A DNA stretch of 64,000 nt from positions 169,887 through 233,886 of the IMG/VR virus record IMGVR_UViG_3300042515_001753, one strand, 5' to 3'. Made by a program: the position numbers and the translations under genes. This document shows positions 1-64,000 of the stretch, piece by piece (position 1 is the first letter of the stretch; each line of letters begins with the position of its first letter). The notes below the pieces were generated by a model that was not told the DNA's origin, ran no database searches, and worked only from the letters and a program-made list of their open reading frames with translations.

Positions 1-349
1 CAGTCCAAAGTGTGGAACCTATGAAATTCCAATCTTGGATTTTCACCACACTATTTTCCATCAGGTGAATACCATCAGGTAGATGCTCTGCAAGAACATT
101 CCAAGTTCCTTCGTAGTTGTATCCATATGCTTCGTGGTTTCCTGCAAGATACAGAACCCAATCAAAGTTATCTACACACCTTTGTAGAAAGTCCTTATAA
201 ACTTTCTTAAGAGGTCCGTCCTTCTTAAAATGACGAGCACATAGAATGTCCCCACCAAGAATTAGGACTTCACCTTCTCCCAGATCAGGAACACCGTGAC
301 CGTGCTCGCAACACTCTAAATGTAAATCCGAAATCACGCGCACTCTCAT
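1..349 (-). CDS. Calcineurin-like metallophosphoesterase (runs off the window edge; 3' end missing)
   Basis: Not in the ORF track. Hand translation from ATG at 349 gives MRVRVISDLHLE...LILGGDI...YLAGNHEAY, which carries the DxH, GD and GNHE motifs. ATGA overlap with the upstream ORF stop. Confidence 0.85.
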   Translation of the reverse strand, partial: MRVRVISDLHLECCEHGHGVPDLGEGEVLILGGDILCARHFKKDGPLKKVYKDFLQRCVDNFDWVLYLAGNHEAYGYNYEGTWNVLAEHLPDGIHLMENSVVKIQDWNFIGSTLWT

Positions 350-564
350 AATACCTCCCAGTGTGCGTCAGCTTTGTCACCAAAACGATTTACACCCTCA
401 CGAGTTGATACCCAAAAAAAGTATTTGCGATTTGCTGATGCGAGAAACAACTCACCACCAGTATCCTGTTCTACAACACACAGAGGATTACCCTCCATCG
501 TGTTAGCAAGACGGTTCTTTGCCTTACTGGATTTGGGTTTGACTGTGACTAATCGGCGGTTCAT
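346..564 (-). CDS. Small hypothetical phage protein
   Basis: 72-aa ORF just downstream of a TATAAT promoter element, coupled to the next gene by ATGA. Confidence 0.7.
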   Translation of the reverse strand: MNRRLVTVKPKSSKAKNRLANTMEGNPLCVVEQDTGGELFLASANRKYFFWVSTREGVNRFGDKADAHWEVL

Positions 565-585
565 CGGTCTGTTTTAGATATACTC

Positions 586-630
586 ATTATAGGGGTAGTT
601 TCACCCATTTTGGGGGTGGTTGTGCCAGTT
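586..630 (-). promoter_or_regulatory. Early promoter element: TATAAT plus upstream AACTGGCACA box (copy 1)
   Basis: Plus strand ATTATA at 586-591 and TGTGCCAGTT at 621-630. Same arrangement recurs at 2438, 3058 and 6797. Confidence 0.65.
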
Positions 631-645
631 CTTCAATTGGATTAG

Positions 646-843
646 TCATTCCGATTTTAGCATAGAAAAATACATCTTATAGTATTTTTTCTTGAGTTGA
701 GTTATGATCTCAAAGTCTTCTTCATCAATACAATCAAGTAAGTATGAAACTCCCTCAAGCTCACTCAATAATCTTGCTATTGTTGTTGAGTTCAGTTGCT
801 TTACATTCCATTTCTGCCTGAAGTTCTCTTGCGAGTTTTTCAT
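646..843 (-). CDS. Small hypothetical protein (true start may be further downstream)
   Basis: 65-aa ORF; overlaps the upstream ORF by 83 nt as called. Confidence 0.5.
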   Translation of the reverse strand: MKNSQENFRQKWNVKQLNSTTIARLLSELEGVSYLLDCIDEEDFEIITQLKKKYYKMYFSMLKSE

Positions 844-1033
844 ACTTCCATTTCATCATCAGGTTTGTAATAGGATTTTTTGGATGAAGTCTTATCATCC
901 ATAACATTCTTTCGGTATTGATTTTTATAATTTTGAAAATAAGAGTCAAATATACTGCTATATTTTCATCTACCCATATAAGGTATGCAAGTATTCCAAA
1001 TATTACCACACAGGCAGATTGAAATGGAGTCAT
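761..1033 (-). CDS. Hypothetical protein with N-terminal hydrophobic segment
   Basis: 90-aa ORF; residues ~5-35 are hydrophobic; abuts the upstream gene. Confidence 0.6.
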   Translation of the reverse strand: MTPFQSACVVIFGILAYLIWVDENIAVYLTLIFKIIKINTERMLWMIRLHPKNPITNLMMKWKYEKLARELQAEMECKATELNNNSKIIE

Positions 1034-1034
1034 T

Positions 1035-1601
1035 TTAGTCCCAAAAAATTTCTAGTGATTTGAGAGCACGAAAGAATTGCCCTGCATAATATGTATCAGG
1101 ATTAGACATCTGCTGTAATTCTTTGATGTATGCAATGATACCTTCTGTGGCAGGATTTATCTCAAAATACTCATAAAACCGAAAGACATCAAACTTCTCA
1201 TTATATTGGAACATCGTATTCCAGTTTTCTTGATATCCTTTGGTATAAACATCTTCTCTTTCAATATTATTGAGATTTATGAATTCAAGAGGAATCAGTT
1301 TTGAATCATCTTCACTTCCTTCTGGTTCATCATACTTCATTTCATCAAATAAATCCTTCCCTGTCCTTTTGTTAATCATACGAAGACCATCAGAATACTT
1401 TTGATGAAGGTCTAAATCCTGAACAATCTCAGACTTTTTCCATTCTTTAGACTCATTCAGAAATCTCTGCTTTGTGCTGTAGTATTCATCATCAGTATCA
1501 GATGCACGAAAAACAAGGTTGATACGATAGCAACCTTGTTCGTGATATGATTTCCACTTTCTTTGAGAAAAGTGAAGTATTTCAAATGAGGATTGAGTCA
1601 T
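1035..1601 (-). CDS. Hypothetical protein
   Basis: 188-aa ORF in a co-oriented run with phage-like AT-rich codons. Confidence 0.7.
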   Translation of the reverse strand: MTQSSFEILHFSQRKWKSYHEQGCYRINLVFRASDTDDEYYSTKQRFLNESKEWKKSEIVQDLDLHQKYSDGLRMINKRTGKDLFDEMKYDEPEGSEDDSKLIPLEFINLNNIEREDVYTKGYQENWNTMFQYNEKFDVFRFYEYFEINPATEGIIAYIKELQQMSNPDTYYAGQFFRALKSLEIFWD

Positions 1602-1626
1602 TATTCCATTTTATAAGCGAGTATAT

Positions 1627-1833
1627 TTAGAACCCGACTGCCTTAGATTTCTTTTTAGGTTTATCAAGGGCATTTACATAATCCAAATAATCGGGGATTT
1701 GATTGTGAACGAACCAATACCCCTGAACGCCCTCCCAATCGTCAAAAAATACGGTTTTGCCACTTTTCAGGACAAGTTCGTAGTTATGACGGTCATATGG
1801 GACATCAGAGGTTTGTTGAAATACTTCCATCAC
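1627..1833 (-). CDS. Small hypothetical protein
   Basis: 68-aa ORF with a 4-nt overlap with the upstream gene. Confidence 0.65.
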   Translation of the reverse strand: MMEVFQQTSDVPYDRHNYELVLKSGKTVFFDDWEGVQGYWFVHNQIPDYLDYVNALDKPKKKSKAVGF

Positions 1834-2030
1834 TGAACTCCATCAAACTGACGAACGAACCGAAGACACTGTTTAAATTTTTGGAATTCAGCATCCGAAA
1901 AATTATCAGAAGCATAAGGAATGCCCACAATTGCGGCACAAACCCGATTCACATTCACAGTAATCATCATCTCATTTGCCGATGCCGGTTGAATGAACAG
2001 AAGAGGCAGAAGAAAGACAATCTTTTTCAT
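1830..2030 (-). CDS. Small protein with predicted signal peptide
   Basis: MKKIVFLLPLLFIQPASA resembles a Sec signal peptide with an AxA cleavage site; 4-nt overlaps on both sides. Confidence 0.65.
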   Translation of the reverse strand: MKKIVFLLPLLFIQPASANEMMITVNVNRVCAAIVGIPYASDNFSDAEFQKFKQCLRFVRQFDGVQ

Positions 2031-2281
2031 AGATAGTTCTCAAGACTGGATGATGAACTCCGCTTTCGTGGAGTCTGTTTGACTTTTTTCTGAATGTAAT
2101 CCTTGGCAGTTGTGAGATTGTTTGAGGTATGAACCTGTTCACCATTACAGATAATGACGAACTTATTACCCCAAGGAACTGCTGCCCATTTTCCGTCTTT
2201 AGTTACATAACCGGCAGGGTCTGAAGGTTTATTATTCAGAATATCATAATTAGGAGTATTTGGTATTTTAGGGGTCAGCAT
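2027..2281 (-). CDS. Small hypothetical protein
   Basis: 84-aa ORF coupled to its neighbours. Confidence 0.65.
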   Translation of the reverse strand: MLTPKIPNTPNYDILNNKPSDPAGYVTKDGKWAAVPWGNKFVIICNGEQVHTSNNLTTAKDYIQKKVKQTPRKRSSSSSLENYL

Positions 2282-2409
2282 GTGACATTCACAACTCTGG
2301 CGTTTGGATTTCGTGCCTCAATAACTCTTTTTGCCTCAGCAGGATTGTTAGCATATACTTCTTCTGTTTGGCGTTGATTACCGGCAATAAAAATCACCCG
2401 ATACTTCAT
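2275..2409 (-). CDS. 44-aa hypothetical early protein
   Basis: Below the ORF-track cutoff. Hand translation MKYRVIFIAGNQRQTEEVYANNPAEAKRVIEARNPNARVVNVTC*; GAGG-type RBS (plus strand cctc ~2418-2421) and a promoter directly upstream. Confidence 0.7.
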   Translation of the reverse strand: MKYRVIFIAGNQRQTEEVYANNPAEAKRVIEARNPNARVVNVTC

Positions 2410-2437
2410 TTGAGTTTCCTCTTTTGGTTACTTGTGT

Positions 2438-2492
2438 ATTATAGCAGGAAAGGGGTCCGTTGAGAACCCCCTGTGCCAGTTTGAAAAGTGTC
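2438..2492 (-). promoter_or_regulatory. Early promoter element (copy 2): GACACTT..AACTGGCACA box, TTCTCA-17bp-TATAAT with TG extension
   Basis: ATTATA 2438-2443, TGAGAA 2461-2466, TGTGCCAGTT 2472-2481, AAGTGTC 2486-2492. Confidence 0.75.
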
Positions 2493-2499
2493 TTAAGGT

Positions 2500-3036
2500 T
2501 TAAGGAATAAGATCAGAATTACCTCCATCAATCCAAAGATTATCATCTACTTGAATATAACCAATTTCATTTACATTTTCATAATGTTCTTGGAGACGGG
2601 CAACCTTATTTTTCAATCCAATACTTTCGATAACATATCCTTCAAGTGTTTGAGTCGTAACATCCGGATCATCACTAAGTTCTTCCAAATGATGACGTTC
2701 GTTATTATCTACAAGAGGTGCAAGAGTTTCCCAAGTGTTACCAAAACCATTTGCAAGACAAGGATTACAGTTCAACTTATACATTAAATTAGATACCATC
2801 ACCATAATATTTTTAGCATTTGGATTATCAAGTGTATATTCAAATGCTTCAGAAAATCCAAGTCCAGATTGACCCGTTCGAATTACATCAATTTGATTAC
2901 CATCATCATCATAGTTATCACTATAATCAATTGATTGCTCACAAAGTTCTGGTTCGTTGCGAAGTAATTCCCAACAAAACTCAAGAATATTGCAAAGTGT
3001 ATCATATTCAGTTGGAGACAAAATTGGTTTAGTCAT
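2500..3036 (-). CDS. Acidic hypothetical protein flanked by near-identical promoter repeats
   Basis: 178-aa ORF lying between two 46-bp repeats. Confidence 0.7.
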   Translation of the reverse strand: MTKPILSPTEYDTLCNILEFCWELLRNEPELCEQSIDYSDNYDDDGNQIDVIRTGQSGLGFSEAFEYTLDNPNAKNIMVMVSNLMYKLNCNPCLANGFGNTWETLAPLVDNNERHHLEELSDDPDVTTQTLEGYVIESIGLKNKVARLQEHYENVNEIGYIQVDDNLWIDGGNSDLIP

Positions 3037-3057
3037 AATGTTTTGAAGTGCCTGGAT

Positions 3058-3115
3058 ATTATAGCAGGAAAGGGGTCCCTTGAGAACCCCCTGTGCCAGT
3101 TTTTAATCTGGACAC
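3058..3115 (-). promoter_or_regulatory. Early promoter element (copy 3)
   Basis: 3057-3102 matches 2437-2482 at 45 of 46 nt; followed by CTGGACAC at 3108-3115. Confidence 0.75.
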
Positions 3116-3594
3116 CCAGCACCATATTTTATGGCAACTGAAAAACGGTGTCTATCATAAAAAGATGTTGCTTTATGAAGTAAACTTGCATTAAAAGCAA
3201 CTAGACGATTTGGAATAGGCAGAATTCCATAAAGTCTTTCATCAATAAAAAATTGAGTTTCTCCACCATCATCCAAATCCCAAGTTTCATTTGGATAATA
3301 TAAAAATGTAACTTCTTCACTACTTCCATCAGTATGAAAATAAGGATTTTCTGATGGAGCAAAACAATTTATGTACATCCTGTACAATTTGAGATTTGTA
3401 ACAAACTCTTTAGTTTTAGTTTTAAATAAATTATAAATTGGTTCGGTTTCTGAAATGTTATGAACCATTCCAGTAGGCGGATGATTTTCATCATCTGCTT
3501 CACCATAGGTATACACAGAAGATTTACAATATTCCAAAACAAAATCAAATTGTTCTTGTGATAGAAAATTATCGGTCACTTCAATCATATACAC
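3103..3594 (-). CDS. 2OG-Fe(II) oxygenase (prolyl-4-hydroxylase-like)
   Basis: FHTD ... DGGET ... PNRLVAF ... LHKA ... RFS: HxD...H...R signature. Confidence 0.85.
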   Translation of the reverse strand: MYMIEVTDNFLSQEQFDFVLEYCKSSVYTYGEADDENHPPTGMVHNISETEPIYNLFKTKTKEFVTNLKLYRMYINCFAPSENPYFHTDGSSEEVTFLYYPNETWDLDDGGETQFFIDERLYGILPIPNRLVAFNASLLHKATSFYDRHRFSVAIKYGAGCPD

Positions 3595-4175
3595 TCCTCA
3601 TAATGAATACCGTACTTTATGGCAATTGAAAAGCGATGCCGATTACGAAAAGGTGTTGCCGTATGTTCTAAATTAGCATCAAATGAAATTAAACGATTTG
3701 GAATGGGTGGAATTCCATAAAATCCCCCATCAATAAAAAACTTGGTTTCTCCACCATCATCTAAGTCCCAAGTTTCATTTGGATAATATAGAAATGTAGT
3801 TCCAACCTCTCCATCAGTATGAAAATAAGACTTTTCTAATGCGGCAAAACAATTGATGTAAATTCTTGTAATATCTTTTGTTTTATACTGTGTAAATTGA
3901 GTTTCTATTGAACTTGAAAATAGATCAAACAATTTTTTTTGATTAACAATTTTTGAAGGGTCTCCTCCAATTAAATGTGATTCATCTGATAATGGATTAT
4001 CCTCAGTGTGATGATAAACTTCGTGAACTAATCCAGTACAGTATTTAAAATTAGTTGGAGAATTAGAATCTGAACCGCCACCTTCTCCATAAAAATAAGA
4101 TGCTTTGATACAATAGTCAAGAATAAAAAGATGTTCTTCTTCAGTAAAAAAATTATCATAAACATCAATACTCAT
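3585..4175 (-). CDS. 2OG-Fe(II) oxygenase, tandem paralog of the previous gene
   Basis: FHTD...EHTA...RFS; shares FLYYPNETWDLDDGGET with 3103-3594. Confidence 0.85.
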   Translation of the reverse strand: MSIDVYDNFFTEEEHLFILDYCIKASYFYGEGGGSDSNSPTNFKYCTGLVHEVYHHTEDNPLSDESHLIGGDPSKIVNQKKLFDLFSSSIETQFTQYKTKDITRIYINCFAALEKSYFHTDGEVGTTFLYYPNETWDLDDGGETKFFIDGGFYGIPPIPNRLISFDANLEHTATPFRNRHRFSIAIKYGIHYEECI

Positions 4176-4828
4176 ATTGATTCATCTCCGTACTGCAAAA
4201 CCTTAATATTCATAGCAATTGTTATACGAGGATAATCTTCAGTATAAGCACAAGGTTCTACCGAATGTCTAAGATACGATGGAAACATTATAAAATCTCC
4301 CTCTTGAATTTTTGGTTTATATTTACTATCATATTGATTTCTATTAAACTCTAGTGAAAAACATCTTAATTGCTCTAAAGGGTCTCTAAAAATAGGAGGT
4401 TTATGTCTAGTTTTATCAAATGAAAGAAAATGAATGCAAGAGAAGTGAGTGCTTCTAAAAATATTTCCCAGATGATCATGGTCTTCCTGATATTCTCCAT
4501 TAGTATAGCAATTGTACCATATCTCATCAATCATAATTTGATATGTTGAGTCAAAAAAACTGTCAAGACATTTGGCATATTTTTTTTCTAAAATTGATTG
4601 ATATGTATTGTCTTCTCCAAAAAATATTTCTTCTCCTGGTTTTTCCCCAGAAAAAGATGTTTTAAGTTTATTAGTAAACCATCCTTCGGGAATTGAAAGT
4701 TCCTCAGAATCCTTAAGAATCTTTGGTACTAACATTTCTTTTATTTCATCATTATTTTCAATTTTACTGTGAAAAAATGATACTGGAAAAATAGGAATCC
4801 TACTTTGGTTATCAAAATCTTTACCCAT
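4172..4828 (-). CDS. Putative 2OG-Fe(II) oxygenase (TIGR02466-like)
   Basis: WYN..YQEDHDH ... EGDFIMFPSYLRHSV ... RITIAMN. Confidence 0.8.
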   Translation of the reverse strand: MGKDFDNQSRIPIFPVSFFHSKIENNDEIKEMLVPKILKDSEELSIPEGWFTNKLKTSFSGEKPGEEIFFGEDNTYQSILEKKYAKCLDSFFDSTYQIMIDEIWYNCYTNGEYQEDHDHLGNIFRSTHFSCIHFLSFDKTRHKPPIFRDPLEQLRCFSLEFNRNQYDSKYKPKIQEGDFIMFPSYLRHSVEPCAYTEDYPRITIAMNIKVLQYGDESI

Positions 4829-5513
4829 CTATATCATCCTCAATTTTTACTACAATATTTCCAGAAATACTTATCCTATAGTCGTCAGAAGTATAAAATG
4901 GATAAACACTATGATTTAACCAGGATGGAAACATTACCATAGTTCCCTCCCAAGTTTTATCTATAAACAAAGGCAAAGTCTCCATATTTCCATTTGGGGA
5001 AATAAAATGAAATTCAAATAAAGAATTTAAGGATTCATTTGAATTCCTACAATTTTTATGATCTAATTCATTAGTTAAATCATAAGGAATACGCATCCAA
5101 ATTACAAATGAATAATCTCCTGCGTGAGAATGTCGTGGATTAAACTCATATTTTTTTTGCAAGTTAATCCAAAGACTTTCAAGTTCATAATTAATTTCTC
5201 TCTCAAAAAAGTTATTATCGTGGTCAAATTTTTTAACGGGATTTAGTTGCTCGTCTTCTACTACCCGAAAATAACTTTTAGCAACATCAATAGAAAAATT
5301 CTCAATTAAATGTGAGGATTCAGTAGAAAGTTTATATTCTTCTTCAATATTTCCTGCCAAATAATGATTCCATTTTATAAGATTAGATTTATTCTCTAAA
5401 ATAAAATCAATATCTTCATTTATTTTTTCAAGAATATCTTCTGGAAGTTTTGTTCTAACATAATATAAAGATGTAATTGGTTCGGCATATATTTTAAGTT
5501 GTTCTTCATCCAT
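4821..5513 (-). CDS. Putative 2OG-Fe(II) oxygenase (TIGR02466-like)
   Basis: WINLQKKYEFNPRHSH ... MFPSWLNHSVYPF ... RISISGN. Confidence 0.8.
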   Translation of the reverse strand: MDEEQLKIYAEPITSLYYVRTKLPEDILEKINEDIDFILENKSNLIKWNHYLAGNIEEEYKLSTESSHLIENFSIDVAKSYFRVVEDEQLNPVKKFDHDNNFFEREINYELESLWINLQKKYEFNPRHSHAGDYSFVIWMRIPYDLTNELDHKNCRNSNESLNSLFEFHFISPNGNMETLPLFIDKTWEGTMVMFPSWLNHSVYPFYTSDDYRISISGNIVVKIEDDIDG

Positions 5514-5546
5514 AATTAATTTGTTCTATAAGTTAATTATATCACA

Positions 5547-6782
5547 TCAGCGATTGATTGTGCTGACTGCAACGTCTCCCTGCTTAAAGATGATGTCCAC
5601 CACGTTCTGGACCTTCTGTGCGGTGCCCGTAGATGCCTTGTCAAAGGTCGGGCAGATGACCAGACCATAGGATTTGGTGTAGGAGTCCAAAGCACCTGCC
5701 TGAAGGGCACCAGAGCGGATTCCAGCGGCATCTGCAGGGTGAAGGCGCAGCGTCCGCCCAACGGTCTGACCGATGCCCACGATGTCCATAGAGCGCATAA
5801 ACACGACCGCTTCCAGAGCAGAGATGTTGATGCCTTCTGCCAAAATGCTGTGATGAAGAACCACAAACTTCTTGTCTGCATCCTTACCCCATTCGTTGAG
5901 AGTGTCAAAGAACACCTCACGATTCACCTTATCACCATCAATAAATGCACCGTGCTTAGAAGTGATGTGCATCACAGAATAACCTTCCTCTGCCAGTTGT
6001 TCGGCAAAGTCAGTTTCGGAAAGCAAACCAATAATGTGCTTGGTTGCCTTGGCACAAATCAGAATCTTATCAACGGGATTGTCCTGAATGGTCTGAAGAA
6101 GATACTCACAGTCACGCTGAGCAATATCCTCACCCTTGACAGAAAGGCGCATTTGAGTTGCAATCACCTTAGGAGGAATGATGTAACCGTTCTGAACCAG
6201 TTGAGGAGCAGGAACCTTAGCGATGATGCTACCGTAGACCTCAGTATCATTCATACCTGCCTTACCAATTACATTACTGTATTTGGGAGTGGCGGTGAAG
6301 AAGAAACAACGCTCTGCCTCTGCACTGAAATACTCTACCGCAGGGAAGAAATGGCGTTGAATGCTATTGTGCGCCTCATCAAACAAAGTAGTGTTGACTT
6401 TAATATCAGCACGTTGAAGTTGCTGTAGAGAATTATAGGTAGTGAAGATAAGTTTGTGACCTTGTGTTTGTTCGTACCAAGTACGAATTACACTAGGTTT
6501 CGTGGTGCTAAAATGTCTAGTTTCTCCCGAGTGGATATGAAGAACAGAAGCGTTGGTGATGAACTCCAAATATTCACTAGAAAGTTGTTCTGCCAACAAA
6601 ATACGAGGACTAACAACTACAATAGTCTTAGGAGCATCAGACTTGAATTGCTCCATCGCATCAAAGATACCAACGTTGGTCTTACCACCACCGGTAGGAA
6701 ACACACAGATACCTTTAGAATGCTGTTGCAGAGCATTCAGGGCATCTTGCTGGTGGGGACGGAGTTGAATCACGTTTCTCAT
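5547..6782 (-). CDS. Superfamily 2 DExH helicase (type III restriction Res/ResIII-like)
   Basis: LRPHQ Q-motif, PTGGGKT Walker A, FDEAH motif II, TATP motif III, LAEGINI motif V, QTVGRTLR motif VI. Confidence 0.9.
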   Translation of the reverse strand: MRNVIQLRPHQQDALNALQQHSKGICVFPTGGGKTNVGIFDAMEQFKSDAPKTIVVVSPRILLAEQLSSEYLEFITNASVLHIHSGETRHFSTTKPSVIRTWYEQTQGHKLIFTTYNSLQQLQRADIKVNTTLFDEAHNSIQRHFFPAVEYFSAEAERCFFFTATPKYSNVIGKAGMNDTEVYGSIIAKVPAPQLVQNGYIIPPKVIATQMRLSVKGEDIAQRDCEYLLQTIQDNPVDKILICAKATKHIIGLLSETDFAEQLAEEGYSVMHITSKHGAFIDGDKVNREVFFDTLNEWGKDADKKFVVLHHSILAEGINISALEAVVFMRSMDIVGIGQTVGRTLRLHPADAAGIRSGALQAGALDSYTKSYGLVICPTFDKASTGTAQKVQNVVDIIFKQGDVAVSTINR

Positions 6783-6796
6783 TTGCTTATAGGATT

Positions 6797-6851
6797 ATTA
6801 TACAGCAAAAAAGGGGTCTGTGCGGACCCCTGTGCCAGTTCTTAAAGTGTC
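6797..6851 (-). promoter_or_regulatory. Early promoter element (copy 4) upstream of the helicase
   Basis: ATTATA 6797-6802, GGGGTC..GACCCC inverted repeat, TGTGCCAGTT 6831-6840, AAGTGTC 6845-6851. Confidence 0.7.
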
Positions 6852-6882
6852 TTAGTATCTCATCTTCAACGGAGACAAACCT

Positions 6883-6911
6883 AGTCTACAGCGATTTAGA
6901 GATTATGTCAA
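6883..6911 (-). promoter_or_regulatory. Sigma70-type promoter TTGACA-17bp-TAGACT
   Basis: Plus strand AGTCTA 6883-6888 and TGTCAA 6906-6911 with exact 17-bp spacing. Confidence 0.6.
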
Positions 6912-6916
6912 GCCCC

Positions 6917-8917
6917 TTATGGAACTACAACTGTACTAAGAACTCCTGTATTACTTACAAACAATCTATACTTAGTTCCATTAGCAGATGTAAGAATTAA
7001 ACCAGTAGAAGTGTTTATACCAACAGAAACATCACCACCAATTACTCTTGCTGGTCCGTTTACCAGTAATCTTGTTCCTAAGGGATTATCTACGTTTGTG
7101 GTTCCAATACCAACTGTACCAAAAACTGTGTCTACTTCTGAGGCATCAATACCAAGACCAAATCTAATTGAAGTTGTTCCAATTCCTATTCCAGATGAAT
7201 TAATAACTACTGCATCTTCTGGAGTTAATAAATAATTTCCACCAATATGCAAAGGTTCTAATGGAATTGTATTTCCAATACCAACTTTTTGTTCAAAAAA
7301 TCCATGATTAGTCACATTAATGTCATAGAAAGTTGATATTCCAGAAGTTGCATTTACATTTTCATCACCTACACTCATGATTTGATTTCCATTAGCATCA
7401 AGAAGTCCAGATTGACCGTCTAAAATATAAAGTGTTCGAACACTCGTACTGGTTGCTGCTCCAGTTGCAACAATATCTTGAGATACATTTAAAGAAGAAA
7501 CACTTACATCTCCAGAAACCTGAAGTTTACTTGTAGGATTCGTAATACCAATTCCAAGATTTCCTCCATAAGTTAATGTCATCAAAGGATTTGAAGCATC
7601 TGGAGCATAAATCCAGTTAAAATCTCCAATATTTCCACTACCTGCACTATAATTGAGGTAATGATTTAAATTTCCAGTACCATAATTAATAACATCCAAA
7701 GTTCTTGAATTACTGTAGGGATATACTCCAGAAGTATTTCCAAATCTTAGAGCACCATTATTCCCAGTAAGAGTTGTGCTTCTACCTACTGCAACAATTG
7801 CCTCTGCAGTATCACTCGTAACTTGTAATTTAGATGTGGAACTTCTTCTGATATGAATATCACTTGAAGGAGAGTTTGTACCCACTCCAATTGACTCCGC
7901 ATAAAGTCTTGTGGAGACAGTTGAGATTCCTATAGATGATGATTGACTTATAATACTTGAAGAGGTTATAATTCCTATATTATTAATATTTGAGGAAGTT
8001 ATATTAGATACTGTAATATTAGGAGATCCACTAATGCTGGTAGCGGTTGTGGCAGTTCCAGTTACATTTCCTACAAATCCTCCAGTTGAGGTTGTAACCC
8101 CAGAAACTAAAAGTCTAGATGCGTTTGCTACACCAAGGGTTGCAATTCCTGTATTATTTAAATTAGTGTTTGTTAATGAAGTAATAACTCCATTACTTGC
8201 GGTAATTATTCCAGTAATACTAATATTTTGAGGTAATCTAGAATTATCTAAGGTTCCATTAGTGATATTGGTGGCATTAAGTCCCTGTAAATTTGTTCCG
8301 AATCCACTAAATGAGTATGCCGTTACAATACCAGAGACATTAATATTTTGTGACAATCTGGCATTATCTAGTGTTCCGGATGCAATATTAGATGCATTTA
8401 AATTAGTAATATTAGTTCCTAAACCACTTAAACTAGATGCGGTTATAATTCCAGTTGTATTTACATTTCCCGTAATCTCATCAACAGATAATCCATTTCC
8501 TGTGAGAGGATCTAGACCAACTTGTAAAGAATAATTTGGAATATCTGTTCCTACACCAACTTTTGATGTTGTAGAAATATTTCCTGCACTAATATACCAT
8601 CCATCAACAGCAATTGCATAAATGTCAGTAAGACCAGAGGCACTTCCATAAAATGCCGTGGCACTTACAATTCCCGTAGAGACATTAAATGTAATTGCAG
8701 AACCAACCTTTACATCATTATAAAAAGTGGAAACTCCGGTGATTGTTAGATTGGTTGCCGTGACTAATCCAGTAACCTTTGCGGTTCCGTAAACATCCAA
8801 AAACTCTGTTGGAATTGATGTTCCGATTCCAACCAGACCATTTGCATTTACAATAAAGTTGTCATCATCAACCTGAACTCCATTTCTAAAATTAAATGAC
8901 TTATTATAATTTGCCAT
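6917..8917 (-). CDS. Tail fibre / virion structural protein
   Basis: 666 aa, Gly/Ser/Thr/Asn-rich with repeated VGIGT and GIITA motifs typical of myovirus fibres; late promoter upstream. Confidence 0.75.
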   Translation of the reverse strand: MANYNKSFNFRNGVQVDDDNFIVNANGLVGIGTSIPTEFLDVYGTAKVTGLVTATNLTITGVSTFYNDVKVGSAITFNVSTGIVSATAFYGSASGLTDIYAIAVDGWYISAGNISTTSKVGVGTDIPNYSLQVGLDPLTGNGLSVDEITGNVNTTGIITASSLSGLGTNITNLNASNIASGTLDNARLSQNINVSGIVTAYSFSGFGTNLQGLNATNITNGTLDNSRLPQNISITGIITASNGVITSLTNTNLNNTGIATLGVANASRLLVSGVTTSTGGFVGNVTGTATTATSISGSPNITVSNITSSNINNIGIITSSSIISQSSSIGISTVSTRLYAESIGVGTNSPSSDIHIRRSSTSKLQVTSDTAEAIVAVGRSTTLTGNNGALRFGNTSGVYPYSNSRTLDVINYGTGNLNHYLNYSAGSGNIGDFNWIYAPDASNPLMTLTYGGNLGIGITNPTSKLQVSGDVSVSSLNVSQDIVATGAATSTSVRTLYILDGQSGLLDANGNQIMSVGDENVNATSGISTFYDINVTNHGFFEQKVGIGNTIPLEPLHIGGNYLLTPEDAVVINSSGIGIGTTSIRFGLGIDASEVDTVFGTVGIGTTNVDNPLGTRLLVNGPARVIGGDVSVGINTSTGLILTSANGTKYRLFVSNTGVLSTVVVP

Positions 8918-8927
8918 CTTCTGGATA

Positions 8928-8943
8928 CTTTTTAGTTATTTAT
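8928..8943 (-). promoter_or_regulatory. T4-type late promoter (ATAAATAACTAAAAAG)
   Basis: Same 16-mer at 44963-44978 (+) and 59911-59926 (-); the core resembles the T4 late consensus TATAAATA. Confidence 0.7.
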
Positions 8944-8956
8944 TGACTTTATGAAG

Positions 8957-9931
8957 TTAGGTTGGAGTAGTATTATAAAGTATTGGTCCAGATATGGAAC
9001 CTCCGACGTTTGATATAGATGTTCCGCTTCCATCGTTGTAGATAATAATTGCTCTTCCTTGCGATCCTCCGGCATTTCCAGTTCCGCTAGCACCATTACC
9101 TCCATTAGATCCTCCGGCACCTGCGGCATTTCCACTTGTTCCTCCAGCACCACCAGTAGTCAACCCACCTGAAGCACCAGCACTTCCATCGTTGCTTGCA
9201 TTTCCACCACCAGCACCCCCGTTACCGCCAGGATATCCAGAACCTCCACCACCCCCAGCTCCTGCTGTGCGTACTTCTGTTCTGCGCCTTGTAATAGACC
9301 CTGTTCTTCTAGATTGATTAGTCCAAGAACCTCCGCCGCCGCCTCCACCACCGGATTGGATGTATCCTCTATTTGTAACGATTGTTGGATATTGAATTCC
9401 TAAGGCACTACTTCCATCACCACCTACGGTTGAATTGGTAAGAGTACTGTCTGCTCCTTTTCCACCATCTCCCCCAGAACCATAAAGTTGCCCACTTGGT
9501 CCAATTTCAAGTTCTAATTGCGTATTTGCTTCCCATTCGCCAGTTGTTAGTGCCACATTATTAATTGATGCCTTATTAGATCCAATAATTTTATTTACAT
9601 TAATAATAATTCTTGTATTTGCACCACTTGCTGGTCTAGTTTTAAATTCACCAATCACAGTCACGTTTTGATTATTATACCTAACACGAGCACTCAAACG
9701 TTGAGCAATGAATGAGGTATCATAAAAACCAACGACAACATTTAATTTTTTAGAATAAAAATCACTAAATGCGATAGGTCCAGATTGAGGAATTCCAGTA
9801 TCTAAGGGAAGATTTGATAATGTTCCAACAGTTTGACTAACTCGGTAAGCTCCAAAACTTATATTTGTAGTTGGTCCAAACTCTCTTGAGATATCTGAAG
9901 CAGATATTGAACCCGATGCTTGTAGCGCCAT
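8957..9931 (-). CDS. Glycine-rich virion/tail protein
   Basis: N-terminal MALQASGSISASDI..EFG motif and C-terminal GGGGG / GAGG-rich domain. Confidence 0.7.
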   Translation of the reverse strand: MALQASGSISASDISREFGPTTNISFGAYRVSQTVGTLSNLPLDTGIPQSGPIAFSDFYSKKLNVVVGFYDTSFIAQRLSARVRYNNQNVTVIGEFKTRPASGANTRIIINVNKIIGSNKASINNVALTTGEWEANTQLELEIGPSGQLYGSGGDGGKGADSTLTNSTVGGDGSSALGIQYPTIVTNRGYIQSGGGGGGGGSWTNQSRRTGSITRRRTEVRTAGAGGGGGSGYPGGNGGAGGGNASNDGSAGASGGLTTGGAGGTSGNAAGAGGSNGGNGASGTGNAGGSQGRAIIIYNDGSGTSISNVGGSISGPILYNTTPT

Positions 9932-9933
9932 AG

Positions 9934-12900
9934 TTACTTAACTCCTTTGAGTTCGTTGATTTCTGCTTTGAGTTCTTTGATTGCCTCAATCAGTAGAGGA
10001 ACAAGTTTTTCGTATTGAACCGTAATGTAGTTAGAATCTACAGGAGCAGGTTTGACTGCTTCTGGAAGAACTACCTGAACTTGTTGTGCAGATACGCCCA
10101 CATAACGAACTAAACCATCAAAACCAAGTGACTGCCCAATCTCATTAAAGTTATATGTAAATCCGCTCAGAGCAAGAACTTTATCTAGAGCATTTTCTAG
10201 TGGTTGAATATTTGTTTTGAGTCTTTCGTCGGAAGCAAAAGCAGTAATATCTCCACTTACAGATAAATTCGTTCCATCAAAAACTAAACTAGATGAAGTG
10301 GTAGCATTATTGGAACCATCCTTAAAGACAACTTGATTGGCAGAACCGAAACTTAAATCGGCGGCAGTAGAAGCAGAAGTCGCATTACCAGATAATGTGG
10401 CAGTAATGGTTCCAGCACTAAAGTTGTTAGAAGCATTACGAGCAACAATAGTTGATGCCGTGTTTGCTGAAGTTGCATTAGAAGTTACAGTAAATGTGGC
10501 AGCACCGGAATTATTAAATGTTGCGGATCCAGATAATCCAGTACCAGAAGTATTAAGTGTTAATAAATTACTAAGAGTACCAACAAATGTAGATGCTGTT
10601 AAAGCATTAGTATTAGCATTATAAGTCAATCCAGAATCAATAAACGGACTTTGATTACCTGTTGATTGATTTGCAACTAATACTATTGAAGTTGTAGTGT
10701 CTGATGATGTAGTAGAGGAAATGTTTATATTATTTGCATTAGTTGCAGTTCCAGTCACATCACCGACTATGTTACCAGTTATATTACCGGTCACATTACC
10801 AGTAATAGTTCCAGTTACATTTAAATTTCCACCTACATTCAGGTTCTGAGCAATACCGACACCACCACTTACAACTAGTGCTCCATTTGCCGTGGTTGTG
10901 GACGGAGTATTAGAACTTACTTTTAATTGTGATTTAATATTTACAGCATTTGTAAACTTAACTTCCTTATTAAATGTAACCGGACCATCAAATTGAGAAA
11001 GAATCGTGCCAGAATTACCACCCTCAACAACAAGACGTTCTTTAACGGTTACTTCATCAAATACGGCACTTAATCTAGATGGGTCTTCACCGGTAACCGT
11101 TGGAATTGGATTATCATATGTAACTTCCTCACCAGTTGATGAAGATGTTTTACGATTACCAATAAAGGAGTCACCATTATTATTCATACCAGTATAAACA
11201 ACAATACCACCAGACCTTTCCTGTGACTGTACCAAGAACTCTTCTCTTTCTGTCAAAGTTACGGTCTGAACCTGAGGCAATCCTGTTGAGTAGTTTCCTG
11301 GACCATATCCAAGATACTCAAAAGTATGCCCCGAAGCTCTAACAATTGAAGGTCTTCTGAATTCAATTGAGATTGGTTTAATCTTTCTGATAAGTGAACC
11401 ACTATCGTGAGCGGTTTGTTTCGTGGATAGAGCACCACGAATCACCGTAATCTCATTTCCTCCACCACCACTCAGAGTGCTACTCGCAACTCTCATAATC
11501 TCTTCATCAATCTGAATATAAGAACCAAGTGGGAATCTCTTGGTGATTGCTGCTGCACTTACAGGGCTTGATACTGCAACTGTGAGAGAAGTGGTGGTAA
11601 TTCCACTAGCGGCAACAAGTGTTTCCTTATCAAATAATGGAATACTTCTGATTCCTAGATTTTCTGCTGTAGAATCAGAACTGGCATTATTTGCAGAAAG
11701 CCCGTGCTTCAGTACATATCCACCATTCACACTCAGAGAAGGTGTAAGTGCCGTAAATGCATTTACACTAACTCTATCTTTTACAATATAATCTCCTCTA
11801 TTATTATTTGAGGAATCAATCACTCTAAATCTATTACCGGCAACTAATCCGTGAGGTGCAGAACAATTAAAGGTACTTATCCCAGACCCAGAAGAATAAC
11901 TGGTGGTTGTAATCCGAACCGAAGGTCCAACGATAAAGGCATATTGATTTGCCGTAACTACAGAGTCTCCTGCTGTCTTGGCAATTGAAATCTGATTGTC
12001 TGCCGAAACTGCCGTAATACGGTGATATGTGTCTGAGGTTGTTCCATCACCCGTAAATTGAACCACATTACCAATTGCCGTTGTAATTCCTGATGTGATA
12101 ATATTAAATCTTGCATTACCATTACCATTACCTATCACAGAGGCATCAAAATATAATGCACCGGCAGAATATCCAGATCCAGAAGAAACAACATCTGCAG
12201 AAATTACCGCTCCACCAGATACCACAACTTTTGCAGTTGCTCCTCTCCAGGTTCCAGTCTGAGAAGTATTGAGAAGTTTGAGGTTTTGATATGTTCCAGA
12301 ATTATAAGATGCACCAGCAACTAAAGTACTGAAGGTTACAATACCGGCAAGACCGTGCTCTCTTGCAAAGGTAATCGTTGCACTTGATGTAGAGTTAGAT
12401 ACTGAGGATACATCAAGACCAACTCCTAGATTTGTGAGTAAGGTATCGGTCGATTCTTTTGTAATACTCTTCTTAAGGTCACTTGTTACGACATCACCAA
12501 TCGGGGACCTCTTTGCAAATGTTTTGGCAGATGTTGGAGTATCATTAACATTATCTCTGTCTAACTGAGGATAAAGGTCAACAACATTCTGACTATACTT
12601 AATGTTTGTGAACTCCGTTGGAATTGCCTTATTGGCACTTAAAGTATAGATATGATAAACACCATCCTGAATACCACTAATGTATGAAGTAATTACTTCG
12701 CTTCTATAATTGTAAAGATTTGATTGTAAGTTATTTCTTTCAAATCTTGGAGATGAGGTTGTTCTATTGGAGGTTACATTTGTGAATAATGCGGGAGTTC
12801 TTGTTGTGGTATGAGTAAAGGTCATATCATCAACAACTGATGCAACCGTAAAGGTTCCGTTATAACCAAGATTATCTTCACCAGTTGTGTTAGTACTGTC

Positions 12901-15495
12901 CGTTACATTTTTAATAATAATACTATCACCAACCTGAAGATTGTGTGGAAGTTCAGAAATTACAGTTACGGTTGAGGATGCACGAGAGCAAGTACTAATA
13001 AATCTTGAATTTCGGTTATACTCATAGTCGGATTCCGTAAGACTCGAAAGACTAAAATCACTATTATTACGATACCCAGTTGAACTTGATTCTTGAATTA
13101 CAAATCCGTCTTCTGGATTTTTAGAACCCACAAGTTCTTTTGGAATTACAACTCTAATTTTATAAAGTTTTTCATCCAAACTTCTGGTGTCTTCAATTCT
13201 TTTTACATAAGAAGGTTCGGTTCTTTCGGTCAATACAGCAACACCTAATGCAACAATTGCCGTATAAATGTCACTACTTACATTTGTGTTAATGTACCAC
13301 TGACTATTTGTAGTATCATATTGTACTGGATGTCCAACATCTCCGGCAATCTTATCAGATACTCTGCTCAGAATTCTTAGATTAGTTCCTTTATATACAT
13401 CAATTGCAGTTCCACTTACAGCTGCCGACTCTGAAGAAGCAAGTTTAATTTGAGTGGAAGATTGTCTGATTGCATAATAAACTGTATTTTCTACAATATT
13501 TTCTGGCAAATCACCATCGTCACTTAGAATAATAACTTTTTCACCCGTTTGGATGTTATGAGTACCAAGTGTAAAAATATTAGATGATGGTATGGATGAT
13601 GTATATTCTTTAACAGAACTTGTAATACCATCGGACATTAAAATATTTGCCGAGTATTCTGTTCCGTTTCCAACGAAATATAGTTTGTCACTTACTTTTG
13701 CACCAATTCTATATCCTTGAGTAAGAATTGGGGGGATATCATCTTGAGAAGTAAATCCAAAGAGATATAATCTGGTGCTGTTTGCGACTGATATAGTCTT
13801 TGTAACATCTAATGAAATCCAATCAATATCTTGCTCATCTTCCACTATTGCTCTTGGAGCAATAATTGAGGTAATGAATGCCTTATTGTCTTTATCAAAT
13901 GCTTCTTTCTTAAATCCAGAAGATGTAAGTGAAATCTGACCGAAGTTGGAGTTTGAGTTGGTGATACTTAGGTCAGCACCAGTTTCTGCATCAAAGTGCT
14001 TATTGAATCCAATCGCAAAGACGGATACAATCTGAATAAAGGCATCATTCGTTGCCTTAATATGACTTGATTCCCATCCACTTCTATAAATTGATAGTGG
14101 ATCTAGGTGATAAACCGTTCCGAGTGAAGATGATTGGGAAGATAAAGTTGCTCCTGCAACTCTGGATATAGTAATATTATCGGAATAATCTCTATTTGTT
14201 GGATTGTATTTTACAAATGCACGGTCGTCTTTTTGTAGAGATACGCCCGTGAATTGTGCCACAACCATCGAACGGAAACCCGATGCCTTACTACCATCGG
14301 CAAGCATTCCGTTCATACCATAAACAGAACGCAAGGAAATATTAAAGATATATGGAGATGCTCCAGATACGGTATCAGTTTCAATTGTTACAAATCCACT
14401 CGATGCATTTCCTGGTGTTGCCAGATTGGGTGGAAAACTTGGGAGTAAGTATGTAAATACGGTTGGATCAGTTGCACTAATACTCTGAACTTTTGTTGAG
14501 ATATTATATTCTACTGGAGAAACTCCACTAATCTTGATTGGGGTTCCTGCCGTGAATTCGTGAGCTACTGCAGTTTTGACCGTGACCTGATTAGTTGCGG
14601 TTCCACCAGACCCAGACTCAATTGTAGAAATCTGAAGAGGATCTGCGGCAAAGGCACCTACAATTTCCCATTCTGGTCTCTGCTTCTCAAAACCAAGAGA
14701 ATCAGCGGGGTACTTTTGATCAATATCTCTACCAGATGCAAGATTAAATGCATTAGAGAGTTTTGCATAATACATATCAAGGTCAGTCAGACCCGTATCT
14801 TCATATAGATTTACTCCATCAGCATACTCAAAGCAGGTGAGTTTGTGGTGAGAAAATATTGGAGTTGATTGGTTATTGACGGAGAAATCTGCTGGGTCAG
14901 TATAAACAGTACCCTCTGTGCTACCATCAAAGATACAGAACTGCCAGAAATAGCAGGCACCGGTAATTCTAAAAATTGCCGAGTTTGGAACAGCAGAATC
15001 TGTTGGGTTCGGAACATATTTTGGGCGAATCTTGGTCTTTCTTAAATCTAGACCAACAATTGAGGTTCCTCTGGGTACAACAACCCCGCCGTTTGCACTA
15101 TTAAACTTATAAAGAATATTATCTTCTTGTGTAAGGTCGAATACTGATTCAAGTGTGAGTGATAATGTGCTCGATGCTGGAGATGTTGTTCCACTCGGAG
15201 ATGTTACTGTTGCTGTTCCACCAACATCCTTTATAGAAAAACCCGGACGATTATCAACAGTATGCTGCCCAGGCATCAAGAGAATTGTGGTTTTCTCTAC
15301 TTCATCATTACTATTTCCTCTTAGATAGGAAAATCTTGCTGCCTCTAAAAGTGCTCTCTGTAGCGTCTTAAAGGGTTGAGCAAGTGAGTTACCCTGATTA
15401 CTGATGCTATCTGTGGAATCAAGGTCACTAGGCGAAACATAAAGAATGCGACCTTCTGTGTTCTTTATGAAATTATCTAATTTGTTCAGACCCAT
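9934..15495 (-). CDS. Large tail fibre with C-terminal intramolecular chaperone (peptidase S74-like)
   Basis: 1853 aa; N-terminal ILYVSP..D..N.G.S...PFKTLQRAL motif; C-terminal SDERLKTNI...VQYEKLVPLLIEAIKEL. Confidence 0.85.
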   Translation of the reverse strand: MGLNKLDNFIKNTEGRILYVSPSDLDSTDSISNQGNSLAQPFKTLQRALLEAARFSYLRGNSNDEVEKTTILLMPGQHTVDNRPGFSIKDVGGTATVTSPSGTTSPASSTLSLTLESVFDLTQEDNILYKFNSANGGVVVPRGTSIVGLDLRKTKIRPKYVPNPTDSAVPNSAIFRITGACYFWQFCIFDGSTEGTVYTDPADFSVNNQSTPIFSHHKLTCFEYADGVNLYEDTGLTDLDMYYAKLSNAFNLASGRDIDQKYPADSLGFEKQRPEWEIVGAFAADPLQISTIESGSGGTATNQVTVKTAVAHEFTAGTPIKISGVSPVEYNISTKVQSISATDPTVFTYLLPSFPPNLATPGNASSGFVTIETDTVSGASPYIFNISLRSVYGMNGMLADGSKASGFRSMVVAQFTGVSLQKDDRAFVKYNPTNRDYSDNITISRVAGATLSSQSSSLGTVYHLDPLSIYRSGWESSHIKATNDAFIQIVSVFAIGFNKHFDAETGADLSITNSNSNFGQISLTSSGFKKEAFDKDNKAFITSIIAPRAIVEDEQDIDWISLDVTKTISVANSTRLYLFGFTSQDDIPPILTQGYRIGAKVSDKLYFVGNGTEYSANILMSDGITSSVKEYTSSIPSSNIFTLGTHNIQTGEKVIILSDDGDLPENIVENTVYYAIRQSSTQIKLASSESAAVSGTAIDVYKGTNLRILSRVSDKIAGDVGHPVQYDTTNSQWYINTNVSSDIYTAIVALGVAVLTERTEPSYVKRIEDTRSLDEKLYKIRVVIPKELVGSKNPEDGFVIQESSSTGYRNNSDFSLSSLTESDYEYNRNSRFISTCSRASSTVTVISELPHNLQVGDSIIIKNVTDSTNTTGEDNLGYNGTFTVASVVDDMTFTHTTTRTPALFTNVTSNRTTSSPRFERNNLQSNLYNYRSEVITSYISGIQDGVYHIYTLSANKAIPTEFTNIKYSQNVVDLYPQLDRDNVNDTPTSAKTFAKRSPIGDVVTSDLKKSITKESTDTLLTNLGVGLDVSSVSNSTSSATITFAREHGLAGIVTFSTLVAGASYNSGTYQNLKLLNTSQTGTWRGATAKVVVSGGAVISADVVSSGSGYSAGALYFDASVIGNGNGNARFNIITSGITTAIGNVVQFTGDGTTSDTYHRITAVSADNQISIAKTAGDSVVTANQYAFIVGPSVRITTTSYSSGSGISTFNCSAPHGLVAGNRFRVIDSSNNNRGDYIVKDRVSVNAFTALTPSLSVNGGYVLKHGLSANNASSDSTAENLGIRSIPLFDKETLVAASGITTTSLTVAVSSPVSAAAITKRFPLGSYIQIDEEIMRVASSTLSGGGGNEITVIRGALSTKQTAHDSGSLIRKIKPISIEFRRPSIVRASGHTFEYLGYGPGNYSTGLPQVQTVTLTEREEFLVQSQERSGGIVVYTGMNNNGDSFIGNRKTSSSTGEEVTYDNPIPTVTGEDPSRLSAVFDEVTVKERLVVEGGNSGTILSQFDGPVTFNKEVKFTNAVNIKSQLKVSSNTPSTTTANGALVVSGGVGIAQNLNVGGNLNVTGTITGNVTGNITGNIVGDVTGTATNANNINISSTTSSDTTTSIVLVANQSTGNQSPFIDSGLTYNANTNALTASTFVGTLSNLLTLNTSGTGLSGSATFNNSGAATFTVTSNATSANTASTIVARNASNNFSAGTITATLSGNATSASTAADLSFGSANQVVFKDGSNNATTSSSLVFDGTNLSVSGDITAFASDERLKTNIQPLENALDKVLALSGFTYNFNEIGQSLGFDGLVRYVGVSAQQVQVVLPEAVKPAPVDSNYITVQYEKLVPLLIEAIKELKAEINELKGVK

Positions 15496-15522
15496 TTTAT
15501 TATCTATAGACCTATTATGTTT

Positions 15523-15529
15523 TATTTAT
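15523..15529 (-). promoter_or_regulatory. Late promoter core ATAAATA
   Basis: TATTTAT on the plus strand ~28 nt upstream of the 1853-aa fibre start. Confidence 0.55.
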
Positions 15530-15834
15530 GAAGATAAGTCCTGCCGCAAAAACTCATAACCTTCATCTGGAAGGTCTTGGGGGTTTTCTAGGTCCATATC
15601 AAAAAGTAATGGGTGTGCTTCCTCGTCTATAAGATAGAATGAGTTTTTAAATAAATCATCTGGTTCAAATGCACGATACTTATCTGCCGTTCTACAGAGG
15701 TCTTCATCGTATAAGTGCCCATCAGGTAATTCATCGAAGGTAAATGGAATCTCGTTGATGAAGTACATTTTCACAATCATACTTCCGTTATTATACCAAC
15801 AATATGACTGACTTATTTTATACTTGAAAGACAT
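15526..15834 (-). CDS. Hypothetical acidic protein
   Basis: 102-aa ORF preceded by ATAAATA (plus strand TATTTAT 15855-15861). Confidence 0.7.
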   Translation of the reverse strand: MSFKYKISQSYCWYNNGSMIVKMYFINEIPFTFDELPDGHLYDEDLCRTADKYRAFEPDDLFKNSFYLIDEEAHPLLFDMDLENPQDLPDEGYEFLRQDLSS

Positions 15835-15857
15835 TTGAGTATCTCAATATCTTATAT

Positions 15858-16571
15858 TTATTTTAACCATTTACGAATAGAATTATCACTAACTCCATAT
15901 TTTTTACCTACAGCAAGATAAGAACTTTCTTTTACTTCTTGTAATAATTGTTCTTTAGAAGGTCTTTCAACTTTTCTTTGGGATTTTGAATAGCAACTAT
16001 TACAAAGACCAGTTTTGCAGTTTGTTTTCAATTCAACCCCACAAGAAGAACATTTATGAATTTTTTTGGTTAGTATTGTTTGGATTTTATTTTTTATTGT
16101 TTGTGAGTTTTTATTTTTCTTATTTTTACCACGATATGTTGGAGTTTTAGCGTGACAATTTGGGCATAAGATTTTTAAATTTTCTAATATATTGTTATAA
16201 TGGTCTCCATCAATATGATCTAATTCTAAAGGTATTGGTTCTTCTAACCATTCACTCAATCCGCAGCATTCACATCTATGATTCTTTAATCCCTCTATAA
16301 TTAATCTTTTTCGCAATTTGTTAGAATTGTACTCATAATTCTTAACAAGGATTTCACTTAATGGTGTTGTATTAAACTTATGAGTTTTTCCCTTTAGATG
16401 TCCTTGACCTGTAAAATGTGAAGTGTCTATTCCATAAAGTTTTTCAAATTTTTTAAATACTCTATAGTTTCCACCTCTTGGAGATAATCCAAGTTTTGTA
16501 AGTGCTTGTGCTATGGAATAACTTTCTTCTACTGCTTTTTTAAATTCTTCTATGCTATATGAATGTCTCAT
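15858..16571 (-). CDS. Free-standing HNH homing endonuclease with zinc-finger and C-terminal HTH-like segments
   Basis: CECC...LELDHIDGDHYNNILENLKILCPNCH (HNH core); second CxxC...CxxC; C-terminal YLAVGKKYGVSDNSIRKW helix-turn-helix-like segment. Confidence 0.9.
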   Translation of the reverse strand: MRHSYSIEEFKKAVEESYSIAQALTKLGLSPRGGNYRVFKKFEKLYGIDTSHFTGQGHLKGKTHKFNTTPLSEILVKNYEYNSNKLRKRLIIEGLKNHRCECCGLSEWLEEPIPLELDHIDGDHYNNILENLKILCPNCHAKTPTYRGKNKKNKNSQTIKNKIQTILTKKIHKCSSCGVELKTNCKTGLCNSCYSKSQRKVERPSKEQLLQEVKESSYLAVGKKYGVSDNSIRKWLK

Positions 16572-16614
16572 ACTGGTAAACTTATTGTATAGTTATTTAT
16601 ATAAGTTTACCAGT
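16572..16614 (-). promoter_or_regulatory. Perfect 14-bp hairpin enclosing late promoter TATAAATA and abutting the HNH start codon
   Basis: ACTGGTAAACTTAT (16572-16585) and ATAAGTTTACCAGT (16601-16614) are exact reverse complements; TATTTATA at 16594-16601; ATG at 16571-16569. Confidence 0.85.
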
Positions 16615-16617
16615 TCA

Positions 16618-16888
16618 TACCCGTGAGTGGATTCGAACCACCGCTTGAGAGATTTTCTTACCACTATAGTTTTCACTACCCTTTCGGTTTGTGGTCTGGA
16701 CTATACCTTCATCATACCTTTCGGTTTAGATGTTCCCCGTCTAGTCTCTACACCTTCATCTTACGATGCTTGGCTCGGTATTGCCATTTTACAGGTTTCA
16801 CCGAATTTGAGGAATTGCACTCATAAGGTTTCCCAAATGAGGCTCAATTTTCATAAGTCTCTTGCCTCTTCCGCTGGGCTACACGGGC
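16618..16888 (-). tRNA. trnL: tRNA-Leu(UAA), split by a group I intron (exon 1 16888-16855, exon 2 16656-16618)
   Basis: Joined exons GCCCGTGTAGCCCAGCGGAAGAGGCAAGAGACTT|AAAATCTCTCAAGCGGTGGTTCGAATCCACTCACGGGTA fold into a cloverleaf with stem AGAGA/TCTCT, loop CT-TAA-AA and T-loop TTCGAAT. CCA is not encoded. Confidence 0.9.
16657..16854 (-). ncRNA. Group I self-splicing intron (IC3-like, trnL type), 198 nt, no ORF
   Basis: 5' exon ends in U and intron ends in G; IGS ATTGAG; P element AAATTCGGTGAAA, Q AATACCGAGC, R GTAGAGACTAGA, S AAGGTATAGTCC; P3 TTCCTC/GGGGAA; P7 GACTA/TAGTC; GNRA-capped P2, P6a, P8 and P9 stems. Confidence 0.92.
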
Positions 16889-16902
16889 TTGTGTATGAGA
16901 CT

Positions 16903-16931
16903 ATTATAACTCAAAGAGTCCTAATAGTCAA
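16903..16931 (-). promoter_or_regulatory. Sigma70-type promoter TTGACT-17bp-TATAAT directly upstream of tRNA-Leu
   Basis: Plus strand ATTATA 16903-16908 and AGTCAA 16926-16931. Confidence 0.75.
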
Positions 16932-16932
16932 G

Positions 16933-17006
16933 TGCTCATTGTGGGAATCTAACCCACCTTCGGCGCTTTATGAGAACGCTGCATTCAAACAGATTGCTAA
17001 ATGAGC
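16933..17006 (-). tRNA. tRNA with CAU anticodon (Met, or Ile2 if lysidine-modified); non-canonical D and T loops
   Basis: GCTCATT/AATGAGC acceptor stem, GCGTT-CTCATAA-AGCGC anticodon arm, GTGGG-TTAGATT-CCCAC T arm. Confidence 0.8.
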
Positions 17007-17035
17007 ATTCGCTATTCGCAAATGACGAATAGCAA

Positions 17036-17123
17036 TACGAGTGCCTGGATTCGAACCAGGTCAAAGCCGCTAATCTGGCGGAAAGGCGTTATAAGTGCCC
17101 TCTGACTACCAAGTCTCACTCGC
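17036..17123 (-). tRNA. tRNA-Ile(UAU)-like, with long variable arm and very small D arm
   Basis: GCGAGTG/CACTCGT acceptor stem, GACT-TGGT-AGTC D hairpin, CT-TAT-AA loop, CCGC..GCGG variable stem, CCTGG-TTCGAAT-CCAGG T arm. Confidence 0.7.
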
Positions 17124-17171
17124 ATAAAAGTTGCCTTGAAGCAACATATAAGACCTATAAGTTGCCTTGAC

Positions 17172-17354
17172 TCAACAACCTTCTTCGTGGTCGGTGTGTA
17201 TTCGTATGAGGTCGTCTGCTTCTTTGTATTGTCTATAAGGAATCATCATAGCATCTCCGTGTTCGCTAGTAACAATAAAAGACTCTCCATTTTCCACTCT
17301 TTCTAGTAGATTATCAAAGTCTTCTTGAAATTCTTCTACCGTAAACTTTTCCAT
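17172..17354 (-). CDS. Phd/YefM antitoxin-like small protein
   Basis: MEKFTVEEFQEDFDNLLERVENGESFIVT..G.AMMIP resembles the Phd/YefM N-terminal pattern. Confidence 0.6.
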   Translation of the reverse strand: MEKFTVEEFQEDFDNLLERVENGESFIVTSEHGDAMMIPYRQYKEADDLIRIHTDHEEGC

Positions 17355-17357
17355 TTA

Positions 17358-17543
17358 TCAAAGAGGATTTGAGTATGCAAGACAATCATCACTTACCTGA
17401 GCACGAACCACTTCCAGTACATTCATAAACTGGTCTGGAGTTTCACAATTCACAACTCGTTCACCACCCTCACTCGAATACAGATAGAACTTACGAGCAA
17501 GCGTATCGACAACACAACGGGTCAGGGTCTCTTCGGCAGGCAT
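17358..17543 (-). CDS. Small hypothetical protein
   Basis: 61-aa ORF directly after a consensus promoter. Confidence 0.7.
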   Translation of the reverse strand: MPAEETLTRCVVDTLARKFYLYSSEGGERVVNCETPDQFMNVLEVVRAQVSDDCLAYSNPL

Positions 17544-17569
17544 CAGGCGTTTCGTTTGATTACCTAGGT

Positions 17570-17598
17570 ATTATAGGGCATCTGGGGGCAGGTGTCAA
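17570..17598 (-). promoter_or_regulatory. Consensus sigma70 promoter TTGACA-17bp-TATAAT driving the small-gene/tRNA operon
   Basis: Plus strand ATTATA 17570-17575 and TGTCAA 17593-17598. Confidence 0.85.
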
Positions 17599-17653
17599 GG
17601 GGTTTTGGGCACCAAATTGAGTTATAATACATAGTATAGAAAAAATAATAAGT

Positions 17654-18232
17654 ATGAGTGATTTTGTAAAAAAAGGTTGGTATTATCTTCCAAATATTAT
17701 TACCAAAGAAGAAGCAATACAAATCAAATATCAAAACTTATGTGGTGCTATAAATGATTTAGGTTCTTTAGAGGGACATTGGGACCCAGAAAGAGGTAGA
17801 GTTTTGACTTGTTATGCTCCACCTTCTTGCACCTTTGTAATGAAGAGAATTCAACCAGTTCTTGAAGATTTACTAGGTGAAGAACTCATTCCAACATATT
17901 GGTTCTCCACAACTTATCATAATGGTGGATGGATGAACTGCCATACTGATCGTCCTTCTTGTGAAGTATCAATCACTATGAATATCTGTGGTGATGCTTC
18001 TTGGCCAATTAAAATCAAAGACCTGACTGGTAAAACAATTAAAGCAGTTACACCAGTTGGAGATGGAGTTGCATACTTAGGAACACTTGTAGAGCACTGG
18101 AGAAGTCCTCTGAGAACTCACAATAATGATCGTTTTATGCAACTATTCCTACACTTTGTACGAAAGAATGGTCAGTACGTTGATTATGCTTATGATAAAA
18201 ATGAAAAATGCTATCAGTTACTCAACAGATAA
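17654..18232 (+). CDS. 2OG-Fe(II) oxygenase-like protein
   Basis: CHTDRPSCEVSIT ... GDGVAYLG...EHWR ... QLFLHFV; related to 59926-60579. Confidence 0.8.
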   Translation: MSDFVKKGWYYLPNIITKEEAIQIKYQNLCGAINDLGSLEGHWDPERGRVLTCYAPPSCTFVMKRIQPVLEDLLGEELIPTYWFSTTYHNGGWMNCHTDRPSCEVSITMNICGDASWPIKIKDLTGKTIKAVTPVGDGVAYLGTLVEHWRSPLRTHNNDRFMQLFLHFVRKNGQYVDYAYDKNEKCYQLLNR

Positions 18233-18748
18233 GGGGTCATTAATCATAGGAATCTGAGAAACTTCAGACCACCTATCATAAAGTCTTAAAACTTCTGAAT
18301 TGTCTTTTACAATTAGTGGTAATGGCGGAAATCCTTTGGGAAATGTTTGTGAAGAAGGAAGGTCTCTTAGTTCTTGTCTCCAGGTTTTAAAGTCAACGTC
18401 TAGTGATATTTCTTGTTCGGTTCCTTTAATTACAATCCAATCTGTAGTTGCAAGAATTTCATCACGAATTATACGAATTAAATCATATCTTTTCTTTTCT
18501 TCTCTTGAATCATAGAGATTTATTTCATTATCCCATTCTGATTGAGTCAATATCCAGAGTCCTTCTGTTGGATTTACAACAGTCTCATCAGGACAAGTAG
18601 ATAGTGAATATGGAACATTATTTTCATCTGTTAAGTCATAAATTCTTTCTAAACCTTCAATATTTGGAATCATATATCCTTGTGCTGGTGTTATCGCATA
18701 TTGACCAGTATCACGATTTATCCAATAGTGCTTAAGAAGTTTAGACAT
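18218..18748 (-). CDS. Tail fibre assembly chaperone-like protein
   Basis: C-terminal IRDEILATTDW...WRQELRDLP pattern typical of phage fibre-assembly proteins. Confidence 0.6.
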   Translation of the reverse strand: MSKLLKHYWINRDTGQYAITPAQGYMIPNIEGLERIYDLTDENNVPYSLSTCPDETVVNPTEGLWILTQSEWDNEINLYDSREEKKRYDLIRIIRDEILATTDWIVIKGTEQEISLDVDFKTWRQELRDLPSSQTFPKGFPPLPLIVKDNSEVLRLYDRWSEVSQIPMINDPLSVE

Positions 18749-18752
18749 ATCT

Positions 18753-19415
18753 CTAGTAAACTTTTATTCCATATTTATCTTCAAGTTCTTTATCTTGCTC
18801 TGCTTTGGTTTTAATTCCTTGTATAGTCATCCAATTTACCATAGCATAACGAGTTCCTGAAATGACTGGTTCTACCTGATGAAGATAATATTGTGTTGAT
18901 GGAAAAGCAATAAGAAGCCCTGGTTCTGGACGTACTCTAATTCTTAAATCTGGAAATACAAAGTCTCCTCCCTCAAACTCATCATTTAGAAAAAGAACCG
19001 TAGATAAATCTCGTTCAACAGATTTTTTCCAAATGATAGTTCCATCTGGATTTTTCCACTGTGCTACTGCATCATAATGAGGTTTATAGTGACCTCCTTG
19101 TTCATAGACAAGAAGTTGTGGAAGTTCACTATCTCTTATCTTGAAATCATAAAAAGGATTAATAACGTGATGAACTATATTATCATAAAGTTCCTTAATC
19201 TGTGGCAATATTTCTATTATATCTGCAGATTTTACATCTCTGGAAGACCTATCAACTTTTCCGGGATTATCATCAAAAGTTTTATTTGCTTTATCTGGAT
19301 CAAATACACCCATTTGTTCTTGTGAAGAATTATTTGCGTGATTGATTAGGAAATCAATTGCATCTGATGTAAGAACTTTTGGTTGTATTAAAATATTTGC
19401 AAGAGTGTCATTCAT
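18753..19415 (-). CDS. 2OG-Fe(II) oxygenase (prolyl-4-hydroxylase/PKHD-like)
   Basis: YKPHYD ... LSTVLFLNDEFEGGDFVF ... LHQVEPV.SGTRY. Confidence 0.88.
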   Translation of the reverse strand: MNDTLANILIQPKVLTSDAIDFLINHANNSSQEQMGVFDPDKANKTFDDNPGKVDRSSRDVKSADIIEILPQIKELYDNIVHHVINPFYDFKIRDSELPQLLVYEQGGHYKPHYDAVAQWKNPDGTIIWKKSVERDLSTVLFLNDEFEGGDFVFPDLRIRVRPEPGLLIAFPSTQYYLHQVEPVISGTRYAMVNWMTIQGIKTKAEQDKELEDKYGIKVY

Positions 19416-19439
19416 ATAAAGATGATATAGTTGTTGTAT

Positions 19440-20462
19440 TTAGACTGATTGTCCTCCTGAAGTTGCTGCTATATTCTGTTTTGCTTGAGATAATTTAGGT
19501 ATTGGTACAAATACTGTTTCTGTAGAAAAATCTAAGCGATCAATTGTAGAAACATTAGTAAGAGGAGCGTCATTCCCACCACCAAAGTAACCATAAGAAA
19601 AATTTGAGGTTGCTGTTATATTAGATCTTCCCTGAGATAACTTAGGAGTTGGGGTTGTTACGATGTCTGTAGAGAAATCTAAACGATTTATGGTAGAAAT
19701 TAGAGTCGGTGCAACATAACCACCACCAAAATAAGCATAAGAAGCACTTGAGGTTGCTGCTAAAGTGGAATTTGTTGTAGATAACTTAGGCGTTGGAGTT
19801 GTTACAGATTCTGTAGAGAAATCTAATCGGTCTATGGTGGAAACATTATTAGTAAGAACAAAACCACCACCAAAGTAACCATAAAAACTACTTGAAGTTG
19901 CTGCTATACTCTGTTTTGCTTGAGATAACTTAGGCGTTGGAGTTGTGACTGTTTCTGTAGAAAAATGTAAACGGTCTATTGTGGATCTACGAATAACAGG
20001 AGGAAAAGTAAGTCCACCACCAAAGTAACCATAAAAACTACTTGAAGTTGCTGATAAACTGGTTCTGGCCGCAGTTAACTTAGGAGTTGGAGTTGTTACA
20101 GATTCTGTAGAGAAGTCCAGACGGTCTATGGTACTGAAAAGCAGGGGTCCAGCGCCGCCTCCACCAAAGTAACCGTAAAAACTACTTGAGGTTGCTGCTA
20201 AATTGGATTTTGCTACAGATAACTTTGGTGTTGGAGTTGTTATGATTTCTGTTGAAAACTCTAAACGGTCTATGGTACTGTTGGTGGGCAGCTGGCCACC
20301 ACCAAAATATCCAATACGAGCCTGCTCAGGCCAAGAAGCAAATTTATTATTTTGCTCTACGTTTTCTACTTGTTTTTCATAGACATCTCTTAGTCCAAAG
20401 ACATCTCCTACAAAATTTCCATATCTAGAAGGATTACCACCACTACCTCGAATGACTGGCAT
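19440..20462 (-). CDS. Kelch-like beta-propeller repeat protein (paralog 1)
   Basis: About six repeats of YGYFGGG...STIDRLDFSTE.VTTPTPKLS. Confidence 0.75.
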   Translation of the reverse strand: MPVIRGSGGNPSRYGNFVGDVFGLRDVYEKQVENVEQNNKFASWPEQARIGYFGGGQLPTNSTIDRLEFSTEIITTPTPKLSVAKSNLAATSSSFYGYFGGGGAGPLLFSTIDRLDFSTESVTTPTPKLTAARTSLSATSSSFYGYFGGGLTFPPVIRRSTIDRLHFSTETVTTPTPKLSQAKQSIAATSSSFYGYFGGGFVLTNNVSTIDRLDFSTESVTTPTPKLSTTNSTLAATSSASYAYFGGGYVAPTLISTINRLDFSTDIVTTPTPKLSQGRSNITATSNFSYGYFGGGNDAPLTNVSTIDRLDFSTETVFVPIPKLSQAKQNIAATSGGQSV

Positions 20463-20468
20463 TTTACG

Positions 20469-21317
20469 TTACTTCTTAAGCTCTGAATTAAATAACGAAC
20501 TTGTAATTTGTTTTGCTTCTTTTTGCTCAACACCAGAAAGAAGTTGCCGACTCATTCCTGTAATTTCTTCAATACCAGCAGCAACATTTTCTTGAAGTTT
20601 ATTTAAGAAATCAAGAGGATCAGTTGGATCTCCAAATGTTCCCTTTGTTCTATTTAAATCATCATCCATTACTGTGGGGGCACTTGCACGTCTCATAGAA
20701 CGAATATTACCAGCATTTACGCCAGTTTTTGCTTGAAGTAAATCATCTAATGCCTGATTAGACAATCTACGTTCCCAATAAACTGGTTGATCTTCAATAA
20801 ATTGTTCTCTTGTAATTAATTTTCCACCATTCAATTCAATCAGACGATTAATCAGTTTATCAAAAAACTCAAGTTCGTGTGCATAACACTTGAAGTTCTT
20901 AATTAAACCTTGAAGCATTCTATTAAAGTTAAATTCCTCAATATCATACCAACATAACTCTTCACCACCTTCACGAGTCTTCCACCAAATTGGTTGTGTC
21001 TTATCCTTCCCATCCCACTTATAATGAAATTCCCTTGCTTGTTTCTTTGCGTCAATAATTTGTTGAAGTAGTCCTTCTGCAGAACTTTTACGATTCACAA
21101 GTGCTGATTGAAATGCAGATGGAATTGTAAAGTTATCGTGAACAATAAATTTTTCAATTTGAAACTCTGAACGAGTATGTGATAATTCAGTTTCACTCTC
21201 ATTCCAACGATCTACTTCGTTGAGAACCTTAAACATAAACTCATTATTATCATCTAATACTTCTTTAGGAGTTGCAAGAGCAATTACCTCATAGTTATTT
21301 TGCATAGTGTTGTTCAT
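20469..21317 (-). CDS. Hypothetical protein
   Basis: 282-aa helical-looking ORF inside the island. Confidence 0.7.
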   Translation of the reverse strand: MNNTMQNNYEVIALATPKEVLDDNNEFMFKVLNEVDRWNESETELSHTRSEFQIEKFIVHDNFTIPSAFQSALVNRKSSAEGLLQQIIDAKKQAREFHYKWDGKDKTQPIWWKTREGGEELCWYDIEEFNFNRMLQGLIKNFKCYAHELEFFDKLINRLIELNGGKLITREQFIEDQPVYWERRLSNQALDDLLQAKTGVNAGNIRSMRRASAPTVMDDDLNRTKGTFGDPTDPLDFLNKLQENVAAGIEEITGMSRQLLSGVEQKEAKQITSSLFNSELKK

Positions 21318-21322
21318 TTATT

Positions 21323-22876
21323 TTATCTTTTGGTATTTAGATTGTTTTCTACACAGAAGAATCCAGTCGTTTCATTATACTTTTGAACTTTTGTAATCTT
21401 AAAGTTTTTATTTTCTAAAAATTCAAACAAATCTTTAGATGTTTTATCACTCAAATCATTATGATACTCACCTACAATCTTTTCAACTTTAAATAATAAC
21501 TTTGATTTCATTAAAATTTCATATTCAGATCCTTCGGCATCTACTTTAAGTAAAGAAACCTTAGGAAAATTAATCAAAATATCATCAAGTCCTACAGTTT
21601 TGACTTTAGTTTTAAATTCACTTTTCTGATAAAAAGAGTGCATTCCAGTATTACTTCCAGGAATTATAGTAAGTTCTTTCTCTCTTTTCCTATCTAATAC
21701 TGCAAGATTATATGCCTGAAAACACTTATAATCTTTCAAATTATTCATAAGTTCTTCAAAATTCTTTGGTTCTGGTTCAAATGAATGAATTTGTTTGCAA
21801 CCTTTGTCCATACACAGTTGAGTGAAGTATCCTTTATGTGCTCCAATATCAATTACAACATCTTCTGGTGAAAAACTTTCTACCTGATATTCATTCTTTT
21901 GGTAGACTTGTTCATAAATCCAATTATCACCACAAACAAATTTTTGATTTGAGAACTGACCAATCAATTCTTTCCATACAGATGCCGACTTATTCCAATC
22001 ATAAGTTTCTCTTGTGAGTTTTGATAGGTCTTTTGTTGCATTATAAAAAGTCTCTGGTTCTTTATCAAAAAACTCAAAGCATCTTGAAACTTCTTCTGCA
22101 AACTCATTTATAAACTGAGATGATGGTTTCCATCCTGTTGGTGTATTCTCACCAGTCATAGAAATATATTTTCCTTTACCAAATGAAACTTCTGGAAGTG
22201 CTCCAATATTACTTGTAATTGGATAACAACCACAAGACATAGCCTCTGCTAATGAAAGACAGAAGGTTTCTTCCCATACATTTGGATGAACAAAGAATGC
22301 AGCATCCTGAATATGAGATACCAATTCTTCTCTTTCAATACAAGGTGAGTAAAGAACATTTGGAAGTGTCTTTAATTCTTGAATTGCTTCCAAGAACTCC
22401 TCTGTTTCTTGTTGAGTACTTCCAGCATTCTCATACAAAGACATAGAGGAGAAGACTTTAAGATGAGCATCTGGATGATTTTTAATCACTTGTTTCCAGA
22501 TTTTTGGAAGGGGTGTAATTCCTTTATGAGGAGCAGAAAAGAAGATTGCGGTCTTTGATTTGGGTTTTGATGATGGGACAAATATTGAATCTAATCCATA
22601 ATAAATCACCTTCAGTTTTTCTTCTGGTGCTCTTTTGTATTTGATATATTTCTGCCTTTCCCATTCCGAAAGACATACAATCGCACTTAACTGATTTGCG
22701 ACTGCAGGTAAATTTGCGTGTATTGGTTGGTCACAATTATCGTGTGCCCAGAGTATCTTAATTGGTTTTGATGATTCTAGAAGTTCTTGCGATGACCTTG
22801 CAATATGAACTTCTTGTGGAATATTGAGATGTTGTGAAAGATAATAAAAAGAACTTTCAGTTGCTCCAGACTTCAT
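21323..22876 (-). CDS. GT-B (GT4-like) glycosyltransferase fused to an FkbM-family methyltransferase
   Basis: WEETFCLSLAEAMSCGCYPITSNIGALPE (GT4 signature), then VIDIGAHKG..FEP..LLKVDAEGSE (FkbM). Start MKSGATE at 22876 is preferred over the track start 22960, which overlaps the upstream gene. Confidence 0.85.
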   Translation of the reverse strand: MKSGATESSFYYLSQHLNIPQEVHIARSSQELLESSKPIKILWAHDNCDQPIHANLPAVANQLSAIVCLSEWERQKYIKYKRAPEEKLKVIYYGLDSIFVPSSKPKSKTAIFFSAPHKGITPLPKIWKQVIKNHPDAHLKVFSSMSLYENAGSTQQETEEFLEAIQELKTLPNVLYSPCIEREELVSHIQDAAFFVHPNVWEETFCLSLAEAMSCGCYPITSNIGALPEVSFGKGKYISMTGENTPTGWKPSSQFINEFAEEVSRCFEFFDKEPETFYNATKDLSKLTRETYDWNKSASVWKELIGQFSNQKFVCGDNWIYEQVYQKNEYQVESFSPEDVVIDIGAHKGYFTQLCMDKGCKQIHSFEPEPKNFEELMNNLKDYKCFQAYNLAVLDRKREKELTIIPGSNTGMHSFYQKSEFKTKVKTVGLDDILINFPKVSLLKVDAEGSEYEILMKSKLLFKVEKIVGEYHNDLSDKTSKDLFEFLENKNFKITKVQKYNETTGFFCVENNLNTKR

Positions 22877-22916
22877 AAAGAATAATGTAGTTGTTGTATT
22901 TAGATTGATTAGGTAC

Positions 22917-23942
22917 TCAAGATATATCCGTACCTCCTCCTTGAGAACCATTAGCGACACCTGTTGATTGAGCTCCTGAGGTTGATCCTATGTTAGATTT
23001 TGATTGTGCTAATACAGTTGCTAGAGTTAATCTAGTTTCTGTAACGAAATCTATACGGTCAATAGCGTTTGTTCGAACCAGAGGTGCTGTTTGCCCACCG
23101 GCAAAATAACCATAAGAAAAGTTTGAGGTTACTGCCATACCAGATTTTCCTATAGATAAGGTAAGAGTTGGAGATGATGTTACGGTTTCAGTAGAAAAAT
23201 CTAAACGATCTATAGTAGAAAGATAAGTAAGAGGAGGATTGAAATATCCACCACCAAAGTAACCATAAGAACGACTTGAGGTTGCCGATAAAGGAAATTT
23301 TGATTGAGTTAATTTAGGAGTTGGTGTAGAAAAAGATTCCGATGATAGATCCAAACGGTCTATGGTGGAAATACCAAGAGCCGTAACACGACCACCAGCA
23401 AAGTAACCATAATAATTAGTTGCGGTTGCTCCTGCACCAGATTTTGCTATAGGTAGATTATTAACCGAAGATGCTACGGTTTCTGTGGAAAACTCTAAAC
23501 GGTCTACGGTGGAACGCAAAGTACCCCCAAGAGCAGTACTTCCACCACCACCAAAATATCCATAATAACTACCTGAGATTGCTGCCGTATTATTTCTTGC
23601 TTGGGTTAGCACAGGACTTGGAGTTGTTCTGATTTCTGTGAAGAAATCTATACGTTCTATTGTAGAATAATTAGTACTAATAGTATAACCACCACCAAAA
23701 TATCCATATAACACACTTGAGACTCCTGACATAAATCCTCTTGTTGCAGGCAAATTAGAACCCGGAAGTGTTATAGTTTCATTTGAAAAATTTATACGTT
23801 CTATTGTAGAGACATAGGGGATAATACCACCCACATAATATCCTCTAACAGAACCCTCAGGCCAAAAACTAAATTTTGCATCATTAAAGGATACATTCTT
23901 GACTTGTTCTGCTCTAGCTTCTTGAAGTGAGAATACTGACAT
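22917..23942 (-). CDS. Kelch-like beta-propeller repeat protein (paralog 2)
   Basis: Repeats of YGYFGGG...STIDRLDFSTE. Start MSVFSL at 23942 overlaps the sulfotransferase stop (TAATG); the ORF track extends it to 23984. Confidence 0.75.
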   Translation of the reverse strand: MSVFSLQEARAEQVKNVSFNDAKFSFWPEGSVRGYYVGGIIPYVSTIERINFSNETITLPGSNLPATRGFMSGVSSVLYGYFGGGYTISTNYSTIERIDFFTEIRTTPSPVLTQARNNTAAISGSYYGYFGGGGSTALGGTLRSTVDRLEFSTETVASSVNNLPIAKSGAGATATNYYGYFAGGRVTALGISTIDRLDLSSESFSTPTPKLTQSKFPLSATSSRSYGYFGGGYFNPPLTYLSTIDRLDFSTETVTSSPTLTLSIGKSGMAVTSNFSYGYFAGGQTAPLVRTNAIDRIDFVTETRLTLATVLAQSKSNIGSTSGAQSTGVANGSQGGGTDIS

Positions 23943-24769
23943 TACAGACCAAAGATAGGATATTTTGAAGTTTCCTTTTTCCAAAACTCCATATGATCGT
24001 ATTTATTCATTACATACTCAGAAAGGTACTTTGAGTTATCACGATATATCTTCTCTACTCTATTTCTTACAGTATGCATATTCTCTAAACGATAAACCTC
24101 ATCGTTCTCATTTGCCTTTGGAGTTACATTCTCAAAGATATGAGAGTAACTTGGTAGATTTAGAAACTCATAAATCCGATTGAGTTCTCTTTGTGGTTCT
24201 TGAACTAGATTATCATACTCAATAAGTAACAAGTTGTTCTCATATCCCTTACGAAAGGCTTCTTTAAGTGCGTGATAAGATTGCCCTATGATACCTTGTG
24301 AAGACATTAGATAATCGCAACGATTATTATCTGTAATTTCTATTTGATTTTTGAGTAATACTTCGTCAATAAAGGAGATTGTTTTTGATTTGCGAATCAG
24401 TAGCATAAAGGAAGACAAAATATCTTGAATAGACCTTACAGGACAGATAATCTTTGGATCTGGTGTAATGTAATCTTGAATATGTTGAATTTGATTGACC
24501 CAACCTCTTGACTTATCAATAATAATATTCTGAGAAGTATGAAAGTAATAGTTATCAGGTATGGATGATAGAACTCTATGTGCTCCTTCTGGATTTGGTG
24601 TTGCCTTATATTGCTCTGAATTGTGTAAAAGGTACTCTTCGGTATAGTGAATGGTATCCAGAAGTGGAGAGTTTGTGGATGCGTGTATCTCTGGGTTCTG
24701 ATTTAAAAGAGCAGTCAAAAGTGTGGAACCTGAACGTGGAAGTCCAGACATAAAATAAAAGGTTCTCAT
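23942..24769 (-). CDS. Sulfotransferase (P-loop, PAPS-dependent)
   Basis: MSGLPRSGSTLL 5'-PSB motif; IIDKS; KIICPVRSIQDILSS 3'-PB region; LLIEYDNLVQEP. Confidence 0.88.
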   Translation of the reverse strand: MRTFYFMSGLPRSGSTLLTALLNQNPEIHASTNSPLLDTIHYTEEYLLHNSEQYKATPNPEGAHRVLSSIPDNYYFHTSQNIIIDKSRGWVNQIQHIQDYITPDPKIICPVRSIQDILSSFMLLIRKSKTISFIDEVLLKNQIEITDNNRCDYLMSSQGIIGQSYHALKEAFRKGYENNLLLIEYDNLVQEPQRELNRIYEFLNLPSYSHIFENVTPKANENDEVYRLENMHTVRNRVEKIYRDNSKYLSEYVMNKYDHMEFWKKETSKYPIFGL

Positions 24770-24772
24770 AAA

Positions 24773-25708
24773 TTATACTGATTGCCCTCCATAAACAGCA
24801 GCTGCTAAATTTCTTACAGCAAGTAAATTGGCACCTGTTACTGCAGTCTCAGCAGAAAAATCAAATTTTTGTATGGTGGTTGGAGTTCCGGCATAAAAAC
24901 CATAACTAAAGCTTGATACAGCAGCTCTACCACCGAATGCAGATGAAGCAACGGCAGGAAGTGTTGTTAATGTCTCATTTGCGAATTGTAAACGTTGAAG
25001 AAATCCACTATAACCATCATTAACATATCCATTAGCAGCACTTGCAAATGATGTGTTTTGGGGTGCTCCTACTGGTAAATTTGCTACAAATTTTACAGAT
25101 TCTGTTGAATAATCTATACGATCAATTGAACTTATAGGATTTGGATCGCTTACTCCTGCATTAAAATATCCAAAGTTTGTACTTGAAAAAGCGGAGAACT
25201 TATATCTATTTCTATTGATTGGTGTACTGAGGGATTGAACAGTTTCGGTTGAAAAGTTTAATCTGGTTATGTTAGATGAACCAGCATTTGGTGCAGTTGG
25301 ACTAGGAGCTCCTCCAGCAAAATATCCATAAGAACCTTTATTAGTTATTCCGGCAAGCCAACCTCTTGCTGCTGGTAAAACTGCACTTAATACTGATGTG
25401 GCATTTGTTGCATAATCAATCTTATTTATTTCTGTTACTGTAGGTGCTCCACCACCAAAATATCCAAAAAATGGAGCACTTATTGTCCCCTGAGCTGCTC
25501 TTCCTGTCGGTAAATTTCCTACAGATGTTACGGTTTCTGTTGAAAACTCTAATCTATCTATACTAGATAATACTGTAGATGGAGGAGTAAGTCCTCCTCC
25601 CCAATAACCCTCAATAGCACCTTCAGGCCAACTAGTAAAGTTCTTATCTTTTACATTCTGAAACTGTCTTTTATAAACCTTGTTAAGACTAAAGATTCCA
25701 GTAGCCAT
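24773..25708 (-). CDS. Kelch-like beta-propeller repeat protein (paralog 3, diverged)
   Basis: GYFGGG / GYFAGG and IDRLEFSTETV repeats; shared N-terminal motif. Confidence 0.7.
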   Translation of the reverse strand: MATGIFSLNKVYKRQFQNVKDKNFTSWPEGAIEGYWGGGLTPPSTVLSSIDRLEFSTETVTSVGNLPTGRAAQGTISAPFFGYFGGGAPTVTEINKIDYATNATSVLSAVLPAARGWLAGITNKGSYGYFAGGAPSPTAPNAGSSNITRLNFSTETVQSLSTPINRNRYKFSAFSSTNFGYFNAGVSDPNPISSIDRIDYSTESVKFVANLPVGAPQNTSFASAANGYVNDGYSGFLQRLQFANETLTTLPAVASSAFGGRAAVSSFSYGFYAGTPTTIQKFDFSAETAVTGANLLAVRNLAAAVYGGQSV

Positions 25709-25714
25709 TTTTAT

Positions 25715-26383
25715 TTACTCTTCCTGAAAGACATGAGATCCAACATGACTAAGATGAATAGTTGTATCTAACCAAGACTTATATCCAACACTTGATGCTC
25801 TCTCAAAGAATGAAAAATCTTCCGGTAGAAAGTGCATATCTTTTTTCATTTCAAGAAAATAATGATAAGAATTATTATACTCTTTTTCTGTTACTGGATA
25901 GTTTGAGTTATTTAGAGTGGGGTAATACTTCAATTCTTCTCCATAGTGATTTTGAATGCTCTGAAAAACTTTTCTACGAATACAACAAAATCCAAAACCA
26001 ATATTTTCTATCTGAACTAGACTATCTTCTGCAACTGGTGGAGATGATATATTGTAGTTATATCTCAAAGGAATACTCTTCATCGGATATGCTCCACATA
26101 TAATCTCCTTATCAGATAAAATAAGATTCAATGCATCTTCTGATGCAAATCCAACATCAGCATCAATAAATAAAATCTTTTCATACTCAGTATTATTCAT
26201 AAAAAAATTAGCAATTCTAGATCTACCCTTTGTGATAAGACTTTCATTAGCAATAGTCAAAAATCCATGATCTATTGATTTAGTTCTCAAATCCTTCCCA
26301 AGATTAAACAGTCCCTTTACAGTTTTATCACTAACCATTCCACCATAACAAGGCATTGCAATTAAAACTGAGTTCATAATCAA
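25715..26383 (-). CDS. GT-A fold glycosyltransferase-like protein
   Basis: LIAMPCYGG ... ESLITKGRSRI ... ILFIDADV (DxD) ... GFGFCCI ... PEDFSF ... LSHVG. Confidence 0.75.
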   Translation of the reverse strand: MIMNSVLIAMPCYGGMVSDKTVKGLFNLGKDLRTKSIDHGFLTIANESLITKGRSRIANFFMNNTEYEKILFIDADVGFASEDALNLILSDKEIICGAYPMKSIPLRYNYNISSPPVAEDSLVQIENIGFGFCCIRRKVFQSIQNHYGEELKYYPTLNNSNYPVTEKEYNNSYHYFLEMKKDMHFLPEDFSFFERASSVGYKSWLDTTIHLSHVGSHVFQEE

Positions 26384-26399
26384 ATACTTTATTGAATTA

Positions 26400-29300
26400 T
26401 TATACTATGTATTTACCGGAAACACAAACTGTTAAACTGTTAGTATAACTCGAAAATGCTCTGATCGTTTCTAAAATACCAAGTCTTGTTGGTCTTTCTA
26501 AAATTTCAACAATACTGTTTTTCGGAATAGTGAGATTACGAACTAGAAATCCAACTCTAACTCCAGAACTATTGAAGATAGAAATACTAGCATTAATATC
26601 TATGTTTAGATTATAATTACACAGACGAATTGATTGAATAACTGAAGGATATGTTGTAGATGTAAAAACTGTTTGAGTACCACTTAATATAATAGCACCA
26701 GTTCCAAAGAAATTAGTATCAGTTTTAGTTGAAAAAGTGATAAATGTACTTAGACCATTATTGATACCAATAGAAGAAGTGGTTGTACCATTTAGTGCCT
26801 GGAATCTCAAAATATCTGATGGTCCTGCAACCATTGGTTGTTGTATTAGTTCTACGGATCCTTCATAAGGAACAATTAATCTATTTGCTATAGGGACATT
26901 AGAACCACCACTAAAATCATGTCTAGCTGCTAAGTATAAGTCATCGGTGTAAATATTTGCAACGTAAATAGACTCAATTATATACCTACTACCAACAGTT
27001 GATGGAAATGTATAAATTGCTGTTGGTCCAGTAGTAATATCAGTTCCAGAACCTGCAGTTACATCAACAAATTCCCTGTTTGTAAGGTCAGTATTAAAAG
27101 CTCCAGATCCTCCACCACCGGCACCGCCGGAACTTCCTTGAACACCTTGATTACTTAAACCTTGAGTACCTTGAAGACCCTGAGTACCTTGACCGGCATT
27201 TTGTCCCGCTATTCCCTGAACACCTTGAGTTCCTTGGCGACCCTGAAGACCCTGAAGACCCTGAGTACCTTGACCGGCATTTTGTCCCGCTATTCCCTGA
27301 ACACCTTGAGTACCTTGAAGACCCTGAGTACCTTGACCGGCATTTTGTCCCGCTATTCCCTGAACACCTTGAGTTCCTTGGCGACCCTGAGTACCTTGAC
27401 CGGCATTTTGTCCCGCTATTCCCTGAACACCTTGAGGTCCTTGAGTACCTTGAAGACCCTGAGTACCTTGACCGGCATTTTGTCCCGCTATTCCCTGAAC
27501 ACCTTGAGTACCTTGAGTACCTTGAAGACCCTGAAGACCCTGAGTACCTTGACCGGCAGTTTGTCCCGCTATTCCCTGAACACCTTGAGTTCCTTGGCGA
27601 CCCTGAAGACCTTGAAGACCTTGAAGACCCTGAGTACCTTGACCGGCATTTGCACCTGAAGTTCCTTGAGTACCCTGACCTTGAGGTCCTTGAGTACCTT
27701 GAAGACCCTGAGTACCTTGACCGGCATTTTGTCCCGCTATTCCCTGAACACCTTGAGTACCTTGAGTACCTTGAAGACCCTGAGTACCTTGACCGGCATT
27801 TTGTCCCGCTATTCCCTGAAGACCCTGAGTTCCTTGGCGACCCTGAAGACCCTGAAGACCCTGAGTACCTTGACCGGCATTTTGTCCCGCTATTCCCTGA
27901 ACACCTTGAGTACCTTGAGTACCTTGAAGACCCTGAGTACCTTGAGTACCTTGACCGGCATTTTGTCCCGCTATTCCCTGAAGACCCTGAGTTCCTTGGC
28001 GACCCTGAAGACCCTGAAGACCCTGAGTGCCTTGAGTTCCTTGAGTACCCTGTGTACCTTGAGTGCCTTGAAGACCTTGAAGACCCTGAGTACCTTGACC
28101 GGCATTTTGTCCCGCTATTCCCTGAAGACCCTGAGTTCCTTGGCGACCCTGAAGACCCTGAAGACCCTGAGTGCCTTGAGTTCCTTGAGTACCCTGTGTA
28201 CCCTGTGTACCTTGAGTGCCTTGAAGACCTTGAAGACCCTGAGTACCTTGACCGGCATTTTGTCCCGCTATTCCCTGAAGACCCTGAGTTCCTTGGCGAC
28301 CCTGAAGACCCTGAAGACCCTGAGTGCCTTGAGTTCCTTGAGTACCCTGTGTACCCTGTGTACCTTGAGTGCCTTGAAGACCTTGTGAACCAGAAGTACC
28401 TTGAGTGCCTTGGCGACCTTGAAGACCCTGAGCACCCTGAAGACCCTGAGTGCCTTGAAGACCTTGAAGACCTTGAAGACCTTGAAGACCTTGAAGACCT
28501 TGAAGACCTTGAAGACCTTGAAGACCCTGAGTACCTTGAGTACCCTGAGTGCCTTGGAGACCTTGGGTTCCTTGAGTACCTGTACCTCCCGTTACTCCAG
28601 CAGTACCTTGAAGACCCTGAGTACCTTGAGTGCCTTGAAGACCCTGGGTTCCTTGAGTGCCTTGAAGACCTTGAGTACCTTGAAGACCCTGGTTCCCCTG
28701 AGTTCCTTGCGTACCTTGAGTACCTTGAGTTCCTTGGCGACCCTGAAGACCTTGAAGACCCTGAGTACCTTGACGACCTTGAGTTCCTTGGAGACCTTGA
28801 GTTCCTTGAAGACCTTGATTACCTTGAAGACCCTGAGTACCTTGAAGACCTTGAAGACCGGCGGCAAAGGAAGGAGTCCAACTTACGCCTATGCCAGTAG
28901 AAATCAATACAGATCCGGCAACACCTACATTATTATAAATGTCTCTAAGAGTTGAATCTAGTTCAATTCCCCCAGTAAAAATAGAATCTCCACCAACATT
29001 TAGATTTTTTTCAATTCCAACTCCACCTTCTGTAATAATTGATCCAGTATTTTTATCTGTAGATTCTGTTGGGTCGTTTACATAAATTGCATCATTAATT
29101 TGAGTTGTTCCAGCACTTGAGTCTAAAATCAGATTTCCAACATTTGTACTGACCGTGTTTGTATCAAGTTTAATATTATCAAATGTACCTACTCCAGTAA
29201 CATTTAGATTATTAACATTAACTTGAGAACTAAATGTGGAAACACCAGATACATTTAATCGATTGAGTGTGGTTGATTGGTAAACCTGAAGATTTTGAGT

Positions 29301-30398
29301 TGTGGTAAGACCAGTAACTCCTAAATCACTATTAATATTAACTTTTTGTAAGAGTGTTGAAACTCCAGTTACATATAAATTTGTTATATCAAAACCACCG
29401 ACAAATTTTAATGCTGTTACAATACCCGTAAAGAAAGCACTTGTTCCGGTAACAAATCCAACTGTAGTAATTCCAGTAACTTGAAGATTTCTAGTTGTTG
29501 TAGTTCCAGTTACATTAAGATTATCAATCGTGGTTCCACCCTTAAAACTAGATATTCCTAAAACATCTAGTAAAACCTTTGGTTGAGTGCTTCCAACTCC
29601 AACTCTACTATTAAGGTCATCAAATACAAAATTAGGGGCACCATCAACTAATCCAACATTATTATTATATTGAATATTTGTATAAGTTCCACCAGCTCCT
29701 GATCTAATTGTTGATTGATTAGTCCAATTTAATCCACCAAAGGCATTTTTAACTAGTATATCCTGAGTTACTCCAGGTTGATTATTAGAATCATAAATTG
29801 TTCCTGTAAGTCTAATATCTCCTTGAACGTGTAATTCTTGTGTGGGATCTGTGGTTCCTATACCAACTAATCCATCTGGTTTTACCGTAAAAATTGATCC
29901 ACCAGTTCCAACATTTAATCCGTTACCAATTGTTAAAATGCCAACAGAACTATTGAAAACTAAACTTGAAGATGTTGCAAAATCATTATTTTCTTTGAAT
30001 AAAACTCCCCCATTATTTCCAGGAGGAGATACTGTTATAGTAGCAGCAATTCCAGGAGATCCATCAAAATTTAAGTAACCCTGAACCGCAATTGCACTTC
30101 CTTTGAAATTGAGTTGAGAGATGCTACTAATACCTCCAGCAGGTGTTATAATACCTTCTTCATAGACACTAATTGCTCCAGGAATCAATCCTCCACCAAC
30201 AGGAATCCAATATCTTTCTCCCGGTCTTTCCAGAAGAGATATAACCTGATATTGAGTTCCTACCGGTATTAATTCTCCAGGTACTTCAGGATCTCCAAGA
30301 TTTGGTTCTGCTTGATCTAAGTCTAGATATCTATATCTATCCGTAGAAAGTCCAGATTGGGGAGTTCTTTTAACTCTATTACTAAGATATCTTGGCAT
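26400..30398 (-). CDS. Collagen-like tail fibre protein
   Basis: 1332 aa; fibre-type N-terminus (VGIGTT motifs), a long uninterrupted-looking Gly-X-Gln tract and a globular C-terminus. Confidence 0.85.
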   Translation of the reverse strand: MPRYLSNRVKRTPQSGLSTDRYRYLDLDQAEPNLGDPEVPGELIPVGTQYQVISLLERPGERYWIPVGGGLIPGAISVYEEGIITPAGGISSISQLNFKGSAIAVQGYLNFDGSPGIAATITVSPPGNNGGVLFKENNDFATSSSLVFNSSVGILTIGNGLNVGTGGSIFTVKPDGLVGIGTTDPTQELHVQGDIRLTGTIYDSNNQPGVTQDILVKNAFGGLNWTNQSTIRSGAGGTYTNIQYNNNVGLVDGAPNFVFDDLNSRVGVGSTQPKVLLDVLGISSFKGGTTIDNLNVTGTTTTRNLQVTGITTVGFVTGTSAFFTGIVTALKFVGGFDITNLYVTGVSTLLQKVNINSDLGVTGLTTTQNLQVYQSTTLNRLNVSGVSTFSSQVNVNNLNVTGVGTFDNIKLDTNTVSTNVGNLILDSSAGTTQINDAIYVNDPTESTDKNTGSIITEGGVGIEKNLNVGGDSIFTGGIELDSTLRDIYNNVGVAGSVLISTGIGVSWTPSFAAGLQGLQGTQGLQGNQGLQGTQGLQGTQGRQGTQGLQGLQGRQGTQGTQGTQGTQGNQGLQGTQGLQGTQGTQGLQGTQGTQGLQGTAGVTGGTGTQGTQGLQGTQGTQGTQGLQGLQGLQGLQGLQGLQGLQGLQGTQGLQGAQGLQGRQGTQGTSGSQGLQGTQGTQGTQGTQGTQGTQGLQGLQGRQGTQGLQGIAGQNAGQGTQGLQGLQGTQGTQGTQGTQGTQGTQGLQGLQGRQGTQGLQGIAGQNAGQGTQGLQGLQGTQGTQGTQGTQGTQGLQGLQGRQGTQGLQGIAGQNAGQGTQGTQGLQGTQGTQGVQGIAGQNAGQGTQGLQGLQGRQGTQGLQGIAGQNAGQGTQGLQGTQGTQGVQGIAGQNAGQGTQGLQGTQGPQGQGTQGTSGANAGQGTQGLQGLQGLQGRQGTQGVQGIAGQTAGQGTQGLQGLQGTQGTQGVQGIAGQNAGQGTQGLQGTQGPQGVQGIAGQNAGQGTQGRQGTQGVQGIAGQNAGQGTQGLQGTQGVQGIAGQNAGQGTQGLQGLQGRQGTQGVQGIAGQNAGQGTQGLQGTQGLSNQGVQGSSGGAGGGGSGAFNTDLTNREFVDVTAGSGTDITTGPTAIYTFPSTVGSRYIIESIYVANIYTDDLYLAARHDFSGGSNVPIANRLIVPYEGSVELIQQPMVAGPSDILRFQALNGTTTSSIGINNGLSTFITFSTKTDTNFFGTGAIILSGTQTVFTSTTYPSVIQSIRLCNYNLNIDINASISIFNSSGVRVGFLVRNLTIPKNSIVEILERPTRLGILETIRAFSSYTNSLTVCVSGKYIV
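27136..28858 (-). repeat. Collagen-coding 9-bp tandem repeat with higher-order QGIAGQNAG blocks
   Basis: Plus-strand units such as ccttgaaga and ccttgagta; recurrent block accggcattttgtcccgctattccctga. Confidence 0.95.
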
Positions 30399-30400
30399 AA

Positions 30401-31069
30401 TTAGGTTGTACTATTCTCAAGAATGCTACAAATAAATTCCATTTGAAGCGGTCCCACTTCCCCCCCACTTAAGTAAGTATGAGCAATACCGACAACTTTT
30501 CCAGAATTAGTAACAAAAGTTTTTGATGTTCCAACACTTCCGATTATAGAATCAATAGTAAAAGATTGTTGAGGTGATGGGAAAATAGATGTGGTTAATC
30601 CAAATGATCCACTACAAGTAAATGCCAATCCACTCATAGTGACTTCATCATTTACATTAAAATTATGAGGGCTAATTGTTGTAATTGTTGTAATTCCACT
30701 ATTATTATCATATAAACAATTAGTAATTGATACAATACCTGCCTGAGTTCCTTCCACCACAACCGAATCATTAATTATGGCAGTTCTTTCTAATACTAAT
30801 CTCCCATCAATAATTACCACCGCATCATTTGGTGGTATTTCTACATCTTTAACGACTCTAATACTTCTAGTATTACCAGCAGTTCTTGCCGATGAACTTG
30901 TTCTTCTGTGTGTAAGAGATACTGTCGGAAAAGTATTAACCCCCACATTTGCAACCTGAGCATAAAGAAGAATTGCAGAAACTCCAATCGGAGTTGTATA
31001 TACTATTTGCTCTCCCGGAGCAACTGGAACTGCAATAGTTAAAAATTTATTAAGTGGTGCGACTGCCAT
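30401..31069 (-). CDS. Virion structural protein (probable)
   Basis: 222 aa, beta-rich, within the late structural run. Confidence 0.6.
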   Translation of the reverse strand: MAVAPLNKFLTIAVPVAPGEQIVYTTPIGVSAILLYAQVANVGVNTFPTVSLTHRRTSSSARTAGNTRSIRVVKDVEIPPNDAVVIIDGRLVLERTAIINDSVVVEGTQAGIVSITNCLYDNNSGITTITTISPHNFNVNDEVTMSGLAFTCSGSFGLTTSIFPSPQQSFTIDSIIGSVGTSKTFVTNSGKVVGIAHTYLSGGEVGPLQMEFICSILENSTT

Positions 31070-31072
31070 ATC

Positions 31073-34003
31073 TTATCTCAGTGCAAGTATGAGTGGCGTA
31101 ACTTCTGCCTGTATTGCCTTACTAAAATCTCTTCCTCGTATTGTTGCTGATGGTTGATTAATTTGAAATCCCTCACCAATATCAAAATTACCTTTTTGAT
31201 CGGTACTTGTAAATGGAATTTGTGCTCCATCCAAGGCAACAACTTCATTTTCTTTAATAGAAACACCACCCTTAAATGGCGTTGATGTATTTATGTTAGT
31301 TCCAGTTCCAATATATTCAAAGGAATGAGAACTTGTAAGAATACGAGTAATCCTCTTTAATGATACTTCTTCTCCTCCAAATAATTCATATGGAATAAAT
31401 TGATTAAATGTGACGGTTGTAATTCCAGTAACGGAAGTTGTTTCCGTTGCAGAATCAATTGTAAAGTAAATCGGTTGAGTAACAATTGTCGCCGCTGCCC
31501 CTCCTGTACCATCAATAAAAACTTCTAAATTCTGCGTCGGTAAATAATTTCTTCCACTATTTACAACATCTATTGATATGATTGCTCCAGAAACTTCATC
31601 AACAGTCGGACTTAATTCTGCAATAATTCCTTGAGGACCTTTTGGTTGTTGAGATAGGTCACCAGAATCACGGATAATTATAGTTGGAGGATTTGCCGAA
31701 CTATATCCAGACCCGCCATTTGTAACCGTAATTGACTGTATTTGTATCATCGGTTCCTGAAGTATTCCACTTCCTTGAGCATCCGGATAATTATCTAAAT
31801 TAATCTCAAAGAAAAGTGCCTGACCATCATAAGGTCTTCTAACAAGATTAAGAGAGTCTTTCATATTAGCAAATGTAACTTTATCACTTCCGGCATCAAC
31901 ACCAGGTTGTGTTCTTGTTGGAGGAAATGTGCTTACAATTCCAGTAAATTCAGTACTACCTAATCCAACGGCAACCAATCCAAAATTACCAAAAGATGAG
32001 TTAGAATTAGTAAGGTCACAAGAACCACCACTGTCCGCATAAATTCCAATATCACAATTAATTGTAAAGATAGAAACTAACTGGGCATATCCATTATTTG
32101 TAATAGAAACTCCAATACCTGCCTCATTATATTGTGTAAATGAATCACAAACCATACACTTCAAATCGGCACCAATTGTCGATGCAGTTGCGTGATTACC
32201 ATCAATTTTCATACCAATACTTTTAGTCATAAAGTTGGTACAGTTTCTTATGTATGGACTTCTCCATCTTCCGCTTGGACCTTCATTTGCTGGTCCTGGG
32301 GCAATATAACCAGAAACTGCATAATTTGAAGGATTTGTAGGTGGAAATGCTACTGCACCGGCACCAGTATGAGCAATAGAAATATTAGAACCAGAAAAAT
32401 TTACATTTTCTATTAGACATCCTCGTCTTACGTGAAATACATCTTTAGTTACATTATTTGGAACAATAGTAACTAATCTTAAATCTTGCCCGGAAACTGA
32501 AACATCAGTTCTCAAACCAATTGGATTATCTTCAAAGTAAACACCGGAACGAACAAAAATTGTATCTCCATCTTGAGCAACAGATGCAGCTGCACCAATA
32601 GTTCTTTTAGAATCTCCTTCCAAATATCCAGTATTTAAATCATTTCCATCCATCGTAACCCAAATAGCATTTTGTGTCTGAACTCCCGGTGGTCTCCAAG
32701 ATACACCAGTTCCTACAGATGATAAGCGATAATCAAATTTTCCAGTTGCTGTACTATTATTGATATCAATAAGAGATGAATTTAGTTCTACAGTATTTTG
32801 AAATACTGATACTCCATCAACAGTTAGGGTACTAGCAAGTGTAGTAGCGCCGCCAACATTTAAGGTACTAGCAAGAGAAGTAGCACCGCCAACAATTAAT
32901 TGATTTCTTAAAGTTGCAATACCAATTACATCTAAGGTACTAGCAAGAGAAGTGGCACCACCAACATTTAATTGATTTCTTAAAGTTGTAATACCAATTA
33001 CATCTAGAGTATTATTAAGTGTGGTGGCACCATCAACATCTAAAGTATTATTAAGTGTAGTGGCACCATCAACATCTAAAGTACTATTAAGTGTGGTAGC
33101 AAGGTCAACATCCAGAGTATTATTAAGTGTGGTAGCAAGGTCAACATCCAGAGTATTATTAAGTGTAGTGGCACCATCAACATCTAAAGTACTATTAAGT
33201 GTGGTAGCAAGGTCAACATCCAGAGTATTATTAAGTGTAGTGGCACCATCAACATCTAAAGTACTATTAAGTGTGGTGGCAAGGTCAACATCCAGAGTAT
33301 TATTAAGTGTGGTAGCACCATCAACATCTAAAGTTAAATTTAAAGTAGTATCACCATCAACATTTAGAGTTGAATCAAAATCAACTGCTCCGGTTGCGTG
33401 GACTGTTCCAGTAATATCTAAAGTTGAGGATGGGACAGTTATTCCAATTCCAACGTTAGATATCCTGTAAATATCTGAACCAGATAAAGACCATCTATCA
33501 GAAATAACAATATTTGCAAAACTTGTATTAACACCAGAAATAGTAGCACTTACAAGATTATTTGGGTCGTTTCCATCAAGAAAATTTAGATTAGAAACTG
33601 TTCCTTGAAAGTTAGTCTCATCATATATTCCAATTGTTTGCAACGGAGTTCCAATTCCAGAGACATCACCCCAAAAAACACTATTACCATCACTTAAAAG
33701 AACTTGTCCCAGAGTTCCTTTATTTCTAAATTTATCTCGAAGAGGTCCGTCGAGATAAATGTCTTGATTAAATGTAGTAACACCAGAAATTAAAGCATTA
33801 CCAATTACTTCGAGTGCTCTTGATGGAGTTGTGGTTCCGATTCCAACTTTATCATATACAATTAAATTATCAGCGAGTAAATTAATTAAGTCCTGTGGTG
33901 GTTTATAAGTTTCACCAAAATCGGCATCCGGTTCGGGTACAAACTCTATTTCTGGAGAAACAAAATACTTTTTTGCGTAGGTGAAAGTACTAAATGCTGT
34001 CAT
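31073..34003 (-). CDS. Tail fibre/spike protein with 13-aa repeats and a pectate-lyase-like beta-helix region
   Basis: LNNTLDVDLATT repeats; IWVTMDGND...KRTIGAA..GDTIFVRSGVY; GGYSS.NPPT repeats. Confidence 0.75.
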   Translation of the reverse strand: MTAFSTFTYAKKYFVSPEIEFVPEPDADFGETYKPPQDLINLLADNLIVYDKVGIGTTTPSRALEVIGNALISGVTTFNQDIYLDGPLRDKFRNKGTLGQVLLSDGNSVFWGDVSGIGTPLQTIGIYDETNFQGTVSNLNFLDGNDPNNLVSATISGVNTSFANIVISDRWSLSGSDIYRISNVGIGITVPSSTLDITGTVHATGAVDFDSTLNVDGDTTLNLTLDVDGATTLNNTLDVDLATTLNSTLDVDGATTLNNTLDVDLATTLNSTLDVDGATTLNNTLDVDLATTLNNTLDVDLATTLNSTLDVDGATTLNNTLDVDGATTLNNTLDVIGITTLRNQLNVGGATSLASTLDVIGIATLRNQLIVGGATSLASTLNVGGATTLASTLTVDGVSVFQNTVELNSSLIDINNSTATGKFDYRLSSVGTGVSWRPPGVQTQNAIWVTMDGNDLNTGYLEGDSKRTIGAAASVAQDGDTIFVRSGVYFEDNPIGLRTDVSVSGQDLRLVTIVPNNVTKDVFHVRRGCLIENVNFSGSNISIAHTGAGAVAFPPTNPSNYAVSGYIAPGPANEGPSGRWRSPYIRNCTNFMTKSIGMKIDGNHATASTIGADLKCMVCDSFTQYNEAGIGVSITNNGYAQLVSIFTINCDIGIYADSGGSCDLTNSNSSFGNFGLVAVGLGSTEFTGIVSTFPPTRTQPGVDAGSDKVTFANMKDSLNLVRRPYDGQALFFEINLDNYPDAQGSGILQEPMIQIQSITVTNGGSGYSSANPPTIIIRDSGDLSQQPKGPQGIIAELSPTVDEVSGAIISIDVVNSGRNYLPTQNLEVFIDGTGGAAATIVTQPIYFTIDSATETTSVTGITTVTFNQFIPYELFGGEEVSLKRITRILTSSHSFEYIGTGTNINTSTPFKGGVSIKENEVVALDGAQIPFTSTDQKGNFDIGEGFQINQPSATIRGRDFSKAIQAEVTPLILALR
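33001..33370 (-). repeat. 39-bp (13-aa) tandem repeat
   Basis: Alternating LNNTLDVDLATT and LNSTLDVDGATT units, nearly identical at DNA level. Confidence 0.9.
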
Positions 34004-34006
34004 TTC

Positions 34007-34714
34007 TTATAAATTACTTTTTTTATCATAATGATAACCAACAATAGACCTTTCAGAATTATCTCCCGGATAATCTTCTATGTCCCCTTCATATTCTACT
34101 ATTAATTTTTCAGTATCCATTCTTTCCCCAAATATATGATAAAAACAGCATACTGGAGTATTTTCTGCAGATTCTAATACAATTTCTTTACTATCAAACT
34201 CTTTCACAAAAATATTCTGATGAGAACCAATTGGAGTAACCGAGATTGTGATTGTATTCGGATCCACAAGTTTTTCCCAGTATTCGGGAAGTTTAATTAT
34301 ATTTGTATTTATTAATTTTCCCCGAACATATACTGCCGCTTCTGGACCCTCAAGACAACTATGAGTCAGTCTCCAACCTTCCTTTGTTGGGTGAGGAATA
34401 TCAAAGTTTTTCTTTGATGAAAGTCTATGTTTTCCATTATTTGAATAAACTTCTCCTTTTGCCTTAACATTCTTTCCTACATTTACATTTCCATCTACAT
34501 TAACATCTTTTTTGACATTCACATTCTTCTTAACATTCACATTACCATCAGTATTGATATCAGGAGTTGTGGGTTCATCTGGACTTTTGATTACATTCAG
34601 AGTTCCATAAAGATTAGAATCCGCCCCATTTCCTGGATAAACTTCCATTCCAGACCACATTATTGGAGCCTTATTGAAGTTTATTTCTTTACTTAGATAG
34701 GTCTTGTCTGCCAT
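34007..34714 (-). CDS. Baseplate/spike-associated structural protein
   Basis: VNVKKNVNV beta-helix-like run; KKNFDIPHP..GWRL.HSCLEGPEAAVYVRG domain. Confidence 0.6.
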   Translation of the reverse strand: MADKTYLSKEINFNKAPIMWSGMEVYPGNGADSNLYGTLNVIKSPDEPTTPDINTDGNVNVKKNVNVKKDVNVDGNVNVGKNVKAKGEVYSNNGKHRLSSKKNFDIPHPTKEGWRLTHSCLEGPEAAVYVRGKLINTNIIKLPEYWEKLVDPNTITISVTPIGSHQNIFVKEFDSKEIVLESAENTPVCCFYHIFGERMDTEKLIVEYEGDIEDYPGDNSERSIVGYHYDKKSNL

Positions 34715-34718
34715 ATGA

Positions 34719-35297
34719 TTATCCTATCGCTCCGTATTTATTTGTGCCACCGGCATTAAAAGTTTCTGCAACATTATCATCACCACAGGGAGAACCAGCA
34801 GGAAATATTTTTTCTCCGCTAGAGGTTCCTTTAGGAGCGAGATTGCCAGTCTTTGCTATACAGTCCGCCTGATTTGATTGAGTTACAACACGAGAACCAG
34901 CCTTAATATTTACATTTTTACCTGCCGTCAGGTTAATGTTTTCATCGGCATCAAGAATTATATTTTTTGCTCGGATTCTAACATTACCATTTCTTTCTGC
35001 CGTGATTGTTATATCTCCATTCTTACCGGCAATTACAATATCTACTCCACCACCTGAATTATTTTGCCCCGCAACAATTTCTATTGAACGGTCATTATAA
35101 ATCTTAAAGAGACCGTTACCATTACTTAGACCGAGTGTATTAATATCCTTATCATCGGTAACTCCGTACATAGTATAAACATCTGGACCATCCAATCCCA
35201 ACTGCGGATTTTTAACATCTATTCCGAAGTTGGGTCCCAGTTTCCAATAACTTCTTTCTTCCCAGTTTGCCTCTCTAGCCATTTTTATACCACACAA
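34719..35297 (-). CDS. gp5 C-terminal beta-helix-like spike protein
   Basis: GDITITAE.NGNVRIRAKNIILDADENINLTAGKNVNIKAG repeats typical of gp5/VgrG needles. Confidence 0.6.
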   Translation of the reverse strand: MCGIKMAREANWEERSYWKLGPNFGIDVKNPQLGLDGPDVYTMYGVTDDKDINTLGLSNGNGLFKIYNDRSIEIVAGQNNSGGGVDIVIAGKNGDITITAERNGNVRIRAKNIILDADENINLTAGKNVNIKAGSRVVTQSNQADCIAKTGNLAPKGTSSGEKIFPAGSPCGDDNVAETFNAGGTNKYGAIG

Positions 35298-37390
35298 TCA
35301 ATAACTTGTTTTACTTCACCTTGGAATAAAGTTCTAAATCCAAATACTGGTTTTAATTTCGCTCCAGAACCAGTTTTACTTATCACTCTAATAATTGGCA
35401 AATCTGTAATATCAGTAATATTTATCGGAGTAATGCTAATGATCGATCCATTATCAATCACAACATCATATTCATTTCCAAAGTTGTCAGTTACAGTATC
35501 TCCGTCTTGATAATTATATCCAGGATTTTGAATTAAAACTTCAGAAATTGTGATGTTCTGTTGGTCCGTGAGTGTAATACCATCTCCAGCACCTCCAGTA
35601 CCACCAGCACCAGCAATATCACCTCCAGTACCACCAGCACCCCCAGTACCTGTACCAGTAATATCACCAACTTGTGGTTGATTTCCTAATGTATAACCTT
35701 CACCATCAGAATTGATTAAAATTGCGGTAACCTGCCCGTTCTCAATAACTGATTGAGCCACAGCACCATATCCTTTTCCACAATTATCAGTAATTGATAC
35801 AAATGGCGGATAGGCATAACCAGAACCTCCTGATGTAAGAATTGCACCAATAATACTTCCAGTACCTTCACTAATCGATCCAAAGATTGGAAGTGCCGAT
35901 GCTCCAGAACCACCGCCACCAAAAATATTAATAGATGGAGGATTACATACGGTTGGCGCTCCACCAAAACAATTACTCAATCCACCACCAATAAAGTCAG
36001 GGTCACTAATTTCTGGATTTAAGAAATCAAGAGGTCCTATAATACCTTCAATACCAGATAATCCAGATTCTGGGTCAGAAACAATAGCATTAGCATTATT
36101 TGCCAGTTCTAAAATATCATCTATATCAAATGGTGGGGATTGTGTTGGTCCAGAACCAATCGTCCATTTCTCAACACCCGGATCAGTTTCTTCTTCTCCG
36201 CAATTGAGTGATAATGGAATACCAAGAAGACCTTCTGCATTTTGTCGTATACTGCGTCCAAGATTAAAATTGCTAAAACTTAAGAGTAAAGAAAGAACTC
36301 CAAGAACTCCAGACATTCCTGCTATAATTAAATCAATAATTCCGTTGAGTAGTCCTCCGAGAAATTGATCGATAACACAAGACACAACATTCGTAACATT
36401 TTCTAATAACGCACAAACCATATCACTTATAAGACCTCCAAGACTTTCTATAATACTTGAAATCAAACAAGGAATTAGTTTTTGTAATTGTTTTACGGGT
36501 TCAATTGTTGCTTTCTGTGCTTCTACGCCTGCCAAATGTGCCGTGGATTTACTTTGAGTTGCCGCCTTTGTTGCGGAGTTTACCGTATCATATACTTGTT
36601 CTGCACCTTGCTGCAAAACCGGTTGCAATTCTTCGTAAGTACTATTAACAACTCCGGAAACTATTTCTGTGGTAATTCCTTGTATTTTTTGAGAGATTTG
36701 TTCGCACAATTCCTCAACTTTAATATCAATCCATTCTTGTGCCAGATTTGGAAATGATTTTAAGTCCTGCAGATACTTAATCGCATTTTCAAGTTCTGTG
36801 GAAATTTTTTCCATTTTTGACCCAGGTTTTGCAGTCCCGAGTTGAAGTGTGTCTCCAGTTCCACTAAACCAGGCAAGTTCGTTAATACCATTTGCGGTTT
36901 GTGGTGGTAGATAATATGGAGACTTTTGTGCTTCTGTTGTCTGTTCGTTTTGTTCGTTTTTCTTTATCCGGGAACCATCATTTGTAATTCGTGTGGTGTA
37001 TCCAGTAAATGGTATAAACGGGCTAACATAATCTTCACTTGGAACCTGACTTGTTTTTCCAAAACACCCAGAGATAACAGGGATTTGAGCGTTATCACCA
37101 TCCAGAAAAAATCCAAATACAATATCACTCGGTCTTACTTTATGGCTTGTTGCGTAGTTTGATGACCCGGTTCCATCTGATGTAGATAGAAGAACTTGAG
37201 CCCAAGGAAGGTCTTCATTTGGTAGTTCTGCGACACTATAAGGATGATATCCCATAATGCGAACTTTAAGTCTATTTCCCCATCCATCTTTATTGAGTTG
37301 CTTCTGAACTTCTTCCGGCGCAACCTGCCCTATCCACCAACGGAATCCGTCTCTTCCCAGAAAATTACTTTTGAGTAGTGATTCTTCCAT
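35285..37390 (-). CDS. gp5: Baseplate hub protein gp5 (N-terminal OB fold)
   Basis: GRDGFRWWIGQV ... RLKVRIMGYH ... DLPWAQV ... VFGFFLDGDNAQIPVISG matches the gp5 N-terminal domain. Confidence 0.8.
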   Translation of the reverse strand: MEESLLKSNFLGRDGFRWWIGQVAPEEVQKQLNKDGWGNRLKVRIMGYHPYSVAELPNEDLPWAQVLLSTSDGTGSSNYATSHKVRPSDIVFGFFLDGDNAQIPVISGCFGKTSQVPSEDYVSPFIPFTGYTTRITNDGSRIKKNEQNEQTTEAQKSPYYLPPQTANGINELAWFSGTGDTLQLGTAKPGSKMEKISTELENAIKYLQDLKSFPNLAQEWIDIKVEELCEQISQKIQGITTEIVSGVVNSTYEELQPVLQQGAEQVYDTVNSATKAATQSKSTAHLAGVEAQKATIEPVKQLQKLIPCLISSIIESLGGLISDMVCALLENVTNVVSCVIDQFLGGLLNGIIDLIIAGMSGVLGVLSLLLSFSNFNLGRSIRQNAEGLLGIPLSLNCGEEETDPGVEKWTIGSGPTQSPPFDIDDILELANNANAIVSDPESGLSGIEGIIGPLDFLNPEISDPDFIGGGLSNCFGGAPTVCNPPSINIFGGGGSGASALPIFGSISEGTGSIIGAILTSGGSGYAYPPFVSITDNCGKGYGAVAQSVIENGQVTAILINSDGEGYTLGNQPQVGDITGTGTGGAGGTGGDIAGAGGTGGAGDGITLTDQQNITISEVLIQNPGYNYQDGDTVTDNFGNEYDVVIDNGSIISITPINITDITDLPIIRVISKTGSGAKLKPVFGFRTLFQGEVKQVIDCVV

Positions 37391-38773
37391 TTATGATTGT
37401 CCGGTGTTCGTTCCGTAATTGCCAAATGTATCTCTAATTAATGTCATAGAAGTATATGAACCTTCTGTATCAAAATGATGACATAATTCTTTTATCATAT
37501 ATAGACCACTTTGTTCGTCGTCATATGTTGCACCATCTTCTCTGGAAATTTTAGGAAACTTACAGGTTATGATATCACCAGCTCTTAAATTAGTGTTTGA
37601 GGGTACGGTCATACTCAAAGTTTGAGTAAAGAGTATGTTGTATCTCATAATCGCCTGAGATTGATACTTAAGTGGGTCAGAGTTTCCTTCCGTTGAAACT
37701 CCAACCTCCACAGTACCAATGTCCAAAACCTGAGTTAAAATTCTTGAGGGTGAATCTCCAAGACTTACATTAGAACTACTTGAAATCTTCGGTAGTTGAA
37801 GTTCTTGCCCCAAATTATTCATACCACTCACATAATTACTTAACTTAAAGGTATTAAAAGTTCCTTTCTCTGGTGGTGTAAACTCAAAGGTTAGTGGATT
37901 ATAAAACATTCTATAACTGGAATATACACCCAATCGAAGTTTCTCAATTAGATTTTGATTTCTATTTGTGGTATATTGTAGAATATTGAAATCATTTTGT
38001 GTATTTCTTTCATTTCCGGACTGATTTACATCGGTATAGATATAAACAAATTCTTTATCATTAAAAGATTTTCTTGGAGGTTGTGAGATTAGGTTATCAA
38101 TTGACCTAAAGTTAAATCCATCTTGAGTTTGGTAGAATACACACCCTGCCGTTGCGTCTTTCTTTGAGGAATCAGGTACTCCTTTGGATGCCAACCATAC
38201 TAATACGGTAAAGGGTTTTCTTAGGTTACCAATAAATCCATATTTGTTCTGTGTCTTATCAATCTTATCAATCTTATCGGTTTTTAGATACTCTTTGATA
38301 ATGCTTTCTACAGAATCACTAATTGATTGACCGGGTGGAAACCTTTTTGGAACTCTTATGGTTTCATTCGTGATTGCTTCTCTTGAAACTAGATTGAGTT
38401 CAAAGAATTCTCGTTGAGATTCTGAAATAACATTTGTAATACTAGAAACATAAAGATAATCTTTCTCGTCCGTTGCAAAATCTAGTCCTGGATTTGTTCC
38501 AGAATTTCCGGCAATCTTTAGAGAAACTCTCTCACCACCTCTTAGAGGAAGACCATTATAAATTGACTGAAATTTTCCTGTGGCATTTCCTTCATTATCC
38601 TGTGCCTGAATAGAATCTCCGGTATTTCCTACCTGAATCTTTACGGTAATCGTGGGTGAGAAAATATCCTCATAGTAATCAATAGAAACCGTACCAGTTC
38701 TAATATCAACGGTCCTCTTCTGGTCGTTGGATTCAAGTATAAGTTCTTCGTAAATTGACTTTTTAATTGACAT
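37391..38773 (-). CDS. Baseplate hub protein (gp27/GpD-like)
   Basis: IDYYEDIFSPTIT ... FYQTQDGFNFRSIDNL ... VPSNTNLRAGDII ... SGLYMIKELCH; located next to gp5. Confidence 0.65.
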   Translation of the reverse strand: MSIKKSIYEELILESNDQKRTVDIRTGTVSIDYYEDIFSPTITVKIQVGNTGDSIQAQDNEGNATGKFQSIYNGLPLRGGERVSLKIAGNSGTNPGLDFATDEKDYLYVSSITNVISESQREFFELNLVSREAITNETIRVPKRFPPGQSISDSVESIIKEYLKTDKIDKIDKTQNKYGFIGNLRKPFTVLVWLASKGVPDSSKKDATAGCVFYQTQDGFNFRSIDNLISQPPRKSFNDKEFVYIYTDVNQSGNERNTQNDFNILQYTTNRNQNLIEKLRLGVYSSYRMFYNPLTFEFTPPEKGTFNTFKLSNYVSGMNNLGQELQLPKISSSSNVSLGDSPSRILTQVLDIGTVEVGVSTEGNSDPLKYQSQAIMRYNILFTQTLSMTVPSNTNLRAGDIITCKFPKISREDGATYDDEQSGLYMIKELCHHFDTEGSYTSMTLIRDTFGNYGTNTGQS

Positions 38774-40749
38774 TATGTGTATGCTAAGTCTAGTAAAAGT
38801 TTCTTTGTGATGAAACTATTTAACGGATTAATTATGATAGGAATCATCATCGCTCCTCCACCACCAATAGAACCTTGTGGTTGTGGTGCAGGAGGTTCTT
38901 CTTCTATTATAATAATACTAGGTCCTGCTGGTTGTTGTGCCAATTGTTGAGATGCTTGTCTTCTTTGTTGAGTTCCTGATGGTGTTATTTGTGCTTGTGT
39001 TGGGGTTGATATTTGTGTCGGTTGCCCTGAAAGTCCAGTAAGTTGTTTTCCGATTGAAAGAAGTCCTAGATATGGTCTTGGGTTTATAGAATCTCCACCT
39101 CCTGGTCTTACTTCAAAGTGAAGATGTATTCCTGTACTTCCCCCAGTACTTCCAATTTCACCAATTGTTGCTCCATTATAAGTCTGCCCTTGCTTTACAT
39201 ATACCTTTGCCAAGTGAGCGAAGCGATATATGGTATTTCCAGATTTAATATCAACATAATTTCCGTAACCTCCAGAATCAAAAGCAACAAGATTAACCTT
39301 ACCAGAAAGTTTTAATGCAACATAATATCCACGACCCGCTGGAGCTATATCAATTCCATGGTGCATTCTATATTTACCAGATGTGGGACTTAATCTCATT
39401 CCTCTTTCTGATGTAATTATTCCTGCTGCTCCTCCCGGTTTTCCTTTGAATTGGTCTATAACTGATGTTGTAACTGCTGGCGTTGTTTGGGTTGCTCTTG
39501 GTGTTGATGGTGCTTGCGGTGCTTGTTGAGTGGCACCACTTTTAACAGATTTAAGTTTTGATAATCTCTGGTCCCAAGTTCCTTTTGATGCATTTCCACC
39601 AGCATATCTATCGTTATAGGTAGAATTTGGACTTCCACCCAATCTTGCAGCATTTTTTGGACCTTGGGGAATAGCTCTCCAAGTTGGTGCTAATTTGCCA
39701 AGAAAATCTTCATCACTTAATTTGCCAGATTTCCAGGCATCGTATGAATGTGAAGTTTTTAAAAAGTGTAAAGTAATTTTATCTTGAACTTCGGGAGTGA
39801 ACTTTGTATTTGCATTAAATCCAGCTGCTTGTCCTCTTTCTAATAAGTATTCTGGCATATGTTGATATCTGCCGATAGCACCTTGAGCATTTTGTGCTAA
39901 CCACCCAATTGTTTTATCTGTTGCTCTCCCTTGAGTTTTTCCTCTTGATGTATTAAATCCACCATAAGGGTCACTCTGACTTGCTTCTCCATCTGCAATA
40001 AAATCCAAAACTTTTTTATCTACATTATCACCAGAAACTGCTCTACCACTAGAACTACCAGAAGGTTGCTCCTGCATACTTTCATTTTCATATTGAGTTC
40101 CAAAAGGTTGTGCGTCTTCTCCACTTACAACTCCTTCCCCAAGAGATGTTGTGAGTAACTTAAATCCTTCATCAAACTGACTTTGCATATCATCAAAAGT
40201 ACCACCCAAGTCCTTTAAGGCGCCATCAACTCTTCCCTTACTATCAGTAAAATCAAAAGTTAAAATATTTTTACCAACGGCACTTAGAAGTTTTCCAAAT
40301 CCTTTAAACAAATTCACGGTATTATTAAAAAATCCAGTTACAATAGTATAAAGTCTTTGTATTCTGGCAATCAATTCCTGTGCCATCGTAATAATTGATG
40401 GCAAATTGGTAAGTAACCAACCAACTAACAGAGTTCCTAAGAAGTCCATAATTCTTCCCAAGAATCCTTTAGTACTTGAAGCAACTGCCTTTGCCTGCCT
40501 CTTAAACACTCCACCAATACTTGATGCCTCTAAAAGGTCTTCTTTATTTTTTCTTCTTTCTTGTTCTTGTCTTCTTTGAGAAAGTATATAATTTCTTGCT
40601 ATTGATTCTCTTTTTACTTTTGTTTTTTTCAACATAACATCATTAAGATTTCCGGCATTCTTTCTAAGACCAGAAAATGAATTCTTTATTGACTTAATGC
40701 CAGAACGAATATTAAGAAGACTATTAGATGGTTTTACTGCTACTGCCAT
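38773..40749 (-). CDS. Tail-associated protein with lysozyme-like and M23 peptidase domains
   Basis: LDFIADGE...YG...AIGRYQ (lysozyme-like); MHHGIDI ... YRFAHL ... GSTGGSTGIHLHFEV (M23). Confidence 0.8.
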   Translation of the reverse strand: MAVAVKPSNSLLNIRSGIKSIKNSFSGLRKNAGNLNDVMLKKTKVKRESIARNYILSQRRQEQERRKNKEDLLEASSIGGVFKRQAKAVASSTKGFLGRIMDFLGTLLVGWLLTNLPSIITMAQELIARIQRLYTIVTGFFNNTVNLFKGFGKLLSAVGKNILTFDFTDSKGRVDGALKDLGGTFDDMQSQFDEGFKLLTTSLGEGVVSGEDAQPFGTQYENESMQEQPSGSSSGRAVSGDNVDKKVLDFIADGEASQSDPYGGFNTSRGKTQGRATDKTIGWLAQNAQGAIGRYQHMPEYLLERGQAAGFNANTKFTPEVQDKITLHFLKTSHSYDAWKSGKLSDEDFLGKLAPTWRAIPQGPKNAARLGGSPNSTYNDRYAGGNASKGTWDQRLSKLKSVKSGATQQAPQAPSTPRATQTTPAVTTSVIDQFKGKPGGAAGIITSERGMRLSPTSGKYRMHHGIDIAPAGRGYYVALKLSGKVNLVAFDSGGYGNYVDIKSGNTIYRFAHLAKVYVKQGQTYNGATIGEIGSTGGSTGIHLHFEVRPGGGDSINPRPYLGLLSIGKQLTGLSGQPTQISTPTQAQITPSGTQQRRQASQQLAQQPAGPSIIIIEEEPPAPQPQGSIGGGGAMMIPIIINPLNSFITKKLLLDLAYT

Positions 40750-40750
40750 C

Positions 40751-42448
40751 TTATGTCACCACATTATAATTTACTTGTGAATAAAGCACATAGAAATTAT
40801 CTGGATTTGATGCTGATATTGATGGAACTTGATTTACGGGTCCGCCAGTAGGAGCGGCACCCGACCTTTGTTGTGCAGAAGACCCAACTCTTCTGTAAAT
40901 TACATTTGGTGCTGGAGCAGGTGCAGGACCAACATTAACTTGAGCAGGAACTCCATTAGTTTGTGCCGGTAGTGGTCTTATATTTACTTGACTTGATTGA
41001 GATGAAACCTGATTACCTTCTTCTGGTGTTATATTAACTTCTCCGTATTGTGGTGCCTGAGTGAAATCAATTGAATTTGCCTGTGCCTTTAAATCACCCA
41101 TTTGCTGCTCAAATGGTTTATCACTTACAGTGGCGGCCACAGTAGTTGATGGTGGTTTTGTGGATGGTGGTATGACTTGACTTTGTGGTTTTGCCGCTGA
41201 TGTTTTTGCCGATGCAGAAGAAGTTGATGCTGGTGTTTGTGGTTTATTATCAGTTCCACCTGCTATTCTTGTTCCTTCAAGACCCAATCTTCCAAGAGTT
41301 CCTACCCAACCAACAGGTCCAGGAATAATTCCAATAGTATTTAAAGCACCTCCAAGAATATCTCCTTTAGAAAAATCATATAAAGCAGCAGCTCCAGAAA
41401 TAACCGATCCTACTCCAGGAACGAATCTTCCTCCAGTTTTTGCAGCTGCTTTAGCGGCAACTTTAGATGCATCATCTGCAGAAGATGCAGCAGCAGCAAC
41501 TCCTGCTCTGGTAGCGGGGGCAGCCGCTGCTGCTCCTGCTGCTGCTGGTGCCGCTGCTTTTGCTCCTGTTCCTGTTATTGCTGCTATTCCAGCCTTTGCA
41601 GTTGAAACTATTGCATTTCCGGCACCCTTTAGAAGACCTCCAAGTGCTCCAAAAAATCTACCTACAGTATTCTTAAGTAACCATCCACCAATTTTAAGAG
41701 ATAATCTTGCAATAGTTCCGGCAATTGCAAAAAATCCACCGTTCAATAAGAATAATGTTGCGGCACCAATTCCAAGAGCCTTTAGAACATTATCTCTGAT
41801 TTCTATTAATTTTTTACCATTATCTTCGGAAATTGCTCTAAGAGTTTCAATTCCTTGATTCGTCAACCATCCAAGTAATAATGTTCCAAAGAACTGTGAT
41901 AATCTACTTAGAATGGATTGTGTTTTCTGTGCGATTGCCTGAACCGGAGCAATTAATGCACTTTGTATTGCTTTTTCTAAAAGACTTTCTCTACCTACTC
42001 TTAGTCCTAATTCTGTTGCTCTTCTTTGCTCCTCGTTTTCTTGCTTTATACGATTTTGTTCTAAAACACTATCATTAGTAATTGCCTTTGTAACATTATT
42101 TAAAGAAGCATTAAAGCCAGTAACTTCACCTCTCAAACTTCCAACTAGTTCTTGTACTCCGTTTATCGTCTGTGTCTGAATGAATATTACTTTATTTAAA
42201 TTAGCAACTTCGGAACTTAAAGTATTGACCTGACCTTGTAAAGAAGTTATTGATGTGGATTGCGACTTTACAATTGATAAGGTCTCTGGGTCCGATTTCT
42301 TACTAATAGGAACAAGTGCTCCTCCACCACCAAAAATATTTGATGATACTTGACTTCTCTTGAATAGTGCCTTTCTTCTTTCCGCAGACAAATAGGACCC
42401 TGATATAGGATCTACCCCACTTTGAGCTACTTGTGCTAAATCAGCCAT
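40751..42448 (-). CDS. Tape-measure-like/baseplate hub protein
   Basis: Coiled-coil N-terminus, Ala/Gly-rich middle, Pro/Gln-rich tail, NPDNFY C-terminal motif. Confidence 0.55.
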   Translation of the reverse strand: MADLAQVAQSGVDPISGSYLSAERRKALFKRSQVSSNIFGGGGALVPISKKSDPETLSIVKSQSTSITSLQGQVNTLSSEVANLNKVIFIQTQTINGVQELVGSLRGEVTGFNASLNNVTKAITNDSVLEQNRIKQENEEQRRATELGLRVGRESLLEKAIQSALIAPVQAIAQKTQSILSRLSQFFGTLLLGWLTNQGIETLRAISEDNGKKLIEIRDNVLKALGIGAATLFLLNGGFFAIAGTIARLSLKIGGWLLKNTVGRFFGALGGLLKGAGNAIVSTAKAGIAAITGTGAKAAAPAAAGAAAAAPATRAGVAAAASSADDASKVAAKAAAKTGGRFVPGVGSVISGAAALYDFSKGDILGGALNTIGIIPGPVGWVGTLGRLGLEGTRIAGGTDNKPQTPASTSSASAKTSAAKPQSQVIPPSTKPPSTTVAATVSDKPFEQQMGDLKAQANSIDFTQAPQYGEVNITPEEGNQVSSQSSQVNIRPLPAQTNGVPAQVNVGPAPAPAPNVIYRRVGSSAQQRSGAAPTGGPVNQVPSISASNPDNFYVLYSQVNYNVVT

Positions 42449-42614
42449 TTGCTTGATTCTTTAGGTTTTCTTCTTCAATATAATTTTGTAAGAGAGTTAT
42501 ATAAATTTCCCTCTCCCAAGGCAACATATCTTCAAGTTCAGTCAAAGAGTATTTATGATGCTGCATCAGAGCAAAGTTTGTCTTGTAGTATGACGCAAGA
42601 TCAGTATGCGCCAT
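42441..42614 (-). CDS. gp51: Baseplate hub assembly catalyst gp51-like
   Basis: Not in the track. Hand translation MAHTDLASYYKTNFALMQHHKYSLTELEDMLPWEREIYITLLQNYIEEENLKNQANG*; directly downstream of gp26. Confidence 0.8.
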   Translation of the reverse strand: MAHTDLASYYKTNFALMQHHKYSLTELEDMLPWEREIYITLLQNYIEEENLKNQANG

Positions 42615-42616
42615 AC

Positions 42617-43336
42617 CTACACGAAAAAAGCCGACAGACCCTCCAATACAACTTCACTTTCTACACCAGTTTTTGGATTTTTAATCTTGATTGTATGAGA
42701 AAGTTTAGGCATAGTCTCAAAGAACTTTTCAACTTCTTTGAATTGTTTGGAACTTAATTGCTCTACAAATTCTAGTAGTTCTTTTTTAGTAGAATCACTT
42801 GCAGTCCAAGATTCTTCTTCCGAATAAATCTGTTCAATACAGGATATAATTAAATCAAAAGTATCATCAACACTTACACCATCGCCAGAATCAAAATTAT
42901 TCTTGATAAATTCAGTCATAGATGGATATCTCATTCTCAAAGTCAGAGTATCATCTAATCTAATATCACGAGAATGTTTTGGGTCAACTTCAACAGTAAT
43001 CTCATCCAAATTAATACTCATCGGAACCTGAGTTGTTTCATCATCAGGGCAAGTAATTAAAACATCTACAGTTTCCCCAACTGACTTACCTCTGATATTG
43101 AGGAACAAATATTCAATATCAAATGTGGATAAGTCTTCTACTTTAACACCTTTAGTTAAGATGCAATTTGAAATAACGTTCTTAACCGCATTTGCAATTT
43201 GCTTGGAATCTTCACTTTCCAAAGCAATAATCAGAATTTTTTCTTCTTTAACCAGAAAGGGTCTATATCTAATTTTCTTTTTTAATGATGGAATTTCCAA
43301 CTCATAAATTGGAGTTGCAATCTTTGGTAAAGGCAT
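42617..43336 (-). CDS. gp26: Baseplate hub subunit gp26
   Basis: MPLPKI.TP.YELEIPS.KKKIRYRPFLVKEEKILI ... FDIEYLFLNIRGKSVGE. Confidence 0.9.
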   Translation of the reverse strand: MPLPKIATPIYELEIPSLKKKIRYRPFLVKEEKILIIALESEDSKQIANAVKNVISNCILTKGVKVEDLSTFDIEYLFLNIRGKSVGETVDVLITCPDDETTQVPMSINLDEITVEVDPKHSRDIRLDDTLTLRMRYPSMTEFIKNNFDSGDGVSVDDTFDLIISCIEQIYSEEESWTASDSTKKELLEFVEQLSSKQFKEVEKFFETMPKLSHTIKIKNPKTGVESEVVLEGLSAFFV

Positions 43337-43374
43337 AATATCCTATAAAGTTCAGTTAAAATTATTTAGACGAC

Positions 43375-44145
43375 TTAGGCAACCCCAACAGGTCTTGGAT
43401 CATCTAGTCTACCGGTTCCAAGATTGAGGTTTCTATTAATCAACTCATCTCTTCCTGTTGCAAGTCTATTTTGTCTATTTACTTGATTTATGGTACTGTT
43501 GACGACAGTATTAGAAATTTTATTATTGTTGTTATTTCGTGTGAAGTCCAAACTTAATGTTCTGCCACAAACATATCTTTCATAATTAAATGTGGCACTC
43601 ATCTTGAGCGTGTCAGAACCATTATAGTTTACTGGTATGGAATTTAAAGAGAGTGGGAAAAGTCCAAAAAAGTTATATTCAATTTCTACATTATAATCTC
43701 GGTCAAATTTAATAATCTTAGTCATATCACTCTTATAATCTCTTGGATATCTCATTCTAAAGTAATATCCTTCTCTAGATGGATTCTCATTAGATCCGCT
43801 GGCAATAAACTCCATCCAGTGCTCTATGAATTTTAAAGTGGTATAATTACTATCAACATAAAACTCCAGACCAATTTCTGTAAAGATTCTGCGATGAGCA
43901 ACTCTTTCGTTTACTCCTGTATAATTATTGGTAATATCTGCGGTTGCTAATGTAGTTCCTGGTAGTGATGCCGAAAAACAAAGTAATCCAGCATCATTAG
44001 CAACAAATAACGGGTCAACTCCTCTTATCGCAAGATGTGATAAAAGTGGACCGGGCAAACCACCAAATATGACCTGAAAGTGTGAACTCTGAGCGAGATT
44101 CGTAAAGAGTGGTTTAAAATCTGATATTCTGCGGATACTAGGCAC
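43375..44145 (-). CDS. Tail-tube-fold protein (T4 gp54/gp19-like tube initiator)
   Basis: LCFSASLPG ... FYVD..Y..LKF.EHWMEFI ... FPLSLNSIPVNY ... F.YERY; GTG start. Confidence 0.7.
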   Translation of the reverse strand: MPSIRRISDFKPLFTNLAQSSHFQVIFGGLPGPLLSHLAIRGVDPLFVANDAGLLCFSASLPGTTLATADITNNYTGVNERVAHRRIFTEIGLEFYVDSNYTTLKFIEHWMEFIASGSNENPSREGYYFRMRYPRDYKSDMTKIIKFDRDYNVEIEYNFFGLFPLSLNSIPVNYNGSDTLKMSATFNYERYVCGRTLSLDFTRNNNNNKISNTVVNSTINQVNRQNRLATGRDELINRNLNLGTGRLDDPRPVGVA

Positions 44146-44146
44146 T

Positions 44147-44186
44147 CTAAATACCTTTTATGAGTCTTATTAGTATAAGTATTTAG
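44147..44186. promoter_or_regulatory. Pair of crossing late promoters (CTAAATA on each strand)
   Basis: CTAAATA at 44147-44153 (+) and TATTTAG at 44180-44186 (-) in the 41-bp gap between divergent genes. Confidence 0.6.
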
Positions 44187-44630
44187 ATGTCTTATAAAGG
44201 AAAATTTAAACCATCATTTCCAGAAAAGTATCTTGGTGACCCGACTAACATTATATACAGGTCTTTGTGGGAATTGAAGTTTCTGAAATATTGCGATACG
44301 AATGAAAATATTTTAGAATATGCCTCTGAAGAACTTGCCATTCCTTATCGTTCTTCTGTAGATGGCAAGGTTCATAGATATTTTCCGGATGCTTATATAA
44401 AGGTCAAAGAACCAGATGGAAGCACTAAAAAATATTTGATTGAGATTAAACCTTATAAGCAAACGATGCCACCACCCAAACCAAAAAGGCAGACCAAAGG
44501 ATATATCTATGAGGCATATGAGTATGCCAAGAATCAATCAAAATGGGAGGCAGCAAGAGAATATTGTAAGGACAGAGGATGGACCTTCAGAATTTTGACG
44601 GAAAATGAGCTTGGAATTGGTAAAAAATGA
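44187..44630 (+). CDS. gp4: Head completion nuclease gp4 (TnsA-like PD-(D/E)xK)
   Basis: YKGKFKP..PEKY.GDPTNIIYRSLWE ... HRYFPD ... LIEIKP. Confidence 0.9.
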   Translation: MSYKGKFKPSFPEKYLGDPTNIIYRSLWELKFLKYCDTNENILEYASEELAIPYRSSVDGKVHRYFPDAYIKVKEPDGSTKKYLIEIKPYKQTMPPPKPKRQTKGYIYEAYEYAKNQSKWEAAREYCKDRGWTFRILTENELGIGKK

Positions 44631-44974
44631 ATCGTATCAAACCCCTACTTAAAAACTTATACGGAACAGAAGATGCGGAGGATTTGATGTTAGAAATACT
44701 TGATGTATTGAAAGAAACCACAAGGTCTCCACAGGCAGGTAAGTTTTATACTTTTGTTTATAGACCAAAGACCCCTCGTGTAAGGTATGATGCAAATCCT
44801 TTTGTTGCCGTTACAAATGTTTATTCCTGGGGATTTAGTGGTATTAACTTTCACTGGGGAGAACAACGTCAATATACTCTTGAAGAAGTGATTGGACCTC
44901 TACATATTGTAGATAAAAATGAAGTAAGTGATTTGAGAAGAATACCTTTCGGACAAATCAAGATAAATAACTAA
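44627..44974 (+). CDS. gp2: DNA end protector gp2-like
   Basis: GKFYTFVY.PKTP..RYDANP ... GINFHW; located after gp4. Confidence 0.7.
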   Translation: MNRIKPLLKNLYGTEDAEDLMLEILDVLKETTRSPQAGKFYTFVYRPKTPRVRYDANPFVAVTNVYSWGFSGINFHWGEQRQYTLEEVIGPLHIVDKNEVSDLRRIPFGQIKINN

Positions 44975-44982
44975 AAAGATAA

Positions 44983-45951
44983 ATGGTAAACGGATTTAAC
45001 ATATCAAGAAGTTTATCACCGAATGCGGAAAGAATTGCTGGAGATGCTTCTGCTAAACTTTCTTCGTCTGCGGCACCTCTTAGATATCCACAAAAAAGTA
45101 TTGGTAAGGACGACGATTACCTAGAAATAGGTGTGATTAAGTATGTTCCTCCTGGACTTGAAACTGGAACAAATAATCTTAAGTTGCAGACAGGGACTGA
45201 AAAAAATTCAAAACAAAAAGCAGAAAAAACAATACAATTACCAATACCATCAAATATTGGAGACACAAATCAAGTCAATTGGGGTGATGATAGTTTGAAT
45301 CCTCTTGCCGCTTTTGGTGCTGAACAAGCAGGAAAAGTTCTTAATAGTGGTAACTTTGGAAAAGGTCTTGTTGATGCTGCTAGAGAAATTGGAAACACTG
45401 GACGTGAAATTGCAACCAAAGGTGGTGGGCAGGATTTAATCACAAAGTATTTTCAATCAAAACTAGTTAATGAATTGGGAGCAAATACGTCTCCAGAAGG
45501 ATTATTATCAAGAGCCAGTGGAAATGTTTTAAATCCAAATCTAGAACTATTATTCCAGGGTGTCAATTTAAGGTCTTTTGCCTTTGATTTTGATTTTGCT
45601 CCAAGAGATGAGAAAGAATCTAATGTAGTTAAAGAAATTATAAGAATCTTTAAGCAATCTATGGCACCAAAAACTGGTAGCAATACTGAAGGTGCTGGTT
45701 TATTCATTTCAGCACCAAATATTTTCCTTCTAAAATATAAGAGTGGAAGTCAAGACCATCCTTACCTAAACAAATTCAAACCCTGTGCTCTGACTAGTAT
45801 GGGTATGAATTATACGGGTTCAGGTTCATATGCTACTTATGCTGATAAAACTCCGGTTCATATGAAATTGTCTCTTAGTTTTACCGAACTGAATCCGATT
45901 TATAATGAAGATTATAATAGTAGTATTGGTCAACAAGCAGTAGGTTACTGA
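44983..45951 (+). CDS. gp48: Baseplate tail-tube cap gp48
   Basis: LRYP ... LNPNLELLFQGVNLRSF.F.FDFAPR ... LSFTEL.PI; late promoter at 44963-44978. Confidence 0.85.
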   Translation: MVNGFNISRSLSPNAERIAGDASAKLSSSAAPLRYPQKSIGKDDDYLEIGVIKYVPPGLETGTNNLKLQTGTEKNSKQKAEKTIQLPIPSNIGDTNQVNWGDDSLNPLAAFGAEQAGKVLNSGNFGKGLVDAAREIGNTGREIATKGGGQDLITKYFQSKLVNELGANTSPEGLLSRASGNVLNPNLELLFQGVNLRSFAFDFDFAPRDEKESNVVKEIIRIFKQSMAPKTGSNTEGAGLFISAPNIFLLKYKSGSQDHPYLNKFKPCALTSMGMNYTGSGSYATYADKTPVHMKLSLSFTELNPIYNEDYNSSIGQQAVGY

Positions 45952-45952
45952 T

Positions 45953-46600
45953 ATGTCTTACTTTAGAGAGCTTCCAGATTTAGAGTACCAATCACCCTTT
46001 GTGGATAGTAATTCTTCACAGAATTATGTAAGAGCAAAGAATCTATTTCGTCGTGTAAAACTTCGTGATGACTTAAAGAATGTTTTTACTCTGTTTAATA
46101 AGTATCAGATTCCGGAAGGAGCAAGACCCGATACTGTTGCCGAAGAAGTTTATGGAAAGGCAGATTATGACTGGGTTGTTATATTAACGGCAGGTATTGT
46201 ACATATCAGAGATGAATGGCCTCTTTCTAATAGGGATATCTATAGATACTCGGAACAATTATATGGAAATGACTTAAATGCAATACATCATTATGAAACT
46301 AAAGAAATCAAAGATTCTAATGGAAGACTCATACTTCCTAGTGGTAAAATTGTAGACCCAACATTTACTATTCCAGACCCTAATATTTCCATACAAACTT
46401 TAAATCCTGTTGTCGGTATTAGTAACTATGAATATGAAACTAGAAAGAATGAGGAAAAGAGGTCCATCTATCTACTAAGAACGGAATATCTACAACAATA
46501 CTTAAATGATATGAGAAGGATTATGTATTATGATAGGTCTTCTCAATATATTGATAAAAAATTAATTCGCACCGAAAACACAAGAGTCACGATGCCATAA
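45953..46600 (+). CDS. gp53: Baseplate wedge subunit gp53
   Basis: YFRELPDLEY ... RPDTVAEEVYG...DWVV ... EWP ... HHYET ... SNYEYE. Confidence 0.9.
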   Translation: MSYFRELPDLEYQSPFVDSNSSQNYVRAKNLFRRVKLRDDLKNVFTLFNKYQIPEGARPDTVAEEVYGKADYDWVVILTAGIVHIRDEWPLSNRDIYRYSEQLYGNDLNAIHHYETKEIKDSNGRLILPSGKIVDPTFTIPDPNISIQTLNPVVGISNYEYETRKNEEKRSIYLLRTEYLQQYLNDMRRIMYYDRSSQYIDKKLIRTENTRVTMP

Positions 46601-46601
46601 A

Positions 46602-46625
46602 AAAGAGGAGATTTCTCTCCTCTTT
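46602..46625. terminator. Rho-independent terminator between convergent gp53 and gp32
   Basis: AAAGAGGAG-atttct-CTCCTCTTT; followed by a U-tract on the minus strand. Confidence 0.8.
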
Positions 46626-46630
46626 ACCTA

Positions 46631-47545
46631 TTATTCCGCTAGGCGGGCAAAATATGATAAGGTTTCATCAGAATCCTCATCATCATCAACCGCAACAGAA
46701 CGAGTCGGTTTCAGGTTGCTAAGTTCGGTACGCAGGTCTTCAGTCAGAGAAGGAGCAGGACCACGATAGTCATCCTCATCCTCAACTTCAGAATCAGTAC
46801 GGGATGTTTTTCCACCTAAGGCAACTTCAAGACGCTTCTTCATTTCTTCATAGGACTTGAACTGGTCAGGAGAAACAAACTCGGAAAGAGAAAACTGCTT
46901 CTTCCAGATTGCTTCCATAGCATCATCATCATTCAACAAAGCACCCTGAGCGGCAAATTCGCTGGAATCATAGTTCCTATAACCAGCAACACTCTTTGCC
47001 TTCAGTTTGAAATTAGCACCAGTCCAGAAATCAAACGGATCGATGGCAGTTTCATCTTCAAACTCAGGTTGCATCGCTTCCGTGAGTTTGTCAAAGATTT
47101 TCTTACCATACTTGAAGAGAAAGACTTTACCCTCATTATCAGGATTAGCAGGGTCCTTGACAACATAGATATTACTCATATAAGTCAGTTTACGCTTCTG
47201 CTTACGGGCAACTTCCTTATTGGAGTCTATACCAGAGTTCCACAATTGACCGTTGTGCTCACATACGGGGCACTTCTGGTTGAGAGTAGTGAGACACGAG
47301 TCTATCAACCAACCTCCGGGTCCCTGAAAGGCGTGAGAATAGACTTTGACGAATGGTAGGTCTTCACCATCAGGAGCAGGAAGGAAGCGAATGACGGCAT
47401 AACCATTATTTGCTTTATCACATTCCAATTTCCACAGACGGTCATCAGAAGAATTACCAGAATTATTCATTTTTTCGACTTCTTTCACCAGTTTTTCGGT
47501 GAGAGAACCAAGTTTAGATTGTTTTTTTAAGTCCGAGAACGACAT
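46631..47545 (-). CDS. gp32: Single-stranded DNA-binding protein gp32
   Basis: DDRLWK ... GYAVIRFLP ... CLTTL...CPVC ... GKVFLFKYGKKIFDK ... NYDSSEF; acidic tail. Confidence 0.95.
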   Translation of the reverse strand: MSFSDLKKQSKLGSLTEKLVKEVEKMNNSGNSSDDRLWKLECDKANNGYAVIRFLPAPDGEDLPFVKVYSHAFQGPGGWLIDSCLTTLNQKCPVCEHNGQLWNSGIDSNKEVARKQKRKLTYMSNIYVVKDPANPDNEGKVFLFKYGKKIFDKLTEAMQPEFEDETAIDPFDFWTGANFKLKAKSVAGYRNYDSSEFAAQGALLNDDDAMEAIWKKQFSLSEFVSPDQFKSYEEMKKRLEVALGGKTSRTDSEVEDEDDYRGPAPSLTEDLRTELSNLKPTRSVAVDDDEDSDETLSYFARLAE

Positions 47546-47587
47546 AAGATTTTTTAGGATAGTTTGGATTTGTTGGATTACTTAGAT

Positions 47588-47616
47588 ATTATAGCAAAAA
47601 ATCACTCATTAGTCAA
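47588..47616 (-). promoter_or_regulatory. Sigma70-type promoter TTGACT-17bp-TATAAT for gp32
   Basis: ATTATA 47588-47593 and AGTCAA 47611-47616. Confidence 0.75.
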
Positions 47617-47938
47617 GATACTTTTTGAGTGATTCAATTGTTTTTGTCATACTACTGAAAAGTATATTCATATCAGTCTCTGGTGGAAATCCCATCAGAG
47701 CAACTGACCTTCTTAGATTTTCTTTCATCTCAACTGCTTGAGGGTCATCGGAAAGAGAAAGTCTTGTGTACATAATACGCTGCTTTTCAAGCAGTATTGT
47801 CATTTTATCAATATGTTCCAGTTTATCTTCACGAGGCATCATACCAAAAGTTAAAATACTATTGTATATAAACTCTTGAAGTTGATTGATTTCTTTTAGT
47901 TCATCCTGAATAATATCAGAATCAAAAAAACTACTCAT
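47609..47938 (-). CDS. Conserved T4-like cyanophage protein (DUF1825-like)
   Basis: FFDS.I.Q.EL ... LLEKQRIMYTRLSLSDDP.A..MK. Confidence 0.75.
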   Translation of the reverse strand: MSSFFDSDIIQDELKEINQLQEFIYNSILTFGMMPREDKLEHIDKMTILLEKQRIMYTRLSLSDDPQAVEMKENLRRSVALMGFPPETDMNILFSSMTKTIESLKKYLD

Positions 47939-48518
47939 TTATAATGTCCCGTAAAAGTTTTTTGTACTGGAATATATCAATATGTATAAAGGGTTTGTAT
48001 TTCTTAATTTTTAAACTTACGGTTTCCCATACTGGGTCCAGAAGTTTCTTGTCAAACTCACTAATATACGAAAATATTTTATCATAGATTACCATTATTT
48101 CGGGTGCCAATTCACTTTTTAGAAATGTTTTGAGAAGAATTGGATGACCTTTCGAGCAGTCGAATACATTCTCTAATTTTGCCTGAGAGAACAATTCTGT
48201 CGATTGCTCCTTGAATAAGTAAGTCAGACTCTGCTGCCTTTTCATCCATTCTTGGTAGGTTCTTTCTCCAGAATTGATAATTTCGCCAATCCATAAGTTA
48301 CTCGTATTGTCTGCTGCTACAAAGTTTGATACTAGAAAATTAACAATTTCTTTATCATTATATTTTCTTGAAGATTTCTCGAAGAAATATTTGTCTTTGC
48401 GTTTATTGAAGGAAGTTAGTGTTGCTCTTGTTTTTTTATATTTAAAGTAATCATATTTGGGATTAGAAAAGTGATTCTTGATTCCCAAATAAGCCTGATA
48501 AGTTTCAAAGGGTGACAT
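47931..48518 (-). CDS. gp59: Helicase loader gp59
   Basis: Y..YL.IKNHF..PKYDYFKY ... F.KRKDKYFFEK; sits between gp33 and gp32 as in T4-like phages. Confidence 0.85.
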   Translation of the reverse strand: MSPFETYQAYLGIKNHFSNPKYDYFKYKKTRATLTSFNKRKDKYFFEKSSRKYNDKEIVNFLVSNFVAADNTSNLWIGEIINSGERTYQEWMKRQQSLTYLFKEQSTELFSQAKLENVFDCSKGHPILLKTFLKSELAPEIMVIYDKIFSYISEFDKKLLDPVWETVSLKIKKYKPFIHIDIFQYKKLLRDIINE

Positions 48519-48832
48519 CAGATAGGCAGTTTTGCTTTCGAAATTCGCTTCATAAAATTCAAATTAATCGCATCATACTTCAATCTTTCTTTAAGAGGTT
48601 TGGAAACTAACTTAGTAACTGATTCAATATCAATACCATTAATTTCACAATAATGACAAATTGCATCGATATAATTGCAGTTTTCTTCGGCAACTATTTT
48701 TTCGATTTCTATAGCAAACTTAGAAGGTGTAAGAAACTTATCTTCAATTGCCTTCTCTAATTCTTTATTCGATTCGGGTGATTCCATATCTTCTATATTA
48801 ATCTCTAGAAATGTCGCTAGTATATTTGTCAT
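48518..48832 (-). CDS. gp33: Late transcription co-activator gp33
   Basis: KF..EIEKIV......YIDAI.HYCE.NGI..ESV.KL.SKPLKERLK.DA..LNF. Confidence 0.85.
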   Translation of the reverse strand: MTNILATFLEINIEDMESPESNKELEKAIEDKFLTPSKFAIEIEKIVAEENCNYIDAICHYCEINGIDIESVTKLVSKPLKERLKYDAINLNFMKRISKAKLPI

Positions 48833-48853
48833 AGTTTAGCAGTAATAATATGT

Positions 48854-48882
48854 ATTATAAGATATAATAATCAATTAGTCAA
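48854..48882 (-). promoter_or_regulatory. Sigma70-type promoter TTGACT-17bp-TATAAT for gp33
   Basis: ATTATA 48854-48859 and AGTCAA 48877-48882. Confidence 0.7.
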
Positions 48883-49556
48883 GTAGACATCAATTCGAGT
48901 TTATCATTCACAAACTTTTTGATGTATTGGACCACGAGTTTCATATACTTGTTTAGGTCTCTTTCTTCGTAAATGACACATTCTCCGTTCTCGCAGGTCA
49001 TAATGATTACTAGTTTCTTAATCCGAATACCAGTCATCTCATAGAGTGCCATTCCATAGAACATCGCCTGAACGAAATAATTCTCAATCCATTCTCTGGG
49101 TTTGGGTTTTTTAGAAGTCTTGAAGTCAATAACCGAAAGTTCTCCATCAAACTCGGCAATACAATCAGTTGTCCCTGCCACACCAAGTTGCTTACTGTAT
49201 AAGGCACCTTCTAGGCAGTAAATATTATCAATTTTATTCAGTTCAGTTTTAGCAATCTTAAAAAGAAAATCCGATATGGGTTGAACTGTTGGAAGGTCTC
49301 TATTATAAAGATAATTCTCTACCAGAGTATGTAAGTCGGTTCCACGACTTGTTGATGACTTGGTGATTCGGTCTGCTTCCTCATTACCGACTCTTTTACG
49401 CCATTTGACAAAGATTTCCTTATTAAAATGACTGGTTACTGAGGTAATGGAGACCAACTTGAGTAGTTGGTCCTCATCGGGAATAGAATAGTATCGGACC
49501 CCATCAATCGTTTCTCTTTCAAGTTGAGGAAGTACATTATCAAGATGATTAAACAT
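48879..49556 (-). CDS. PD-(D/E)xK exonuclease (RecB/Cas4-like superfamily)
   Basis: RGTDLH ... VAGTTDCIAEFDGELSVIDFKTS ... YFVQ...Y. Confidence 0.85.
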   Translation of the reverse strand: MFNHLDNVLPQLERETIDGVRYYSIPDEDQLLKLVSITSVTSHFNKEIFVKWRKRVGNEEADRITKSSTSRGTDLHTLVENYLYNRDLPTVQPISDFLFKIAKTELNKIDNIYCLEGALYSKQLGVAGTTDCIAEFDGELSVIDFKTSKKPKPREWIENYFVQAMFYGMALYEMTGIRIKKLVIIMTCENGECVIYEERDLNKYMKLVVQYIKKFVNDKLELMST

Positions 49557-50308
49557 TAAAAACCTGCTTCTAGTTTCGCAATAATATATTCTTTGACAAG
49601 TCCAGAACGAACAATATCATCGACACCAAATTCAATTATATCAAAAGATGTCATTTTACGCAAGACTGTCATAAAATCAATAATACCATTTCTCTCATTA
49701 GTTTTTTGTAAATCTGACTGAGACGCATCTCCACAAAACATAATTTTAGAGTTTTCACCAACACGAGTGATAATAGAATCAAGTTCGTGATATGACATAT
49801 TTTGGAATTCATCCACAATAATAATAGAATTATCAAGCGTGGTTCCTCTGAGGAATGAAGTACTCCAGAACTTAATGGTTTCCTGTGCCTTGAGATTGCC
49901 ATAAAGCATCTCAAATTCAGCATCAGAAGGCATCTGGAACATATACTTAACCATATTCTTATAAGGAATTTGGTAAATATCCGACTTGTCATCATAAGAA
50001 CCGGGAAGAAATCCAATCTCTCTTGTGGCAACTAAAGAACGGACAAGATAGATTTTTTCGTAAGGTGTTTTTTCATCTAAAACCTCACGAAGAGCATTAT
50101 AAAGAGTAATAAAAGTTTTACCCGTACCGGCACACCCATAGGCAACTAAATGTTTCTGTTCCGCATAAGAATCAAAAAGTTTTCTTTGATTATCTGTAAG
50201 TGGGTCAATATCTACTAGATATTCACCACTTAAGGGTTTTTTACGCTTTGTTTGACGAGTGGTAAGACCAACATCATTTTGTTGCTCTGCTCTTTTTCTT
50301 CTTGCCAT
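49556..50308 (-). CDS. phoH: PhoH-family ATPase
   Basis: GCAGTGKT ... RSLV...IGFLPG ... FLRGTT ... IVDEFQN ... GD..QSDL ... DIVRS. Confidence 0.95.
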   Translation of the reverse strand: MARRKRAEQQNDVGLTTRQTKRKKPLSGEYLVDIDPLTDNQRKLFDSYAEQKHLVAYGCAGTGKTFITLYNALREVLDEKTPYEKIYLVRSLVATREIGFLPGSYDDKSDIYQIPYKNMVKYMFQMPSDAEFEMLYGNLKAQETIKFWSTSFLRGTTLDNSIIIVDEFQNMSYHELDSIITRVGENSKIMFCGDASQSDLQKTNERNGIIDFMTVLRKMTSFDIIEFGVDDIVRSGLVKEYIIAKLEAGF

Positions 50309-50314
50309 AAGTGT

Positions 50315-50557
50315 TTATAGTTTTTTTACAGTTGAACCGGGCATTTTCTGAGCTTGTCCGAGTACATCATTCCACGAAGGATGTTTGGAGGTTAGTTTAT
50401 TTCTCCAATCCCCCACTTCACCAACATTCATTTGTGTTGGTATAAGAGGTTTCATATGAGTATTTTCTTTGAGATATGGGTCTTTGTCTGCCATAAGCAT
50501 CCATTTCTCAAAGATTTCACCTGTTTCTGTATTCTCAAATCTATAAGTTGGGCACAT
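50315..50557 (-). CDS. FmdB-like small regulatory protein
   Basis: PTYRF.N..TGE.FE pattern. Confidence 0.6.
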   Translation of the reverse strand: MCPTYRFENTETGEIFEKWMLMADKDPYLKENTHMKPLIPTQMNVGEVGDWRNKLTSKHPSWNDVLGQAQKMPGSTVKKL

Positions 50558-50581
50558 AAGGTATAATAATTTACAAAATAT

Positions 50582-51337
50582 TTAGGGAGAAAGTCGTGCT
50601 TTGTGTAGACGCTTTTCTTCATAATAACTGAAGATTTCTGGGACCCATTCTTTCATTACTGGCACCATCGATTCACATAATGCCTGAATCTCTACTTGAG
50701 CATCAAGTTTAGCACGAAGGTCCAGAAAGTGAAGTGCGGCACGGAGCGAGAACGAAACCACAAAGTTCTGGCGAATGTTTTGAGGAAGATAATCACGAAG
50801 ATGTTCCTCTGCCATACCACGAGTATCATAACCCTCTGCATACCTCTCAGATGCCGCCAGACAGAACTTTAGTTGCCTTTCGTAATCTTCCTTCGTCCAT
50901 TCGTACTTGTGCCCTTTACGGTCAAGGTAGAGACCTTCTGGACGCACATAGAAAACCTCTTCGGGTTTCAGGTCCCCAGTCGCAACCTTTAATACACGAC
51001 GACCAGTATAACGCTGAGACTGGACATCAAAGGAAACTCCAACACGGTGAGTCCTTGCCTGAACCATTACATTATGAACAAACCCAACACAGTCCAGAGA
51101 AATGGCAGGATGCTCCAGTGGACCCCAGTGTCCTCGTTCATTTGCAAGTAACTGTTCAATTACCCATTTACCACATTCTTTTTCCGCAGGAGGAAACTTG
51201 GTGTGAATAGGGTCTTCACTATAATCATTCTTACCTGCCTGCCAAACAAGAGTTTGTGGAAGTTGTGTCTGACGAATCATCACAACTTGCATATAACGGT
51301 CAAGTTCTAAAAGGTCTTTTGCTTTAATTGGTTTCAT
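50582..51337 (-). CDS. thyX: FAD-dependent thymidylate synthase
   Basis: HWGPLEH ... QARTHRVGVSFDVQSQRY (ThyX RHRxxxxxxxSxR-like motif) ... LRAALHFLDLR...AQ.EI. Confidence 0.9.
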   Translation of the reverse strand: MKPIKAKDLLELDRYMQVVMIRQTQLPQTLVWQAGKNDYSEDPIHTKFPPAEKECGKWVIEQLLANERGHWGPLEHPAISLDCVGFVHNVMVQARTHRVGVSFDVQSQRYTGRRVLKVATGDLKPEEVFYVRPEGLYLDRKGHKYEWTKEDYERQLKFCLAASERYAEGYDTRGMAEEHLRDYLPQNIRQNFVVSFSLRAALHFLDLRAKLDAQVEIQALCESMVPVMKEWVPEIFSYYEEKRLHKARLSP

Positions 51338-51498
51338 TTTCCAAATCCTTTTGATGTTTTTGCTTCTAGTTCTGCAAGTTCTTCTTTCACAACTCGCAAT
51401 TGTGATTTCATTTGCTTAAGTTCTTCATTAGAATATAGATGGTCCTGTTTAATCAATCTTTCCAACAGTTTTACAAGTTTCTTTGCTCTTAAAGACAT
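51334..51498 (-). CDS. 54-aa coiled-coil hypothetical protein
   Basis: Hand translation MSLRAKKLVKLLERLIKQDHLYSNEELKQMKSQLRVVKEELAELEAKTSKGFGK*; ATGA-coupled to thyX. Confidence 0.7.
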   Translation of the reverse strand: MSLRAKKLVKLLERLIKQDHLYSNEELKQMKSQLRVVKEELAELEAKTSKGFGK

Positions 51499-51501
51499 TA
51501 G

Positions 51502-51645
51502 TTAAAAAACCTCATCATAGTCAATTTCTTCTGGACGAATATCATCATACTTATATTGTTTAGTGTCTGGATATACTTCTGCCTTGAGTGCATCCAAGAG
51601 CAGTTCCATATTCCGAATAATTAATTTAATTTTTTCTTGGTCCAT
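51502..51645 (-). CDS. 47-aa hypothetical protein
   Basis: Hand translation MDQEKIKLIIRNMELLLDALKAEVYPDTKQYKYDDIRPEEIDYDEVF*; directly after a promoter. Confidence 0.7.
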   Translation of the reverse strand: MDQEKIKLIIRNMELLLDALKAEVYPDTKQYKYDDIRPEEIDYDEVF

Positions 51646-51666
51646 TTAGATTAATATTCTTTTTTC

Positions 51667-51704
51667 ATTATACAAAAAAAGAGAGGACTTGTCAATCCTC
51701 TCTT
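51667..51704 (-). terminator. Rho-independent terminator overlapping a TTGACA-17bp-TATAAT promoter
   Basis: Minus strand AAGAGAGGA-TTGACAAG-TCCTCTCTT-TTTTTG-TATAAT. Confidence 0.8.
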
Positions 51705-51758
51705 GAAAACCTTTTTGGGTGAATTTTTTGGGGGATTTTTTTCCGCCTTTCTAGGAAA

Positions 51759-52127
51759 TCACTTTCGCTTTTTCTTTTCGGGTGCTCTGTATCCCCACAT
51801 TCTAGGAGATATTCTACCATAACCCCAATCAATTTTTTTTACTGCACCGGAACCAAACTTATCATAGTACATATCAAAGATTTTAACTCTTGTTCCACGA
51901 CACAAATCCATATAAGAATTTTCGTTTACTGTATACCATACAATATATGCATCATTAGGAAAGGATGGGTCTTTAATCTGAGAAACAGTTCCATTCTCAA
52001 TTAGAATCTCACATCCATAACGAGGAGGAATATCTTTTTTTTCTTCTGGAGTCCATTCCACAGTAGTCTTATCCTCGATTGTATTGCTTTCTACATTACG
52101 AACTCGACTCACGAACGACCTCCCCAT
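51759..52127 (-). CDS. Conserved hypothetical protein
   Basis: 122-aa ORF ending in a basic tail; coupled to the upstream gene. Confidence 0.65.
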   Translation of the reverse strand: MGRSFVSRVRNVESNTIEDKTTVEWTPEEKKDIPPRYGCEILIENGTVSQIKDPSFPNDAYIVWYTVNENSYMDLCRGTRVKIFDMYYDKFGSGAVKKIDWGYGRISPRMWGYRAPEKKKRK

Positions 52128-52690
52128 GAAATTTCGGGATAGGCTTGGGCAACAATTTCTTTCGTGATTTTATATTTAGTCTCAAGTTTCTTATCTTTGA
52201 CCAAACATAAAATCTCTGCCTCTAAAGGATGAAGACCCTGAAGAATATTAATGAACATCGTTTCTCTACGAAGAGAAGTCAGACTATCATTTCCACCTTT
52301 AATAAAGTTATAGAACTTTGTATATTCTTTGCGGATTGAGGAAAAACCTTGGTCTTGTGAACCGAGTGAATTAGAACCAATTTCACTCATTTTTCCCACG
52401 GCATCATCAATCTTCTCACTCAAAGTTCCACTAAATGAACCCTGTTCCCCAACACTTGAATAGGGAACAATACCTTCTGGAAGACAAGAAAATACACTCT
52501 CATCAAAGTTCCAGATAAAAATTGCCCTGAGTGATGGGTCATTATATTTTTGTAGAACCTCAACTTTTTTAATATTGGTTCTTTGCTTTGACACTAAATT
52601 CAGAACCTCAAAGATAAAAGGATTTGCTGGCAAATCAATACTTACCGATGGGGTTGTTTTTGTTTTTGGTTTTGCTTTTGTCGCAGTCAT
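52109..52690 (-). CDS. Conserved T4-like phage hypothetical protein
   Basis: LRAIFIWNFD...LPEG.VPY ... RRETMFINILQGLHPLEAEIL; CTAAATA late promoter at 52723-52729. Confidence 0.75.
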   Translation of the reverse strand: MTATKAKPKTKTTPSVSIDLPANPFIFEVLNLVSKQRTNIKKVEVLQKYNDPSLRAIFIWNFDESVFSCLPEGIVPYSSVGEQGSFSGTLSEKIDDAVGKMSEIGSNSLGSQDQGFSSIRKEYTKFYNFIKGGNDSLTSLRRETMFINILQGLHPLEAEILCLVKDKKLETKYKITKEIVAQAYPEISWGGRS

Positions 52691-52732
52691 AATTGTTTAA
52701 TATGTAATCACAATTGTAATGGTATTTAGAGA

Positions 52733-52978
52733 TTATTCTTCATCATCTTCGAGATCTTCATCTCCATCATCAAAGTATCCTGGCTCAAATCTTACCGAAA
52801 CAATTTCTTCGTCAATAAGATCGCCGTCCTTATTATAAAACTCTGGATGATAGGCAATTTGCTTTGGTCCTTCCTGATGTGTCATCATATATTCTCTACC
52901 GACCCAACCTAATAATAGACCCATTATAAAAAATAGTACGGTTAAGAATGAACCTATAACTAAACTAGTTGCCAACAT
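52733..52978 (-). CDS. Small membrane protein
   Basis: N-terminal transmembrane helix followed by an acidic tail. Confidence 0.7.
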   Translation of the reverse strand: MLATSLVIGSFLTVLFFIMGLLLGWVGREYMMTHQEGPKQIAYHPEFYNKDGDLIDEEIVSVRFEPGYFDDGDEDLEDDEE

Positions 52979-52996
52979 TTTTGTTCTCCTAGGAAA

Positions 52997-53173
52997 CTAC
53001 TCGACTTTCCTTGACTTTATCGAAAATTCAAGATAGATGGTTACTTCTCGTTTGAAAAAGAAAATCATCTTCTCAAATATAAGATGAAAAAGTTTAGGTT
53101 GTTTTCTTTTTCCTCCAGTAAGTATAAGTTCTACACCACGATTCGGTGTTATATCATTATTTATGTCTGGCAT
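52997..53173 (-). CDS. Small hypothetical protein
   Basis: Start MPDINN at 53173 overlaps the glutaredoxin stop; the track extends it to 53218. Confidence 0.55.
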   Translation of the reverse strand: MPDINNDITPNRGVELILTGGKRKQPKLFHLIFEKMIFFFKREVTIYLEFSIKSRKVE

Positions 53174-53409
53174 TATATCATTTGCTGTTCCTTGAGAAAC
53201 TTGACGGTATCGGTACAACCACCCAATCTCTTATCGTCACAGAGAACCTGTGGAAATGTGGAACCTTCTCCAAACTCACTATAGAACTCTTCTTTAGTAA
53301 AGTCCTCTCCCAAATTATACACCACAAAGTTATTATTTGTCAACTCCAAAACAGTTTTAATCTTGTGGCAATATGGACAATCGTCCTTTGAATATACGGC
53401 AAAGTTCAT
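53173..53409 (-). CDS. grx: Glutaredoxin
   Basis: CPYC active site; TFPQV ... GGCTD. Confidence 0.92.
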   Translation of the reverse strand: MNFAVYSKDDCPYCHKIKTVLELTNNNFVVYNLGEDFTKEEFYSEFGEGSTFPQVLCDDKRLGGCTDTVKFLKEQQMI

Positions 53410-53435
53410 TTTATTTTCTCCTTTGTTGAATATGT

Positions 53436-56306
53436 TTAATTTATATTAGAATCATCTTCGTGCCAAGAACAAACATCCAAATATGATTGAATTGTAAATC
53501 CTGGTTTGCAGGTCCAATCAAAATCTATACATTTTCTTGAAAAAGACTTGAACATTAAAGGAGTTATTCTATCACTAAAATCCTTAGCATCTTGCCAATT
53601 AATTGCATCATCATAAAGGTATTTCTCAGGTTCAATCAGCATTTTCTTAACACAATCATCAAATCTGGCACAGTAGTGTGCTCCAATATAAGTTTCAGGT
53701 CGTGTCAAATAGTTTGCATACTGTGCAAGTTCATATTTTCCAATACGAACTTTATCAGCAATACTATTGTACTCTAAAGGAATATCAAACAATTGATGCA
53801 GATTTTCCGTTGTACCCCAATAAATGTGATCTCTTGGATGGAAAAGTAAAGATGGGAACATTCCCGCAACAAAAATATTACCTTCAATATGATTTTCCAT
53901 AAGAAATTCATACATATTCACCATACTATTGTAATTATATTTTTGGTCAGATCTCATCTTTGCAGAAAACTTTGTTTTACAGAGTTTGATTCCAGCAAAA
54001 GATGTTGTAATCTGTAAGTTTTTATTGCAAGTTCCTGGAGTTAATGGATATACACTTCTGACATATTTAACTTTTGATGAATGATAATGTTCTGGTCTAT
54101 CATCATCCCAACAAGAAACAATTACATTATTTACGAAAGGAACTCTTAAATACTCATCAATAATCTCATCAGTATATTCGCCGTATTTTCCCTGAAGGAC
54201 GATATCCATTTTCTCACTTTCACTAACTTCAACAACATCTACACTACTTTCGGTTGAATTATTAAGGGTAAAGTAGATAATAAACTGTCCGAGATAAGTG
54301 TCCTTCCAGTATTCTTTAAATCCATAGAGATAATTATTATTAAAAATGTGTTCGGTAACTTCCTTACCGCTTCTTTCATAAACATGAAATAATTTGCATT
54401 TGGTGAGATATAAGTCTCTGAATTCAATAAACTTTTCTATAGCATTCTTATGGTCATTAATATGCCATTCGCCCGCACAGTGTCCAACATTCTTAATAAT
54501 GAAATCATAATTTTCTTTAGTGAAAATAGAATACTCCCCACCTTCACAATCAAACTTCAAGAAATCAATTCTAGTAATGTTATTTTCTTCAACAATTTTT
54601 TTGAATGTTGTTGTGGGATATTCGTTTCCATCATTTTCATAGATATAAACACCCCTTTCAGCAATAACTTTATTATCCTCTTCGGCATCAGAAATAGCCT
54701 TGTTGATAAAAGTTACAGGACCGTGACCAACATTCTTTTTCAGAGAATGAATAAGAGTATTAGAAGGTTCAACACAATAGACTTGCTTTGGTTTTTTATC
54801 CAGAATTGAATAAGTAAAGGATCCACAGTTTGCACCAGCATCAAATACAACATCTCCTGCTTTTATTGGACACCATTTTTCATATGTCCTTTCAATAAAA
54901 TTCTCTCTTGAGAACATTTCTGCATATTCTGGATCTGTACTACCCCAATCAAAGTTAGATGGCACTAAAAGATTGGGAAAATATTTCTGAATATTATCCA
55001 AAACTGCATTACGATATCCTTCTTGCATCCGATAATTCTCGTGCAAATCCTTCAAGATTGAACCAGACTCCTCGTTTTTACCCCACCACCATCCTGAGAT
55101 TGCTTTTTCAAATAACAATCCATAATCTCCCGGATATCCAATATCATTTCTAAATGGTTGCAAATCCTTTTCCGCCAGATTCAGACCCTGAGTTGCGACA
55201 AGATAAGTATCAGTCCACTGCTCTCTCTTACTATGAAACCTGGCAAGAAAATAATATGCTTCTGGACGATTCGGCAAAACATATAATGCGTGTTGAACTA
55301 AAGTACGAGCAGTCAAATCTCGGGTTCCTTGCATTTCATAGCAAAGATGAGCCCATAGAAGAGCTTCATAAGCAAGATGTGGATCTTCTGCTCTTTCGGC
55401 ACATCTTAAAAAGTATGAGAGTGCCGGTGCAGTATGCTTTTGATTCCAATACCAAGCACCGAGTTTAAGATTGTTCTCGGCATTTTCTGGGTCATTAGCA
55501 TACTCCCCAAGAAGATATTCAATTTCATTCATCATAAAAACTTTAGGTTCTTCTTTTTTATTAATTGCAAAAGGTTTATTTTTATTTTTCCAATAATTTA
55601 AAACAGTTTCTCTTGCCCCATAATGACCCCCTTTCTGATTATTAACAACTTCCTTATCTTCTTCGGGAGAAAATGTAGTGGCAAACTTGACATCTTCTAC
55701 AAATAAAGGAACGGCAGCTCCACCTTTATTTACCGTTTCAAATAAAATATTCTCAACCAAAGGAACCGCATAATTATTAACACCAGGAATTTCAAGATGA
55801 AACTTCTTTTCACCCAAAGAATAACTATCAACTAGTAATTTTGCATATTCTCTTGTAAGAATATATGCCGTTGCTGCCCAGTCATCCCATAATTTTTTTC
55901 TAATTTCAAATGTTTCATAGTTATCTCGGATTAAAAGTAATTGAACATACAAAGAACCCTCAGGAATTGTTTCAATAAACTCTTCCCAAGTAAAGTCCCA
56001 ATATTGAATAGTTTCAAGACTTAAATCATCCTCACAGAAAAATGCATATTCTTCATCAGTTTCTTCATACCACTTACGAATTGCTTTAATGTGAGAGACC
56101 GCACAACCGATTGTTCCCCCATTCATTTGATCCAAAAACTTTCCGGTGATTTCATCATCAGACTCACTATATCTTTTGGATATGATTGCGGTGGGAGTTA
56201 TTCCATATTCGGCAAACTGCTTTTCCAGATTTTTTTGACGGTCTGTACTTTCTTCAAGAGAAATATAATAGACTGAGGGAAAATTTTCAAGTTTGTTCTT
56301 TTTCAT
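53436..56306 (-). CDS. Multidomain protein: GT25-like glycosyltransferase + TPR + FkbM methyltransferase + WavE-like domain
   Basis: YYISL....DR ... GCAVSH ... FCEDD; TPR-like helices; VFDAGAN.G ... FLKFDCEGGE; C-terminal IVLQG ... K.RSDQ ... HPRDHIYWG. Confidence 0.8.
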   Translation of the reverse strand: MKKNKLENFPSVYYISLEESTDRQKNLEKQFAEYGITPTAIISKRYSESDDEITGKFLDQMNGGTIGCAVSHIKAIRKWYEETDEEYAFFCEDDLSLETIQYWDFTWEEFIETIPEGSLYVQLLLIRDNYETFEIRKKLWDDWAATAYILTREYAKLLVDSYSLGEKKFHLEIPGVNNYAVPLVENILFETVNKGGAAVPLFVEDVKFATTFSPEEDKEVVNNQKGGHYGARETVLNYWKNKNKPFAINKKEEPKVFMMNEIEYLLGEYANDPENAENNLKLGAWYWNQKHTAPALSYFLRCAERAEDPHLAYEALLWAHLCYEMQGTRDLTARTLVQHALYVLPNRPEAYYFLARFHSKREQWTDTYLVATQGLNLAEKDLQPFRNDIGYPGDYGLLFEKAISGWWWGKNEESGSILKDLHENYRMQEGYRNAVLDNIQKYFPNLLVPSNFDWGSTDPEYAEMFSRENFIERTYEKWCPIKAGDVVFDAGANCGSFTYSILDKKPKQVYCVEPSNTLIHSLKKNVGHGPVTFINKAISDAEEDNKVIAERGVYIYENDGNEYPTTTFKKIVEENNITRIDFLKFDCEGGEYSIFTKENYDFIIKNVGHCAGEWHINDHKNAIEKFIEFRDLYLTKCKLFHVYERSGKEVTEHIFNNNYLYGFKEYWKDTYLGQFIIYFTLNNSTESSVDVVEVSESEKMDIVLQGKYGEYTDEIIDEYLRVPFVNNVIVSCWDDDRPEHYHSSKVKYVRSVYPLTPGTCNKNLQITTSFAGIKLCKTKFSAKMRSDQKYNYNSMVNMYEFLMENHIEGNIFVAGMFPSLLFHPRDHIYWGTTENLHQLFDIPLEYNSIADKVRIGKYELAQYANYLTRPETYIGAHYCARFDDCVKKMLIEPEKYLYDDAINWQDAKDFSDRITPLMFKSFSRKCIDFDWTCKPGFTIQSYLDVCSWHEDDSNIN

Positions 56307-56340
56307 TATTTTATGTGCGTAGTAATTTTGTTCATTTTAG

Positions 56341-57690
56341 TCATTCTCTCATAAATTCTTCAATCGTAAGAATAGAACCAATATTTCTCCACCAATTTAA
56401 ATTATCTTGATAGGATTGATGATGGTATGAATTAACTGGTTGCTTCTTCCCTTCTTCCGTATTCGGGTCAAGGTACGAAGGCATAAAACTCAGGTCTTCA
56501 GTAAATAAAGGAGCACCATAAACTTTACCTAATGGAGAGAAGATAATGGTTTCAATCACGGGAACCTTAGCCCAGTCCTCTCTGAGATAAATGTCGGCAC
56601 CCTGTACATCTAAATGAAACTTACCATCATAATAATATGTATCAATTAGTTTTTTGGCAAATTCTCGTTTAATAAGATAAGCACAACCAGACCAATCACA
56701 CCAACAACGATTGCGGAATCCAATTTTAAATCTATCAAATTCTTCTTCACGCAACCAGGCAAGTTGAACAATCTCCCAGTCATCAGGAAGACTATTGTAA
56801 AAATCATCCCAAGTAAAGTTCCAGTACTGAACCAGTTCCATACTCAAATCATCTTCACAGAAAAATGCAACCTCTTCAGTAGTATTATCATACCATTCTT
56901 TGATTGCCTTAAGATGCGATGTGACAGGACCTCTACTTCCAATAGTCAAACGGTCAACGTATTCAGATATAATTTCGTGTTGAGTATCATCATACTTATA
57001 AAAAATATGAGGTGTGATACGATCAACACCAACCTCAGAGAACTTTTGATGTAACTTTTCTCTTCTTTCGGTACAGTAATCAACACTAATATAATGAACT
57101 GGGGGTAGATTATTAAGTTTAGATTTATCTGGTTTGTAATAAATCCAACACTTTTCATCTGGCGTAAATCCAGTCAGTAATTCATTTACTGCTCGTTTGA
57201 CACCAGGAAACCAATCGTATTCATCGTGATAATAATCGTGCCCTGCAATTATTCCACCTGATTTTACTTTAGGATACCAGGCAATAATATCATCTCGGAC
57301 ATCCTCATACTCATGAGAAGCGTCAATAAAAACAAAATCCAAAGATTCATCCTTGAATTTTTTGACTGCCTCAAGAGAAGTCATCTTAAGTGGAAAATAA
57401 TATTCACCAACAGGTCTCATATTGTCAATAAAGATATCATAGAGTTTAGATAACTCTTCCATTCCTTCGTGCTCAACACTTCCTTCCCAAGTATCTACAC
57501 AGAAGAACTCAATATCCTTATTGGAGTTGGCAATCTCAACACACATATATGCTGCTGATTTACCTTTCCAACAACCAACTTCCACAAAACGACTACCCGA
57601 AGGAAATCGTTTCACAATTCTAGAGTAAAGATTGGGATAAGAAAACCAACCTTCACCGAAATTATCACTTCCACAAATATGTTCCATCAT
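56341..57690 (-). CDS. Class I SAM methyltransferase fused to a GT25-like glycosyltransferase
   Basis: VEVGCWKGKS ... DFVFIDASHEY ... GGIIAGHDY; then YISVDY..ERR ... SHLKAI ... FCEDD. Confidence 0.82.
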   Translation of the reverse strand: MMEHICGSDNFGEGWFSYPNLYSRIVKRFPSGSRFVEVGCWKGKSAAYMCVEIANSNKDIEFFCVDTWEGSVEHEGMEELSKLYDIFIDNMRPVGEYYFPLKMTSLEAVKKFKDESLDFVFIDASHEYEDVRDDIIAWYPKVKSGGIIAGHDYYHDEYDWFPGVKRAVNELLTGFTPDEKCWIYYKPDKSKLNNLPPVHYISVDYCTERREKLHQKFSEVGVDRITPHIFYKYDDTQHEIISEYVDRLTIGSRGPVTSHLKAIKEWYDNTTEEVAFFCEDDLSMELVQYWNFTWDDFYNSLPDDWEIVQLAWLREEEFDRFKIGFRNRCWCDWSGCAYLIKREFAKKLIDTYYYDGKFHLDVQGADIYLREDWAKVPVIETIIFSPLGKVYGAPLFTEDLSFMPSYLDPNTEEGKKQPVNSYHHQSYQDNLNWWRNIGSILTIEEFMRE

Positions 57691-59327
57691 TTTAACTCAA
57701 GCAATACCGATTCTGAATTTTCATACAATCTACCATCCACCGCAATCTTATGAGTGGGAATATATTTCTCAACCAATTCAGGCCAAATAGTTCCCAGTTC
57801 ATCGTGAAATTCAATTGCAATATACTTGAAGTCCGCAAAACAAGTTGCATTTTCAAGAATATTTTTTTCTGCACCTTCAATATCAATCTTCAGAAAATCA
57901 TATTTGGGAAGATTTTCCAAAGTTATAGTAGGAATATCATTAAACTGAATCGTGTGATTATTGGAGTGCATATTATATCCACCCACATTACCATCAGATT
58001 GACCAAGTAAAATGAAATCTTGTCCGTAATATAGTGCCTTATTGATAACTTTAATACGATACTCGTTCTTAAATCTTTCTTGAATGAAGTTAAAATTCAC
58101 AGGAACTGGTTCAAGAATTAGTGCAGTATCAAGAGATGGAATTTTTGAGAACATAATTTTGGGAACTTCACCAGTACATCCACCCACATCAAGAACAGAT
58201 TTGATTTTCTTCTCTTTAAGAAACTCAATAATATTCACATAAAATGGTCGTAAAGTCCATTCCTCATTTGTATAATAGATATGACCTTCTAATGATTCTG
58301 TAGGATAACCAGTGAATGATGGGAATGCTTCCGGTTGTGGTTCAGATACAGTTTCAAGACCAATAAAGTCCAACACAAATTCTTTAGAAGCTCTTACCAA
58401 ATATGCCGCATTATCTTGAAATCCAAAAGTAATCAAATAATCACCTTTGTATTCTACCATACCTACGGCAAATTCAATCTCGGCATTCATAAAAGAAAAC
58501 TGCCTTGATACTTTAACGATGTTCCAGTCCTTGTCCCAGACCACAAAACGGTGACGATACACACCATCTTTTCTTCCGGCGGCACTTTGAGTCATATAAG
58601 TTTCGTGTGTCAGGCACATACGATACTCACCAACAGGAATAACCTGAGAACCACCACGAAGGTCAATCGTTCCAAAATTCTTCCAGTCTTTTCTTACAAC
58701 AGTTTCAGTTGTCCCTTTTTCTGGATTGTACTTAACAACTTCTGTACCATTCGTCCATTTCACATAATGATATGGCATATCCAGAATTGGCATCCAGTTC
58801 TTATTACAATATTCTTCATCTGGTGGAGGAGCAGGAATACGACGCTGGCTGATTTCTTTAACTCCACTTTCAGTAATTTCAATCTCCGAAAGTTCCATAC
58901 GACCAGTTCCAATCGTATCTAAGTCTCTTCGCACTCCTGTTACATAAAGTTTATCGTTCCAGCGAACAATACGACAATCTTCTAGTCCCACAAATTCCCA
59001 CAGTTCTTTATCTGGGAATTTTGAAGTATCAATATGATGATAAGATTTAATACTCATATCATCATTCATCTCGCACATAATGTTCCAAGTGCGAAGTCTC
59101 CAATCGTTCTCTGGATGAATATAAACTAGTGGTCCCCACTGGTTTTCATAAATCTTTTTTTCCGAATGATAAAGAGTATAGTTTATATTTCTTAGATTGA
59201 CTAGAATTCTACCATTATCATTATAAACCGAAGGATTTGTAATTGATGGTCCTTTGAGTTCTTCATGTGGAAGAATCAGGGGATGTATTGACCCACCATT
59301 ATCAAGAGCAAGTTTTACAAAGTTCAT
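57687..59327 (-). CDS. Five-bladed beta-propeller glycosidase/phosphorylase-like (GH130-like) domain fused to an FkbM methyltransferase
   Basis: NPSV ... GLEDCRI ... KNWMP ... LRGGS ... IEFAVG ... FG.QD; then LDVGGCTG ... KIDIEGAE. Confidence 0.7.
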   Translation of the reverse strand: MNFVKLALDNGGSIHPLILPHEELKGPSITNPSVYNDNGRILVNLRNINYTLYHSEKKIYENQWGPLVYIHPENDWRLRTWNIMCEMNDDMSIKSYHHIDTSKFPDKELWEFVGLEDCRIVRWNDKLYVTGVRRDLDTIGTGRMELSEIEITESGVKEISQRRIPAPPPDEEYCNKNWMPILDMPYHYVKWTNGTEVVKYNPEKGTTETVVRKDWKNFGTIDLRGGSQVIPVGEYRMCLTHETYMTQSAAGRKDGVYRHRFVVWDKDWNIVKVSRQFSFMNAEIEFAVGMVEYKGDYLITFGFQDNAAYLVRASKEFVLDFIGLETVSEPQPEAFPSFTGYPTESLEGHIYYTNEEWTLRPFYVNIIEFLKEKKIKSVLDVGGCTGEVPKIMFSKIPSLDTALILEPVPVNFNFIQERFKNEYRIKVINKALYYGQDFILLGQSDGNVGGYNMHSNNHTIQFNDIPTITLENLPKYDFLKIDIEGAEKNILENATCFADFKYIAIEFHDELGTIWPELVEKYIPTHKIAVDGRLYENSESVLLELK

Positions 59328-59389
59328 ATAACCATTCTAATTTATCTTATGTATCTATTTTACATCAAAATCAAAAATTATACAAGTGC

Positions 59390-59899
59390 TTATACGTTAT
59401 ATCCTTCTAATATGACGTTGATGTTACCGGCGTCAAAGGTGTCTGTGCCGTTCACGGTGGTGACTCGGATTCCTGTGACAGTGCCAGAAATAGTAACTGA
59501 ACCAGCTATGGTATTCATGTTGCTTATGTCAGAACGCGCAATATTTCCGCTTCCAATCCATTGGGTTGAGGAAAATTGCGTCAGCACCAAGTGACCATGG
59601 CGAACAGCGGCGGCGGCGGAGACTGTATCCGTAAATCCAGTAGTAAAAGCCCCACCCCCACCAGTGCCAAGGTAACCTGTACTAACAACACTTCCTCCGA
59701 CAATTAGGCGAATTTGTATAAAACTACTGCCACTAGTGCTGACTCCAGCAAGCATCACCGTAATTCGCTTTACCCAACTTGGAATACTTGCGTATTCAAC
59801 TGAGGTGCCTGTAGCAGATTTTGCTGTTTCAAGTCTCATTAATTCATAAAAAGAAGTCCCTACTACATCAGTTGCTTTATTTACAGCTAAAGTACTCAT
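59390..59899 (-). CDS. Short tail-fibre-tip-like protein
   Basis: MSTLAV N-terminus, beta-rich Ser/Thr/Gly body; late promoter at 59911-59926. Confidence 0.6.
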   Translation of the reverse strand: MSTLAVNKATDVVGTSFYELMRLETAKSATGTSVEYASIPSWVKRITVMLAGVSTSGSSFIQIRLIVGGSVVSTGYLGTGGGGAFTTGFTDTVSAAAAVRHGHLVLTQFSSTQWIGSGNIARSDISNMNTIAGSVTISGTVTGIRVTTVNGTDTFDAGNINVILEGYNV

Positions 59900-59925
59900 A
59901 TTTTTATAATCTTTTTAGTTATTTA

Positions 59926-60579
59926 TCAAGTTCTATCAAAAGCAAAGGGAAGATAAGGTCCATTTGCATTCACATAATGAAAAAAGATTTGATGATGGTA
60001 TGTATCATCTTTTTTAAACACTCTTTGAATTTTATTATATTTTGATTCTAAAGGATACCTCCAGTGCTCTCTTTCACATCCTTTGTAAATGACTGCATCA
60101 CCATTTTTCATATTTACAAAGCTTTCATTACTATTGGGTGTCTCAAACCAAATAGGCCAAGGTTCTTTTCTATTTGTACTGATTTGAAGAGTAACACTCA
60201 CTTCACAGGAAGGTCTATCACTATGTCTTTTCAATCCTTGTCCAGTAAAATAAAATCTATCAAAATAATAAGTAGGATATAAATCAATACCTAAAGTATC
60301 TTCTACTTCTTTTTTGACAAGATAATGAAGTTCTTTATATGGAGGAAAATTATATCTTGATAATGAACCTTGAACTTGTTTTTCTTCTGGTTCATAATTA
60401 GATTTATTTTTTCCAAAATAATTAATTTGCCCTCTTTCTTCTGGAACTGGTGAAAAAATCATTTCTGGATTTGTTACCATACCTGGAACAAAAAGATATC
60501 CATTTTTTTCAAATGACTGATGATTAGTCATTTGATAGGTTGGTAAGGTTTGTTTTTGTGGATATTGTCTTTCCATCAT
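59926..60579 (-). CDS. 2OG-Fe(II) oxygenase-like protein
   Basis: LKRHSDRPSCEVSVTL ... GDAVIYKGCEREHWR ... HQIFFHYV. Confidence 0.82.
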   Translation of the reverse strand: MMERQYPQKQTLPTYQMTNHQSFEKNGYLFVPGMVTNPEMIFSPVPEERGQINYFGKNKSNYEPEEKQVQGSLSRYNFPPYKELHYLVKKEVEDTLGIDLYPTYYFDRFYFTGQGLKRHSDRPSCEVSVTLQISTNRKEPWPIWFETPNSNESFVNMKNGDAVIYKGCEREHWRYPLESKYNKIQRVFKKDDTYHHQIFFHYVNANGPYLPFAFDRT

Positions 60580-60604
60580 AAAATCTCCTCATTTTTGTTG
60601 TTGT

Positions 60605-61231
60605 TTAGCGAAATCTTGGACCAATAATCCACCCAACTAAAGATTTTCTGACACCAGATTTTACTTTCTTTACTCTATGTGGTGTTCTTGAATCAAAAAA
60701 TGCAATAGTCCCTTTTTGCTTTGGCATAAAATAAGGTTTCCCAGAATTATCAAGAAACTGGACTTCACCTCCAGTATATTCATCAAAATTTGAAAGTTGT
60801 AAACTAAAAGAAAGTTTTCTTACATATTCTACATTTGTTGCAATAAAATCTTGTGGGTCATTAACACCAGAAGTTGTAATATTTTGTGGTTTGTAAGAAA
60901 CATCTATACCTGCATCAGTATGCCAATTATAAAATTCACCTTCTGAGTATCTTGTATATTGTAAATTCTCCCCATCAATACAAGTTAAATCATAAAGAAA
61001 ATTTTCTCTATTTGCTCTTGTGGCATAATGCCAAAGAAATCCACCAATCCAGTGTGTAGTAGGAATCCATACATTTTTACTATTTCTAATGCCCTTATTT
61101 ACTTCTCCCTGACCACCATATCCAATCACAGAATCCCCAAAATTATTTTCAAAGACTTTTAAATCTTTTTCTAAAATACTTATAATATCTTCAGGTAGAT
61201 TAGTATCATACCATAATGTCTGAAATGCCAT
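60605..61231 (-). CDS. 2OG-Fe(II) oxygenase (PKHD-type hydroxylase-like)
   Basis: QYTRY..GEFYNWHTD ... RKLSFSLQL ... YTGGE ... PHRVKKV.SGVRKSLVGW. Confidence 0.88.
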   Translation of the reverse strand: MAFQTLWYDTNLPEDIISILEKDLKVFENNFGDSVIGYGGQGEVNKGIRNSKNVWIPTTHWIGGFLWHYATRANRENFLYDLTCIDGENLQYTRYSEGEFYNWHTDAGIDVSYKPQNITTSGVNDPQDFIATNVEYVRKLSFSLQLSNFDEYTGGEVQFLDNSGKPYFMPKQKGTIAFFDSRTPHRVKKVKSGVRKSLVGWIIGPRFR

Positions 61232-61265
61232 AAAAAATCAAATCATTTGAACTATTTATTTTGAA

Positions 61266-62096
61266 TCAATCATATAAAACAAATTTTAAATATCCAATCC
61301 CTCCAGGACCACCAGTGCCAGTACCAGCACCACCGCCAGCACCCACTTGATATGAATATGGAGAACCTCCAGTTATAGTAAGTCTTGAATGAATTGCAAG
61401 TCCTCCACCACCTCCACCGGCGGCGACGGCGCCGAGGAGGACTGCTCCAGAACTAGCACCACCACCTCCACCACCAAAGGGACTTCCAGGACCTCCAGGT
61501 ATAGACGAAAGAGCAGCTGCTAGAGCAGCTGCTCCTCCTGCTCCGGATATTCCATTTGGAAATCCTCCAGCAGCACCACCAGTAGCAGTTGGAACAGACG
61601 GAACAATTACATTGTTACCACCCGCACCACCGGCACTTCCTGGTGTATTTGTTGTTCCTCCAGTTGCAGGTCCACCAGCCCCCGCAGTCGTAGACCCAGC
61701 TGGAGAACCTCCAACTCCTCCACCTCCAACAACAGTAGAAAAAAACGAAGGAGTTCCAGCTGTTCCAGTAACACGTGTTAAAGGACCGGAGAATCCACCA
61801 CCACCTCCTCCACCTCCAATAGCAAAAACATAAACTCCAGATACAATTGGATTTACAGTTACACTTCCACTTTGAGGTGTTTCAAGTATCACAGAAGCAT
61901 CTGTTTTTACACCCACAACAGTTGCTACATTTCCTTTACCACCAGTAGCACTTGAAAATGCTGTTCCTCCTGAAATAGTGAGACTTGTGCCACCTTCAGG
62001 AAAAACTCCAGTACCAAAAGTTTCATTATAAAGACTTGCTTGTGCAACACTAGTATCATCAAAAATTATAGTTGGTCCTGAAACTGTGATTGCCAT
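61266..62096 (-). CDS. Glycine-rich virion protein
   Basis: AIGGGGGGG...GGVGG...YQVGAGG...G.G glycine-rich domain; ATAAATA upstream of the next gene. Confidence 0.7.
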   Translation of the reverse strand: MAITVSGPTIIFDDTSVAQASLYNETFGTGVFPEGGTSLTISGGTAFSSATGGKGNVATVVGVKTDASVILETPQSGSVTVNPIVSGVYVFAIGGGGGGGGFSGPLTRVTGTAGTPSFFSTVVGGGGVGGSPAGSTTAGAGGPATGGTTNTPGSAGGAGGNNVIVPSVPTATGGAAGGFPNGISGAGGAAALAAALSSIPGGPGSPFGGGGGGASSGAVLLGAVAAGGGGGGLAIHSRLTITGGSPYSYQVGAGGGAGTGTGGPGGIGYLKFVLYD

Positions 62097-62174
62097 TTTG
62101 TGGTGGTGGATAAATTACTGTTTCTGGAAATGTGGAGATTTTGTGAGGTATATGATGATTTTTATGGGGGGTTC

Positions 62175-62576
62175 TTATCTGAAGATGGCGGCATTCACAG
62201 TGGCGTAGTCGTCCGCAACCCATCTGGCGTTGGTGGTGCCCTCTGGACCAGTGACAAAACGACAACTACCTGATGCTAAGAGTCGTGAAGCAGTTAATCC
62301 GTAATAGAGATTCGCTGATGTAGATTCATAGTTCGCAGAAAATACTGCCGAGTAATTCGCATCGGGCATCGCAGTCGTAAAGTTCACCGTATAGTCTCCA
62401 GTCCCATTATCAGTAATACTAAGTACATTAAAAGAAGCACGAGTAGCAACAACTCCACTACCATTAAAGTTCACCCAGGATCTACAAAAAGTTCCAATTT
62501 GAGTTCCAGCACTATTATTGATAGTTGGTGGAGAAGTAGTGTTACTTTGAATTGTACCTACACTTAAAGTACTCAT
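62175..62576 (-). CDS. Short tail-fibre-tip-like protein
   Basis: MSTLSV start; CRSWVNFNG....RASFNV.SITDNGTGDYTVNFTTAMPDANY motif common in fibre C-termini. Confidence 0.7.
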   Translation of the reverse strand: MSTLSVGTIQSNTTSPPTINNSAGTQIGTFCRSWVNFNGSGVVATRASFNVLSITDNGTGDYTVNFTTAMPDANYSAVFSANYESTSANLYYGLTASRLLASGSCRFVTGPEGTTNARWVADDYATVNAAIFR

Positions 62577-62579
62577 AGT

Positions 62580-62870
62580 TTATACCAGTGGATTTGGACC
62601 TAAAACATTTTCATTCCAAACTTGCTTGAGTTCTTCAGTCACTCCAAGAACATCAGTTGCTGTTGGAATTACATCATCAATAATTGCGGTTGCATCACGA
62701 AGTGCTTGTTTTTCTGTAGTAACTTCTGCAACTTTAGTAGAATTTCCTACTTCAAGTGCCTTCATAAACTCCACATCCTTTTGCTCAAGTAAAGGATTTC
62801 TTACTTCACGAATTTTATCTTTGTGAATTTCTTTTGCTTTATCTATATTAATTCCAATAGGCATTTTCAA
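62580..62870 (-). CDS. Tail fibre assembly-like small protein
   Basis: KIREVRNPLLE..D ... KQALRD pattern. Confidence 0.55.
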   Translation of the reverse strand: MKMPIGINIDKAKEIHKDKIREVRNPLLEQKDVEFMKALEVGNSTKVAEVTTEKQALRDATAIIDDVIPTATDVLGVTEELKQVWNENVLGPNPLV

Positions 62871-63058
62871 ACCTCCTCATAAGTCCAAGCATTTCTGTAA
62901 GTTCTATCATTAGGAATTTCCGAAATATCAACAACTTGATATGGTTTTCCTTCTGGTACACTTTCAATTAATTTTTCAAGTGAGAGACATTCCATAGTAG
63001 GAATTATTACAGAAACTCCACCTTCATCATTTGGATAAATTATTCTTGTATTAATCAT
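62867..63058 (-). CDS. Small tail-associated protein
   Basis: IIYPND.GGVSVIIP ... PND.TYRNAW; coupled to its neighbour. Confidence 0.55.
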   Translation of the reverse strand: MINTRIIYPNDEGGVSVIIPTMECLSLEKLIESVPEGKPYQVVDISEIPNDRTYRNAWTYEEV

Positions 63059-63068
63059 AATTCCTCAA

Positions 63069-63242
63069 TTAAACAATAACCCAACGAGCACCAGTATTTA
63101 TAGTGACTGTGACACCACTATTTATAGTTGTAGGACCTATTGTCATCCAATTATAGGTTGTAGTGAGAGTTTGATTGGCATCAATTGCAGTACTACAACC
63201 AACAAAAGCTCCTCCATTAGCTCCTATTACTACTGATGACAT
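63069..63242 (-). CDS. 57-aa small tail-associated protein
   Basis: Not in the track. Hand translation MSSVIGANGGAFVGCSTAIDANQTLTTTYNWMTIGPTTINSGVTVTINTGARWVIV*. Confidence 0.65.
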   Translation of the reverse strand: MSSVVIGANGGAFVGCSTAIDANQTLTTTYNWMTIGPTTINSGVTVTINTGARWVIV

Positions 63243-63248
63243 AATTCA

Positions 63249-64000
63249 TTAAGTTGATTTGTTTCTATTTATAATGCTGTATAAATTTTGAATTTGAACT
63301 TGTTGTTCTTTAATTGCTTCTATGAGTAATCCAACAAGATTTCCATAAGCAACTGATTTGTATCCATTACTTTCTATAACGAGGTCTGGATATACTGTTT
63401 CCAACTCTTGTGCAATCAAACCTATGGTGTGAACGTTAGTATCAATACGATCATATTCTACACCTCTAAGATTAATAACTTTTTCAAGTGCATTTTCAAT
63501 TGTATGAATATTAGTTTTTAGTCTTTCATCAGAGTTTGCAGTTATTGATCCACCAACTGTTAAGTCACCAGTGCTTGCATTAAATGTAAATGCCGTTGCT
63601 GTAGTTCTTACACTTGCGGTTTGGTTTGATCCTGCAGCAGCAACAAATACTGGATAAAATGTCGCATTTGTTGTTGTGTCTGTAGCATTAATAGTTGTTG
63701 ATGGTCCTGCCGATCCTTGAAGACCTTGAGTTCCTTGTGAACCTACCGTACCTTGTGAACCTACTGTACCTTGTGTCCCCTGAAGACCTTGACGACCTTG
63801 AAGACCTTGAAGACCTTGAGTTCCTTGTGAACCAACTGTACCTTGTGAACCTACTGTACCTTGTGAACCTACTGTACCTTGTGAACCTACCGTACCTTGA
63901 GTCCCCTGAAGACCCTGACGACCTTGAAGACCTTGAAGACCTTGAAGACCTTGAGTTCCTTGTGAACCTACCGTACCTTGTGAACCTACTGTACCTTGTG
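63249..64000 (-). CDS. C-terminal part of a second collagen-like tail fibre with peptidase S74-like chaperone (start outside window)
   Basis: QGTVGSQG / QGLQG repeats at ~63710-64000; ANSDERLKTNI ... AYGNLVGLLIEAIKEQQ; TAA at 63251-63249. Confidence 0.85.
   Translation of the reverse strand, partial: QGTVGSQGTVGSQGTQGLQGLQGLQGRQGLQGTQGTVGSQGTVGSQGTVGSQGTVGSQGTQGLQGLQGRQGLQGTQGTVGSQGTVGSQGTQGLQGSAGPSTTINATDTTTNATFYPVFVAAAGSNQTASVRTTATAFTFNASTGDLTVGGSITANSDERLKTNIHTIENALEKVINLRGVEYDRIDTNVHTIGLIAQELETVYPDLVIESNGYKSVAYGNLVGLLIEAIKEQQVQIQNLYSIINRNKST

What the first reader, a model, noticed from the sequence alone, without database searches (positions are those of the whole stretch)
18753..26383. 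Island in which repeat proteins alternate with modifying enzymes, next to a collagen fibre
Transcription order after the collagen-like fibre: GT-A, propeller, sulfotransferase, propeller, GT4-FkbM, hypothetical, propeller, prolyl-hydroxylase-like, fibre chaperone. Genes are tightly coupled, with 1-40 nt gaps or overlaps. The propellers are very Ser/Thr-rich (TTPTP, ATSSS). Inference: a phage-encoded pathway that glycosylates, methylates, sulfates and hydroxylates its own virion proteins, or remodels the host surface for superinfection exclusion. A sulfated phage glycan would be unusual.
Basis: partly seen in the sequence, partly recalled or inferred. Interest (0 to 1): 0.65.

Follow-up and report, generated by a model that had tools for sequence, protein, structure and literature searches.

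The report
Propeller-and-enzyme module in phage tail fibres
A lake-water cyanophage carries, inside its tail-fibre genes, three Kelch propeller proteins interleaved with sugar-, methyl-, sulfate- and hydroxyl-adding enzymes, an arrangement that recurs in related phages and may mean the phage chemically decorates its own fibre proteins, which nobody has tested.

Summary
On the minus strand, after a 1332-aa collagen-like fibre, lie GT-A glycosyltransferase, Kelch propeller K1, sulfotransferase, K2, GT4-FkbM, a 282-aa helical protein, K3, a P4H-family 2OG dioxygenase and a tail-fibre chaperone. Gaps run from -1 to 40 nt.

The module recurs in more than 12 related loci. These include the cultured phage S-SKS1 and a more distant Kyanoviridae virus. 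Three Kelch orthologue lines, the 282-aa protein, the dioxygenase and usually the chaperone are constant. The transferases come and go: one relative has none.

Each transferase keeps the same downstream partner: GT-A then K1, sulfotransferase then K2, GT4 then 282-aa protein then K3. The 282-aa protein is fused to GT4 in other phages. Freshwater phage S-SRM01 has an analogous module built on RCC1 propellers.

The TTPTP motif is confined to K3. Ser/Thr richness matches ordinary fibre proteins.

Best reading (about 0.4): the propellers are fast-evolving fibre-associated virion proteins with a conserved N-terminal docking segment, optionally modified in the cytoplasm by the adjacent enzymes. Virion location and any modification are inferred, not shown. 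I rate it a new variant of a known kind, interest about 0.6.

The parts
26400..30398 (-). Collagen-like tail fibre, 1332 aa. It has a non-collagen N-terminal part, about 175 G-X-Y triplets (X = T/L, Y = Q, no Pro) and a C-terminal globular domain of about 230 aa that is conserved in relatives.
   Evidence: PF01391 E 2.2e-68. Tail-fibre PHROGs. Triplet statistics. The C-terminal domain is 42-54% identical in L006 and L010-L014.
25715..26383 (-). GT-A-fold glycosyltransferase, 222 aa, phrog_1574. It always lies directly upstream of K1.
   Evidence: Profile hit to STIV A197 GT-A (PDB 2c0n) at E 2.2e-5. Invariant PCYGG, FID(A/S)D, EDFSFFERA and HVGSH motifs. phrog_1574 at 6e-31. 70-75% identity in relatives.
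24773..25708 (-). Kelch propeller protein K1, 311 aa, six repeats. The N-terminus follows the pattern 'MA.G.F.L.KVYK.Q.QNV...NF.SWPE'.
   Evidence: PF13418 E 2.3e-6. phrog_19111 at 4.9e-51. Orthologue N-termini.
23942..24769 (-). PAPS-type sulfotransferase, 275 aa. Its stop codon overlaps the K2 start (TAATG).
   Evidence: PF13469 2.7e-18 and PF00685 7e-16. The only solved relatives by sequence are protein-tyrosine sulfotransferases at E 7e-5. 942 close metagenomic relatives. Overlap shown.
22917..23942 (-). Kelch propeller protein K2, about 341 aa from the ATG at 23942. The ORF list gives a TTG at 23984.
   Evidence: phrog_19111 at 7e-76. Start inferred from orthologue N-termini.
21323..22876 (-). 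Two-domain enzyme of about 517 aa from the ATG at 22876: a GT4 (GT-B) glycosyltransferase followed by an FkbM-family SAM methyltransferase.
   Evidence: PF00534 1e-12 and PF05050 5.5e-16. TIGR01444 scores 91.5 bits against a 37.7-bit cut-off. EX7E motif at 231-239. Relatives align from residue 29.
20469..21317 (-). 282-aa helical protein with a long coiled-coil hairpin and a beta-hairpin. It always lies directly upstream of K3 and is fused to the C-terminus of GT4 in other phages.
   Evidence: AF2 pLDDT 85.8. GT4 fusions P0242, P0245, P0248 and P0258. An 81-member viral GT4 cluster is the best shape match. The AG-345-L05 631-aa fusion matches by hhalign at E 8e-48. 485 close relatives.
19440..20462 (-). 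Kelch propeller protein K3, 340 aa. It has six near-identical repeats of about 48 aa, a disordered N-terminus and a helix at residues 24-36.
   Evidence: AF2 model with pTM 0.83. Foldseek PDB E 1.5e-20. DNA tandem repeat of period 144. More than 251 relatives.
18753..19415 (-). 2OG-Fe(II) dioxygenase of the prolyl-4-hydroxylase / PKHD family, 220 aa, with H113-x-D115, H179 and R189.
   Evidence: PF13640 8.5e-16. PDB relatives are a PKHD hydroxylase and B. anthracis P4H at E about 1e-5. Residues shown.
18218..18748 (-). Tail-fibre assembly chaperone, 176 aa. It closes the minus-strand run.
   Evidence: PF16778 at 33 bits against a 26.6-bit cut-off. phrog_4912 'tail fiber assembly' at 2.7e-23.
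17654..18232 (+). Convergent 192-aa gene that overlaps the chaperone's 3' end by 15 nt. It is present at this position in every relative and is 78-82% identical. Function unknown; the database label 'ferrochelatase' is unverified.
   Evidence: phrog_2954 at 6e-55. No Pfam, NCBIfam or PDB match. Synteny.

Best explanation
The island is an accessory part of the tail-fibre module of a T4-like cyanomyovirus.

Constant core. The core is three paralogous Kelch beta-propeller proteins (K1, K2, K3), a 282-aa helical protein, a P4H-family 2OG dioxygenase and, in most relatives, a tail-fibre chaperone.

Proposed role of the propellers (inferred). They are late-made virion proteins that dock onto the fibre or baseplate apparatus. 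Docking would use a conserved N-terminal segment of about 30 residues ('VFGL..VY..QV.NV...NF.SWPE'). The fast-evolving propeller would be exposed to the outside, probably as a multivalent glycan-binding or adhesive head.

Proposed role of the enzymes (inferred). Soluble cytoplasmic enzymes are slotted in front of particular propellers: GT-A before K1, a PAPS sulfotransferase before K2, and GT4(-FkbM) plus the helical protein before K3. I propose that they modify the propeller that follows them, or the fibre that carries it, before assembly. The steps would be O-glycosylation on the Ser/Thr-rich surface, O-methylation of the sugar, sulfation of sugar or tyrosine, and hydroxylation by the dioxygenase. 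Sugar donors would come from the phage's own nucleotide-sugar cluster. PAPS would come from the host.

Status of each step. Shown: gene content, folds, conservation, enzyme-propeller adjacency and the GT4 fusion. Inferred: virion location, enzyme targets and the chemistry.
For: 1. Setting. The island lies among tail-fibre and baseplate genes on one strand. It shows no internal promoter or terminator signal above chance, and gaps run from -1 to 40 nt.

2. Conservation. The same module occurs in S-SKS1, in IMG/VR loci L006-L014, and in L022-L024.

3. Evolutionary rates. The pattern is that of receptor-binding parts. Propellers are 38-50% identical between orthologues, the chaperone 34-56% and the fibre tip 42-54%. 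The enzymes and the 282-aa protein are 61-82% identical. The propellers' N-terminal 30-36 residues are 63-74% identical.

4. Lectin fusions. Some family members carry a C-terminal ConA-like lectin domain.

5. Virion precedent. A Kelch propeller, CBB_552, was found by mass spectrometry in phage CBB virions (PMC5259590). Kelch proteins of phiKZ-like phages are annotated as virion structural proteins.

6. Fixed pairs. GT-A then K1, sulfotransferase then K2 (TAATG overlap), and GT4 then 282-aa protein then K3 stay together even where the order is K1, K3, K2 in L010.

7. Recurrence in other lineages. In AG-345-L05 a sulfotransferase (42% identical) sits before a 968-aa Kelch-family protein, followed by GT-A and a GT4-282 fusion. 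S-SRM01 has three RCC1 propellers with a 2OG oxygenase, a homologous sulfotransferase (34% identical) and a GT2-methyltransferase fusion next to the long-tail-fibre distal subunit.

8. Protein-modifying affinities. The sulfotransferase's only solved relatives by sequence are protein-tyrosine sulfotransferases. The dioxygenase's are prolyl and PKHD hydroxylases.

9. Soluble enzymes. No island protein has a transmembrane segment.

10. Sugar supply. The genome encodes GDP-mannose 4,6-dehydratase, three more epimerase/dehydratases, GT6, GT11 and GT25.
Against: - No proteomic, transcript or structural datum places the propellers in the virion or shows any modification. No RNA run holds the locus.
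- The transferases are dispensable. L024 has none, and L011 and S-SKS1 lack both glycosyltransferases. The propellers therefore work without them, and the enzymes could be unrelated cargo in a hypervariable region.
- Ser/Thr content rises only weakly with glycosyltransferase presence: 18-21% without against 21-27% with, from few loci.
- The sulfotransferase similarity to TPST is confined to the PAPS-binding motifs, so it says little about the acceptor.
- The phage has five PF13640 oxygenases, so this one need not be specific to the module.
- The N-terminal docking motif matches nothing else in the genome, so no partner is identified.
- The fold of the 282-aa protein gave only background-level matches.
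Confidence: 0.4

Rival explanations
1. The propellers are virion adhesins, but the transferases and the dioxygenase are independent cargo genes ('morons') in a hypervariable fibre region. They would act on host envelope glycans, such as lipopolysaccharide or extracellular polysaccharide, for example to block superinfection or change the dying cell's surface. They would not act on phage proteins.
For: - The transferases are gained and lost freely while the propellers stay.
- The genome has a separate LPS-type glycan cluster with GT25, GT11, GT6 and Gmd.
- In L022, GT11 and GT25-like genes sit just beside the island.
- A distant phage sulfotransferase, in S-SCSM1, lies among replication genes.
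- Published work regards the role of phage sulfotransferases as unclear (PMC10580990).
Against: - Each enzyme keeps the same propeller partner across rearrangements and across three lineages.
- The sulfotransferase stop overlaps the K2 start.
- The analogous S-SRM01 module re-creates the same enzyme set around a different propeller family.
- Placement inside a tightly packed structural run with no internal signals fits late co-expression, which is a poor time to remodel the host surface.
Confidence: 0.25
2. The propellers are not virion parts. They would be cytoplasmic substrate adaptors or scaffolds, as Kelch domains are in eukaryotic E3 ligases. Each would present a common substrate, for example the collagen-like fibre, to its partner enzyme, forming a modification assembly line.
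For: - One-to-one adjacency of enzyme and propeller.
- Kelch domains are classic protein-binding modules; the closest structures are KLHL and Keap1.
- The 282-aa protein fused to GT4 could be a further adaptor.
Against: - All three propellers persist where no transferase exists (L024).
- The propellers evolve fast while the enzymes are conserved, the opposite of what a dedicated enzyme adaptor would show.
- Blade number varies from 6 to about 12 to about 18.
- Some relatives add lectin domains.
- The upstream fibre is not always collagen-like.
Confidence: 0.12
3. The association has no functional meaning. Propeller genes duplicated in a recombination-prone fibre region, and unrelated enzyme genes accumulated between them by chance and hitch-hiking.
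For: Fibre regions of T4-like cyanophages are mosaic. An HNH endonuclease lies nearby at 15858-16571. Enzyme content differs between loci.
Against: - The pairs GT-A/K1, sulfotransferase/K2 and GT4/282-aa/K3 are retained in more than 8 loci at 60-80% protein identity, and in a lineage with only 42% identical sulfotransferase.
- GT4 and the 282-aa protein are fused in an 81-member cluster.
- There is a convergent RCC1 version.
Confidence: 0.1
4. The enzymes, and perhaps the propellers, make or bind a small secondary metabolite or modified peptide. This was proposed for the tandem dioxygenase arrays of cyanophages.
For: Iyer et al. 2010 (PMC2938197) link cyanophage 2OG-dioxygenase arrays, sulfotransferases and methyltransferases to metabolite synthesis. 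This genome has such an array at window 3103-4828.
Against: There is no peptide synthetase, precursor peptide or transporter in the island. The island sits between fibre and chaperone genes. Glycosyltransferases of GT-A and GT4 type, together with a nucleotide-sugar cluster, point to glycans.
Confidence: 0.05

Closest known systems
Virion glycosylation in mycobacteriophages (Freeman et al. 2023, Cell Host Microbe; PMC10527164, seen in the reference list read)
   Same: Phage-encoded glycosyltransferases sit in or next to structural genes and are proposed or shown to glycosylate the phage's own virion proteins in the cytoplasm.
   Different: That system has no propeller proteins, sulfotransferase, methyltransferase fusion or dioxygenase. 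From my own knowledge of the paper, its targets are capsid and tail-tube proteins. The host is an actinobacterium. Modification is demonstrated there and only inferred here.
Giant-virus capsid and fibril glycosylation clusters: PBCV-1 A064R (GT-GT-methyltransferase), Mimivirus L230 (lysyl hydroxylase + glycosyltransferase acting on viral collagen-like proteins), and Moumouvirus, Cotonvirus and Tupanvirus clusters with sulfate-metabolism genes (review PMC9614988)
   Same: The virus encodes nucleotide-sugar synthesis, several GTs, a GT-methyltransferase fusion, a hydroxylase next to collagen-like proteins and predicted sulfation. All are aimed at surface fibrils of the particle.
   Different: Those are eukaryotic giant viruses with unrelated enzymes. 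L230 hydroxylates lysine in G-X-Y repeats, whereas this collagen has Q at Y and almost no Lys or Pro. There is no propeller triad. Sulfation is also only predicted there.
Bacterial operons predicted by Iyer, Abhiman, de Souza and Aravind 2010 (PMC2938197): 2OG dioxygenases + sulfotransferases (+ PAPS synthetase, methyltransferase) with collagen-like or phage tail-collar proteins as proposed substrates
   Same: The same logic applies: hydroxylate, then sulfate a co-encoded fibrous surface protein. A collagen-like or tail-fibre-like protein lies in the neighbourhood.
   Different: [quoted passage not shown] Here the phage encodes no PAPS synthesis. Both cases are predictions.
Kelch propeller proteins of jumbo phages, e.g. 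CBB_552 of Pectobacterium phage CBB (PMC5259590) and phiKZ-like 'virion structural proteins'
   Same: These are six-bladed Kelch propellers encoded by myoviruses. At least one was detected by mass spectrometry in mature virions.
   Different: They are sequence-unrelated beyond the fold (12-22% identity). They are not arranged as a conserved triad and not interleaved with modifying enzymes. Their function is also unknown.
Receptor-binding protein Gp45 of Staphylococcus phage phi11 (PMC4901313, listed)
   Same: A beta-propeller serves as the host-recognition platform of a phage tail device.
   Different: From my own knowledge of the paper it is a five-bladed, non-Kelch propeller that is part of a single trimeric RBP. 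It has no associated modifying enzymes.
RCC1-propeller module of Synechococcus phage S-SRM01 (NC_070963, gp335-gp349)
   Same: After the long-tail-fibre distal subunit come three beta-propeller proteins, a 2OG oxygenase, a homologous sulfotransferase (34% identical, E 2e-49), a GT-methyltransferase fusion and a sugar epimerase.
   Different: The propellers are seven-bladed RCC1 type, not Kelch. The GT is GT2 and the methyltransferase is Methyltransf_24/TylF-like, not GT4-FkbM. The 282-aa protein was not looked for there. The module is unstudied.

Membership tests
Kelch-repeat beta-propeller | Tandem repeats of 44-56 residues with a GG doublet and conserved aromatic and Arg positions | tested here: met
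   K3 has six repeats of about 48 aa following the pattern 'YGYFGGG...STIDRLDFS.ET...L...R'. Pfam Kelch_4 scores 27.9 bits against a 21.6-bit cut-off for K1. PF24681 occurs in many relatives. The family profile hits designed and natural Kelch domains at 7e-13 and 5e-6.
Kelch-repeat beta-propeller | Six blades, each a four-stranded antiparallel sheet, closed into a ring | tested here: met
   The AF2 model has pLDDT 85.8 and pTM 0.83. Foldseek gives E 1.5e-20, TM 0.90-0.94 and rmsd about 2 A to KLHL20, KLHL12, Keap1 and SAKe6. This is a predicted structure, not a solved one.
GT-A fold glycosyltransferase | Sequence relationship to a solved GT-A enzyme, and a DxD metal/nucleotide-sugar motif | tested here: met
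   The profile of 7 orthologues hits STIV A197 (2c0n) at E 2.2e-5 across the DxD region. D74-A-D76 is invariant. The fold itself was not predicted here, and activity is not testable with these tools.
PAPS-dependent sulfotransferase (PF13469/PF00685) | Family HMM match over the whole domain, and a 5'-phosphosulfate-binding loop | tested here: met
   PF13469 scores 67.5 bits (cut-off 27) over residues 6-206. PF00685 scores 58.8 bits. The 'PRSGST' loop at residues 11-16 aligns with the TPST loop.
Protein-tyrosine sulfotransferase (TPST/RaxST type) | Specific similarity beyond the PAPS-binding motifs, plus a peptide-binding groove | tested here: inconclusive
   TPST1 and TPST2 are the only PDB sequence matches (E 7e-5). 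The aligned stretches are only residues 5-40 and 170-209, which are the cofactor motifs. The acceptor type remains open.
GT4 (GT-B, retaining) glycosyltransferase | Glycos_transf_1 domain with an EX7E motif | tested here: met
   PF00534 scores 48.3 bits (cut-off 26.4) and PF13692 scores 39.6 bits. The E231-x7-E239 motif is present.
FkbM-family SAM methyltransferase | Match to the family model above the curated cut-off | tested here: met
   TIGR01444 scores 91.5 bits against 37.7. PF05050 scores 59.6 bits against 22.7. The substrate (sugar O-methylation) is inferred from the GT fusion.
Collagen prolyl 4-hydroxylase | 2OG-Fe(II) oxygenase of the P4H family with a His-x-Asp...His triad and a 2OG-binding Arg | tested here: met
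   PF13640 scores 59.2 bits against 27. H113-x-D115, H179 and R189 are present. B. anthracis P4H is among the best PDB matches at E 8e-6.
Collagen prolyl 4-hydroxylase | A proline-containing X-Pro-Gly collagen substrate | tested here: not met
   The neighbouring collagen-like fibre has no Pro at X or Y in 175 triplets. PKHD-type hydroxylases score as well as P4H. I therefore file it only as a 'P4H/PKHD-family dioxygenase' with unknown substrate.
Phage tail-fibre assembly chaperone (PF16778) | Family match above the cut-off, and a position at the 3' end of a fibre gene set | tested here: met
   It scores 33 bits against 26.6. phrog_4912 matches at 2.7e-23. It is the last gene of the minus-strand run in most relatives. 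Which protein it assists is unknown.
Phage-encoded virion glycosylation system | Modified virion protein demonstrated, with the modification dependent on the phage enzyme | not testable with these tools
   This needs virion proteomics and glycoproteomics and enzyme knock-outs. Only genomic association is shown here.

The most novel reading that the evidence does not exclude
Cyanomyoviruses decorate their own beta-propeller fibre proteins with a phage-built, methylated and sulfated glycan, plus hydroxylation. This would be the first sulfated virion glycoprotein in a bacteriophage. Each modifying enzyme would be genetically paired with its own propeller substrate. The system would have arisen twice, on Kelch propellers in S-SKS1-like phages and on RCC1 propellers in S-SRM01.
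Probability: 0.25. Interest if true: 0.8.

Novelty: new variant of a known kind. Interest (0 to 1): 0.6.

Why it matters
Tail fibres decide which cells a cyanophage can infect, and picocyanobacteria are major primary producers. If the module works as proposed, fibre-tip proteins would carry phage-made sulfated and methylated glycans. That would add a new layer, post-translational chemistry, to host recognition, particle stability and resistance to proteases or grazers.

It would also give a function to the phage sulfotransferases, whose role is described as unclear (PMC10580990).

The family is common. There are 485 close relatives of the 282-aa protein, 942 of the sulfotransferase and more than 251 of the propeller in metagenomes.

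Two cultured phages, S-SKS1 on Synechococcus WH7803 and S-SRM01, carry versions of the module. The idea is therefore directly testable.

Even if the enzymes turn out to act on the host, the conserved propeller triad with its shared docking segment is an undescribed tail-fibre component.

Tried and rejected
- Complex prediction of K3 with the 282-aa protein gave no answer (score 0.20, mark 0.32). It is not evidence either way.
- Fold searches for the 282-aa protein gave little. Foldseek against the PDB found nothing at E <= 0.001. The best shape match was prefoldin beta at VIA Z 7.7, which is background level for helical hairpins. 'Prefoldin-like chaperone' is kept only as a lead.
- The language-model look-alikes pointed to portal proteins at low feature overlap. 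I rejected this lead.
- Prolyl hydroxylation of the collagen fibre is rejected, because the triplets contain no Pro.
- TPTPK as a conserved hydroxylation or glycosylation site is rejected. It is present in K3 only, and the family consensus differs.
- The T4 late-promoter motif TATAAATA does not occur inside the island. Sigma-70-like promoter and terminator counts equal chance. The transcription-unit structure is therefore inferred from spacing only.
- There is no phage APS kinase.
- A search of the whole genome for other proteins with the propellers' N-terminal motif found none.
- The 192-aa convergent gene has no Pfam, NCBIfam or PDB match and no similarity to the PF13759 oxygenases of relatives. 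The 'ferrochelatase' label remains unverified.
- The C-terminal domain of the collagen fibre has no PDB sequence match.
- Sequencing runs gave only DNA holders and no RNA. Laying four runs gave short low-depth contigs. Joints between paralogous propeller genes had short flanks. I do not use them as evidence for deletions.
- Literature searches for S-SKS1 or S-SRM01 virion proteomics found nothing.

Full report
**What is in the window.** The window is the last 64 kb of a 233,886-bp IMG/VR virus record. By DNA similarity the record is a T4-like cyanomyovirus; its relatives are S-SRM01, P-SSM2/5 and S-SKS1. The exact stretch is held by 'lake water metagenome' runs from many studies, and none of them is RNA.

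The finding lies in a long minus-strand run of tail genes. Downstream is a 1853-aa tail fibre at 9934-15495. Upstream are a 976-aa fibre and baseplate-hub genes.

I corrected two starts by comparison with orthologues. The gaps are then 16, 6, 3, -1, 40, 5, 6, 24 and 4 nt. The sulfotransferase stop overlaps the next propeller's start as TAATG. No T4-type late promoter lies inside the island. Generic promoter and terminator hits equal chance.

**Identity of the parts.**
- Propellers. All three belong to one family (phrog_19111) and are 39-53% identical to each other. The AlphaFold model of K3 (pLDDT 85.8) is a six-bladed Kelch propeller. It has a disordered N-terminus and one short helix. It superposes on KLHL20, KLHL12 and Keap1 at TM about 0.9.
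- GT-A. The 222-aa protein matches the solved viral GT-A enzyme STIV A197 by profile (E 2.2e-5) and has an invariant DxD motif.
- Sulfotransferase. It is a clear PF13469/PF00685 member. Its only solved sequence relatives are protein-tyrosine sulfotransferases, but the similarity covers only the cofactor motifs.
- GT4-FkbM. Both halves are well supported.
- Dioxygenase. It belongs to the P4H/PKHD family and has an intact iron triad.
- Chaperone. It passes the PF16778 cut-off.
- Solubility. None of these proteins has a membrane segment.

**The 'hypothetical' gene.** The 282-aa protein has 485 close metagenomic relatives. An exhaustive search found more distant ones. Several of these are fusions with a GT4 glycosyltransferase at the N-terminus. 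The best shape match in the ESM Atlas is an 81-member viral cluster that is 100% GT4. A 631-aa protein of marine virus AG-345-L05 is such a fusion (hhalign E 8e-48).

Its model is a long helical hairpin tipped by a beta-hairpin. Matches to prefoldin are at background level. I conclude that it works with the GT4 enzyme. What it does there is unknown.

**Conservation and variation.** The module occurs in S-SKS1, in nine further IMG/VR loci and in contigs L020-L024.
- Constant parts: three propeller genes, the 282-aa gene, the dioxygenase, the convergent 192-aa gene and usually the chaperone. L023 has four propeller genes and no chaperone call.
- Three orthologue lines. K1, K2 and K3 can be told apart by their N-termini across phages.
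- Optional transferases. L006/L014 lack the sulfotransferase. L011 and S-SKS1 lack GT-A and GT4-FkbM. L013 and L023 have GT4 without FkbM. L024 has no transferase at all.
- Fixed neighbours. When present, GT-A precedes K1, the sulfotransferase precedes K2, and GT4 plus the 282-aa protein precede K3. In L010 the order is K1, K3, K2 and the sulfotransferase moved together with K2.
- Blade number. It is six here and in L022, about twelve in most relatives and about eighteen in AG-345-L05.

**Two further lineages.** In AG-345-L05 (Kyanoviridae) the order is as follows: a tailspike-like protein, a 955-aa Kelch-family protein and a sulfotransferase (42% identical) come first. Then follow a 968-aa Kelch-family protein (hhalign E 2e-21), a phrog_1574 GT-A and the GT4-282 fusion.

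In freshwater phage S-SRM01 the long-tail-fibre distal subunit is followed by three genuine RCC1 propellers. These are interleaved with a DUF4376 protein, a 2OG oxygenase, a homologous sulfotransferase (34% identical), a GT2-methyltransferase fusion and a sugar epimerase.

The same enzyme set recurs around a different propeller family. This is the strongest argument that propellers and enzymes are functionally linked.

**What the propellers probably are.**
- Rates. They, the chaperone and the fibre tip evolve fastest (about 30-55% identity between relatives). The enzymes stay at 61-82%.
- Docking segment. Within the propeller proteins the first 30-36 residues are far better conserved (63-74%) than the blades (38-50%). 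This is the usual pattern of a conserved anchor plus a variable host-facing domain.
- Lectin fusions. Some relatives add a ConA-like lectin domain.
- Precedent. Kelch propellers have been found in phage particles: CBB_552 by mass spectrometry (PMC5259590), with annotations in phiKZ-like phages.

I therefore take them to be fibre-associated virion proteins. This is inference.

**What the enzymes probably do.** They are soluble, tightly packed with late structural genes and paired with specific propellers. The phage also has a 17-kb glycan cluster elsewhere in the genome. It carries Gmd, three more epimerase/dehydratases, GT6, GT11, GT25 and methyltransferases. It has no APS kinase, so PAPS must come from the host.

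The simplest reading is cytoplasmic modification of the propellers or their fibre before assembly.

Against it: the transferases are dispensable, the Ser/Thr trend is weak, and no modification has been observed. The TTPTP motif is a K3 peculiarity.

**Comparison with known systems.** The nearest demonstrated analogue is virion glycosylation in mycobacteriophages. The nearest in enzyme repertoire are giant-virus fibril glycosylation clusters, including a GT-GT-methyltransferase (A064R), a hydroxylase-GT acting on viral collagen (L230) and predicted sulfation (PMC9614988). Iyer et al. predicted dioxygenase-sulfotransferase operons acting on collagen-like or tail-collar proteins in bacteria (PMC2938197). 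None of these has a propeller triad with paired enzymes. In the S-SKS1 record the propeller and 282-aa genes are annotated only as hypothetical proteins. The literature searches made here found no description of the module.

**Limits.** Everything about location, timing, targets and chemistry is inferred from sequence, predicted structure and gene neighbourhood. The single complex prediction gave no verdict. Several metagenomic contigs are fragmentary or frameshifted. L006 and L014 are probably the same phage type, so the count of independent loci is somewhat lower than the count of loci.

Noticed in passing
Outside the window: G000:C1 about 12,800-30,200 (locus L025): A separate glycan-biosynthesis cluster of about 17 kb on one strand. 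It carries GT25, GT11, GT6, GDP-mannose 4,6-dehydratase (510 bits), three more NAD-dependent epimerase/dehydratases, HtrL/YibB, two SAM methyltransferases and a kinase-like gene. In relative L022, GT11 and GT25-like genes sit right beside the propeller island.
   Followed up: partly
window 3103-4828 and 60605-61231: Three tandem PF13640 2OG-Fe(II) oxygenase genes (3103-3594, 3585-4175, 4172-4828) and a fourth at 60605-61231. All five PF13640 genes of the genome lie in this window. This resembles the cyanophage dioxygenase arrays discussed by Iyer et al. 2010.
   Followed up: no
window 17654-18232 (+): A convergent 192-aa gene overlaps the chaperone's end by 15 nt. It is 78-82% identical in every relative locus compared. 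PHROGs and the S-SKS1 record call it 'ferrochelatase', but no Pfam, NCBIfam or PDB match supports any function.
   Followed up: partly
Locus L026 (Synechococcus phage S-SRM01, record 222,328-236,287): An analogous fibre-side module built on three RCC1 propellers, with a 2OG oxygenase, a sulfotransferase, a GT2-methyltransferase fusion and an epimerase. The RCC1 repeats are also Thr-rich ('NNTTT.RSTPVTT').
   Followed up: partly
Locus L001 (S-SKS1, record about 201,100-203,700 and the record ends): In the deposited S-SKS1 record the dioxygenase is split into two overlapping ORFs. A stretch of about 1.3 kb with strong propeller matches carries no annotated gene. One propeller gene runs across the ends of the linear record (SWZG_00001 is partial). 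These may be sequencing or annotation problems, or real decay.
   Followed up: no
window 15858-16571 (-): An HNH homing-type endonuclease gene (phrog_10822, 5e-56) lies between the large fibre gene and the island region. It is a possible driver of local mosaicism.
   Followed up: no
window 27162-28955 (+): Long ORFs (165-416 aa) lie on the strand opposite the collagen repeats. They are almost certainly artefacts of the G-X-Y repeat composition, not genes.
   Followed up: no
window 19440-24769 in runs X10-X13: The phage occurs in lake-water metagenomes of many studies, whereas several of the family's relatives come from marine samples (TARA, a Pacific single-cell virus). In run X13 some contigs join K3-like to K2-like sequence, skipping 3.1-4.7 kb. 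The flanks are short and may come from other phages.
   Followed up: partly
window 26400-27095 (-), C-terminal about 230 aa of the collagen-like fibre: A globular C-terminal domain follows the collagen helix and is conserved at 42-54% in all relatives, even where the shaft is not collagen-like. It has no PDB sequence match. A C1q/BclA-like head is a guess and was not tested.
   Followed up: partly
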